The notes beneath the pieces were generated by a model. That model had not been told where the DNA came from, ran no database searches, and worked only from the letters and a program-made list of their open reading frames with translations. Positions 1 to 64,000 of a DNA stretch of 64,000 bases are shown one piece after another; the stretch's first letter is position 1, and each line of letters starts with the position of its first letter. The stretch spans positions 26,784,001-26,848,000 of the forward strand of contig NW_027266319.1 in assembly GCF_022045235.1 (NCBI RefSeq), given 5' to 3'. The DNA comes from Haliotis cracherodii. Taxonomy: Eukaryota. The translations under genes and the position numbers were made by a program.

Positions 1-745
1 ACCTAGCGGGGTGTATCTTCTGTCTCGTGGCGTACTAGTAGATTCAACGCGTAAAATCTCGCCAATGAGTCCAGTGTTTTGTGATGTGTGGTGTGGTGTG
101 TTTTGTCGTTTATTAACCAATTTCAGATTTGTATTGTAATCACATTGATTCAATCGGTGCTCCGTTCGTTAGAATTGACAAAAAAACACTAGACCAATCT
201 CCAAGACATCTTTTACAATGTTTACGGACAGCGTCTTCCAAAATCACATCCCATGAGACGAAAGTCCCTTTCGCGGGAAGTGACGTCATAGACGACCCCG
301 CATAGTTACGACTTCATTGTCAGCGCATCGCCGCCTTAGTCTGACGTTTTGTTGCTGCAGCTATTGTTTCACGCCGTTTCAGACGCTGCCATCTTGATTG
401 GCAGATGGGAGGTAGGTGACATATCTCGTATAATATCATTTAACATGTACAGGAACGTGTAAGCGATTCAATATATTTTTACGCAAGTTTTAGCAAATTT
501 GCAGCTGCCGGTTACCTTACAACCGAGGATGCGAACGAAAACCTGAAGAACAGTTAGCATCTTGTCTTTTAACACATCGTATCAGTTGCGAAATAAGTGA
601 CATTTATCTGAATATATTATTGCAGGTAAACGAAGACACCCAGAAAGTCAAATTGAATGATTGATTGAATGAGAGACACAGTATAACACTTCGGGAATGA
701 TGAAATGCATAGTTTGTTTTATTTCTCTGCAGCACTGAAAACAAG

Positions 746-2219
746 ATGATCTTTCTGCATGGTTTGGCTTTAGCCGTGTATGAGGTACAGAGATACCTCA
801 AATACCGCGATGGTAGGTATCTGTTTAAACAATATTCCAGCTATATGACGTCGGTCTGTACATAATCAAGCATCGATGCTATAAGTTTAGTCACAGAACC
901 TGGCTACCGATCCATTTAGTCGAGAATTAAAAGACCTTTTCTAACCCAGATGGATGAACCTAAACTCTGTTCTCCAGGTGACCCATGAACTCTACTCTAC
1001 TATTTCTCCCTCACAACCCATGTCTACATGGTGATTGGTGGTCGGGAGTAGCGCACAGAAGAATGTCATTTCTTCTTGCTATGAGTGAGTGAGTGAGTTG
1101 GGTTTAACGCCGCTTTTAACACTGTTCCAGACATATCACGGCGTGTCAGCTTAATGTGGGAGGAAAGCCCGAAGTGATGCAGGTCTCAGACGTTTACCAT
1201 TTCGGTGAAACCCACGAGCACGGGTATGGTGCTGACAAACCTAGAAACATAATCGGGGCGAACCGGGATTCGAACCCACAATCATAGGTTTCTGGCGTGC
1301 GCAAGGGACGCAACTCTGCAAAGCGAATCGCGGCGCCCTAGACGACTGGGCCACCCGTGCCCCCTCTTCTTGCTATGAGATACTTAAAATGTCAGGTATC
1401 TCATTTGATTTTGGACAACATGTGTTTTACATATCTTAATATGTGCATTAGAGTTAGAGATAGAACTTGATATTTTGTGGAAGTGATCGCCTGACCTACA
1501 ACCATTCGGCCCAACAGATCAAAGATTGGAGATGCTAAGGCGGGATGCAGCTGGGCAAGTCGTCGCGGAGTCCGCTGCCCAAAAGAACCTCATGATTGCT
1601 AATTCAATGGAGGTTGAGAGATTGGCTGCGGCTGATGCTGCAGTGAAGGCCAAGGTTGCTGCTGCTGTAGCAGACGCTGAGTATGCCGCCTGGAAGGCCC
1701 TGATTGCTGCAGCTCTGGAGGCCGAGAGAGTGTCTGCATCCTTAAGGAAGAACGCCGGGACGCCTGCAGCGTTGGAGGCCCACAGATTAGCTGCAGCTGC
1801 CACGGTGAAGGGCCATTCTGCTGCTGCAGCACTGGAGGCCGAGAGAAAAGAAGCAGCCTTTGCCATGGAGGAGGCCCAGTCTGCTGCAGCACAAAATGTT
1901 GAGAACCTGTCTGCAGCTGCTGCTTATTTGGCCAATGATAAAGACGCTGCAGGTGGGAACTATGGACGCGTTATACATAATACGTCAAGAAAAACCGTTT
2001 CAAATGCCTAAACATAAAAAAAGACTGAATGTCAGTGTTTGTGAACGTAGTTGCAGATATTTCCTCAACCATGCTGTATCATATTAGTTATTGTTATTTT
2101 CTTGCTGTCAAACAGGACAAGCTCAAGAAGAAGGGCATGTTCGGAGGCATGAAGACTGGCTTCATGCTGTAAATGCTGTGTCTGATTGGTCCTCGGCCGT
2201 CTACGTTATTCCTGCATGA
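746..2219 (+). CDS. Alanine-rich predicted helical protein of unknown function, about 201 aa, 3 exons (746-812, 1518-1952, 2116-2219); upstream coding exons possible
   Basis: Both introns are GT-AG and phase 1, joining MIFLHGLALAVYEVQRYLKYRD-DQRLEMLRRDAAG...NDKDAA-GQAQEEGHVRRHEDWLHAVNAVSDWSSAVYVIPA*. The central exon is GC-rich and about 35% Ala with AALEA(E/H)R repeats. The frame stays open back to the acceptor at 731-732, so the start is uncertain. Confidence 0.7.
1086..1364 (-). mobile_element. tRNA-derived SINE family B, full length (tRNA-Leu-like head, V-domain-like body end, (CACT)n tail)
   Basis: Minus strand has an A box (TGGCCCAGTCGTCTAGG), a B box (GGTTCGAATCCC) and tail GCGGCGTTAAACCCAA(CTCA)n. 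15-bp TSD TCTTCTTGCTATGAG at 1071-1085 and 1365-1379. Confidence 0.9.
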
Positions 2220-2639
2220 TCCACGCGCATGTCCTCCACTAACGACCTTGACCCTGATTGAAATCGAAACACCCGATGAACTTTTTGCTCTGTGTATAGA
2301 AACCTTCTGATCAACTTCAGAAGAGATGCGTAAATTTAGAGGCTGATGGGTAAACAGTTTAACATATTATTAGGATATCCATAAATGTACGTGTAATTAT
2401 CGTTTCTTTAGATATGTGTTGATTTACATCTTGATTATCATGTTGATTTACTGTCTCATATTTAGTGATGACAAATATCCCGACCAGCAGGAACACTGAC
2501 CTACTGTGACGGGATTGTGCGGATGTGTTGTGTCACCATCCATGTGTTGTTGACAGTCCAGGGCGGACTAAATCGTGCTAAAGTTGTACAGACTAGCTGG
2601 TTCAATACAAGCGTCATGTTGTCAGAAACATTATCAAGT

Positions 2640-3096
2640 TGATAAAAAGGGGTCGGTGATGAAGTAGAGAGGGCGAACAGCGGGGTGTAAGAGAGGTGGT
2701 GAGCGATCAGGTGCTAGAGGTGTGGTTTGTGGGGTGTTAGAGAGGGGGTTATTGATCAGAGGGGTTGGTGTTAGAGAGGGGGTCAGTGAGGTGTTAGAGA
2801 GGGGTTAGTGATCAGATGGGTTGGTGTTAGAGAGGGGATCAGTGAGGTGTAAGAGAGGTGGTTAGCGATCAGGTGTTAGGGGTGTGGTTAGCTGGGTGTT
2901 AGAGAGGTGGTTCGTGGGGTGTTAGGCAGGCAGTTAGTGATCAGGCGTTAGAGAGGTGGTTAGTGATTGGGTGTTAGAGAGGGGGTCGGTGAGGTGTTGG
3001 AGGGGTGGTAAGTGATCAGGTGTTAGAGGTGTGGTTAGTGATTAGGTGTTAGAAGGGCGGTTAATGATCAGGTGATAGAGAGGTGGTCGGTGAGAT
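2640..3096. repeat. Degenerate G-rich tandem repeat (GGTGTTAGAGAGG / AGTGATCA motifs)
   Basis: Recurrent gtgttagagagg and tagtgatcagg units with strong G skew. Confidence 0.8.
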
Positions 3097-3234
3097 GTTA
3101 CAGAGGTGGTATATATATAAATAAATATAATAAAATATATGAAAACATTGGTATAAGTGAGATGTGTGGGTTGGACGTGGGTTCATCCTCTATCTTATCA
3201 AACCTCGGTGAGGTAGTTTCCCGTTCCCTATGAT

Positions 3235-4024
3235 TCTGTTCCAAGGACACCAGTGTCACCTCTCCAGTATTGTGTTCCAACGACACCAGTGTCACCTCTC
3301 CAGTATTGTGTTCCAAAGACACCAGTGTCACCTCTCCAGTATTGTGTTCCAAAGACACCAGTGTCACCTCTCCAGTATTGTGTTCCAACGACACCAGTGT
3401 CACCTCTCCAGTATTGTGTTCCAAAGACACCAGTGTCACCTCTCCAGTATTGTGTTCCAAAGACATAAGTGTCAACTCTCTAGTATTGTGTTCCAAAGAC
3501 ACCACTGTCACCTCTCTAGTATTGTGTTCCAACGAAACCAGTGTCACCTCTCCAGTATTGTGTTCCAAAGACACCAGTGTCACCCCTCTAGTATTGTGTT
3601 CCAAAGACACCACTGTCACCTCTCCAGTATTGTGTTCCAACGACACCAGTGCACCTCTCCAATATTGTGTTCCAAAGACACCAGTGTCACCTCTCTAGTA
3701 TTGTGTTCCAAATGCACCAGTGCCACCTCTCTAGTATTGTGTTCCAAAGACACCAGTGACACCTCTCCAGTATTGTGTTCCAACGACACCAGTGTCACCT
3801 CTCCAGTATTGTGTTCCAAAGACACCACTGTCACCTCTCTAGTATTGTGTTCCAAAGACACCAGTGTCACCTCTCCAGTATTGTGTTCCAAAGACACCAG
3901 TGTCACCTCTCTAGTATTGTGTTCCAAAGACACCAGTGTCACCTCTCTAGTATCGTGTTCCAAAGACACCAGTGTCACCTCTCCAGTATTGTGTTCCAAA
4001 GACACCAGTGTCACCTCTCCAGTA
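3235..4024. repeat. 36-bp minisatellite, about 22 units
   Basis: Unit TTGTGTTCCAAAGACACCAGTGTCACCTCTCCAGTA. It explains the 12-aa periodic ORFs in several frames. Confidence 0.95.
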
Positions 4025-4769
4025 TCTACAAAATAAACATTAGACCTACCATAATTACATCTAGAACGACAATAATGTCAACCAAATGTGTCAGAACCCA
4101 TACAACCAGCGTTCGAGCTCGTGACAAAACCTGACTGACACCAGCACATCCCACTCTCCCAGTCGGCTCACTGTCGGTTTCTGCCTGGCTGCAAATCTGG
4201 CCCTGTTCACTGAGGATGGTTGGAGTTATATAAATAAGGGTTTTTAGGCAAAAACGACGACTTTGACAATGACAACATTCATTAACTTACCCATCAGCTT
4301 CTTTTGTGATTATCACATGATGTATTGTTTTAATTCTGTTGGATGAGTTTTTGTAAATAAATGTCATTTTCTATCTGTATGACTTTTGTTTAGTTTTGAT
4401 CTTTCCTGCAACTACTAGGACTGAGCCGCACTACACAACATAGCGGATATTAATATTAGAGGGCCGAGGATCAAGGACTGGCCAGGTACGTACCTGTGAT
4501 TTGACGGGAAATAAGTTCGTGTACAGATCAAGATGCGTACTTTTTTTAACAAGGAAACGTTTTCTTCGAACAGAAATATCGTTTTCTTCTTTTATTTTTC
4601 AATTTGTCTTATCATTTCTTTAGGTCGAAATCGGTAATAGGAACCGGTGACATTCGTTGCTTAAGGAGACTGAATATGATACAATGGAACCCACTTTATC
4701 CGAACGTATCCGTTCTCAGTGTAATAGTATTTACTATTTAGTAATCGGAGAATGTGTAGATCAGATAGA

Positions 4770-5130
4770 ACACGTAGTGACGATATTCTTATGATAATAT
4801 GTCCTTGATACAACACGTAGTGACGATATACCTATGATAATATGTCCTTAATTCAACGCGTAGTGACGATATACCTATGATTATATGTCCTTGATACAAC
4901 ACGTAGTGACGATATACCTATGATAATATGTACTAATACAACGCGTAGTAACGATATACCTATGATAATATGTCCTTGATACAACACGTAGTGGCGATAT
5001 ACTTATGATAATATGTCCTTGATACAATGGGTCGTGACGATATACCTATGATAATGTCCTTGATACAACGCGTAGTGACGATATACCTATGATAATATGT
5101 CCTTGATACAACGCGTAGTGACGATATACT
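4770..5130. repeat. 43-bp minisatellite, about 8 units
   Basis: Unit CGTAGTGACGATATACCTATGATAATATGTCCTTGATACAACA. Confidence 0.9.
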
Positions 5131-5873
5131 TATACTATATTCCAAGGTAAGTGTAATTTAAATATCTAATCATGCACCAGTGCCGTGGTGGGGTGTGGGG
5201 AGGATTTTCTTTTACAGAAAAGTTTTTTTTTTAAATCCTGAAAATACAGTGGACAAGTGGTACTTGTACAAATATTTGCCCCCGCCCCCGCCGTCAAAAA
5301 AGCTAACCACGTGACATTGTACTATTGGCCTTGATGCCTAAATATGGGCCTTGATGCCTAAATTACTAAATAAATTGTCTGACAGTGACGTGAACATATA
5401 TTTAATGTACCTGTAAATTTCATCGTAACTCAAAGAAAATAACAAATATAACTTTCATTAAAAAGAAAAGGTCTTTCAGTTTTAGCCGAATGGAAATTAA
5501 TACCATACGGAATCCACGTTTTACCCACGTTTACCTATGTTTACCCGTTATGAAGTCGCTATGAAGGATACGTTAACCTCCACAAACTCAACTGAATTCA
5601 CTTTACTCATTTTTGGAAATATATCCGAGGTTTTGATATCGGATATAGATAAGACGCAAATCTAAACCAACACCATATTGCCTTTAAGTAAATGGAAATG
5701 TAATTTTAATTTAATCGGATTTCTCGATCAGCCTATATAAGAAAAGCTTATCTTCTTTTTCCCCTCTCGTCACGAATCGCGGAAATATTACTGACACTGC
5801 ATTTTAAACAAGTTCGATTCTTTCTTTGTTGTAATTCAACATTTTTTATTAAAGAAGACAGAGGCCTGGTGTA

Positions 5874-6040
5874 ATGAGTGAGTGAGTGAGTTGGGTTTTA
5901 CGCTGTTTTAGACAATATTCCTGCAATGTTACAGCAGGGGACACTAGAAATGGCTTCGCCCATTGTACCCATGTGGAGATTCAATCCCAGGCCTTCGGCA
6001 TGACGAGCGAACGCTTTTACCATTACGCTACCCAACCGCA
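5874..6040 (-). mobile_element. Short tRNA-derived SINE family C (about 170 bp, tRNA-Asp-like head)
   Basis: Matches the copies at 17245-17407 and 20430-20592; A/B boxes and (CACT)n tail. Confidence 0.8.
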
Positions 6041-6156
6041 AGCCGATATTATGTAAATGAAGAGACGATTATAAGGCTTATGTATCTCCACATGTGTATA
6101 TTGTCGTTAACAATCGGTTACCATATTCTTTACCTGCTGAACAAATAGTATATATA

Positions 6157-6855
6157 TGTTATGGAATTTTAAGATGTTTAAACATTTTGTGTAATTTATT
6201 GTTAAACAATGATCGTAACTGTGTTACATTGTTTCTGTTGAGAATCAGAAGTCAATTGCATTGTATTTGGGCAATGACTATTTCGCACTATTTAATGTAA
6301 GCAGTGGAGAGGAAGTTATTGTATATAAGATGCTCGAATTATGTGTAAACTCCCGGAATAGCATGGATGGATGTCAAGCTTTATAGAAACATGTAGAATA
6401 TTATGTGATGTTCAAGTGACACTGGACTGGACTGGTCTGGTCTGGTACTGTGTCGAAAGTGCTGGAAGCTAGTTAAATAAGTGGAAAGAGCGCGTGCCGG
6501 TTGGGTCTCACATTTCAGCTGACATTACATCAAGACTAGCTTTTGTGTGAAGATCACATTTCACCCTGGATTCCGAGCCGAGGCCTATCACGGAAGCTTG
6601 GCCACTGCTGTGGATAGGGGAACATTATTATCACTGAACTTTTTGATATCACCCCATGCCATCATATTTTGTATTTGATACCGCCAATTGTACTACCACT
6701 CTATAGTGTACTTCTGTTGTAATTGCTGTACAGTATTTTGTATCGATGTGTAAATCTAGTTAATTCTGTAATACAATTGTTGATTTTATACCATTTGTTG
6801 CTTTCACACTAAATTGTTTTACGTTTTGTTTCAATTCGGGAATCGACACATAACA
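6157..6855. mobile_element. Probable solo LTR (about 700 bp)
   Basis: Begins TGTTATG and ends CATAACA (TG...CA with a 7-bp inverted repeat), with an internal TATA-like motif and no ORF. No clean TSD seen. Confidence 0.5.
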
Positions 6856-6885
6856 GTTTATATTGTCTTAAGGTAATAATAATAA

Positions 6886-7220
6886 AAACTCCCCATTGTT
6901 CCCGGTGCCTTAGGCTTGGTACCTCCCAATCTGTTGACTGACTTTGGGAGAGCACCCGGGTTTGCTACCAGGAATACAGCCCTTCCGACAATCTGGGTAA
7001 TGCAGAAAGCTGTAGTGTTGAGGGGTCTTCACATTCTCCGAAAAGGTCTGGGTGAGTTTGACGAGGCAGCGCTTCCTGGGAGAAGTCCCATTTGCTGGCT
7101 GGGCTACGTGAAGACGGGGCAAGGGCCCTGACCTGATGATAAGCCTAACCAGCCTGACTGTACCAGGATCACCCAAATCCTCTTTGCTACATTCTTTATT
7201 TTAATCTGTAAGTAGTAAAA
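6886..7220 (+). mobile_element. 5'-truncated R4/Dong-like non-LTR retrotransposon 3' end (C-terminus of the restriction-like endonuclease ORF plus 3' UTR)
   Basis: Translates PIVPGALGLVPPNLL...MQKAVVLRGLHILRKGL, resembling the P(I/V)VIGALG...QKA.LL....ILRK C-terminus of R4-clade ORFs. Flanked on both sides by (TAA)n, the known Dong target. Confidence 0.65.
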
Positions 7221-7501
7221 ATAATAATAATGCTCCAATCGCAACATCCTACTGGAATTGCTAATGTTAACATCCTTGAAGCTATTAACATGAAAAGGGC
7301 GGTTGGGTACCCCAGTGGTTAAAGTGTTCGCTCTTCACTAAAGTATGCATGTCAGCCCATTCTTGGTGCCCTCAGTCGACAATGGCTGGAATATTTCAAA
7401 AGACAGGGATGTATTCAGTTCGCAAACTCATAGTTGAGTGCAATCTTGATGGAGGTGAAACCACGTGTACCCGCAACACCATCATCCGTCAGTGATATTA
7501 C

Positions 7502-7782
7502 CACCCGTGAAGATCCGGGTTAGAATCGGATGGGTCTTCAGCAACCCATGCTTGTCGTAAGAGGCAACTATGTTTATCGTAAGAGGAAACCAATGGGATC
7601 GGGTGGTCAGTCTCACTGACTTGGTTGATGCATGTCATCGTATCTCAATTGCGTGGATCGATGCTCAAGATGTCAATCACCAAATTGTCTGGTCCAGACT
7701 TGATTATTTACGGACCGCCGTCATATAGCTGGAATATTACTCATTGCGGCGTTAAACAACAAACAAGCAAACAAAAAAACAA
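7502..7782 (+). mobile_element. Retroposon family A (tRNA-less SINE-like element, about 260-280 bp), full length
   Basis: Starts ACCCGTGAAGATCC and ends GCGGCGTTAAAC(AAAC)n. 12-bp TSD CAGTGATATTAC at 7490-7501 and 7783-7794. Confidence 0.9.
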
Positions 7783-8017
7783 CAGTGATATTACAGCATC
7801 GGTTTATCTGTAATTTACTGTGAGTTACAAAATAGTGTATGTTGTAGCCTTATATATATTCCCGCAATGTCAGCAAGAATTTATGTAATAGCATCACTGG
7901 TAATCTTATTATGCAAAGTATTCCTTCAGCGGTCTGACACTCTGAATGAACAAGCAAGTTCCATTAACGGTGTTAACATAATCATGCATATTCATAACTT
8001 GAAATAATCTCGGTGGC

Positions 8018-8024
8018 TATATAA
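8018..8024 (+). promoter_or_regulatory. TATA box of the TSP1/chitin-binding gene
   Basis: TATATAA about 35 nt upstream of the signal-peptide ATG at 8058. Confidence 0.55.
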
Positions 8025-8057
8025 GGCCTGAGTTATGGGTGAGTTGCGCGTATCAAA

Positions 8058-11000
8058 ATGAGGGGTGCCTGGTGTATTGCAGTGGTCAGCGTCACGCTGT
8101 GGGCAGCCTTTGCCGCAGCGGACAGGTGAGTGGACTGTCTTCTCTTGCCGTCCTCTGATCAACACATACCAGTAAATAACCGTGAAGATCCGGGGTAGAA
8201 AGAGGCGACTAATGGGGTCGCGAACTCGCGAACTTGGTTGATGCATGCTATCGTATCGTAATTGCGTGGTTCGATGCTCATGATGTCAATCACAGAATTG
8301 TCTGGTCCAGACTCGATCATTTACAGACCGCCGTCATAGTGCGGCGTTAAACAAACAAACAAACAAAGCATATATCGGACATCTGCATAGTCAAATAATG
8401 AATCTTTATACTATAACAAATTGACAGCTTATAGATTACACGCGAATGTTTATTGATATGTGGAAGAAAATAATATTTATCGTGCAACGGTTGTACCGAA
8501 CGTTGCCAGTACTGCATAATGGTGTTTTAATTTACGGAAACATAAGTGCCAGGATAAATAAACGCTATTGATAAATAGCAGCGATATGAGATAATAAAAG
8601 ACATTTAATTTACAAAGGTCAGTTATTAGATGTCAAAGGTTTATTTGAAGTGATGGAGTACAACACGTCACACCCTGTTTAGTCCTGCATATATTTAGCT
8701 GTCTTGGATGGGTCGCTGATGAAGACAGATGTTAAGGTCTGGGGTGTACGAAATAGTGAGTGAGTTGGGTTTATCGCCGCTTTTAACAGCATTCCAGTTA
8801 TATCAGGGCGTGTCACCTTTAGGTGGGAGGAAAGCCTGCTATGATGCAGGTCCCGAAACATGGTTTCTGGCGTGTCTAGGGACGCAACTCTGCACAGCAA
8901 ATTGCGGCGCCTTAGACGACTGTGCCACTTGGTGTACGGAATAGTTTTTGTTATATCTCAGTACCAGAATTGTTCTTGTGGTTGATGATGCATATGTAGC
9001 AGGGAATTGCAACTTCTCCAACACATGCAATTGTGGTTTAAGGAACGTTACTATATTTTTCAAAATTGTCACAATACGAAAACCAGTTCCTCGTCTGCAG
9101 GTGCCAGTACTCGTGCAGCAAACAGGAGCGCAGCAACTACGAGTGCGGATGGTGGGGATGGAAACGCTGCAGCAGATACAGGTCAGTCCACTGCGCATCA
9201 TGTACGCACATACAGGAAGGGGGGTCATATTAGAATGGAGATACAATACACTGGATAATCGAGGATAATCTTAAATAAATGCATGCCCGTTTAACATATG
9301 CTTATAATCCTATATTCATATTGTGGTTTCTGAAAGTTATATATTCAAATTGTGGTTTTAGTATAGATATTAAATAGTTTCACCTAAATAATATTTCTCA
9401 CTTACAGGAGCGTCCCCAGCACCTGCTACAGAGACTGCACACGTGAGTCTAGAAATAGTCTTTGTGTTAGCCAATGGAAGTGTAAAGGCAAGTACTGGCA
9501 TATCACGGAGTGATGACCGTGGGTATTCAGGGTTATATACCGTCTTCCTCACATAATCTTACCACGAGGGCGTGGATCGATGCTCATAATATATATCGCT
9601 GATTTATGGCAGATAATCCATGACTGTACACTGTATACAGAACAGTAGCCTGCCAGTCACCTTAATGCTGTGTGCACTTTAACGTTTTAGGTACTTTCTC
9701 GGTATGACCACCGACCTTCCGTTCTCCGGGCTTACTCTCTATCCACTACGCCATTTAGGCAGTCTATTCTTATTGGAGAACCATATAGTCAAATTACTGG
9801 GTGCTGTGGTACAAACCGATTGTAGCGCTAAGATGATCGTAACGCTCATACCTTAAGTAGACTTACGACAGTCGCAGCGCAAAGGTTGTTTTGTACAACG
9901 ACACCCTGGTGTATAACGAAGGTCAGATTTGTTAAAGGGTTGATATGTAGGTTGTTGCTGTATATGGTTCAGTATGTGTCACCCTTGATATCATTCTTCG
10001 TGTGCAGATGGCCAGTGGAGCGCTTTCTCATTGTGGGAAGCGACCAGCACGTGCTCTCATACTTGTGGGGGAGGGGAGATAACCCAGCAGAGAACCCGCC
10101 AGTGTAACAACCCCGCTCCTAGCAACGGCGGCAGACCGTGTGAAGGCGAGACGTCGGAGACGAGGACCAGCACGTGCAACACTCACCCCTGCCCAAGTAC
10201 GTCAGTCACGCCCGTGAAGATCCGGGATAGAATAGGTCTTCAGCAAAACATGCTTGTCGTAAGAGGCGACTAACGGGATCGTGTGGTCAGGCTCGCTGAC
10301 TTGGTTGATGCATGTCATCGATGCTCATGATGTCAGTCACGGGATTGTCTGGTCCAGACTCGATTATTTACAGACCGCCGTCATATAGCTTGAATATTGC
10401 TGAGTGCGGCGTTGAACAACAAACAAACAAAACAATCGTTAAAGGTTTCGGTAATTAGTAATTTTTTCTCGTGGCCCACTCCACAAAGTGATCTTAGCGC
10501 TATGACTATATCGTAAGTCTATGTGAAAGACTGAGCGCCGAGATAGCTTTGCGGAACTATCCTCTGGTCTGCTGTAAGACTGATATGCATACATGATATG
10601 TATTTACATGTAAGTAAAATGTCATTGCTAAAACTAAGTACGGTGCTTGGTGTCCCAGTTGCCGGTGGGTGGAGCGCCTGGACGGAGTGGACCCCAATTG
10701 ACGAGTGCCCGGCGCTGTGCGGAGGGGGGAAGGCGGATCTGACCCGCTCCAGGACCTGTACCAACCCCTCCCCACAGTATGGCGGGGCGGACTGTGTCGG
10801 TCAAGCGACCCAGACTACCATAATGGGCGACTGCAATGTGGACTCGTGTGCTGGTAGGTGCATTGTTATACGTCACTTCCTGTCTCGTTGCCATGGGGAT
10901 GTTATAGTTTAAACTACATGCACCTACCTTAAGTAAGAGAATTTACGGATGTCAACTCTTTATTATGAGGAACACAACGTTTCGGAGTATATACTTACTC

Positions 11001-14000
11001 CTTCATCAGGTGAATACCTACCTAGACCAATACACACATCAGTCTAATGGTAATTACATTTTAAATTTGCAGTAAACTTTGAATATAAAAAAAGACAGCC
11101 CTGAACCTGTACAGCGATATAGACAAGATAAGGAACAGAGCGTATCCATTTGCACGTGCATTCCGTGAAACTCAACCATGCAGTCGGTATCGTCAAGGTT
11201 ACAAGACAGCTTGGAATGAGTGAGTGAGTTGGGTTTAACGCCGCTTTTAACAGTATTCCAGTTTTATCGCGGCGTGTCAGCTTAATGTGGGAGGGATGAC
11301 CGAAGTGATGCCGGTCTCAGACGTTTACCACTTCGGCGAAACCCACGAGCACGGGTATGGTGCTGACAAACCTAGAAACATAATCGGGGCGAACAATCGG
11401 AATTGGAACCCACAATCATAGGTGTCTGTCGTGCCCAAGGAACGCAACTCTGCACAGCGAGTCGCGGCGCCTGAGACGACTGTGCCACCCTACGTGCCCC
11501 CAGCCAGCTTGGAGCAATAAGTTGACTTCAGTAACTATAAAACCAAAGTATATTACGTTGTAACACGTCACTTTGAGTTACATTATATACGCAATACTAT
11601 TGTTCTCCAGTCGGGTTAAATCTCATAAACAGGGATGTTTTAATATACCCGGGATTTTATTAATTTAATTCAACTCCTGTTAATATTGTTACATATGTAT
11701 GTTTGTCGCTAGAAACCTATTTTGCATTAGAACACAATGTAATGAAAATCAAATGACCAATGTTTCCTTTATATCCCCGAGGATCGAACATGAAACCTTC
11801 GTATCTGTAGCCCAGTGAGTGTACATTTGGCTACAGACGCGCTGATAAATCACAAAGCTTTTAAGAATGTCATTTTCAAGTACCGTACGCCAGCAACTGA
11901 TTTTTTACGCTGTTTCCTATGGTTAATGAAAATTATGTTTGAATCATAAACAATGTTCATAAATGTTGTTTTAAGTTTCATTTTTTCGGTTTATAAATTA
12001 GATAAAACACCTATCCTCGTTTTTTTATGAGATATACACCCCGAATCCAAGCGATTTATCCCACTGAATTACAACTTCTTTGTTATACTGTAATAGCCAC
12101 GTTTCGGTCTTGCTTGACAACGGTATAGGGTCTATACCGAAACGTCGCTATTACACTTTTACTTTCCAGTCGGGTTAAATCTCATAAACAGGGACGTTGT
12201 AATGTCCCTGGGATTTTATAGGATATTCAAGTCATATTTGCTATAATAACCCGGGGATTTTATATAATGTCCTGGGTATTTTATTAATGTAACTTCCGTT
12301 CAGATTGTAACATGTAATGAAATGTAAAATCAAATGACAAATGATTTCTATATATTCCCGAGGATCGAACTCACAACCTTCATATCTGTAGCCCAGTGAG
12401 TGTAACACGAGGATACAGAGGTGTTCATAAGCGGCACTGGGGCCCGTTCCACAAAGCGATCTTAGTGCTAAGTTGGTCGTAACTCCCGTGCTTTATGATA
12501 GGCTTACGATCAACGTAGCACTAAGATCGCTTTGTGGAACGGGGCCCTGGTTGTAAGAATGTCCTTTTCAAGATCCGTACGCCAGCAACAGATATTTTAC
12601 GCGCGTTTCCTAAGGTTCATGGAAAGTATGTTCGAAACATAAAAATGTTGATAAATGTTGTTTTAAGTTTCTTTTTTCGGTTCGCCCCCTTGGTTTTTCT
12701 CTCTCCCCAGGGCGTGCTCTGTCTACCAAAAACGAGGGAAAGTGTTTTCTCCAATACTATTACCTTTGTCATCAGACAACTTGAAAGGCTTTATACCCGA
12801 TCAGCTGTAAAGTTTCCGAATGTATGATTATAAAAACTGGCCCTAAACATCCCCCCTAAGCCAGCATTACAACATGTTGCGCCAATACGACCAGTGGGCA
12901 AGCCCTTGCCCCTCGGCTGTGTTAACCACTAGGGCAGAGTCATACAAATAGGTCCAGGGGAAGATGCTTTACAATACGTACAAATACATCCAGACAATTA
13001 CTATCCGTCCAGTTAATGATACCTTCGAGCGATACCCCCTGGGGCACGCCAGAAACCTAGGATTGTGGGTTCGAATCCCGGTTCGCCACGATTATGTTTC
13101 TAGGTTTGTCAGCACCATACCCGTGCTCGTGGGTTTCACCGAAGTGGTAAACGTGCGAGACCTGAATCACTTCGGGCTTTCCTCCCGCATTAAGCTGACA
13201 CGCCGTGATATAACTGGAATACTGTTAAAAGCGGCCTTAAACCCAACTCACTCACTCGTGTGATATGATGATGATTGAAGCATTCGAGGGAAGATGCAGA
13301 TGTTAATATTGTATCCAATTCTCTGCCTTTGACTGTTTACAATCTTCTTTGATCTACAGGGCTTAACTTATTATCATGGTATAGATAGCATCTGTATAGT
13401 TCGAGTCGTACTATATTGTATAATCGTTTCATCCTGCTTGCAGATAATAATCTGCTATATACTTTTTATCGCATGGGATGCCGTTTCTTGCCCAAGGGTA
13501 TTGTTCTTATCATTTGGCGTGTTTGTGTTTATCATTTTAAACTGGGTGTGATCTTAAAGGATAAGCCTGCGTAGTCTCTGTGTTTTATGGCCTTTTCTAT
13601 ATCTAATGACCAGGGTCCTGTTGTACAAAGCGATCTTAGCGCTGAAGTTGTCGTTAGACCCCATACCTTAACATAGACTTACGACAGTCATAGCGCTAAG
13701 GTTGTTTTGTACAACGGCACCCTGTGACATGGTTGGGTACAATGTTACGAGAATGGTTTGCAATAATTTTATTTTTTATTACCCATAGGGTTAGAAATTA
13801 CCGAGAGAAAATCGTGCGTGAGCTTTTGTGTGCTAAGATCTTTCTCGCGCACCAGTGTATTGTATTGACGTCATTCGAATCTTTTTGTGACGTGAACACT
13901 AGAAACGACGTCAAAGTTTGAAGTTTGTTGACGTCATTTGACAAATTGTTGTTTTCTAGGACAAGGGTGGTTATCAGTGTTTATTTCTAAAGGGGGCTCA

Positions 14001-14764
14001 AGGTGATTAAGAAATGATGGGTAATAACGAAATTATTTCACTTACATGTGTGTCATACGATAAAAGAGCTGAATAATGATTTTTTCCCCGATGTTTTTTA
14101 CCTGACTTTTTATCTACACCTTATCAATTCATAATGATTAGGTTTCTAAACATTAAGAACAGATTTCGTTACCATATATATTTCTTTTCTTTTTGTCGTC
14201 TTCGGGAGGAAGAAATTAGAAAACCGGTCGCTTTGATAGAAATTATCCCGGACGCTCCAGTGTAAATACAATTCAATATTTCAGTTACGGACGCACAGTT
14301 TAAGGAACATAATATCACATGTTAATACGCATTCGTTTGATTGAACGCTGTCTGGATAAACGGGTATTTACTTTACAACTGGATAGTTTTAAATGGACAC
14401 AAAAACAGTATTAAATGTAACAACGACTTCTATTGTAGATGTCTGTGCCCCTGGCAACCCAACAGTCGTGCATCACGAGACCAAAGAACACCTCTACTAC
14501 GAGTGTGACGAGGCCGGTGACGTGGCGTACCTGGAGGAGTGCCCCGACTTCTCCACCTTCAGCCCCATTGCGGAGACGTGTACGCCACTGCCGTGCAACA
14601 TCATGGACGGCCTGTATCAGACGTTCCCCGGCGACTGTCGCAAATACTTCATGTGCCTGGCGGGTACTCGCACTATTGACCTAGTGTGCCCCTCTGGCAA
14701 GGTGTTCAACGGCGACACCCGCATCTGTGACGACCCCGCCACCACCCAGATATGCGGCATGTAA
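8058..14764 (+). CDS. Secreted protein, about 297 aa: signal peptide, Cys/Trp-rich EMI-like motif, 2 thrombospondin type-1 repeats, 2 chitin-binding type-2 (CBM14) domains; exons 8058-8125, 9101-9181, 9408-9442, 10008-10196, 10659-10853, 14439-14764
   Basis: All five introns are GT-AG with compatible phases (2,2,1,1,1). [21 protein letters not shown] is a signal peptide, followed by [26 protein letters not shown]1 motifs [27 protein letters not shown] and [29 protein letters not shown]14 motifs [14 protein letters not shown] and [23 protein letters not shown] at about 14812. Confidence 0.88.
8179..8368 (+). mobile_element. Retroposon family A, internally deleted copy
   Basis: CCGTGAAGATCCGGGGTAGAA 5' end and GCGGCGTTAAAC(AAAC)n tail. 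Confidence 0.85.
8755..8935 (-). mobile_element. SINE family B, internally deleted copy
   Basis: Head and tail match 1086-1364. Confidence 0.8.
9800..9905. mobile_element. PIF/Harbinger-type MITE (about 107 bp)
   Basis: Palindromic element flanked by CTG/CTG; same family as 12440-12546. Confidence 0.7.
10211..10435 (+). mobile_element. Retroposon family A, single-hairpin subfamily
   Basis: Intact 5' motif CCCGTGAAGATCC...GTCGTAAGAGGCGACTAACGGG and (AAAC)n tail. Inserted 14 nt into an intron. Confidence 0.88.
10930..11015 (-). ncRNA. Minimal hammerhead ribozyme in a Penelope-type fragment
   Basis: Minus strand reads CAC CUGAUGA A GGAGUA-AGUAUA-UACUCC GAAA CGUU GUG, followed by AAUAAAGAGUUG. 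TSD ACCTACCT at 10922-10929 and 11016-11023. Confidence 0.75.
11217..11500 (-). mobile_element. SINE family B, full length
   Basis: Collinear with 1086-1364. Confidence 0.88.
12068..12156 (+). ncRNA. U3-A8 variant minimal hammerhead (12110-12150) preceded by an inverted partial copy; Penelope-type fragment
   Basis: GC UUGACAA C GGUAUAG-GGU-CUAUACC GAAA CGUC GC. Bases 12068-12108 are the reverse complement of the same family's 3' part. Confidence 0.7.
12440..12546. mobile_element. PIF/Harbinger-type MITE, best-preserved copy
   Basis: About 30-bp TIR GG(G/C)CCCGTTCCACAAAGCGATCTTAGTGCTA; CTG on both flanks. Confidence 0.8.
13040..13258 (+). mobile_element. SINE family B, 5'-truncated
   Basis: B box GGTTCGAATCCC, family body and (CTCA)n tail. 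Confidence 0.85.
13614..13721. mobile_element. PIF/Harbinger-type MITE
   Basis: Same palindromic family; CAG/CTG flanks. Confidence 0.7.
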
Positions 14765-14903
14765 TCTACAACATCAATGCACTTGACAACACACATGTAA
14801 ATAATGAACACAATAAACTTGTATAACCTTCATAAACGTGTTCTGTCACCCGTTAGTATCATTGGCCGCGTCGAAGTCAGTTGGCCACCAGAGGAGAAAG
14901 ATA

Positions 14904-15172
14904 ACTGTGAAGATCCGGGGTAGAATGGGTCTTGAGCAACCCATTCTTATCGTAAAAGGCTACTATGCTGGTCACGTAAGAGGCGAGTATAACGGTATCG
15001 GGTGGTCAGGCTCGCTGACTTGGTTGATGCATGTTATCGTATCCCAATTGCGTAGATCGATGCTCATTATGTCAATCACTTGATTGTCTGGTCCAGACTC
15101 GATTATTCACAGACCGCCGTATTATAGTTGGAATATTGCAGAGTACGACGTTAAACAACAAATAAACACAAA
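14904..15172 (+). mobile_element. Retroposon family A, duplicated-hairpin subfamily
   Basis: Collinear with 7502-7782. Confidence 0.85.
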
Positions 15173-15473
15173 GAGGCCTAGTTAAGATTTCCGTTCCGAA
15201 CCGAATATATTACCGGTAATCAAAGTCATAATTTTGATAGTTGATAATAATGTTACCTGCAATTTTGTCAAATTATACAGTTTTCCTTCAATGTATGCAA
15301 TTTTGACCCCCTGAAAACTCACGCACGCACTTGCAAGCTTACTACCCAATGAAGATTGTGCGCAGATACCTCCTTTATGCAATACAAAAGGTTTAAGGTG
15401 TACAGGAAAATGTGGAACGAAAGTCTTGTTTTTCACCCCTGGCCAACTGACTATCATACCAAAAGACGTTAAA

Positions 15474-15574
15474 TTGTTTGATAGGCATTACTTAGAAGTT
15501 GATGATGACAAAGTAAACTTCTTCTTTAATACTCTAAAGGCGACGTTTCGGTATAGCTCCTTATACCGTTGTCA
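15474..15574 (-). ncRNA. U3-A8 variant minimal hammerhead insert nested in a Meta-SINE fragment
   Basis: Minus strand reads UUGACAA C GGUAUA-AGGAGC-UAUACC GAAA CGUC GC. 13-bp TSD AAAAGACGTTAAA at 15461-15473 and 15575-15587. Confidence 0.7.
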
Positions 15575-15722
15575 AAAAGACGTTAAACGATGGTATTTGT
15601 ATTCTACCTGCCTGGCGCTCGGCAATAAAGAAGTAAAGCAACGACAGGTCCCACCTGCTCAAAACGACCTGAGGGCTTTAGATATAGTAATTCTATCTTA
15701 AAGTAAGGGAAGTACGATCCTT

Positions 15723-15829
15723 GGCCCCGTTCCTCAAAGCGATCTTAGCGCTACGATGATCGTAAACCTATGTTAAAGTATGGGACTTACGATCATCTTA
15801 GTGCTAAGATCGCTTTGTGGAACGGGGCC
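15723..15829. mobile_element. PIF/Harbinger-type MITE
   Basis: TIR GGCCCCGTTCC(T/A)CAAAGCGATCTTAG. Confidence 0.75.
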
Positions 15830-16196
15830 CTGGTAGCGCAAAGATTGCTTTGTGCTAGTGGACCCTAGTTGGCTCGGGGTATGCAGTGTCTGAGTAGGAT
15901 AGCCGTGTTAACCTGGGGCATGGTATCTCAGTGGGCTAGCACTATGAAACCGGCATTAGTCTGCCGGGGAACCAGGCTGGTCGGATGGGCAGTGTGAGGG
16001 GCCTTGTTGAGTGTCAAAACCTTATTTCAACAAAATTAAAACAAGGACTGGTCGGTCAGTACACTGTGTCTGAGTGGGGTATGTAACCATATAGGGCGCC
16101 TGTCCGCCATTTAAGTCGAGTATATATACAAACATGGGATGACCTCACGTGGACCCGTCAGTTCAAGTAATCTGAAAGGTGCCCGTGAATCTATTC

Positions 16197-16557
16197 CATA
16201 AACACCACGCACCCATCTATCATGGTGCTTCACCTGTCTCAACATTCCCAGCTCACCATAAACACCACGCACACAACTATCATGGTGCTTCACCTGTCTC
16301 AACATTCCCAGCTCACCATAAACACCACGCACACATCTATCATGGTGCTTCACCTGTCTCAACATTCCCAGCTCACCATAAACACCACGCACCCATCTAT
16401 CATGGTGCTTCACCTGTCTCAACATTCCCAGCTCACCATAAACACCACGCACCCATCTATCATGGTGCTTCACCTGTCTCAACATTCCCAGCTCACCATA
16501 AACACCACGCACCCATCTATCATGGTGCTCCACCTGACTCAACATTCCCAGCTCACT
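16197..16557. repeat. 60-bp minisatellite, 6 units
   Basis: Unit AACACCACGCACCCATCTATCATGGTGCTTCACCTGTCTCAACATTCCCAGCTCACCATA. Confidence 0.95.
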
Positions 16558-16772
16558 GTCCATGCATTTCAGAGTAAGCGAGGAAGGTCTCACAGACGCA
16601 AGGCATACATGATTCTGACAGACCAGGGACCACAACCAGGAATTATGGGATAAGCTGCAAGGATATTGGTGTGTTGTTTAACACGGCATTCAGCACTATT
16701 CCAGCCATGTCTACGGCCTAAAATAAGATGCAATAGTCCACCACTGAGGTACCATGACACAACATAGACCAG

Positions 16773-17036
16773 ACCCGTGAAGATTCCGGGGTAGAATAGG
16801 TCTTCAGCAACCCATGCTTGCCGTAAAAGGTGACTATGCTTGTCGTCAAAGGCGACTAACCGGATCGGGTGGTCAGGCTCGCTGACTTGGTTGATGCATG
16901 TCATTGATCCAAATTGCGTGGTTAGATGCTCATGATATTAATCACTGGATTGTATGGTCCACACTCGATTATTTACAGACCGCCGTCATATAGCTGGAAT
17001 ATTGCTGAGTGCGGCGTAAAACAACAAACCAACCAA
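16773..17036 (+). mobile_element. Retroposon family A, full length
   Basis: Intact 5' motif and tail; ATAGACCA repeated on both flanks. Confidence 0.9.
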
Positions 17037-17244
17037 TATAGACCAAGTCTGCAAGCCTGACCACAGACATCCAGAAGTCGCCTCAAGACCAGATGACTGG
17101 AAACCTACTCTAACCTGAAATCCCAATCACAACGGTGCCTTGGCCACTGGTACATTCTTCAGACATATGCAGTCACTTATATCATAGACGGTAAGCCCGC
17201 TGGGATCAATGGTCCAGTTGAACTGAGAATTTGCCATCTTCAAG

Positions 17245-17407
17245 GAGTGAGTGAGTGAGTTTGGTTATACACCGCTTTTAGCAATATTCCAGCAATATCA
17301 CAATATTCCAGAAATGGGCTTCACACATTGTACCCATGTCGGGAATCGAACCCGGATCTTCAGTGTAACGAGCGAACAATTTAACCACTAGGCTACCCAA
17401 CCGCCCC
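17245..17407 (-). mobile_element. SINE family C
   Basis: A box (TAGCCTAGTGG), B box (GGTTCGATTCC) and (CACT)n tail. CATCTTCAAGGAG repeated on both flanks. Confidence 0.85.
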
Positions 17408-17921
17408 TTTCATCTTCAAGGAGGATAATGAGTTTCATTCTGTGGGTACAACATTCAACAGACTATGCACACACCACCACTGCAAGTACATTACCACAGG
17501 TTTGTTGTCTACAAATATATTATAACATACAAATGTATTTTCCATAATCTTTATTTCCAAATCAAATCATGGGCTTGCTTAATGGCTCCTCCATTTTGGA
17601 ATCTCAAGTGTCTCTACAACAAATATTTTGTGCATGTTTTTGACTGGGGAAGGCAACAAAATAAACCTTCCACCAATTATGTAATTGTTTTTCAAATCTA
17701 CTCAATTGCGTGCTAAAGGTTTTCATGACCCTCCCCAGGATTTCATCAGCTATTACTTGACCCTCTCCGATTCTGCATACGTTTTTACATGACCCTCCAG
17801 ACCTCACGTCAGCTGTTACATGACCCTCCCCTGTCAAACGTTTTGTGAACCTCCTCATTCTCTCCCATTCCCATTTCAATAACAAACCAATCCTTAAAGC
17901 TTGCAATGTTTACATCAATTC

Positions 17922-20900
17922 TCACCACATAAAGCGTTGAAGTTCATTAGAATCTGGCCAATGGAACGGTTTATACAAAAACATATAAAGTGCTGCTGCA
18001 TTGATGAAAAGAAAATACAGGAACTCCAGACCTAAAATAACCTTAGAAGGGGACTGGTCATTGATATTCAATCTCCAAATATAAAACGGAATGACAAAAT
18101 ATCTGAACTCGAGAAGTTTTTGAGGAACAATGGACACAACAAGACACACCCAGAAACACATCCTCCAGACGATGGTCTTGTGGCTTAATGAGCTGCTAAA
18201 GCTGATCAAGCCAAAACAATACATCGGAACTAACAAAAACTTGACCAGTTCGTGTCGTCTGTAGATCTTCGACCAGACATAAAAAGGGTAGTGACGATTG
18301 TCTGCCAGAAGATATTCATGCACGTACGTAAAATTCGAGATCAGGTATGTTGCAGCTACTACAAAAATGCTGACCAAAAAATGATGATTGAAAAGGAATT
18401 TGAAAAAATATATGATCTTTGATCTGGACATCAAATGCATAAAGCTAAAGACGAGACATGTACTTAAGAAATAAAACACTTGAGGAAAATTAAGACATGC
18501 TTGATGATGACTTCGATCGCCAACCACGATGCCATTGTTGATGTAAACAAAGACAACAAATAGCAAAACAATGAACATATAAGGGAGAATAGTTTTTAGG
18601 ATATTTTGCACAAAATTAAATAATTTCTTTCGGTCATGTATCAAGGTCTTGCTGAGGCATTTAAAGAGAGGCTTAAGTATGGTCAAAGAATATTTATCAA
18701 TGCTGTCCTTTCCTCGGTACTGTTTGCAGTCATCGAGCCATTTAAACACATCTTTCTCACAGGCGATGCCGGCCATGAAGACTACCCAGATGATGTTGGT
18801 CTGGCGAAACATGATAGCAATGGCGCCGCAGACGGAGGCGGAGACGTGGGCATGGCGGAGGCAGGCGAGGTACATGAGGAGGACCCAGAGGACGGAGCCT
18901 GGGTCGGTGTAGTAGAGGAAGGTGAAGAAGTAGAGGACGGGGTACAGTCCCAGACACAGTCCCTGGAGGGTCTGGGATAGGGAGTCCGTCCTCTGATTCT
19001 GAAATGAAAAATAATAAAGATTGAGGTAGGACAAGGTCCTTTACGGGCCACCAGAAATGTTAATTTTCATAAGGTATGAAAAATTACCAGACGTGTTTAA
19101 ATTTGCTGAACTCTAGCATTCTTTCTTACACTTGTACTTCCAACATGATCAAATACCAAGATGTATGCATTACCATCCACTATATCCCAAGAAAATCAGC
19201 TCCAGTAAAAGACTTGCTCATGTCTGTGTGTGCGTGTCTGTCTGTCTGTGCTTGTAATAGTCCGGACTAATGCCTATTTCATAGTGCTAGCTGAGATACC
19301 AGCCGCAGGTTAACATATATACTGGTTCCCCACCCAGACACAGTATACCGACTCTGAGCTGACCAGTCTTTGTTTTAGCCCCTTAATGTTGAGCACAAGG
19401 CTCATCTTTTAACGTCTTTTGGTATGACGCGTCCGGGATCGAACCCCCAACCTTCAGCTCTCTGGGCAGACACTCTACCACTTGACCACGGACTGGTCCC
19501 TTAAATTATGAATTTGTCCAGGATTCCAAGAAAGTGCCCTTGTCATGCAAATTGGGATTAAAAAGAGTTATTTTGTTAGAAATAGGGATTTTCCTTTATT
19601 ATTAATTTCGTGATTTCAGAGGTATTTTAAAATAAAAAATGTAACTATGTGAAATCAAGCATTAAAGCCTCTTTCTCTTTGTTGGTCCTGTTGTCCATAA
19701 TATATAAAAGCCACCTCAACCAAGCCATCACAGTAATTAGAACCTTTTTAACATGATTTGGGAAATTTTAATTTCCATTTGCAACCTGTTGCTGCAGACG
19801 TGGGGCTTAATATCGTCCTCTAAGCAGGTCTATATAAATCACTGTCCTGAATCAAGGCTAGAACTACAGCACACTATTACAACCTGCATCAAGGACAGGT
19901 AAGGAGGACCTGAATCAAGGCTAGAACTACAGCACACTATTACAACCTGCATCAAGACCAGGTAAGGAGGACCTGAATCAAGGCTAGATCTAAAGCACAC
20001 AATCACAACCTGCATCAAGGACAAGGAGGACCTGAATCAAGGCTAGAACTACAGCACACTATTACAACCTGCATCAAGGACAGGTAAGGAGGACCTGAAT
20101 CAAGGCTAGAACTACAGAACACTATTACAACCTGCATCAAGACCAGGTAAGGAGGACCTGAATCAAGGCTAGAACTACAGCACACAATTAAAACCTGCAT
20201 CAAGACCAGGTAAGGAGGACCTGAATCAAGGCTAGAACTACAGCACACTATTACAACCTGCATCAAGGATGGGTAAGGAGGACCTGAATCAAGGCTAGAA
20301 CTACAGCACACAATTACAACCTGTATCAACAACAGCTAAGGAGAATCCAATACAAGGGATTTTTTCTCTCCAGCTCAAGGGACAAGGGACCTATCATGCT
20401 GGTGGCAGTAGTAGTAGTAGTAATGGAGTACGTGAGTGAGTAAGGTTTTACGCCGCTTTTAGCAATATTCCAGAAATATCACGGCGGGGGACACCAGAAA
20501 TGGGCTTCACACATTGTACCCATGTCGGGAATCGAACCTGGGTCTTCTGCGTGACGAGCGAACGCTTTAACCACTAGGTTACCTGACCGCCCAGTTGTAA
20601 TGGAGGTAGTAGTAGTAGTAGTAATGGAGGTAGTAGTAGTAGTGGTGGTAGAAGTAGTAATTTTCAATAAATAATCTAAACCAGACAATCCAGTGATTGA
20701 TATTGTGGGCAACAAACCACATCATAGGGTACACAATCAACCATGTCAAAAATTCTGACCACCAGATCATAATAGTTGCCTCTTACAAGCAGCATAGGTT
20801 CCTGGGGACCTATTCAAACCAGAAATCTCAATGGGGCAGTGGTAGTTGTAGCAGCAGTAGTAACATAAAATGATATCCAGGTGATACTTACCTTCTTTTT

Positions 20901-22590
20901 CCCATTGGGGATGGCAGCAGCAAGCAGATATAACACACACACATTAGCCAGCATGAATAGCAGGTTGACCCCACGCAGAACGAGGGTGGAGCAGACACTA
21001 GCCGGGGGCACCTGCAGCAGCCGCGCCATGGGGACCAGCACCCCTGCAGACATCAGGTACAGTCCCGGCAGGGTGGTGATCATTGGGTCCCACTGGAACA
21101 TACACAACCACTGAAAAATAGGCAACTAATGAAACATACACAACCAATGAAAATATACTTCTTTCTGTTATTGACCCATATGTCTGTTTGTTTACTCAGC
21201 AATATGCCAGCCATATGACGGCAGTTTGTAAATAATCGAGTCTGGACCAGACAATCCAGTGATTGATATCATGAGCATCGATCTATGCAATTGGGATACG
21301 ATGACATGGATCAACCAAGTCAGCGAGCCTGACCACCTGATACCGTTAGTCCCATCTTACAACAAGCATAGACCTATTCTAACATGGGACTGGCCTATAA
21401 ATAATTGAATCTGAATCAGACAATCAAGTGATTGATATTGTGAACAGTGTTCCATGCATCACGGTATGAGGACACACAATCAACCATGTCACCGAGCCTG
21501 ACCACCTGATCCATTTGGTCACCTCTTATAACCTGCAGGTTACTGGGGATTTATTCTTACTCGTAATCGCCTAAGGATTTCTGATTATTAATCTTGCAAT
21601 CAAATGCATGAAAACTGTCATATTTGATATTTATTGGGAAATGAAGAGCTTTGTAACAACTTCAGAGGATACATATAGTGAGTGAGTCAGCAATATTTCA
21701 GCTATATCATCATGTCTGGAATTCATCAATTTTGGGTGAGACAAACAAGTGGTTGATATCATGAGCATAATTCTTAACAGTCAGGGGTTCAGAATCCTAG
21801 GGGTAAACAAACTGAAGCATTGAGCAGGGTGCATTTGGGACCAAAATAACACTTGCACTTTTGAGATGTTAATGCAATTTGAATTTTTAACTCACACTCA
21901 GTAATATTCCAGCATTTGACGGGGGTCTGTAAACAATCAAGTCTGGACCAGACAATCTAGTGATTGATATCATGAGCATCGATCCACGCAATCGGAATCG
22001 ATGACATGCATCAACCAAGTCAGCAAGCCTGACCACCCGTTCCCGTTTGTTGCCTCCAGTGAGGCGACAGAATGAAACATTAACCAACATAGATATTCAA
22101 ATATAAAATATAACGAAAATGTGTTGGATGATTGAATGTCGAATATGTGTAAATGGTATAGTCGGTGAGAGTAAGCTAGTGAGAATGTTGAAATAAATGT
22201 GTATGAATCTGAGATTGTTGTGTATTCTTGTGGAAGTGTTACAAGATGAGAAGTAAACTACTGTCACAAAAGCGTTTCTGTGTCTCGTATCATGATACAC
22301 ATATCATATGTGGTGCCGTCCCCTGCGACAATCTCTGGTTACAGGAAGTGTTTGAGCCGTTTTGACGTGTTGATGGGTGCCGTTTCAGTGCTATTGTATC
22401 TCAGTCGATGTTGAATCGATAAGGTAACTTCAGATCGCACCTCTGATAGATTCCCATGACAATATTGTTGTGCTTGGGGAATATGAAAAATCTCGTCCAT
22501 ATAAGGTTTTCCTTGTACTTCATTGATGACTTTCAAGACCGTTATTCCGCAGGCTGCATAGAGCAGCAACCCAACTGTAAATGCAATCAT
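17922..22590 (-). CDS. ALG10: Dol-P-Glc:Glc2Man9GlcNAc2-PP-Dol alpha-1,2-glucosyltransferase, about 475 aa; exons 22590-22441, 21092-20892, 18998-17922
   Basis: Signature motifs PYMDEIFHIPQAQQYC, WDPMITTLPGLY, FLYYTD, RQTNIIW, GIVVGDRSHH, YLLADNRHYPFY, VPQKLLEFRYF and terminal QRFMW. Two phase-0 GT-AG introns. Confidence 0.96.
19230..19497 (-). mobile_element. Meta/MESC-domain tRNA SINE (family D)
   Basis: Reverse complement matches 59899-60215 (GTCATACCAAAAGACGTTAAAAGATG core). Confidence 0.8.
19846..20345. repeat. 63-bp minisatellite in ALG10 intron 2, about 8 units
   Basis: Unit CCTGAATCAAGGCTAGAACTACAGCACACTATTACAACCTGCATCAAGGACAGGTAAGGAGGA. Confidence 0.92.
20430..20592 (-). mobile_element. 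SINE family C within a (GTA)n-rich tract
   Basis: tRNA-Asp-like head (TTCGCTCGTCACGC...GGTTCGATTCCC) and family tail. Confidence 0.85.
21185..21560 (-). mobile_element. Two adjacent family A copies in ALG10 intron 1
   Basis: TCTGGACCAGACAATCCAGTGATTGA...GAGCCTGACCACC body occurs twice. Confidence 0.8.
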
Positions 22591-23032
22591 CCTCAAGCCG
22601 CTTCCACGTCTTGAGGGCACATACGATTAGAGTAATCCGCCCCTAGTTTCCCACACGCCCCGCTAGGAAGACTGTACTGTAGACAGGCACCCAGTCCAAG
22701 CTACACTGCCGTGAGCTCCGGTATATTAGGAGTTGCGCCATGAAACTGTCACGACTTTTTTTCTTACGGAACTTACTGTCTCCTTTATAATTTATTAAAG
22801 GGTTCTGGCCATAACTACAATAATTTATTTGCGTCCAAGGATATATGATTACATGTAAAACATATAGGAAGCACAGTCTGCCAGTCGTTCTGTGTCAAAA
22901 CACTTATGTATTCTTGAATTATTCTCTTTAGTGAACAGTATACATCCATATCCGACTTGCATCTACCCGAGCCTTATTTTAAATGGTTGGTTATTGACAG
23001 AACACACATTTGGTTTGCCGGATGCGGAGTCG

Positions 23033-23492
23033 GTTAAGTGGTATTCCACATGTCGATACCTGTTAAGTGGTATTCCGAATGTCGATATCTGTTAAGTGGT
23101 ATTCCGCATGTCGATACCTGTTAAGTGGTATTCCGCATGGCGATACCTGTTAAGTGGTACTCCGCATGCATGTCGATACCTGTTAAGTGGTATTCCGAAT
23201 GTCGATACCTGTTAAGTGGTATTCCGAATGTCGATACCTGTTAAGGGGTATTCCGCATGTCGATACCTGTTAAGGAGTATTCCGCATGTAAATACCTGTT
23301 AAGTGGTATTCCGCATGTCGATACCTGATAAGTGGTATTCCGAATGTCGATACCTGTTAAGTGGTATTCCGCATGTCGATACCTGTTAAGGGGTATTCCG
23401 CATGTCGATACCTGTTAAGGGGTATTCCGCATGTCGATACCTGTTAAGTGGTATTCCGAATGTCGATACCTGTTAAGTGGTACTCCGAATGT
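23033..23492. repeat. 29-bp minisatellite, about 16 units, upstream of ALG10
   Basis: Unit GTTAAGTGGTATTCCGCATGTCGATACCT. Confidence 0.95.
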
Positions 23493-24154
23493 CGTAGTGC
23501 AGCACGCTGGATGCCATCAAATGTTGGCAATATGTCAATGTTGAAATGTATTTTCATCTTTTATTTTCTTGCAAAGAGTGACAAATCAATGACATATTTA
23601 GCCCTAATTGAGCTAATATGCACGCATGGTCATGCATTCTGTGTGAAAATCCAAGTCGAATTTACTTGTACCAGCATTGTACACTGATCGATATGACTCA
23701 AGCGTTATGTAATTGGATGCCAAGACAAATTAAGGGGTTGCCTAGTGAAACAGGGATGAGGGGCGTACGCGACCTCCGAACATGTTATACGCTGACCTTT
23801 CTTGGCCAAACAAAAAATAGCAGACAATGGGCTGTGGGGGAGGAGGCTTTACGAGATCCGCCCTTAGATTTCATTGATACATTGTACAGGAGTAAAATAA
23901 CATGGAAGTATTTCCAACAAATACGTGAGAAGGTTTATAACAAGGTACAATTGTAATGTACATAATTATGTTAACATTTGTTTATGACAATTTCTAGTTT
24001 ATTTGTTGGTTACTTTAAACAAAAAAAATATATACTTCCACCTGCATTGGGGTATTCGTGTTTCTTTTTGATCATTAAATAAGGAGAGAAACGGGTTCAC
24101 GTTGAATTTGCCACAGAAACAAATACCAGTAAAGGATTCACTATAAATATGTAT

Positions 24155-24405
24155 GTTTTTTGCTTAACGCTGCACTCAGCAATATTCCAGCTGTATGACG
24201 GCGACCTGCAAATAATCGACTCCAGACCAGAGTGATCATGAGCATCGATGTACACTATTGGGATACGGTGACATGCATCAACGTTAACCAAGTCAGCGAC
24301 CCTGACCACCCGATCCCGTTAGTCACCTCTTACTACAAACAAAGTCGCCTTTTACGATAAGCATTGGTTGCTGGTGACTTATTCTCTACCCGTATCTTCA
24401 CGGGT
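24155..24405 (-). mobile_element. Retroposon family A
   Basis: Ends TCTTCACGGGT (element 5' end); duplicated hairpin present. Confidence 0.85.
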
Positions 24406-24639
24406 CATATTAAGGTAGTTTCGAAAACCTATTTTTTGGTGTTGTCGAATGTTGAGTAAATTGTAAGTGTCCAATAGCAAGTAGTTTGAGGAGTATGACC
24501 AGACAGAAAACAATACATTTGTCAAGCATACAACAAGGAGTGTATATCCTGTTTGTGTTAAGTTTATATGCAGACGCTCCATCATTTACTTATTTTACTC
24601 AGAGACCATATACCGGAATATGGTCTCTGTTTTACTATA

Positions 24640-25640
24640 CAAGCGGTGTGTGATTTTTTCTGAGACTCACATAGAAAGACTTGACAAAACAACTTATTTA
24701 TTTTTAAACATAGTCCCCTTCCAAACTGATACACGTCAACTGACAACGGCGTTGCAATGATTTTATCCCAGTTTCATGGAAGTCCTTCTCTTGGATGAAA
24801 AAAACGTTCTCCCAGCTGCTATGACGTCATCGTTCGAGTCGAAATGGGTTCCGGTTAGAACTTTCTTTTGCTTGGGAACATATGGATGACTGACGGAGCC
24901 AGATCAGGAGAATCATCTAGATGCTGAAGGTGTTCAAAGCCACACTCGTGGCTTGTAGACATCTCTTAGTCTTAATTTAATCCCCTAATTGCCTAAAAAG
25001 CGCAGACTAATATGCCCCGTTGTCAGGCGTTTTGGAAGATATTCTACAATTATATACCACCACGATATTCTACAATGATATTCTACAATCATGACACCCT
25101 CGGCAATCCAGAAGCATACTAGCTGACGTGACAGTCTTTGCTTTCTTTGGTGGTGGTGATGTCATGCGAATGCATCCTCTGTTTTCATTGTTGTTTGTTC
25201 CCAGGTTTCTAACATAGATCCACATAGATCCTTGTATTTATTAAAGAACATTTCTGGATCGGTATATATAAGATATTGTTCTGGGTCACAACTTCTTTAT
25301 TCTGTTATGATGCGACGTTCCGGTATAGATCCTTACACCGCTGTCAAGCACGAGTGAACGTCATAAGGATCTATACCGGAACATCCCATCATAATATAAT
25401 AAAGAAGTTGTCGTCCATAAAAAAAGATATCTCGTCTTTACTGTTACTTACCAACTTCTAAAAATGCCAATCCGCTTTAACCAGAGCTAGAATACCACGA
25501 GACATGCATTTTGTGCGTTTTTGATCAGATGTCAGAATTAAGCTTTGGAACATGAGCTGACATTTTCTTCGTTGCCATTCTCTGGATAATTTCCGGTATT
25601 TCTGACGTGACCGGTCTTCCAGGGTAGGGATCGTCTTCAA
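24640..25640 (-). mobile_element. Decayed mariner (DD34D-type) transposase remnant, interrupted by a Penelope-type fragment
   Basis: Minus-strand peptides KMSAHVPKL / LTSDQKRT, SPPPKKAKTVTSA, GFEHLQH..SPDLAPS, THFDSNDDVIAA and CISLEGDYV, with frameshifts and stops. Confidence 0.8.
25285..25440. mobile_element. Inverted pair of Penelope-type fragments carrying a decayed UUGACA-type hammerhead
   Basis: Minus strand GC TTGACAG C GGTGTAAGGATCTATACC GGAA CGTC GC ATCATAACAGAATAAAGAAGTTG, abutting a plus-strand partial copy at about 25362-25410. Confidence 0.65.
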
Positions 25641-26520
25641 TTTAAGGCCCCCACTGTCAGCTACCCCTCGTCTCCCTTTTATTTTTAGGCGCTTACGGCG
25701 AATATGGTACGTTACTAAAGATATGTTGTTGTTTTTTAATGTGATGTTTCACTGATCCTTATATCAACAGTGGTCTATTTTGACCAGATTTATGGGCTGT
25801 CATGACCAAATCAGTTAGGCCGTTTTGGCACTGCTCCATATTGTGATTTGCATCTGAATTTAGCACTTTATCCCATGCCAGTTTGCTTTACAAAGACTGG
25901 TAAAATATAAGCTTTTTCTGCAAGTACTTGATCACTGAACGTCCCTCGACGTTTGTCGATTTGCCAAAGGCCACAGACCCTATAACTTTACTGACTTTGT
26001 CACAGCGGTAAAATTTGCTCAGTTGACTCAAGTTTTGTGGATATAGCTCCATGACATCATGTTATGTCCACACAAAACATATCACTAATATTACGCAATT
26101 CCGTCTATGTGAAGTTCAGAAGTAACTGTTATCGTAACGATCACATTAACAGTTAACGGGCGGTAGCTTGAGGCGGTTTGCGCGGCGTGCTTAACGCAAA
26201 ACCAGTTTTGTTGAACCCAAACAAAACATTACTGGTGATAATGTCTAGAATGCGCGATCACCTCTGTGTCTAGCTAACCATACGTCGAGCGATTAGGATC
26301 CCAGTCTTGCTGTTCTTCGATACCGGTTACTACCCCTTTTTCTTGTGTTGGAATGTCAGGCTTGCAGTTGCACACGTTCTTGTGATTAGGCGACTGTATG
26401 ATCGAGGGTGTTCCATAGCTGACATAAATCGATGTTCCTTGTGGCTTCAGTCGAATAAAGTTGGCTATTTATTCGACACTTTTAAAATTCAGATTTAGGT
26501 GTGAACGATATCTGTCATCG

Positions 26521-29500
26521 ATGTCTGCCACATCTGCATCTGTTAGCGAGAATACGCGTGATCTCGAGGAAGGGAAAATGGCGAAGACGGGTAAGAAAAG
26601 TTGCAAAAATTTAGCCTTTTACAACAACCTACGGACTGCAACATTATTTCATAACATGACAAGTGTTTCAAAGTTAAGCTATAGTCATTTTGTAATTTTG
26701 TGTAAAAATGGGCAGTACGTTCAATGTTTTGCTTGTTGTTTTTCAAATGACTAGTGTTTCGCCGGTCAACAGGATAGGCCTAGGCTAGTTTGGCCTATTG
26801 ATTTTCGAAATGCCACATTGCAATTGAGATTTTCTGACACGTATGCGGGAGATAACATGGACATTGTTTCCATTGTTGCATACACGCATAAAACGACTTG
26901 CGAGTATGCAAAGGTTGTCGTCAGGTCATTCTGTGTTCTTTTTCTTCAAACGGAGACATATTAGATCATATTACGGACAAAACTGGTTCAGATGTAAAAC
27001 TTTAAAGAGCCAACCAAGAACGCCATAAGGATCTATGAAAACAATCAATACTAACTTATGAAGTCATATCGTTATGTTAGATATGCATAGATACACAATA
27101 CTATATTTGTTGTATTATTGGTAATGAAATATTGTTGGTTTTATTCTTCTATTTTAGTCAAACATTAAACGCTCTGTTGCCATGGCTACTCGTTTGTAGT
27201 CATTATGTAAAGTTTATTGTAACATTTATCTGCATTTCTAATCCAAAGATGATGGCTGTAGTAATGAGTTGTTACTGTTATTATTAGTCTGGACTGTTCA
27301 TGGCATGATTAACGTTTGGCATACAAGCAAAAACATCTGAACATGCTGATATTGGAAGACAAGCTAAAACACCTCAATGTTCTCACATAATAAAAACACA
27401 TTAACATTAGCAAAATTATAATAATTTCTTGCAATATATTGAAATGACGCTGAAAACTTAAACAACAAAAAGCAATCATGATTTAGGGATAGTTTAATTC
27501 AACAATGTTTATTAGTTCATTTATTATCATACAGTTACTTTTAAAGTATATTTTAAATCAGAGCTTTTTCTTTCATCATTTACACATGGCACATACCTTA
27601 AGACAAAAAAAACCCCAGAAAATTGCAATACACTTCAGGGTTCCATGCCACTTGCTTCAATACAAGAAAATAAATTGGCATTGTTTTATCCATTACAGTG
27701 GAACAACTCAGTACAATGGCTGATGACGTGTCAATCGATTCATATCTGTATATATGCTTTATGTTCATTGCTTTGAGTTGGAGACAAGTGATGATTGTTT
27801 CTACCATGTCTACAGACAACAAGCTTTTTACTCTTGAAATGCTACATTACATTTGGAATTTTCTGCTCCACATGATTCATATGCAGAAGATGACATGAAC
27901 AGTGTTTCTTTTGTTGCATACATGTATGAAAAAGTTTATTTTTGCCTTTGTGCAAGGTTTGTCCTTCTGATCCTATTTCCTGAACAAAGATCTATATTGC
28001 TTTATAAGAGTTGAAGACGCTACACATTGCATATGATATACATATAAAATTCTTATATTTCTTTGTTTGTTTGTCGTTTAATGCCGCACTCAGCAATATT
28101 CCAGCTATATGACGGCGGTCTGTAAATAATCGAGACTGGAGCAGACAATCCAGTGATTGACATCACGAGCATCGATCCATTCAATTGGGATACGATAACA
28201 TGCATCAACCAAGTCAGCGTGCCTGACCACCTGATCCTGTTAGTCGCCTCTTACGACAAGCATGGGGTTGTTGAAGACCTGTTCTACTTATGACTCGGAC
28301 CTATGTTAATATATCCAATGTAACAAATCTGTAATTGGTGATTTCCAGGAAACTCCCAGGAAGTGTTGAAGTACTTCAGTTTAGTGTGCCTGACCCTGCA
28401 GAATGCTCTGCTCATCCTTGTCATGCGCTACGTGCGTACACGTGAAGGAGACATGTTTATGGCCACCACTGCTGTCATCCTTTCTGAGGTACTCAAGTTC
28501 TCGTCCTGTTTGCTCCTCATCCTCTTCCAAGAAGGCAGCTTGAAACGCTTCCTGCAACGTCTCCACGAAGACATCTTCCAGCAGCCGCTTGACTGCCTCA
28601 AAGTGTCTGTGCCTTCATTCATATATACACTGCAGAATAATTTGCTTTATGTGGCTGTGTCAAATTTGGATGCTGCAACTTTTCAGGTAAATGGACGTTA
28701 TTATCATCATTATTGTTTAATCCTTAATGGGATTCTTTAGTTGACAGACAGATGTTAGTCTGTGGATTGTCAGGTGTGTGGATGTAGTTTTTTATATATT
28801 TTTAATATTAGGTTGCATTATGTGATCATGACTTAAGAGCCAAGTGATAGATGTTATTTTGTATGCAAATAATTCTGGAAGAGTTTTTTGGTGTTAGTCA
28901 TTTTCACTTTGAAAACAACACCAAATCGGTTAATTATGGAATTGTTAATCCTTTTAACTTCCCTTGATGATGATCTGTGTACCTATTAACTCTCAAGTGT
29001 ATGAAAGTACAGAATGCTTAAAAAAGGGGGATGGATGCAGCCATCTGTGCCCTAAACATTTGAGACTACAGTGTTCCCTCGCTATTGCACTCTTCAATAT
29101 TGCGCTAACTCGGTTATCATGGTTATAGCGCGGTAAAGCATGGCTCCCAAAATATATTTACATTTTTAATTTTTTAATAAGCTCTAGTTTTCTAGTGACA
29201 CAATGTTTTTCCCATCTCAAATAACATTGTCAGCTGATCACCGTGATCACATAACACCGGAAACACCAGTCAACAAATCTGAACTGAAGTACGCAATTTA
29301 ATCCCATTATTATACTATCTGGTTATAACAAAGTGTACAAATTTGTTTATCTGGACGTATGTTTGTAATATATTTTATTAATTTTATTCAAAATTTCATT
29401 CAATAATATTTACATTAGTTTTGGCAAAATCGTGTGTGAAGTGATTGGTAGATGGCACAACTCACCGTTATTTACAGCAACCACGGTCAGAATACCGCTA

Positions 29501-32500
29501 CTGATGCCTTCAAAGGAACTTTAGTTGCAAGATACATTTATCATAATTCCATACTAACACGATGGAATGATAAAATGATTATTTTAGATACAATTTCTTC
29601 TGATCATTGCATCAAAATTCTTTGAAGTTGTATCATTGGGTTCTTTTTAACTGAATCACCGGTAGATTGTGAGGAAATGTAGCATTGTAGCGAGGGATCA
29701 CTGTGTAATGTACATATGTTGAGTATATCTGTTTTATAGAACATCCTGTTACTTCTTATCTTGTTTGCCCCTGTAAAACCTTTCTGATCTAATGTAACAA
29801 TCCAGAAAACTTTAGGTGATCTACTGCCAACACAAAAATGACAGAGACAGAGTGTTTCAATTTGTAATTTGTCCTCAGATAACTAAAATTCAATATTTTT
29901 TAGGCTTATCCTATCTTACACTATGCATTTCTTCCTTATTCTTTCGATCCTTCTGTTGAAACGTGCTTGAACAAAGTTTCCAGCTTCTAGAAACAATTCA
30001 CCCAAACACATCTCAGCATCACCATGGTCACCACCCAAACAAATGGGTCACACACATGGGTAATCCTGTGCATATCGACCTGCACGATATGATCACATGA
30101 CTACCTCTGCCACATCAATCTCTTCCTCTAACCGTAATACTGATCGGCGGTCTAAATCTAAGGATGCAAAATATAGGCTTTCCTCTGCTGAGAACTCGAA
30201 CGTGTTACCGAGTTGGCTGTTTCTTCCACCATAACAGCTGTAAAACCACCTCTAAAGCCAACACGGAAGTCTTCTGTGCCACAGTCTCCTTTTGGCCCCG
30301 CTTGACTATCCTGTGGGCCTACACCTTTGCAGGATTGCCTCCTCCAGTGACATCCAATCCACATGAGCCATCATCTCTACCATGGCCCTGCACAGCAATA
30401 TTTTAGTCTGTCTGCCATTATGGTGGGTTGTTTTTGGAATACCGATACTGTCTTTGTCTCCCACTATCTTCGTGACATCTCAGTCACCAGTGTTCAGGGC
30501 CTCCACCAGCTTGGTGCCTTGGTCCTGGCCCAATGCAAAACAGTGGAGAAAGACAATACTCGTACCTCTTGCTGCAGCCCAGTATTCCGTATCATGCACA
30601 AACATAATAATCATTGGAACATCCTTTCTTTGTTTTTTGTCATTTTCAGGGGTTGATTATTCAGGTTCCTAGACTGAGTTCCCAGTGGAGGGTCAACTAC
30701 CTTTTCTGAAGAGACTCTGGTCTTCAAAGTTGAATTTGCCTCCAGGCACGTCAGTTTCGTCGGTGTCTCGAGCCCTTGCTTACTTATCTCTGCCTTGTGC
30801 ATGTGACATATCGTTTGTTTTTTTTAAATTCTTTTATGGATATTGTCCATTGTTCCTCTTCACTTCTTAGCATGCTTTAATCCCTGGGGCATGATTGATA
30901 GGTTTGACAAAGCGTTAAAAGAGATGCCAAGCTTGACACCCTTTTGTTCGTCTGAGATAGTGGTTTGGCCTGTCTTGAAGAATCAATTGACTGGAGACCC
31001 TTCTGGATTGACTATGTCATATGCTGAATATAACACAATTCACAGCTATGTGCTTGTTCATGAAACTATGACATAATTAAGCAACATGACATATGTTTTA
31101 CATGATTATCCTGTTACATCTGACTAACATATAGGGATCATATTGCCTGTTTTGGTGTGTTTTCGGCTCACGAGTTCTTGTCTAAACGACACTACCGGTA
31201 GGCAGTGTTAAAAAATATTTTATTTGCGTCACTGTTTAGCACCAGCTTCCTCGTGTACGTCTCATGGTTGTAGTCTATTCAGTCTTGGGTATCTGTGCCC
31301 CATCGTCCAACTGGGTAATAACTGCATAGTGTGAGATAAGATAAGTTTAAAAATTTGTAAATTTTAGATTAAATTGTATATTGATATACTTATCGTATCT
31401 CACACAGTATATCACTGGTATATGCCGTCCTGACCATCCCCGCATCAAAGCTCCTCTAACCTGTTAGCTCTAAGAAAGGGAATGATGTGGCAGGGATAGA
31501 TATGATCATATCGTGTAGGTCGCTGTGCACGGGATTACAGTGCGAGACCCAATGACCATTGTGTTGATGGGATGTGTTCAAGTGAATTGCTTTTAGAAGC
31601 TGGAAACTTTGTTCAAACATGTTTCCTCAGAAGGATAGAAAGAAGAAGGAAGAAATGCATTGTGTGAGATAGGATAAGTTTATCAAAATACAATTTAATG
31701 TAAAAGTTACAATTCTTCTTGTTTGGCAGTCCTAACAACACACCAACTCTGGCAAGCCGGATATCGAATTTTCAGCACACTTGCACTGGGCCATGAACAA
31801 TTGCAGTGCATTGTTCTATCCTTCATAATATAACCACAGTCATCATAATAATATACACATGATAGTACAGATATAACTCATATTCTGCCAGTGGCTTACT
31901 TACGAAAATTGAATTGATTAGGCTTAAAAGAATAAAAGAATTTGTTCTTAGCCAATGTCTTTTGAAAATATGGTGAAGGCAGGCGGTGGTTTTCTTCTCT
32001 CTTTTTTTTTGCTTGTTCAAACTAAATTGTAACCAAATAAACAGTTGTGTACCATCAACCTGGGAAAGGGCCTCCCTACATAAACAAGCATACAAACTCC
32101 TATTGCCACCATGACCATAACCTGAGATGCACAGTAAAACAGTGTGCATGTAAAGGGAAGTAACTGCATCCATATTGGATTGCATTGTTTTTAAGTGTTA
32201 GGATTTTTTATTTTTTCTAAAAATGGATATAAAAATGAAACGTGCAGCAGACTTTCTGATGATGCCGGCAGTGCCTGAGAACCAAGACTATTATTTTTCT
32301 AATCATTATGAATCAGAATAAGTTTTGTAACCTTTTTTCATGTTTGCTATGATTGTAACAAAGGGATACTCATCATTTTCATGATGTACTATATTTGCTA
32401 CAGGCTATCCAATATAACTTATAACACTTGCTCCTTACAGGTGACCTACCAGCTGAAGATTTTAACAACCGCCATCTTTTCTGTGTTCATGCTGAAGAAA

Positions 32501-33088
32501 CAACTGAGTAAGCTCCAGTGGATCGCACTGCTCATTCTGTTTGTGGGCGTGTCCATCGTCCAGATGCAGCCCACCGCCGACAAGAAGGACGCGAAAGAGG
32601 AGAAAGTGACCACAGAACAGAATCCAGTCAAAGGTCTCATAGCAGTCATCATATCATGCCTCATGTCAGGGTTTGCCGGTGTATACTTCGAGAAGATTCT
32701 TAAAGGCACGAACCAGTCTGTCTGGCTGAGGAATGTCCAGCTGGGCATGCTGGGCAGTGTCATAGGCGTCATCACCATGTTGATAAAGGATGGAGAGAGT
32801 GTAAAAGAAAAAGGGTTTTTCTTTGGATACGATGGAGTGGTAATGTTTCTTGTATGCCTGCAGTCGTTTGGGGGCCTGCTTGTAGCCGTTGTCGTGAAGT
32901 ATGCAGACAATATTCTGAAAGGTTTCGCCACCTCGGCAGCCATTGTGATATCCTGCATCGCATCCATATACTTCTTCAAGTTCCAGTTATCCATTCAGTT
33001 TGTTGTGGGTGCTTCGTTTGTCATGCTGGCGGTGTATGTCTACAGTAGATTTGTCCCTGCACCACCCAAAGGATCGCAGTCAGCTTAA
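26521..33088 (+). CDS. SLC35A2: UDP-galactose translocator-like nucleotide-sugar transporter (SLC35A family), about 351 aa; exons 26521-26590, 28349-28686, 32441-33088
   Basis: LKYFSLVCLTLQNA, ATTAV..EVLK, VPSFIYTLQNNL, AATFQVTYQLKILTTA, SGFAGVYFEKILK, SVWLRNVQL, GGLLVAVVVKYADNILKGFATS. Intron phases 1 and 0. Closer to A2 than A3 by recalled motifs; exon 1 is less certain. Confidence 0.9.
28060..28290 (-). mobile_element. Retroposon family A in SLC35A2 intron 1
   Basis: Body and tail match; single hairpin. Confidence 0.85.
29069..29703. mobile_element. Non-autonomous pogo/Tigger-like element
   Basis: TIRs CAGTGTTCCCTCGCTA and TAGCGAGGGATCACTG; TA on the left flank, TG on the right. Confidence 0.7.
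29905..31678. mobile_element. Two related non-autonomous DNA elements in opposite orientation (29905-31345 and 31389-31678)
   Basis: Four termini share CTTATC(C/G/T)TATCT(C/T)ACAC; about 250 bp at 29905-30160 is the reverse complement of 31430-31678. Confidence 0.65.
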
Positions 33089-34395
33089 ATTTGTGAAGAT
33101 ATAGACACTCTTCATGAAGTGAGAAAACCATTTGTGCATCTATTTCAACTGCTGGTGATGATCATTAAAGACATCAGAGGACAGATAGTTATCAACAAAA
33201 GTTTGGCATGGTCATGTTTTATGGGGTTCAATTCGCTTGTCTTGTATTAAATGGGTGGGGGCTAATATATTGGTGACTGAAGACATGAGAGGACGAACAG
33301 ACCGTCATCAACAAGTCTTTGTTGTCATGTTTGGTGGGGCTCGATTTGTGGTTATTTTTTTGTTATTAAGCGTATGTGGGCTTATTTCTTGTTGATCATC
33401 GAAGATGTTGGAGAACATACAGACTGTTATCAACAATTCTTTGTTATGGTCATGTGGGGTTCAATTCGCTGTTATTTTTCTTTTATTAAACAACAAAGTA
33501 TATGGGCTTATATCATGTATATTACCATGTCTGGGACGTGTTGTTTGCTTTGTTGTTTAATTTAAGATAACTAACAATGATAATGCTGGCTCACTGATAT
33601 GGTTGGTGATACTGTAGAATGTTTTAGAAGATAAGTTTTTTAATAATCTGTTCACAACGCAGATCATGCATTTAGGGCCCTTTCAGATGTGAAATATCTA
33701 AGTTATGAATCTCATTTTAAAAGGGACAAGAGATTTTGGTGCCACAGTATAACAGATCAACAGATCCGCTTCATAATCAGATCATTGTGCAAGATCCATC
33801 CAGACATTATCATGATTATCATCCGTTGATCAGACATTCTTCTATTATTTCATTACACAATTCATATTTTTTCTCATCTCCAACCTCAACCAGAAAGAGA
33901 ACAGGCAAGCAAAATAAAAAAATTAAAATAAAGAATAATGTTTTATGATATAATTTATTTTATGACATTTTAAAGTTTAAAATACTTGGCACCAGCGGGT
34001 TGCACCCTCATAATAATAAGTTTTAGTTTTTTCCTCATTGCTATTATCATGATTATATTTCACAAGGTATGTCGTTGTATACAATCATGGTACATGTATG
34101 TCAAAATGTGAAATTTTCCAAATATATTTGTTGAGACGATGCGAGAGATAATCACTGCCGCACAGATGCAGACTACTAATTTTTGTTGACCATCCTGGTT
34201 ACCAGGGTAACACTGACATGTATTTCTATTCTGAGTATCATGTGACTGTATCAGTAATGTTCATTGGTTGTATGTGGTGCAGCGGAGTGTCAGCTCTGTT
34301 TCAACATGTTCCAATCTATCCCAATCTATCCCGGATGCTTTGTCTAGTTCGTTTTCTGCGTACAATTGGCACAAAATTTGTAGGAAATATTAACA

Positions 34396-34407
34396 TGTGT
34401 GTGTATG

Positions 34408-34439
<32 letters not shown>

Positions 34440-34465
34440 TGCGTGCGAGCGAGCGAGCGTGAGTG
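34396..34465. repeat. (TG)n(GCGT)n(GCGA)n compound microsatellite
   Basis: Seen directly in the sequence. Confidence 0.9.
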
Positions 34466-36761
34466 AACTGACACTATTTCTTACACGAAATCGGCATACT
34501 TTGAAATATTTGTTGATATATTATTTTTGTACTTATTTTATTAATATATTACACCCCAAAACTACATTGTAAATATTTCCCATGTGAATAATGGACTGTG
34601 TAACATTAACTATGAGCTATCAATGCGAACTCTTTTAAGTTCTAACTTAAAGGATGAGATAGGGTAAGAGCCCATTTTGAGGTTGCGGAAAACTTTGAAA
34701 TATTTTTATGAACATTATCAGACATGGCTGACAACTAACTTTTTCTTTCTTTCATTTGCATGTTTTGGACTTACGACATGTTCAAGTACACTAATATGTC
34801 TAGAATGTGTGAAAAAGTCTGTAAACCAAGATGAATTTTTTTACCATTTTTTTGTAATGTTTTTTTATGTGCATCTGTGAAAATCAGTTTGGGCCAAGGA
34901 CTTTCTCATGTTAAAATAGAAGAAAGACACTTCATGAAAGCCCCTAAAATCAGCCTTTGGGACATATTTTATCCTTACCTATGCACTTAGTGTTGCCATT
35001 ATCGCCAAACATGCAATTGTTTAAGTGAGTCTAGTTCTCATTCATATGAACATACCTGAAACTTTCATAATTTCTAAAGATTTGCTCAATTTTTAAATCA
35101 TGCAGTTCATGTGGGACAAAAATAGACTCATCCTAACTTGGCCTTTGATACTGAATATTACAGTAGCACAATCATGCCAGTGTTCACATGCCAGTGTGAT
35201 TATATAGTCTCAATCTGCACCTGAGGCATGCTGATAAAACTAGCATGGAATCATTTACCAGAGCAATTGAGACAGATTTATTGTTACTGTCATGTAATTT
35301 ATTCAAGCCCAAGGCAATTGATAGATGTATCCCAAGATTTTGTCTGATGTCGCTTGAGGCCTGTCATACCCTGATGGAAATATCTCCGATTCAAAATGGC
35401 CACCTACAGAAATCCTACACGAATGTCAGATAAGATAAATGAAGTCCATTGCTGCTTTGATTTATATTTTAACCTATTTGACATGTTTCACAAATTCTTT
35501 TATTTCTTTGAATTTTGTTTTTATTTCAAGATCTTTATCAAAATTAGTTGACCAATATATTAAAATTTTCACCAGGGTCACTTAGTTCCATTGTCCTTAT
35601 ATCAAAGCCTCGTTTCCATCCTTGCCATTTCAAGCCTACTGATTTTGGCTTGATCTCGGTGCCACCCCATGTACTGGTGTAGAACACAAGTTGTGTCCCG
35701 TGTGATCAGAAAACAAAACAAATTGAAGCATGAAACAATGCACATAGTGGCAAAATTACAATCAGCAAGAACATTCTAGCAATATCACAGCATGGGACAC
35801 CAGAAATGGGCTTCACACATTGTACTCAAGTGGGGAATCAAACCTGGGTCTTTGGCATGACGATTAACCACTAGGCTGCCCCACTAAGTACATATACAAC
35901 GTACATACACACAAGTGAAATCCATGCAATACAACATGATCGCACTGATTCATCTGCTGTGTGTTTCCACAATGGCATGACAGCCCAAATATTGATTTCT
36001 ATGTCAATGACTATACTTCCAAAACTTATGTTCTTGTTAATGATCACGCTTGTGAATGAAATTTCATTCACAAAGAATCTCTAACTTGGACATAGTTGGC
36101 ATGTGTCTGGACTTTCCAGTGAATTATTGAACCCATCAATAATCAGTTATTCCACTGGTCCTAAGCTGAACTACACTATAAGTTGTAACAGGATCATGAG
36201 GGGGATGAGTCGTAGGCGAGTGGTAGAAAACCTAACGAGGGACGCATAAAACCCCATGTACCCCGAGTGATCCTGCTACAGCGAATTTGTCTTACCGACA
36301 TGTTTTAATATGATATTGCAAAATAATTCAAATAAATCCAAATTGATAGAAAACAGCTGCTTGATTGAGCTGAGGTTAGCTTGCGGTGACATCCATTGGC
36401 TCTGGAAAAGCGTGCAGCTTTTTGCTTTCCCCCTTTTAGAAATGCATGTGCAGCCTGTAGTGCCTGTGGCGGGGTATAAGTGATTTAATCCCCCGCTGAG
36501 AAATTTATAACCCTCCAAGGCGGGTTACACAGTATTTTATCAAGGTCACATGGACCAATCAGATCTCATCATTCTGACATGGAGGCATGATAATAAGTCT
36601 TGGTTGTATCTGTCACTTACGTTAATGATATCTTTCTGAACATTTCTCAGTGCAATTTCAATTCCTGATATATGGAGTTTGGAGTCTTATTTTACTAGTT
36701 CTGTTATTTAGATTGTTTAAACAGTGTTCCTACTGCGTTCCTATCATTTACTTCATGCTAC

Positions 36762-37012
36762 ATTCTGCACCATTATGATAAGGACATTCTGCACATCATC
36801 AAGTTTAGGACATTCTACACCGTTAGGACATTCTACACCTTTAGGATATTGTGCACCTTAAAACATTCTACACCATTAGACATTCTGCACATTTGAACAT
36901 TTACACCATTAGAATATTCTGCACCTTTGAACATTTACCCCATTAGGACATTCTACGCCATTACGACATTCTGCACCATTAGGACATTCTGCACATTTGA
37001 ACATTCTACATT
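36762..37012. repeat. Degenerate ~19-bp tandem repeat
   Basis: Recurrent GGACATTCT(G/A)CACCATTA. Confidence 0.8.
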
Positions 37013-37989
37013 AAAACGGTCCACACCATTCTTTGGATTGTCTCAGATTGTGTGCTTTTGGGCATGGTATACAGAATAGAATGTTTTTGTGATTTTCCTG
37101 TGTATTTATTGACAATGTCGGCGCACAATCAATTTATATATTGATATGATTTATCATTCTTGGCTAGTTTATTTATTTGCTTTGTAAATGAGGCTACACA
37201 TAATGTTGCAAAATTAAACAGAACCTGTAATAAAATGTTTCGACGTAAAGTTACCTTGTTTTGCTTAACTTGTTTAAATAGTTGTTAGGAAATTAACCTC
37301 ATATCAAAGCTAACAACAACATTTTGTATTTCTTCTGTTTTGCCACCTACCTATTGTTACTGAACAAGACTGTATTTATTGTTTATGACGAAAATAATGT
37401 CATTGTTATGAAGATAACAGACTAAAAACCTTATCATGTGGGAATGTGGATGATTTCTCATCAATACATGCTCATAAAAGAATAATTTTGTGTTGTTATA
37501 TGAGAAAAAAACAATACATAATGAAATGAAAAAAATATCGATTCCTCCTTGTACCCGTAATAATCAAAACCAATTGCATGTACTGGACATATTGTATGAA
37601 ATTGTTTTGTGCCAACTGCCAAAATCTCACCAGATGAAGTGGTTGGTCTGTTTTGGGTAGCTGTGCAGTAAATGTTCATCTTCAGTGCTTGCTACACAAA
37701 GTTCTGTAGCACTAAGAGCTGGTTTTAATGAGATTGGGGATTGGGGATATCTGGCCTTTACCTTTTGGAAATAGCTCAGCTGATCTATTGAGTATTGAAG
37801 CATTGGCAGCATGAATTCTTTGTCCACGTGAATGTTTTTAGATTTTCATAAACCCGCCAAGGCCACTTGTACTGACTTCAGTATGTGTTGTCCTGTACAA
37901 GCATCTGTGGTAGATCTACACACTAGTGCTTTTGGAGTTATATTTATCAACATCTTGATTGGTTGCCTGATTTTATTCCTGATAACCAT

Positions 37990-38246
37990 AGGGTAGAAGA
38001 GGTCTTCAGTAACCCATGCATGCTGACAGAGGCGACTATGCTTGTTGTAAGAGGCGACTAATGGGATCGGTCGATCAGGCTCGCTGATTTTGTTGATGCA
38101 TGTCATCGTATCCCATTTGCTTGGATCGATGCTCATGATGTCAATCACTGGATTGTCTGGTCCAGACTCAATTAGTTACAGACTACTGTCATATAGCTGG
38201 AATATTGCTGAGTGCGACGTTAAACAACAAACAAACAAACAAACAA
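37990..38246 (+). mobile_element. Retroposon family A, slightly 5'-truncated
   Basis: TCCTGATAACCA repeated on both flanks; (AAAC)n tail. Confidence 0.88.
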
Positions 38247-41221
38247 ATCCTGATAACCAATGACTTTTAACATGATGTTCAAATGTATAATTGTTCAAAT
38301 CTAACCATCATGACCATGGAGATTCTTCTTTGGATTACCTCTTAAGAGAGCCATATTTGTATGAGCTGGCAGCTACACTGAACATAATAACTGTCCAAAT
38401 AGTAAACTCTTCCGCTTTGGAGAATTGGAGTTGGTAGGGGAAAATGTTCCATCTATGACAGTTACATGGCAAGGCTGAAACCTCACAATGTCTACTCCAG
38501 CACACTGGCTGTAAATCTTGATCAATTTACGCTTTCTACAAACAAGTGACACCCAGTTCAATTATTTGTCTTAAGTTAAAGGCCACATGCGAATGCAGTT
38601 TTTATTAAGTGTTTTTTTTTATGAGGATTGCATACGTGTAGGTTATATGGTTGTAAGAGTCTTAATGGAATGAAAAACAGTGCAAGTTGATATTTTCTTG
38701 CAACACGAACCATGTATAAGCTATGGGCCTGGTGGAATTGTTGGTTTTGTACTGGGAAAACAAAAGAGTAGTTTGACCATTTTTTTGTCTCTTTAGTTCA
38801 GATAATAATATCAGGTTGAATTCATATTTCTAGATTTATTTTAGGTCAGGTGAAATTGAAGAGAATGTCTTTAGGAATGGCAAGTATATTCCCATATTGA
38901 CCAACTTCTATTCATTGCTGAAACCAGTCACGTAAAGTCAATGTGAAAATATACCGTATTTTCTTGAGTATATGGCGTATCCCCATTCTAAGGTACAGTT
39001 TTGGGGAAAATTACAATTTTAGTATTGTGCGCAGTCAAAAACCACATTGTATCGCTTCAGGTGAACAAACAGGAGATAACAAACTATAACTGTTTGATTT
39101 GATTTTAGTTCATTTGTATGAAATTTTGGGACAATAGTTCTAGATAAGAAAACCTATGACTTGATAAGTTCTTCCAACATCACCATGCTACCTCCACTTG
39201 AGATGACGTTTTAACATGCACAATCTTTATGGGATGCTGATTTGATTTGATTTTTTTCAGCTTTGGATGTAGACATTTCCTAGGTGCTGACAGTTGGTTT
39301 CATCAGAGACTATATACTGTATCAGCATGTGGTCTCTGGTTTCATAGACTGGTGGGGGCGAGATCATGTTTGCAGATTGGATTTTTAAATGAGAGTCCTC
39401 ACATCTGACATCTGACTGCCAATAGGTTCTCTGCTATAATGGGAAAATAGTTGTAGAATTTAGTTAGCTGAGCATTGGGTAGCTTTTGTTGCAGGAGCAA
39501 GTGGTAGTCAATTGCTTTACCAATACCATCATGTTATCATGATAGAGGGAAACTACACAAGGGTAAGCTATAAGATTCATATCACACGACAGGATTTGTG
39601 TTATGCTAAATATCCCTATATATAGAATGGTTTAGGATATTCATCTTTATGTGAAGACATTGTGGGTTCACTAATGACAACATTTTTTTCAGCCAAAATG
39701 AAGTCTATTATAAAGGGTGTATTTGTGAAATATCTTGAAAACTTGATCTGGTAATGAGTAAATCACTGGTGAAATTATTATTTGCACTGCTTGAGGCACT
39801 AGCAAATCAGTGAAATGATGCCAAATGTATTGTAATATCACACACCAAAGAGAGATTTCGATTTTCATTTGTACACCCATTGGCTATGTATTCTGTTGTT
39901 GAATTTGAGGGCGATTTTACTGGTTTAATAAGAGCCAGAAAGGGGTTTGTTATGGAATGATGTTTTGTTATGTGCATATCAGTATATACATCATAGCATT
40001 CAATACCAGGACCATGTGCTTGATACCATGGTTAGGCAATATGTATTATGTTGGCAGATATACACAAATTTGTTGATTATGTGTTAGTATTATTTCTGTC
40101 TCAATCACCGTGTTGTCTTAGTGTTTATTATTTATAAGGGAACAATTGACATTGCAACCGACCTGTTTAACTGAATCATTGAGAGTACAGCTTCATCTCA
40201 GTTGTTGTTGTGATGTCCTTGGATCACTGGCCACATTGAAATATGCTCTTGATATTGTCATCATACTGTCCATAAACGTTCAGCAAAGGACAAGTTTTGG
40301 TATTGGAAGCATTACTTTTGTTAATTCAGAAGTTTTATGGACTAACAACCTCTTTGTTAAAACGGAGGTGACTAGGTTTTGATTCAAACACTTAATCAAA
40401 CAAGTGATAAGGGTGTTAGAATCTCCACCAAAGCATCAGCTCAGTCTTTTAAGGAATTTGTTTATCCGTAGGAACTTGTCGTTGACAATCACACCAACTT
40501 CTAAATGCCACACAAAGAAGACACCCTATCATAGCTGGAATATTGTTGACTGTTGTGTAAAACAAAGGACAAACAATGATCACCAATGGGCCAATGGTTC
40601 CAGACTTTAGATTGTGGCCATGCCAACGTGATGGGTGGTGTGTAGCTATGCTACTCAACATTTGCTAAGGAACACACCTTTGACTGAAATGGGACTCTTT
40701 TGGTCCTTTGCAAATGCTGGGTAGTATGCTGTAGCTCCTCACATGTTGACTCGTGTTTCGGATTCTTTAAACAATATTTTTCTAGAATTCATTTATTTAT
40801 ATCATACTCTTTTCAGACTGTTACCATGGTTACTTGATAGCTCTGTAATTGAGATAAAATTGGTACTTACATGGAGGCAGATATGCACAGCTGCAACTCG
40901 GGCGCTTGATAATTTATGGCATGCACGGTTATGTTTGGCAAAACATTGTAAATAAAATCTAAATTAATTGTTTTTTGTTTTTTTATTTTATTACATGTAC
41001 TTTTTTTGTAACTGCGCTTAGCATTAGGAACAGGCTGTTGTCGAGCATGTGCTATTCAGAAGCATTCTATTGTTAAGCTGTTAAGGTGCATGCTTGACTG
41101 GCTTTGCAGTTATACTTGCCTATGACAGCCACTGGCATCACAGCCCACTGCTTACAGAGCCATGTTGGGTTGGACTTGAAACTCCTCTGACAGCTTACAT
41201 TCAGAAGTAGAGATAGAGCTA

Positions 41222-41672
41222 TGCTGCAACACAGGCCTGCGCTCGGACAGACTGTGCTCCAACATAGGCCTGCACTCCAACATAGGTCTGCGCTCCAACA
41301 TAGGTCTGCGCTGCAACACAGGCCTGCACTCCAACATAGAGCTTTGCTCCAACACAGGCTGCGCTCCAACATAGGCCTGTGCTCCAACACAGGCTGCACT
41401 CCAACACAGACTGCACTCCAACATAGGCCTGCGCTCCAACATAGGCTGCACTCCAACATAGGCCTGCGCTCCAACACAGGCTGCACTCCAACATAGACTG
41501 CACTCCAACATAGGCCTGCGCTCCAACACAGGCTGCACTCCAACATAGACTGCACTCCAACACAGGCTGCACTCCAACACAGGCTGCACTCCAACACAGG
41601 CTGCACTCCAACACAGGCTGCCCTCCAAAACAGGTCTGCCCTCCAAAACACGTCTGCACTCCAACACAGGCT
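41222..41672. repeat. 17-21-bp variable minisatellite
   Basis: Unit GCACTCCAACA(C/T)AGG(C)CT. Confidence 0.9.
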
Positions 41673-42459
41673 GTGTTCCATTGTGTATCTTGAAGCAATG
41701 ACTGAACAAATAATCTGTCTCAGACAAAAATTCCAGGTCTTCCCACAATATGAAATAGTCTACCATTCAGTACCTTGTTGGACCGCCTCCATGGTGCATC
41801 TTCGTGAGGCAAGGGAGTTAAATCCAGTTTCCATCCTTGCCAAACAAGGCTGGAATCTCAGAATTATATTTTGGCAGGACTTTTATAGTCAGTTAACTAA
41901 GCATTTAGGGGATAAAATGAGGACTGGCCTGCTAAGAGTCGGTATATTGCATACCAGTTGGATATCCATGTTGTACTGCGGCATGGTATCTCACAGTGCT
42001 AACACTATTAAACCTGCATAAGTCCAACCTAATGGTACAAGCAGCCACACACACCTACTTTCACATCACTCTGTGAGTGCCATAATCTTATTTCACCTCA
42101 TCTTGGAAGCAAAGCCGGCTATTCTAGCTGTCTCTCAGGCCCAATTTTATCAGTAGCATTTGGTGAAATGCAAAATATACTTATATAATGTTATGTGTCA
42201 TTTGTGATTTGCTTTCTTCATTGATCCAGCATGGCCAGAGACAAGTCATTAATAATGCATATTACCCACTTCTTATTCACCAGTGAATACATGACGAAGC
42301 AGATGGTGTGATGTTTGATTGAAGCTCTAGCAATATCATGCTTACAACTGTTAAGATACATGGAGAATATTGATCTTCGGGGAGGCTTTGGAAGGCTCTA
42401 CACTTATCAGGACACAGAATCTAGCAGAGAACTTCGTGCAGGGGTCGGGTTAACATGCA

Positions 42460-43343
42460 CTTGAGTCCTACGTGAACAGCTGGGCACCAGCCTGAGTGCC
42501 CGCCCAGGGGAGATAACTTGAGTCCTACATGAACACCCTGGCACCAGCCTGAGTGCCCGCCCAGGGGAGATAACTTGAGTCCTACATGAACACCCTGGCA
42601 CCAGCCTGAGTGCCCGCCCAGGGGAGACAACTTGAGTCCTACAGCTGGGCACCAGCCTGAGTGCCCGCCAAGGGAGGGGAGATAACTTGAGTCCTACGTG
42701 AACAGCTGGGCACCAGCCTGATTGCCAGCCCAGGGGAGATAACTTGAATCCTTCGTGAACAGCTGGGCACCAGCCTGAGTGCCTGCCCAGGGGAGACAAC
42801 TTGAGTCCTACGTGAACAGCCGGGCACCAGCCTGAGTGCCCGCCCAGGGGAGACAACTTGAATCCTTCGTGAACAGCTGGGCACCAGCCTGAGTGCCTAC
42901 CCAAATTGAAATATGATGGCATTCACAAAGACATAAACAAAATAATAAACGTTACTACATATGTGGTTGGAGGGCAAATTTCAAGATAATGGCCGCGCCC
43001 ACACTGGTGGCAGCGATGTTACCGAGAGTGTAACGAAGGTGTCACGCGCTGGGAAGGAGCTTGCCTGAGTGCCCGCCCAGGGGAGATAACTTGAGTCCTA
43101 CGTGAACAGCTGGGCACCAGCCTGAGTGCCCGCCCAGGGGAGACAACTGGAATCCTTCGTGAACAGCCGGACATCAGCCTGAGTGCCCGCCCAAGGGAGA
43201 CAACTTGAGTCCTACGTGAACAGCTGGGCACCAGCCTGAGTGCCCGCCCAGGGGAGACAACTTGAGTCCTACGTGAACAGCTGGGCACCAGCCTGAGTGC
43301 CCGCCCAGGGGAGATAACTTGAGTCCTACATGAACAGCTGGGC
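42460..43343. repeat. 57-bp minisatellite in two blocks (42460-42900 and 43062-43343)
   Basis: Unit CTTGAGTCCTACGTGAACAGCTGGGCACCAGCCTGAGTGCCCGCCCAGGGGAGATAA. Confidence 0.92.
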
Positions 43344-45104
43344 AAATTTAATAAAGTAAACTTTAATTTTAAAGTGTCAATGTGACAGAAAGATGACACA
43401 CACTGCTCTCATTCACAACCCAAATAAGGAGAGGAGAGTACAACATGTTCTGCAAACTAGAAACTAAAGGTCATTCTTCTACATTTAGCCTAGTTACATA
43501 TCAAACATTACATTGTTCGGTGGGATCACTCGAATATGTTGATTCTCATGATTTCTCCATTACGAAAATTAGGTTTAAAACGTGAATATCAACATCTTCC
43601 CGGGGCATGGGAGTCAACGGACTGTAAAAGACAAGTTTCAACAACAGCAACTCGATGATAGCGTGTAAAGCATTATATCATCGATTTCCTGTGGTTTCCA
43701 CCCTTGCCGAACTTTGCTGGAATTTCTGGGCTCGATCGTACCAACCACCAGTGGCTGTCAGGAGTCATGTCCCTTCTACTGACCAATCAGATTCCACCTA
43801 ATATTACTCGCATTTGCTTGAAACAAAATGGCGGCGCCCAGTCAAGACGATCTGATCGATAATCAACATCTATATATTGTAATAAAACAATAACAAACTA
43901 TATCAACCAACTCGTCATCAATTCTGCAGTTAGTGTAGCTTTAGCGCTGATAGTTTGACAATTTGAAATGAACTCAGTATGTAGTAAACATACGGAAAAG
44001 GCCAAATGAAAATTAACGACCAACATGTTCCCAAACATGTAATTAAATTGACAGTAAATATGTGCCTTATTCACCTTTATTTAAGATATAAATGTATAAA
44101 CTAGTATCCAACTAGCGTCGCAACTGCGCAAGACAATACTACTGTCTGAGTAACGATACGTACGATTAACATATCACAAACGTAAAGTAAAATAATTATA
44201 TTCTACGTAGATCAAAATATTATCGACGTAGATGATAAATTGTTTTAGACTGTGGCACCAATACGCTTCCACAATTGCCTCTTGTAGAAGCTACGATTTC
44301 ACAAATAGCGCTTACATGCCTACGTAGCTAGAGTTTAATAGAGTTTTGTCTGTTTGATAGTAAGAAGTTTGAATATAATAGGAAGTGGAAAGCAGAATAG
44401 CAGAAATAGGGAAATAGCAGAAGAGTAGAAAAGGGACAGTTTGTTTGTTTGTTTGTTCTGTCAACGTGCATGTTGACGGGGAATTAGCTCTTGGGGGAAT
44501 AAAGGACAAAATCGACATCACTGTCCCGGAACGCTTTATGCACAACATGTAAACAATAAACAATAATTGCACAATGAGCGGAATACCTGCTCTGACAACA
44601 CAAACACAGCAATGAGCAGATTTTCCAGCTCAGGCGTACAAGAGGTGAGCGGAGCTCCAGCTCACCTCAGGGCGTTTCCTACGAGCAGCATATCCTGCTC
44701 GAGGTCGTCCCTATGCCAGCACTCGGAATACCAAGCCTGACTAACACCCCAGTAACTGTGTAATGGTAGCACATATATAGTAATGAACAACAATGGACAG
44801 ACAAAGAGACAACGACGTTGCTTTGGACATATGGGCGTGATTAACAAACACAGTTCATGGGATGATCAATTAGGGCAATAAATGCCATACTATAAAAAGC
44901 AGTAGTTAAAGGGAAGTGATATGGTAGTCCAGGCTGACTGACAGTCAAAATACAATGAAATGTTGGTGAGGATTAACAACGGGGATTAGCGCCTAAAACG
45001 TAATGACAATTAAGTTATGGAGACATGGCTACAGGGTAAATTGCCCTTGAAGTCAAATGTACTGCAGACAATGGTAGTCATAAATCAGTCGCTATGACAG
45101 TTCT

Positions 45105-45344
45105 TTAACGCCACACTCAGCGATATTCCAGTTATATGACGGCGGTCTATAACTAATCGAGTTTGGACCAGACAATCCAGTGATTGACATCATGAGCATC
45201 GATCCACACAATTAGGACATGGGTCAACCAAATCAGTGAGCCTGACCACCCGGTCCCGTTAGTCGCCTCTAACGACAAGCATAGCCGCCTTTTATGGCAA
45301 GCATGGGTTGCTGAAGACCTATTCTACCCCGGATGTTCACGGGT
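45105..45344 (-). mobile_element. Retroposon family A, well-preserved 5' motif
   Basis: Reverse complement ACCCGTGAACATCCGGGGTAGAATAGGTCTTCAGCAACCCATGCTTGCCATAAAAGGCGGCTATGCTTGTCGTTAGAGGCGACTAACGGG. Confidence 0.88.
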
Positions 45345-45999
45345 CATTACTTGTTTGAAAAAAATATACATAAAACTAAATATCTAAAGAATAAAAAATG
45401 GTTTTTTTCTCTGATTGTATAACTTAGTATATAACATTTTACAGTTTAAAACACCTGGTACGAGTCTTGAAATTAATTTATGACGTGAATTGGGTCGCTT
45501 TGCTTCGAAAAAGATTTTTTAACAAACACAGCTGAAGAAAGATCCGGCTATTCAATGAATGTGCAATTGTAATTGCATGTTGTCATCACATCGGTGCATA
45601 ATTTTACACAGCAGCGGGGACAATTGACATACGAACATGTTTTAACTATTTCCCGTCGCAATGAAATTTGTGCCGAGCAGGAGATGGGAAAATAATACGG
45701 ACATCCTAAACATAATATTGTGGTTGTGAAAGCTACGCTACAAAAGTTTCAGTCAAATATAAGTAGTGAATTTTGATGCTTGCTTGCGAGGTGATGCGCC
45801 TTCATCACGATGGTCCCAAACATCATCTTGGTCATCAAAATAATATCTACATTGTTTTTGTTTTTTTTACTGATTGAGAATGACGTCGCATAATATATTA
45901 AAAAAATATGATAAATATCTCACCCTCGTACGTCTTTGTATTTCAAATATATCATCACTCGTCATTGTTTTGTCTGTTTAATCGACATGTGTTCATATA

Positions 46000-47270
46000 T
46001 AGTATGACCAGAAATTATTGAGAATTTTAGGATTATGTTTAAGTGGATATCTAGTATAAACAAACACTGACCATCTATCAAGTGCTTGGTTTCATTCAAG
46101 AGAGACAACTCAGTTAATCCTATTTCATTATTTGTCAAGAGTTATCCCCCTTTGCTTACTTGCTAGCAGACGTAATTTTCAGTGATCTTCAGTATGGATG
46201 ATTTAGAGAAGAGGGGGTTGATTTTGGAGTATTATAACAAGGACATCAGATCAGCTAAAGTGATTTCGAGTAGAACAGGCATCCCTTTGTCCAATGCGTA
46301 CCGTGTTTTGAAAAATATTGAAAGTGGAGGTGGCATTGAGCACAAGAGAGGCAAAAGTAGGCCCAGAAAATTGACAGTCGGTGACATGGGGCGGCTCGGT
46401 ATTCTTGTTTCTAAAAACAAACGTAGGAGTTTAGGAAACTTAAGACTGGAAATGATTGATAGAGGAACTGTGGCTGTCTGTGAGGAGACAATTAGAACTG
46501 AGCTGCATGCAATAGGTTGGGAGAAAAGTCGAGGAATTCCATCACCGAACATGAAACCTGAACAAAAGGAGCGAAGGTTGAACTGGTGCTTAGAGCATAG
46601 ACATTTTAACTGGGACAATGTGATTTTCTCAGATGAAAGTTCTGTGAGGCTGTTTCCTAATACACTAAAATTCTGGACCAAACAAACCTTTGTATCAGCG
46701 CCCAAAGTACGGTCCAAAATTTCACGAGTGGAGTGGCATATCTGTTTTAGGGGCAACGCCCCTGTGTGTATTTGAGGGGAATATAAATAGTGCGCGGTAC
46801 ACAGATATTCTCGAGGGACATTTACTTCAATCTGCTCAAGTATTCTATGGAAATTCTTGGATTTTCCAGCAAGACAACGACCCAAAACATCGCTCAAAGC
46901 ATTCTCAGGCCTGGTTTCGGACCCAAAATATGACATTATTAGATTGGCCAAGCTACAGCCCTGACCTAAATCCAATAGACAATGTTTGGGGGCTTATGAA
47001 GGAAAGTGTCAATAAGAAATGTCTGACAAATATTGCTGAAATGAAAGAAGAGTTGGTCCGATATTGGGACAGCATGAACAACTTCTTTGATCAGTAGTAT
47101 GCCCCTCGCCTTGAAGCCTGCATTGCAGCCCATGGTGACTTGACAAATACTAAGTGTTCACCTGTCTTTGAAGCTCGAGTTATGTTGTACTAATATTCAC
47201 ATTTAATACGTGAGTAATGAGTGAGAAAAAAATACAATCTTTAAATTCTCAATAATTTCTGGTCATACTG
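46000..47270 (+). mobile_element. Full-length Tc1-like DNA transposon with frameshifted transposase pseudogene (about 46194-47150)
   Basis: About 28-bp TIRs (C/T)AGTATGACCAGAAATTATTGAGAATTT with TA on both flanks. Motifs SRPRK, WDNVIFSDES, FQQDNDPKH, WPSYSPDLNPIDNVW, split over two frames. Confidence 0.93.
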
Positions 47271-47692
47271 TACATGTATTTCATATCTAATAGGCATTTG
47301 GGTGAGAAAGGGGACGTTAAATTATATAGATCTAATTATAATAATTATTTTACGGTGAGAATTTATCGATCAGAGGTCTGGACAGGATCTGTCCCTGGTT
47401 CAATATAACACAGGATTTTTTGTTGTAATACATTCACAGTGCGAAAAAGCGACAGAAATCACGAGAAATAAAATAATGATGCCAGATACGCCACTAAATC
47501 TATAATCAGATTAATGTTGGATGGAACAATCTAGAAGGAGCATTTAATTTACACATTTCGGAAAAGTTTTCCCGTCCGTCTTTTAAGCCATGTGCGTACA
47601 CCAGTGCTATCAGACACGGGAGTGTGTTGATCAAAACTGAATATATTTTCGTTTGTTGTTAAAACTTGTAAACAGCTCAATCGGACGGGAGG

Positions 47693-50278
47693 ATGTCCTA
47701 CTGCAGACAGGAGGGTAGGTGTCATGAAAACTGTCAAATAAATGCAACTAGCGTGTATTGTTGGGTCGACAGCACTCCTATCTCGGATCTCGTCTCCTCA
47801 GTCATCTCGGCGTGCTGGTCTGTTGCCCTTCAAAGTCGGGGTTTTCGATGGGCATCCATTCCTAATAACTGTTAAATATTAATCTGTTGGGGCAGATATA
47901 TTACGCCCGAAGGCTATAGATATGTGGTCATATAATGTCACCTTTTCAAGATTTCATCAGCCATGAGTTTACATAATATTTGAGCGAAACGTAAATTGCG
48001 GGTGGTTAATCAAAAAGGTGGATTTGCATTTTTGTCCAGTGTGTGATCTTGAAAACTACGTGAGTACACACACTGTCACGCATTTGGTTTGTCATTGGTT
48101 TGTGTAGGTTAACTGGAAAATATGATTTGTTAATGAAGAATGCATTACACACATGCATTGTCCTTAGGGCATTAAACATTCAGGTGCTCTAACATGTCCC
48201 AGAAAAGCTAAATTGCAGCTAGGCTTTTGTTTCTATGTACATGTTGTGTATGCACAATATACTTATAATATGTATCATGATGTATATATCTAAGTATTTG
48301 TATATACATGATACTTGCGTTAGGACTTCAAAGTCTATATTTTATTTGTATTTAATCATGGTCATGATGGTAAACATATTATACATGCATTACTTTGGAG
48401 TTTAAGTCATGATAGGCTGAAAGATTTATTTAGGATGAAGTAGACCCAACCGCACTCACATGGTCAGATATAGAGGGATCAGTTTGGTACTAAACTTGAA
48501 GATGCGATATTTCCTCAAATAAGAATCCCATCACTTATCTTCCAAACCCTGAGCTTTTGTTTTTGCCAGGGAAGAGTAATTTATATACAGCATTTATTAT
48601 GGACCCATCTCTTATTGTGTTGTACGCTGCTTTGAACCCGGAGCGCATTGGAGTCCGGCACCTGTTGGTACTAGTGCTTATTAGAGGACATGTGGTATTC
48701 TTAATCTTTGTGGATTGGGAGTGAGTGAATTGTCAGCAGTCACGATAACCTGAACCAGGCAAGTAGTATTGCTGTGTTTCTTCCCATAACCATGGCAACA
48801 TGACATCGTACAACACACTGGTTTATGTCTGTTTCAGGAAAGGACCAGATAATCTTTGCTACCAAAGAGGACCTGGATCAGCCAAGCTCTGCATTGATCC
48901 AAGTAGAGGAGGAAGAGGAACCAGGTACAGCAGACATACATACAGCAACTGTACAGACATACCTTTTATGTACAGGCACACATGTACACACGTACAGACA
49001 AGCAACATTTACAGACACACGTACAAACAAGCTGACATTTACACACATACCTTTTACATACAGGCAAGCGACATATACACACATACCTTTTACATTCAGA
49101 CACATGTACAGACAAGCGACATTTACAGACATACCTTTTATGTTCAGACACACATACAGACAAGAGACATTTACAGACACAGACAAACAAGCTGACATTT
49201 ACACACATACCTTATACATAGAGACAAGCGACATTTACACACATACCTTTTACATAGAGACACACATACAGACAAGCAGTATTTACAGACACACGTACAA
49301 ACAAACTGACATTTACACACATACCTTTTACATTCAGACACACATACAGACAAGCGACATTTATACACACCTTTTACGTTAAGACACACATACAGACAAG
49401 CAACATTTACACATATACTTTTTACGTACAGAGGTAATAGTCTGTCCCTAAGCAATTAGGTTAAACATGTGGTCTCTAGCCAGTGTATATGTGTCTTGTA
49501 GGTTAAATAATTGGTATCTAACCAGTGTGTCTTGTAGGTTAAATAATTGGTCTCTAACCAGTGTATGCATCTTGTAGGTAAAATAATTGGTCTCTAACTT
49601 GTCCATGAACCCGTGAAGACTTGGGGAAGAATAGATCTTCAGCAACCCATGCTTGCCGGAAAAGGTGACTTTGCTTGTCGTAAAAGGCAACTAATGGGAA
49701 CATGTGTCTTGCAGGTTTAATAGTTGTTCCTAACCATTCCATGTGTCGTGCAGGTTTAATAGTCTGTCCGTTACCAGCCCATGTGTCTTGCAGGATTAAT
49801 AGTAGGTCCCAAACTAGTCCATGTGTCTTGCAGGTTTAATAGTCGGCACCTAATCAGTCCATGCGTCTTGCAGATATAATAGTTGTTTCTAACCAGTCCA
49901 TGTGTCTTGAAGGTTTAAAAGTAGGTCCCTAACCCGTTCATGTGTCTTTCAGGTTTGATCCTACCCAACGGAGACATCAACTGGAACTGCCCATGCCTTG
50001 GGGGGATGGCGAGTGGTCCGTGCGGTGTCCCCTTCAGGGAGGCGTTCTCCTGCTTCCACTACAGCGAGGCCGACCCCAAGGGGTCCGACTGCTACCAACA
50101 GTTCCGCTCCATGCAGGACTGCATGACCAGCTACCCTGAACTTTACCCTTCCAAGGACGACGACGAAGAGGAAGCCGATAATGAGAACAAATTGAACAAT
50201 GAGGAAACTAAAACCGACTCTTTAGAGTCTCTTACAGTAGCAAATACTGATAAGAAAACAGAAAAAGAATCTTCATGA
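47693..50278 (+). CDS. CHCHD4: Mitochondrial intermembrane space import and assembly protein 40, about 144 aa; exons 47693-47714, 48838-48924, 49953-50278
   Basis: [20 protein letters not shown]-terminus; [25 protein letters not shown] with the CPC motif and twin CX9C; acidic tail. Two phase-1 GT-AG introns. Confidence 0.97.
48927..49430. repeat. AC-rich degenerate minisatellite at the start of CHCHD4 intron 2
   Basis: Recurrent ACATACAGACAAGCGACATTTACACACATACCTTTTAC. Confidence 0.85.
49431..49952. repeat. About 40-bp tandem repeat containing the CHCHD4 exon-3 acceptor; interrupted by a family A 5' fragment (49609-49698)
   Basis: Unit CCTAACCAGTCCATGTGTCTTGCAGGTTTAATAGT...; the last unit supplies the real acceptor. 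Confidence 0.85.
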
Positions 50279-51433
50279 CATTAATACATTTATGTATAGG
50301 TAAATCTTCGTCTTTACTTTTGTAATGATCATGTTTCTACCATGATTTTGGAAATAATATGTTAATTATCATATTAATGAATCAGTGGTTGATCCTATAA
50401 TAGGGTTAGGGGGTTGGGTGTTCCTTGTCAACAATTCGGGAAGTTTTACACCACCCAAACCCCTTCAAAACATCCTGGATCTACAGAAATAAATTATGAT
50501 AATTAACAGCGCTACTGAGAGAATCAAATGCTGACACAGGAGATCACCATATGTGTGAATGAGTCAGCCATTTTTCTTAAGCTATCACTACAGCTTGACC
50601 GAACATTAGAAGATGGACGTAGATGTGTAAAGGGGTGTGTGTGTGTGTGTGATGTTCGTGCTGGGTACGTCTTCCCGAGGCAAGAGTGTCCACTAGCCTA
50701 TATCTTAGCCTTGTTTCCACCCTTGCCATTTCAAGCCTGTTTTTTACATCTATCGTGGCGCCACCCCGTGTAGAACACGAGTTGTGACCCTTGTGCTTAG
50801 ATCGGTTGTTATTTCAAATGGCTTCACAAAGATGGCTACCATAGCAGACGACCTGGTTGGTCAGATAACGAAAAGATTCAAGATTATTACTTGATCATTT
50901 TTTCTTTCAATGATAGACGCATACAGACTACACAGTATCAAGTAACCATGGTAACACTGCACATTGCTGTAACATGAAATGCCCAGCAAGGTTTATCAAA
51001 AAATGGCACTTCAGTTCAAGTTAAAAAAACGGTGAAGTTTGCATTGAAATATATAAGTACTAGAGCGAATTGATTGAAAACTTTCAACCACTTAGAAAAT
51101 ATTTTCCTTCGCTTAATTTATGGAATAAATTCAGTGCAAATTCGACTGGCCATAGCAGCGACCTTGTTTTCGGAACCAGATGTTGATGTAAAATGTTCCC
51201 TGATTGGAATATCAGTATGTGCGATAGTCCTCTCAAAACTAGGCTTTGATTGAAGCTTCTGGACGCTCTTGCCTCGGAAAGATGTGCAGGATATGAAGGA
51301 GCAGAGGATGGAGTCACTGTTGCTGCTCAAACACTAAATTATGAGGTTGAAGCTTTATAGGTATTCATTTTCTGTTTTATACTCCATTTCCAAACCATTT
51401 CAACTGACCTCTGCTTCCAGGAGTCCTTACAGT

Positions 51434-51668
51434 GAAGTATATACCCATGATGTGTTTGTGTAGAAGGAGGGCATTAGCTGGATAATACAAAGCTAAGTAT
51501 ATACCCATGATGTGTTTGTGTAGAAGGAGGACATCAGCTGGATAATACAAAGCTAAGTATATACCCATGATGTGTTTGTGTAGAAGGAGGACATTAGCTG
51601 GATAATACAAAACTAAGTATATACCCATGATGTGTTTGTGTAGAAGGAGGGCATTAGCTGGATAATGC
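51434..51668. repeat. 60-bp minisatellite, about 4 units
   Basis: Unit AAGTATATACCCATGATGTGTTTGTGTAGAAGGAGGACATTAGCTGGATAATACAAAGCT. Confidence 0.9.
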
Positions 51669-51727
51669 AAAGGAGAATAAAACATGTTAAATGAATAATC
51701 CATGTTTTGTTGTGTTCAAAAGAGACT

Positions 51728-52531
51728 TTGTTTGTTTGTTATTTAACTCCTCACTCAGCAATATTTCAGCTACATGACGGCGGTCTGTAAATAATCAAGT
51801 CTTAAACAGACAATCAAGAAACTGACATCATGAGGTTTGATGCACACAATTTGGATCAAGGACTTGCCTCAAGCTAGTCAGCAGAGCCTGACCACCCGAT
51901 TCTGTTAGTCACGGACAAGCCTTTTAAGGCAAGCATGGGTTGCTAAGGACCTATTTAAACCCGTATCTTCACGGGTCCGCTCAGTAAGTAAGTGCAGCGA
52001 TATGACAACAGTCTGTAAATAAGTCTAACCAACCAATCCAATGAATGAGATCATGAGTATCGACCCACGCCTTTAGTATATGATGACATGCATTAACAAT
52101 GTCAGCTAGCCTGACCACTGGATGCTGTTAGTTGCCTCATAGAATAAAGATGGCTCGCTGAGAACCAAGACGGGAACCTACCAAGTTGATCTCATGTCAT
52201 CTGGTATGACAAGCATTGGTTGCAGGGGACGAATTGTAACCCAGAATCCCTACAGATTTAGACCATTACTGCACTGTAGCTAATTGTTCCTGTAGGATTT
52301 CACAGGTACTGCAGTCCTTGTCTGGTTGGTTGGTTGGTTGGTATGTTGTTTTAAGCCACACTCAGCAATATTCCAGCTATATGACTGCGGTCTGTAAATA
52401 ATCGAGTCTGGACCAGACAATCCCGTGATTGACATCACGAGCATTGATCCAGGCAAATTTGGATCGATGACATGCATCAACCAATCACCAATCAGCGAGC
52501 CTGACCACCCGATCCCGTTAGTCGCCTCTTA
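51728..52531 (-). mobile_element. Cluster of three family A copies (51728-51976, about 51980-52245, 52322-52531)
   Basis: Body motif occurs three times; the first ends TCTTCACGGGT. Confidence 0.8.
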
Positions 52532-52532
52532 C

Positions 52533-53676
52533 CCCACACAGGTACAATCAGCCACAGGGTACTGCAGACCTTGTCTGACCTGGATACCCAAACAGGTACA
52601 ATCAGTCACAAGGTACTGCAGACCTTGTCTGACCTGGATACCCACACAGGTACAATCAGTCACAAGGTACTGCAGACCTTGTCTGACCTGGATACCCAAA
52701 CAGGTACAATCAGTCACAGAGTACTGTAGACCTTGTCTGACCTGAATACCCACACAGGTACAATCAGTCACAGGGTACTGCAGACCTTGTCTGACCTGGA
52801 TACCCACACAGGTACAATCAGTCACAGGGTAGTGTACACCTTGTCTGACCCGGATACCCACACAGGTACAATCAGTCACATGGTACTGCAGACCTTGTCT
52901 GACCTATATACCCCACACAGGTACAATCAGTCACAGGGTACTGCAGACCTTGTCTGACCTGAATACCCACACAGGTACAATCAGTCACGGGGAACTGTAG
53001 ATCTTCTCTGACCTGAATACCCACACAGGTACAATCAGTCACAGGGTACTGTAGACCTTGTCTGACCTGTATACCCACACAGGTACAATCAGTCACAGGG
53101 TACTGCTGACCTGAATACCCACACAGGTACAATCAGTCACAGGGTACTGCAGGCCTTGTCTGACCTGGATACCCCACACAGGTACAATCAGTCACATGGT
53201 ACTGCAGACCTTGTCTGACCTGAATACCCACACTTGTACAATCAGTCACAGGGTACTACTGACCTGAATACCCACACAAGTACAATCAGTCACAGGGTAC
53301 TGCTGACCTGAATACCCACACAGGCACAATCAGTCACAGGGTACTGCAGGCCTTGTCTGACCTGGATACCCCACACAGGTACAATCAGTCACATGGTACT
53401 GCAGACCTTGTCTGACCTGAATACCCACACTTGTACAATCAGTCACAGGGTACTGTAGACCTTGTCTGACCTGGATACCCACACAAGTACAATCAGTCAC
53501 TAGGTACTGTAGACCTTGTCTGACCTGAATACCCACATAAGAACAGTCAGTCACAGGGTACTGTAGATCTTGTCTGACCTGAATACCCACATAAGTACAA
53601 TCAGTCACAGGGCACTGCAGACCTTGTCTGACCTGGATACCCACACAGGTACAATCAGTCATAGGGTACTGCAGAC
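52533..53676. repeat. 54-bp minisatellite, about 21 units
   Basis: Unit CCACACAGGTACAATCAGTCACAGGGTACTGCAGACCTTGTCTGACCTGGATAC. Confidence 0.95.
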
Positions 53677-54469
53677 CAGCCACTCACTCCTCTGACGTAA
53701 AATATAGTTTTAGGATGTTTCGGCTATTCGTTTCATGACCTCTGATGAATCTAATTGCCGTGCATGCATTATGACAGAAAGAAGTCGACATCCCTTGAGA
53801 TGGAATGTTACTTTATATATTCCTGTTCCGGCGATTAAAATGGAGCTAATATTTATTGGCCGCCGTGGTGTAGTTTTAATATTGGTGATTGCGGTGTGAG
53901 TATCCTTCACTCACTCATCAGTAGTTATTGACCATGGCCCCGTTCCCACAAAGTGAACTCAAACTACAATTGTAAATCTTTGTTAAACTATGGGAGTTAC
54001 GATCGTCTTGGCGCTTCGATCGTTTTGTGGTCCAGTCTGCACACACATCGTCGAGATTCATTATAGTTTAACGTTGATTCGTGACAAACATAAGACCCCT
54101 TTGTGATAAAGGGCCAGACCTGAAAATCTCATTTTTGTTTGTTATATAACCTTATATTTTTATTACGATATAGTGTGGCAAAACATTCCCCCAAAACTCG
54201 TGGTACGTGTTTTTTTAGATATGCCAGGCATACGCCTCCCTAAATACCTTTTCTGATTTCATTCCATCAATAAATACACATATAATCATTAGTACAAAGC
54301 ACAGTGAGAATGCATGTGTTTTACGCAGCAAACTTGTCCAGGGACCCGTTCGACAAAACTTATGCTAAAGCATGGGAGTTACGATCCCCTCAGTGCTAAG
54401 AGCGCTTTGTGGAACGGACCCCAGATCACACGTTATGACCACCCGATCCCCAGTTTAGCCACAGACTGG

Positions 54470-54717
54470 TTTGTATTTTGTTAGCGCCGCAATATTCCAG
54501 CTATATGACGGCTGTCTGTAAATAATCGAGTCTGGACCAGACAATCCAGTGATATTATGAGCATTGATCTATGCAATTGGGTTACGATGAAATGCATCAA
54601 CCAAGTCAGCAAGCCTGACCACCCGATCCCGTTAGTCGCCTCTTACGACAAGCATAGTCGCCTTTTATGGCAAGCATGGGTTGCTGAAGACCTATTCTAC
54701 CCCGGATCGTCACAGGT
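54470..54717 (-). mobile_element. Retroposon family A
   Basis: Intact duplicated-hairpin 5' motif. Confidence 0.88.
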
Positions 54718-55509
54718 ACTGGTACAATTGGACACACTCCTCTATACAGCTGTAATTTTAAAAAAACGTTTGGGGTTGCGTTAAAATAAATTGCAGTATA
54801 TATTCTACCCGGAATAACAAACGGTGTTATACACAAATATCACCTGTTTGTCTGACATATCCTTATCTCTAGCGTCCACGGGCAACAGGCAATGGAATAT
54901 TTTATAAGCCCCTCGCAGCTCGCGATGGGTCAAGACATAGATAAGATAAGTGTACGTTGAGCCACGCACCTGTCACACGGGGACCAACTCACCTGCTCAG
55001 GTAACTCAGATAACTTATGTTTGTCTCTCATACCCAGAAACTTGAGAATGTTTATTGATAATTAACAAAACCCACGACGCTTCTCCCTGTAATGACATTA
55101 TACCCTAAAGAACTATATTCAGAAATATACGCAAACTAACCCTACCCACATTCTTAATTAGGTCACTCCTTGGTATAATGTTCATGTTAATACTGTTCTA
55201 CTGACTACGTGACTGTGTATGTATAACTGCGAGTGTCCTAAAGATCATGTCATTCAGGGTCGTTTGAAATAAAATATTCATATTACATATTAACTGCGTG
55301 GAAGACGGTGTCAGACTTTGTACGGTAGAGTGAATTATAGCTGAATGCAAACTTGAGTAGCCTTGCGCAAAACTGAAGGTCCCTTCGGGTCTGCAAGTGG
55401 TTGTGACGCTGCCTTATCAGCTTTCTCTAGTTCTATTTTGTATGCCATTCTAACACTGAAAAAATACCATCACTTCATAAAGTCATTGTATAGTTTCAAC
55501 AAGGTACTG

Positions 55510-55690
55510 AAGTGAGGTGAAATAGGATTTAACGTCGCGTTCAAGACTATTGGACTTATACAGTGACGTGTGTGTGTCTGTGTGTATGTGGCAGGGTAGC
55601 CATATTTTTGGTAAGAAGCGACTGGGGATCGAACCGTCGATCTTCCGCTCTCCGGGCATACGCTCCCTCCACTAGACCACGGAGGCGGTC
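55510..55690 (-). mobile_element. SINE family D-related copy, head and tail only
   Basis: Minus-strand tRNA head CCTCCGTGGTCTAGTGG...GGTTCGATCCCC and tail GCGACGTTAAATCC..TTCACCTCAC. Confidence 0.7.
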
Positions 55691-56317
55691 CTACAAGGTA
55701 CTAAGGGATTGACTATTTAATGTTGCAGGGAAGATCTGGGATTTTTGTCTGAACGGGTTTTTGTTCAGTAAGTGCTTCAGAAACATTCTTTCTCCCTCCT
55801 TTCTCCAAGAGAACCAACCAATTTGGGGGGACGCACAATACAGTATTTTCAGAACACCCAGACCCTAATAACAACGCCTAGATATATGCCATAAATCAAC
55901 GACAGACCTTGGCATATAGCCCCAATTTAAAACTTGAACTTGAACTAAATATGACATACAAATGCTGGGTGAGGGCACTGCCTTGATGCTAATGTATGAT
56001 TTCATGTATTGTAAAACGTTTTTGTGTTATAATGAATTGATTGTTATGTGTTGATGTCAAGGTTGGCGCACTATCGCTGTTGTTGACTTCAAATCATATA
56101 GACGCTTGGTTTTCAGTGCTTATCTTTTGCCAGTAGATCTGGACAGAGGATCAGTTTAGGCAAGTTTAGGAGATTAACAGTACGCATATCACAGGACGGT
56201 CCACAGTGTTGTCTCTCAGCGATAACAGCTGGGGTCCATGAAGAATACATCTCGAGGTCTCCAGTCTCATCAGCGCCAGCAGGACACACAGTGAAGGTAA
56301 ACTACATCGAGCTGAAG

Positions 56318-58524
56318 ATGTCCACGTTAAAAGAACTGTGCATGGGACTACCGTTACACCCGCTCCCTGAACGCCGCGACAGGGACGACTCGGTCCCCCA
56401 CGCCCCCATCCGTACCCCCAGTCTCACCGTGGAGGACCAGAGGGTATGTATAGACACGTGCGGCCTTTGGTCTGACTCGTGGAGTGCACTGAGATTCTAG
56501 TTCAGAGTGTGCTAGGCTGGTCACATGTAACTGACCCCGTTAGAAACATTGTATTGCTTAATTCTATTTCGCTATATGAGTCATTATTAAAAAAATAACA
56601 ACATAATTTTAAGATTGAAAAAAATGATTATTTTTTTCTTTTAATGGCTTTTCTCGTTCCAAGATTATTTTGGTTAATAATATAAATGTTGTCATTTTTT
56701 TTATAATGACTCGTATTCTAACTTGATCAAATACATACACGCATGTTCATTGACATGAAACATTTAAAGATTCAGAGTTGTTTTATTGGAAATTATTGTT
56801 TTTAGGCTTATTAAATAAGTATGATACCATGTGTTATATTAACATATTCGGTATTCTGTGAAATAGCACTCATTTAGAATGTAGTTATGACCACCGACAG
56901 TTTCCACTGAAATCTCTGAAAGCTGGTGGACACCAGTAGCAAGTCACCAGTTGAACTCATGGGTGTCAAAGACAGTATTCACTGACGAAAATAATAAACA
57001 ATATCAATATTTTCAAACTGGTTTATATTAGCTATTCTGAAAATGTATTTCATCACTTGAGATTTGTGGTTTGATGAGAATAATATAATATGTTGATAAC
57101 TCAATTTGACTTTTCCTGTGTTGGATGTTTAAAAGCGACCAGACTTTGTCCATAATCATAAGAAATCTCTGTCAAAGGCTTTGCACGATTCCTAGGGTTC
57201 TGATACCTGCTTGCGTATAAGTCACTGATAACCGATTGTGTACGCGTCACTGATAACCGATTGTGTTCGCGTCACTCATGACTGATTGTGTACGCGTCAC
57301 TGATACGTGATTGTGTACAGGTCACTGATAACTGATTGTGTACAAGTCACTGATAACTGATTGTGTACGCGTCGCTGATAACTGGTTATGTACAAGTCAC
57401 TGATAACTGAATGTGTACAAGTCACTGATAACTGATTGTGTACAAGTCGCTGATAACTGATTGTGTACAAGTCGCTGATAACTGATTGTGTACAAGTCAC
57501 CGATAACTGATTGTGTACAAGTCACTGATAACTGATTGTGTACGCGTCGCTGATAACTGGTTATGTACAAGTCACTGATAACTGATTGTGTACAAGTCGC
57601 TGATAACTGATTGTGTACACGTCGCTGATAACTGATTGTGTACAGTTCACCGAGAACTGATTGTGATGACGACATTGATCGTTCGTTGTGTACAAGTCAC
57701 TGAAGATCCGTTGTTAAAAAGTTCAATAACAAATACATTTGATGTCCTATCTAACATAATGTACATATGACCACCATCAAGCTGACATGCCCTGATATAG
57801 AAGTGAAACAATGTTAAAAGCAACTACGACATAACCTTCACAATATGGTTGAACCATCAATCAGTCAAATGGAAACACTTGTTTGTTTGCTTATTGTTTT
57901 ACACCACACACAGCAATATTCAAGGTATATGACGGCGGTGTGTAAATAATCGAGTCTGGATCAGACAATCAAGTGATTGACATCATGAACATCGATCCAT
58001 GAATTAGGATAGATGATATGCAATTAATCAAGTCACCGAGCCTGACCATCCGATCCCTTTTGTCGCCTCTGACGACAAGCATGAGGCTGTTAGGGGTCTA
58101 AATTCTTACCCGGAATCCACGGGCTAATGGTCTGTCTGAACTTAGGTAGACAATTGGTTACTCTAACACAGATTAACGATACGTCGTCAACATGAGTGAG
58201 TGGGTGAGTAAGATTTTACGCTGCTTTTAAGAATATTCAAGCAAATCACGGCGGTGGACACTTATTGAACTCAGACTTTTGTCGTTAACGGTATTTTCGT
58301 CTTTACGAAGAACGTTTAGTGTGTCCTAGCTCCGATGGTGATCTATTACTTTCAGCTGGCACTGGAGAACGCCCTGCGCTACTTCCCCCCGGAATTTCAC
58401 GGGGTGCTTGCCTCCGAGTTCGCCCATGAGCTCCGAGAGTATGGCCACATCTACATGTACCGCTTTAGGCCGGATGTGGAGATGAGGTTAGTCACTTAGT
58501 TGTTGTTGTTATTGTTGTTGTTGT

Positions 58525-58565
<41 letters not shown>

Positions 58566-58620
58566 AAAGTGTTCGCTCGTCAAGCCGAAGGCCCTGGTTC
58601 GAATACCCACATGGGTACAA

Positions 58621-58662
<42 letters not shown>

Positions 58663-58718
58663 AAAGTGTTCGCTCGTCAAGCCGAAGGCCCTGGTTCGAA
58701 TCCCCACATGTTTACAAG

Positions 58719-58765
<47 letters not shown>

Positions 58766-58908
58766 AAAGTGAATCGCTCGTCAAGCCGAAGACCCTCGTT
58801 CGAATACCCACATGGGTACAATGGATGATGAAGATGATGATTAAAGTGTTCGCTCGTCAAGCCGAAGGCCCTGGTTCGAATACCCACATGGGTACAATGG
58901 ATGATGAA

Positions 58909-58951
<43 letters not shown>

Positions 58952-59009
58952 AAAGTTTTCGCTCGTCAAGCCGAAGGCCCTGGTTCGAATCCCCACATGG
59001 GTACAAGGA

Positions 59010-59048
<39 letters not shown>

Positions 59049-62000
59049 AAAGTTTTCGCTCGTCAAGCCGAAGGCCCTGGTTCGAATCCCCACATGGGTA
59101 CAATGTGTAAGGCCTATTTCTGTTGTCCTCGCCGTGATATAGCTGGAATATTGCTAAAAGCGGCATAAAACCATACTCACACACCATAAAACAGTATACT
59201 GATCACACTAGGATCGCGGTCCTCAAAGCGTTGTTAACTTCTTAAAGCTAGGACAATCCAGGTCTCAGCACTAAGATCGCAATGTCAAACAGAACACTGG
59301 CCACACATTTCTGGTTACATTCTGGATGCAAAAGAAACTCTACGCCAAACGATTCTTTCTATCCGTAGATATTCTTTATCCACCGTGCATCAATCTGCAT
59401 GTATATACAGTGTGGGTTGAAGCCTCGGGTAACATTGCACCATGTCAGGTCGAGTTTATAAAACTGGTTTTATGTTTCAGAGCCTATCCTGTAGACGAGT
59501 ACCCGTCCAGGAGTCGCCACGCCGCCGCCATCATGCATATGATCATGAATAACCTTGACCCACACGTGGCACAGTTTCCTCAAGAACTCATCACTTATGG
59601 AGGAAATGGACAAGTATTTTCTAATTGGGCTCAGGTATATAGCATACCCTATTGCATGACGCGAGGGTTTATGTCTTATTCTTGACTCCCGTTAGGTCAA
59701 ATCCTTTCTGTGGGTTTAAACCATGGGTTGTGCTTATCCTACCTTTCCCCAGGGTCGCGGGCAACTTCTATAGTGTGAAACCCAGAGTACTGGATATCTT
59801 GGCGTCCCTACTACTTAATCCAGGAGTATGTTTTGTATTAATCTTTTGACTCCAAAGTAGGTTACCTTGATTTATTTAACTTGGTCCCTGTAACTGCCGC
59901 CCGGAGAGCGGAAGGTCCGGGGTTCGATCCCCGGCCGCGTCATACCAAAAGACGTTAAAAGATGGTACTTGTTATTACCCTGTCTGGCGCTCGGCATTAA
60001 GGGGCTAAAACAAGGACTGGTCGGCTCGGAGTCAGTATACTGTGTCTGAGTGGGGTATTCATGTTAAACTGCGGCATGGTATCTCAGTGGGCTAGCACTA
60101 TAAATCGGCATCAGTCCGGACTAGTACAAACAGCCACACAAACACACACACGTGCATGCACGTCGCTATATAAGTGCAATAATCTTGGACGCGACGTTAA
60201 CCCAAGTTCACCTCACCCTGTAACTGCCTTTCGTCAGTGAGAAAGTTTGCTGACTGTTGGATCTATCCCATTAAGGCACAGGTGGCCGACTGGTCTGGCA
60301 TGTCGCTGTTGGGTCCCCGAGTCTCATAGTGAACTGTAATACTACCAAAGCGGCGTTAAAGTCAACTAACTCATTCGATCGCTCACTGTAGTTACCATTA
60401 CCTTTATTTGCCACTGCAGTTCTGGATAGTGATGAACTACCTGTCCAAGATGTCAGATGACCAGACGCTGGTCATGTACTCCGGACATCCCATGGGACTC
60501 TTCCCCAGCAGTCCGTCCTCACCCCGTCTCGTGGTGTCCAATGGAATGGTGAGTCGACCCCTCATAGTACCAGACCCCCTCCTCCATCTCGTGGTGTTGT
60601 CGCCTCAAAGTAGCACACCCGCTCCCTCCGATCGAGGTGTCCAATGGAATGGTGAGTTGACGTGACACGACCTCAAAGTAGCACACCCGCCCCCTCCGAT
60701 CGAGGTGTCCAATGGAATGGTGAGTTGACGTGACACGACCTCAAAGTAGCACACCCGCTCCCTCCGATCGAGGTGTCCAATGGAATGGTGAGTTGACGTG
60801 ACACGACCTCAAAGTAGCACACCCGCCCCCTCCGATCGAGGTGTCCAATGGAATGGTGAGTTGACGTGACACGACCTCAAAGTAGCAGCCTTCTGCACCC
60901 TCCCTACTCGTTATGTAAAATGGAATGGTGAGTTGACATAACCTCATAATAGCAGCCCGTCTTCACCCCGACTCATTGTGTCCAATGGAATGGTAAGCAT
61001 CCTACTGTGCCACGTTCCAAACATAAATCTTAGGGCCTCGAACTCTTCAAACATGGTTGATTCTCTCCAATTTAAATATTTAAGCATATGAGAAAAAGTT
61101 CTAATATGAATTGTTTTTTCGTTTTCGGCTTTTGTTTTTTGCTATAGCCAGCAGGAAAACACAATAAGCCTCTGTGCATCTTTTTCTTTTTTTTCTTTTT
61201 TTGGGGGTGGGTGTATTCATCAAAAAAGGACCATTCAAGTTTTATTCAACTTATATAATTGCTGTCCATAAAACTCGTTCATCATATATATGTGCTACAT
61301 TGGCGCATCTCCAGAGCCTGGCACTGGTCCAGAAGGCGGAGTGGTCCAGTACACCCATTCCCTATACTACCACAAATAAAGAAACGTTTCTGGCATAAGC
61401 ATAAATGTAATCCACCCCCATCCCCCACCCTTCCCGTATCAAACTGCCTGTCCCTTTGAGCCATAAATACGCAGCAAGGACGATGTGTTTACTTCTTGCA
61501 GGTGGTGCCCAACTACTCGTCCCGGGACATGTACGAGAAGATGTTTGCACTGGGTGTTACAATGTGAGTGACGGAACAGCCAGGGTGTTCATTGTCGGAT
61601 AGGAACACTACTTGATTCCTGAGAAGATGTTGAGACAGAAACTACAAACAATATATATTTCACTCACTTCGTGCGATTCCTGTTAAAATATCCAAGACAT
61701 TAACTTCTGTAAAATAAATGGTATGCCATTCTCCCAAAGAAGAAAAGTGAATGATTGACAATTAAACCATCAACGATTCGTGAAATACATCTATGTGTCA
61801 TATTTACACCTGACAAGACACCCGGTGTTGTAGGTACGGGCAGATGACGGCTGGGAGTTTCTGCTACATAGGACCCCAGGGCATCGTCCACGGCACCACG
61901 GTAAGTCTCGTAATCACAAACGCCGTGAAACTCGTTGACTCGATACATATATCGCAGACTGTACATTTTACAAGACAGGAGCTGCACGTGCAAGCCATGC

Positions 62001-62432
62001 AACACGTGATATCTGGATGTGCTTGATTAAAAAAAGTTCACTTGGGGTTTTATTCCAGTTAGACCAAACTTTGGGTGAATCGAAAAGAGGTTAGATTCGA
62101 GTAAGTCTTTATAGAGTGACCAAAACTAATATAAAAAAGAACATCGTTTGTGCTACATCGACATGGTACAGAAAGCTGAGGGTTTTGATAGATAGTTGAC
62201 AAATATTTACTGATTGGATATGTCTGACTTCATATAATTGTCGATTGTGATGTTCCTAAACAGTTGATGTTGACACATGTGCTTGTAGCTGACGGTGCTG
62301 AACGCTGCGCGGAAACACATGGGTACCAGCAATCTGGCGGGGAGGGTGTTTGTGACGTCAGGTCTGGGGGGAATGAGCGGTGCTCAGGCCAAGGCCGCCG
62401 TCATCTGCGGGTGTGTTGGAGTAGTAGCCGAG
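56318..62432 (+). CDS. UROC1: Urocanate hydratase, 5' part; exons 56318-56443, 58356-58486, 59481-59634, 60420-60548, 61502-61563, 61834-61900, 62289-62432; continues beyond the window
   Basis: VPHAPIRTP, NALRYFP, YGHIYMYRF, AAAIMHMIMNNLDPHVAQFPQELITYGGNGQVFSNWAQ, QTLVMYSGHP, YGQMTAGSFCYIGPQGIVHGT, VTSGLGGMSGAQ. All introns GT-AG with matching phases. Confidence 0.97.
57220..57665. repeat. 25-bp minisatellite in UROC1 intron
   Basis: Unit GTCACTGATAACTGATTGTGTACAA. Confidence 0.93.
57880..58123 (-). mobile_element. Retroposon family A, diverged
   Basis: Body, tail and decayed 5' motif. Confidence 0.8.
58500..59182 (+). repeat. Compound array: six SINE-C head segments alternating with (GAT)n tracts; the last unit continues into a complete SINE tail
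   Basis: TTAAAGTGTTCGCTCGTCAAGCCGAAGGCCCTGGTTCGAAT(A/C)CCCACATGGGTACAA occurs six times. Confidence 0.9.
59899..60215 (+). mobile_element. Meta/MESC-domain tRNA SINE (family D), slightly 5'-truncated
   Basis: B box GGTTCGATCCCC followed by GTCATACCAAAAGACGTTAAAAGATGGTAC...GGCGCTCGGCATTAAGGG. 13-bp TSD CCCTGTAACTGCC at 59886-59898 and 60216-60228. Confidence 0.85.
60549..60998 (+). repeat. 68-bp tandem repeat derived from the UROC1 exon-4 donor junction
   Basis: (GTGTCC)AATGGAATG|GT recurs with GT at 60652, 60720, 60788, 60856, 60928 and 60993. Confidence 0.9.
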
Positions 62433-62587
62433 GTGAGATGTGCGACGAGCTCCTTGGTGTGACTGGATTCACACTTTGTGTGTGTGTATGTATATATTAT
62501 TTGTCATTATTTAGTATTTTCTTTTTCAAGTGTTGCATTTTTATCACATTAACAGTAACTGTATGCTCGATCGCAAACAGGTTTTAA

Positions 62588-64000
62588 TTAACGGTCATAA
62601 TGTTTAACTTAACGGTCATAATGTTTAACTTAACGGTCAAAAGGTTTAACTTAACGGTCATAATGTTTAACTTAACGGTCATAATGTTTAACTTAACGGT
62701 CAAAAGGTTTAAATTAACGGTCATAATGTTTAACTTAACGGTCATAATGTTTAACTTAACGGTCATAATGTTTAACTTAACGGTCATAATGTTTAACTTA
62801 ACGGTCATAATGTTTAACTTAACGGTCAAAAGGTTTAACTTAACGGTCATAATGTTTAACTTAACGGTCATAATGTTTAACTTAACGGTCAAAAGGTTTA
62901 AATTAACGGTCATAATGTTTAACTTAACGGTCATAATGTTTAACTTAACGGTCATAATGATTAACTTAACGGTCATAATGTTTAACTTAACGGTCAAAAG
63001 GTTTAACTTAACGGTCATAATGTTTAACTTAACGGTCATAATGTTTAACTTAACGGTCAAAAGGTTTAAATTAACGGTCATAATGTTTAACTTAACGGTC
63101 ATAATGTTTAACTTAACGGTCATAATGTTTAACTTAACGGTCATAATGTTTAACTTAACGGTCAAAAGGTTTAACTTAACGGTCATAATGTTTAACTTAA
63201 AGGTCATAATGTTTAACTTAACGGTCAAAAGGTTTAAATTAACGGTCATAATGTTTAACTTAACGGTCAAAAGGTTTAACTTAACGGTCATAATGTTTAA
63301 CTTAACGGTCATAATGTTTAACTTAACGGTCATAATGTTTAACGGTCATAATGTTTAACTTAACGGTCATAATGTTTAACTTAACGGTCATAATGTTTAA
63401 CTTAACGGTCAAAAGGTTTAACTTAACGGTCATAATGTTTAACTTAACGGTCATAATGTTTAACTTAACGGTCAAAAGGTTTAAATTAACGGTCATAATG
63501 TTTAACTTAACGGTCATAATGTTTAACTTAACGGTCATAATGTTTAACTTAACGGTCATAATGTTTAACTTAACGGTCAAAAGGTTTAACTTAACGGTCA
63601 TAATGTTTAACTTAACGGTCATAATGTTTAACTTAACGGTCAAAAGGTTTAAATTAACGGTCATAATGTTTAACTTAACGGTCATAATGTTTAACTTAAC
63701 AGTCATAATGTTTAACTTAACGGTCATAATGTTTAACTTAACGGTCAAAAGGTTTAACTTAACGGTCATAATGTTTAACTTAACGGTCATAATGTTTAAC
63801 TTAACGGTCAAAAGGTTTAAATTAACGGTCATAATGTTTAACTTAACGGTCAAAAGGTTTAACTTAACGGTCATAATGTTTAACTTAACGGTCATAATGT
63901 TTAACTTAACGGTCATAATGTTTAACGGTCATAATGTTTAACTTAACGGTCATAATGTTTAACTTAACGGTCATAATGTTTAACTTAACGGTCAAAAGGT
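62588..64000. repeat. 21-bp satellite with higher-order structure in a UROC1 intron; runs off the window
   Basis: Unit TTAACGGTCATAATGTTTAAC with CAAAAGG and TTTAAA variants in regular order. Confidence 0.97.

What the first reader, a model, noticed from the sequence alone, without database searches (positions are those of the whole stretch)
12068..12156. Hammerhead family with a natural U3-A8 core covariation
Seen: copies at 12110-12150 (+) and 15538-15575 (-) read UUGACAA-C-[GGUAUA stem II UAUACC]-GAAA-CGUC-GC. A decayed copy is at 25310-25352 (-). Stem II is retained while its loop varies (GGGUC, AGGAGC, AGGAUC). Known: C3 and G8 of the CUGANGA core form a tertiary Watson-Crick pair, and U3-A8 is the compensatory variant; GUC is the canonical cleavage triplet. 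Searches for CUGANGA would miss this family. Stem I is only about 2 bp here, so activity is uncertain.
Basis: partly seen in the sequence, partly recalled or inferred. Interest (0 to 1): 0.7.

Follow-up and report, generated by a model that had tools for sequence, protein, structure and literature searches.

The report
Penelope retroelement stubs with minimal hammerhead
These are three short, broken-off ends of a Penelope-type jumping gene, a family with thousands of copies in this genome; each carries a predicted self-cutting RNA motif in a variant form published in 2011 and 2014, and all three copies are likely inactive, so the finding is ordinary.

Summary
The three motifs are real and at the stated places. 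They are 5'-truncated ends of a Penelope-like retroelement (PLE). Longer copies elsewhere carry an RT plus C-terminal GIY-YIG ORF, and one has the hammerhead at both ends, 3.1 kb apart. The genome holds 1,016 strict matches, and 3,610 U3-A8 cores against 1,079 C3-G8, 145 C3-A8 and 124 U3-G8. U3-A8 is fixed in three subfamilies whose proteins are 51-59% identical. The covariation is therefore between families, probably a single event, not within the family. This architecture (U3-A8 core, extra base after A9, loopless palindromic stem III, inverted pairs) is described for Schistosoma PLEs (PMC4209133); natural U3-A8 also appears in PMC3088659. The window copies are likely dead: two are predicted to be locked in hairpins by inverted arms, one of them also has a core mutation, and the third has lost stem I. 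Of 30 copies, 29 run past the cut site, so the insertion template was likely uncut. Cleavage is untested. This scan reported the same kind of stub twice before in this genome. Verdict: new member of a known kind, low interest.

The parts
12068..12108 (-). Copy 1, inverted (antisense) 5'-truncated arm of the element's 3' end
   Evidence: reverse complement matches the part of the element from the end of stem II onwards
12107..12156 (+). Copy 1, sense arm with the minimal hammerhead
   Evidence: (87% identical to L051 over 61 nt)
12114..12146 (+). Hammerhead core: U3-A9 12114-12120, extra C 12121, stem II 12122-12128/12132-12138, GAAA 12139-12142, CGUC 12143-12146; predicted cut after 12146
15471..15575 (-). 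Copy 2: truncated at the core (15575-15542); runs through the 'tail' to the first codons of the element's ORF
   Evidence: (79% over 126 nt)
15575..15587 (-). 13-bp direct repeat, likely target-site duplication, left of copy 2; its last base doubles as U3
15461..15473 (-). 13-bp direct repeat, likely target-site duplication, right of copy 2
25276..25358 (-). Copy 3 sense arm; decayed core 25347-25314 (A9G, GGAA)
   Evidence: the GGAA form has only 11 scattered matches in the genome, so it is not a subfamily
25357..25424 (+). Copy 3 inverted arm, truncated within stem II; forms a long hairpin with the sense arm
   Evidence: -74.8 kcal/mol, z -14.8
10976..11009 (-). Comparator: minimal hammerhead with canonical C3-G8 core from another repeat family (540 strict matches); no parent ORF found

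Best explanation
The three motifs are short 5'-truncated ends of a Penelope-like retroelement whose pseudo-LTR carries a minimal U3-A8 hammerhead motif, predicted to cut weakly and only as a dimer or with the element's protein, and likely inactive in these three copies. Shown: the family link, the copy numbers, the position of the motif in the pseudo-LTR (about 205 nt after the ORF stop, and about 73 nt before the ORF start in the 5' copy), the inverted arms and the two clusters of 3' ends. Inferred from known PLE biology: the element's protein nicks DNA and reverse-transcribes from one of two internal sites downstream of the ribozyme; most reactions abort within about 150 nt, often leaving an inverted second arm. 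The template was likely uncut at this ribozyme, since the copies run 45-100 nt past the GUC site. In the master element U3-A8 likely replaced C3-G8 once, keeping the tertiary pair, and was then kept while stem II changed compensatorily. In the window, copy 1 and copy 3 are predicted to be sequestered by their antisense arms, copy 3 has core mutations, and copy 2 has lost stem I.
For: 1,016 strict matches, control 0. L001 has a GIY-YIG-type ORF ending about 205 nt upstream of the motif. L051 has a 594-aa open frame with RVT_1 (E 5e-11); its C-terminal part has GIY-YIG-carrying eukaryotic clusters as nearest in the Atlas (0.95; family on 29% of members). L137 has the motif at 629 and 3722 in the same sense around a broken ORF; L138, L139 and L137 show that the tail is the ORF start. 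3' ends fall at +47 to +56 (13 of 30) and +88 to +102 (15 of 30) from the cut, with 1 at +66 and 1 misaligned. An inverted arm lies upstream in 14 of 30 loci by a loose 11-mer test. Of 30 loci chosen by the core, 29 continue into the family's downstream sequence. Sister subfamilies whose proteins are 51-59% identical keep U3-A8 and change stem II compensatorily. Genome 2x2: U3-A8 3,610, C3-G8 1,079, C3-A8 145, U3-G8 124; the listed mismatched ones (100 of 145, 100 of 124) are mostly scattered single mutants of both family types. In an 11-row alignment the 3-8 pair is U-A in 7 rows and C-G in 4, and 5 of 12 pairs change on both sides. In 200-nt context G12-U16.1 is unpaired with probability 0.02 or less in copies 1 and 3. 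Literature: PMC4209133, PMC3088659, PMC11167929, PMC8557442.
Against: No cleavage data. Pfam's GIY-YIG model did not hit the endonuclease; PHROGs gave only E 0.02 for one of two proteins. No RT tree was built, so the Penelope/Poseidon placement rests on domain order and a Cys-free linker. No parent ORF was found for the C3-G8 families, so the direction and number of changes at 3-8 are not established. The rows were hand-picked and are related; only 1 to 2 independent events underlie the 3-8 covariation, and the count of covarying pairs was reached by 149 of 500 shuffles. Stem I is 2-3 bp, shorter than the 4-5 bp typical of Schistosoma motifs. The dimeric active fold scores -12.7 kcal/mol against -27.9 for the best co-fold (tertiary contacts are not modelled).
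Confidence: 0.9

Rival explanations
1. The family motif is a catalytically dead relic; it is kept as a protein-binding or promoter-proximal structure of the pseudo-LTR and never cleaves.
For: Stem I is only 2-3 bp and the dimer fold is unfavourable. Copies extend past the cut site, and 5' ends do not pile up at it (1 of 30 exactly at the site). In the anole element, ribozyme mutants did not affect insertion in vitro (PMC11167929).
Against: The core letters, the NUH triplet and the 3-8 pair are kept across families whose stem II and spacer sequences differ. The anole PLE motif does cleave when the element's protein is present. Schistosoma minimal motifs cleave weakly as multimers.
Confidence: 0.25
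2. The window copies are host-domesticated ribozymes or hairpin RNAs that regulate the neighbouring genes.
For: Copy 1 lies in sense between a TSP1 exon (10547-10912) and a chitin-binding exon (14393-14764). Copies 1 and 3 fold into stable hairpins (z -5.5 and -14.8).
Against: Hairpins are the usual inverted-arm structure of these insertions (14 of 30 loci; PMC8557442). The copies are 79-87% identical to a family member, with mutations in core and loop alike, and the core is predicted to be sequestered. The mir-3179 Rfam hit on copy 3 is 35.8 bits against a cut-off of 90.
Confidence: 0.03
3. A free-standing, non-autonomous hammerhead SINE or retrozyme family unrelated to an autonomous element.
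For: Most copies are short; local tandem arrays of the motif exist (39-nt units in L014, 46-nt units in L086).
Against: The 5' ends are scattered from +7 to -477 and grade into the ORF; the sequence is continuous with RT-endonuclease copies.
Confidence: 0.04

Closest known systems
Minimal hammerheads of metazoan PLEs, U3-A8 type of Schistosoma mansoni Cercyon-related elements (PMC4209133; parts 1-2 of 4 of the text read, figures and supplements not seen)
   Same: U3-A8 core, extra base between 9 and 10.1, G10.1-C11.1, long helix II, palindromic 15.2-16.2 without loop 3, place in the pseudo-LTRs, inverted pairs, mostly solitary truncated copies.
   Different: Different host and sequence family; helix I is 2-3 bp (4-5 bp in Schistosoma; 2 bp in D. 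virilis Penelope); U3-A8 is the majority core among motifs fitting my pattern (3,610 against 1,079).
Poseidon element of Anolis carolinensis, PAc (PMC11167929; parts 1-2 of 4 read)
   Same: RT plus C-terminal GIY-YIG; hammerhead at the pseudo-LTR/ORF junction; two 3' ends defining a tail that reaches into the ORF start; insertion copies made from uncut RNA.
   Different: PAc has C3-G8 and its ORF starts at stem II; here the start codon lies about 73 nt after the cut site.
Natural core variants of hammerheads (PMC3088659; section 8 and passages read)
   Same: Natural covariation of C3-G8 to U3-A8, stated to be active in vitro.
   Different: The section read does not tie those examples to PLE minimal motifs.

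Membership tests
Minimal type I hammerhead of PLEs | Core 3-9 with Watson-Crick pair 3-8 | tested here: met
   UUGACAA in copies 1 and 2 (A9G in copy 3); pair 3-8 is U-A in 7 and C-G in 4 of 11 rows
Minimal type I hammerhead of PLEs | G12-A13-A14-A15.1 and NUH cleavage triplet | tested here: met
   GAAA and GUC in copies 1, 2 and the family; copy 3 has GGAA and fails
Minimal type I hammerhead of PLEs | Extra base between 9 and 10.1; G10.1-C11.1; long helix II | tested here: met
   G-C in 11 of 11 rows, helix II 5-7 bp, two pairs with changes on both sides
Minimal type I hammerhead of PLEs | Palindromic, loopless helix III for dimer formation | tested here: met
   ACGU in 11 of 11 rows
Minimal type I hammerhead of PLEs | Helix I | tested here: inconclusive
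   2-3 bp, with G-C to A-U change at the second pair between families; missing in copy 2
Minimal type I hammerhead of PLEs | Self-cleavage at C17 | not testable with these tools
   only contig data were available
Penelope-like element, EN+ (Penelope/Poseidon) | Single ORF with RT | tested here: met
   RVT_1 E 5e-11; weak PDB hits include telomerase RT at E 0.028; no fully intact ORF seen among the copies fetched
Penelope-like element, EN+ (Penelope/Poseidon) | C-terminal GIY-YIG endonuclease | tested here: met
   Motif visible; Atlas best hit 0.95 with PF01541 on 29% of members; Pfam HMM itself did not hit
Penelope-like element, EN+ (Penelope/Poseidon) | No Zn-finger-like Cys motif in the RT-EN linker (present in Neptune and Nematis) | tested here: met
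   linker read by eye has no Cys; criterion from PMC8557442
Penelope-like element, EN+ (Penelope/Poseidon) | Pseudo-LTRs with hammerhead flanking the ORF | tested here: met
   L137: motif at 629 and 3722, same sense; 1 of 3 loci fetched for this shows both full motifs
Penelope-like element, EN+ (Penelope/Poseidon) | 5' truncation, inverted upstream copy, optional 30-40 bp tail | tested here: met
Penelope-like element, EN+ (Penelope/Poseidon) | RT phylogeny within the Penelope/Poseidon clade | not tested
   no named reference PLE proteins were in hand
Non-LTR retrozyme | Tandem units each with a hammerhead | tested here: not met
   window copies are solitary and 3-10 kb apart; small arrays exist elsewhere

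The most novel reading that the evidence does not exclude
A TATA box sits 38-39 nt upstream of U3 in all three U3-A8 subfamilies although their spacer sequences differ, which puts the transcription start about 8 nt before the core. The ribozyme would then be the very 5' end of the element's mRNA, and protein-assisted cleavage would remove the capped first 42 nt upstream of the start codon: a negative feedback switch of the element on its own translation, with U3-A8 as a tuned-down core.
Probability: 0.12. Interest if true: 0.5.

Novelty: new member of a known kind. Interest (0 to 1): 0.14.

Why it matters
Modest. It adds an animal genome in which the U3-A8 minimal hammerhead is the majority core among motifs fitting the pattern used, so CUGANGA-only surveys would undercount PLE ribozymes here. 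Related U3-A8 subfamilies and C3-G8 families in one genome give a ready comparative set for the open question of what PLE hammerheads do. The window copies themselves are decaying stubs.

Tried and rejected
Rfam scan: no hammerhead model hit; mir-3179 on copy 3 is far below its cut-off and was rejected. tblastn of the element's ORF against the window: no hit, so there is no coding part in the window. C3-G8 revertants within the family: 0. Parent ORF of the C3-G8 families: none found in L072-L086 or L140-L169. Pile-up of 5' ends at the cut site: 1 of 30 exactly there and 7 of 30 within -3 to +7, near the limit set by the search pattern; not convincing (one row misaligned). Copy 3 as a GGAA subfamily: rejected, 11 scattered matches. 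Expression: no RNA holder listed on record. Contigs of four runs from four organism codes hold the family and list no difference at the U3 or A8 position at the 5% threshold (2 rows not shown), but contigs cannot show ends or transcription. Paper searches: hammerhead + Penelope + Haliotis, 0 papers; hammerhead ribozyme + C3U + G8A, 0; the U3-A8 wording was found only in PMC4209133. Two papers were not held: Luense et al. 2017 on PLE hammerhead dimers, seen only as a reference and summary in PMC6765202, and a recalled 2007 paper on 3-8 pair exchanges. The supplements of PMC4209133 were not opened and may list mollusc examples. The retrozyme preprint 10.64898/2026.07.22.740005 (passages) added nothing on the core.

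Full report
Observation. The three motifs are present as described. Copy 1 has its core at 12114-12146 (+), copy 2 at 15575-15542 (-), and copy 3 at 25347-25314 (-) with A9G, a G.U pair in stem II and GGAA in place of GAAA. A strict pattern finds 1,016 matches in the 1.18-Gb genome and 0 with the reversed control. Rfam has no matching hammerhead model at E up to 10. The window also holds a C3-G8 motif of the same shape at 11009-10976 (-), from a family with 540 strict matches.

What it belongs to. Among the first 30 loci, L001 carries an ORF with a GIY-YIG-type C-terminus ending about 205 nt upstream of the motif. A protein search found 151 matches among 3,336 candidates, of which 150 were scored. 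L051 has a 594-aa open frame with an RT domain (RVT_1, E 5e-11). Its last 115 residues have GIY-YIG-carrying eukaryotic clusters as nearest neighbours in the Atlas (score 0.95, family on 29% of members), although Pfam's own model does not hit. The RT-endonuclease linker has no cysteine, which by the criterion in PMC8557442 (passages) points to Penelope/Poseidon rather than Neptune or Nematis; no tree was built. L137 has the motif at both ends, 3.1 kb apart in the same sense, and shows that the sequence after the motif runs into the ORF start about 73 nt past the cut site. The window itself has no coding part.

Anatomy of insertions. In 30 loci chosen by the downstream flank, 3' ends cluster at +47 to +56 (13) and +88 to +102 (15) from the predicted cut, with one at +66 and one misaligned; 5' ends scatter from +7 to -477. 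An inverted arm lies upstream in 14 of 30 loci by a loose test; three pairs of these loci are the same insertion. This matches the truncation, inverted copy and optional tail described for PLEs (PMC8557442; PMC11167929, parts 1-2 of 4 read). Of 30 loci chosen by the core alone, 29 continue into the family's downstream sequence, so the RNA that was copied had likely not been cut at this ribozyme, as found in vitro for the anole element. Copy 1 is an antisense arm (12068-12108) joined to a sense arm (12107-12156). Copy 2 begins at the core, includes the tail, and lies between 13-bp direct repeats. Copy 3 is a two-armed hairpin.

The covariation. Within the family U3-A8 is fixed: 1,016 U3-A8, 28 C3-A8, 5 U3-G8 and 0 C3-G8, the last with a slightly looser pattern. 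Sister subfamilies whose proteins are 51-59% identical to L051 keep U3-A8 and show a compensatory A-U to G-C change in stem II. With one generic pattern the genome gives 3,610 U3-A8, 1,079 C3-G8, 145 C3-A8 and 124 U3-G8; the listed mismatched ones (100 of each) are mostly scattered single mutants of both family types. In a hand-picked alignment of 11 rows, 90.8% of cells pair, the 3-8 pair is U-A in 7 and C-G in 4, and slid controls pair 17-55%. The rows are related, so this is about one independent event at 3-8; its direction is inferred from C3-G8 being canonical, since no ORF was found for the C3-G8 families.

How it likely works. Stem III is the loopless palindrome ACGU, which can pair only between two molecules. 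Stem I is 2-3 bp in all families aligned. The dimeric active fold scores -12.7 kcal/mol against -27.9 for the best co-fold, without tertiary terms. Published minimal motifs show no monomer activity and low multimer activity (PMC4209133); the anole motif cleaves only with the element's protein and is not needed for insertion in vitro. I therefore infer a weak, dimer- or protein-dependent ribozyme in the master element. The window copies are likely silent: G12 to U16.1 are predicted paired with the antisense arm in copies 1 and 3 (unpaired probability 0.02 or less), copy 3 has core mutations, and copy 2 lacks stem I. A TATA-like box starts 38-39 nt upstream of U3 in most copies of all three U3-A8 subfamilies where the script found one, and 34 nt upstream in the main C3-G8 family. 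The TATA-to-start spacing of about 30 nt is recalled knowledge. D. virilis Penelope is reported to have a TATA-less internal promoter (PMC2377424, abstract). This is the basis of the novel case and is untested.

Comparison and novelty. PMC4209133 (parts 1-2 of 4 read; figures and supplements not seen) reports the U3-A8 covariation in Schistosoma PLE minimal hammerheads (about 1,300 hits), the extra base after position 9, the palindromic 15.2-16.2 and opposite-strand pairs. PMC3088659 (section 8) reports natural U3-A8 and states that it is active in vitro. A search for hammerhead, Penelope and Haliotis found no paper, so this particular family may be undescribed. Earlier notes of this scan reached the same reading for two other stubs in this genome; they are not independent support. 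Verdict: new member of a known kind; interest 0.14.

Noticed in passing
L032, L033, L038, L039, L040, L043, L049, L050 (3' pseudo-LTR): 8 of the 20 best-scoring endonuclease copies are interrupted 7-11 nt upstream of U3, at the predicted transcription start; in most, LINE-type ORF pieces follow.
   Followed up: partly
window 10976-11009 (-): Canonical C3-G8 minimal hammerhead of another repeat family (540 strict matches, GUU triplet, similar downstream sequence); parent ORF not found.
   Followed up: partly
L086:2391-3650: Tandem array of about 30 units of 43-46 nt, each a C3-G8 minimal hammerhead: a natural multimer that could self-cleave as dimers.
   Followed up: no
L014 and L017, upstream of position 1501: Short tandem arrays (39-nt units) of the U3-A8 motif; in L014 the repeated units have ACAUC in place of ACGUC.
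   Followed up: no
window 25276-25424 and 12068-12156: Both arms of each hairpin share private changes (GGAA and the following bases in copy 3; GCTATTACA in copy 1), suggesting arm-to-arm conversion or copying after insertion.
   Followed up: partly
window 46176-47097 (+): Tc1/mariner transposase remnant in two frames (HTH_Tnp_Tc3_2, DDE_3).
   Followed up: no
window 17922-19040 (-), 28342-33088 (+), 59275-59685 (+), 10547-10912 and 14393-14764 (+): Host gene exons: ALG10, a nucleotide-sugar transporter, urocanase, TSP1 and chitin-binding domains.
   Followed up: no
window 21194-21369, 28058-28263, 38038-38243 and others: An abundant SINE-like repeat of about 200 nt in both orientations, plus many minisatellites.
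   Followed up: no
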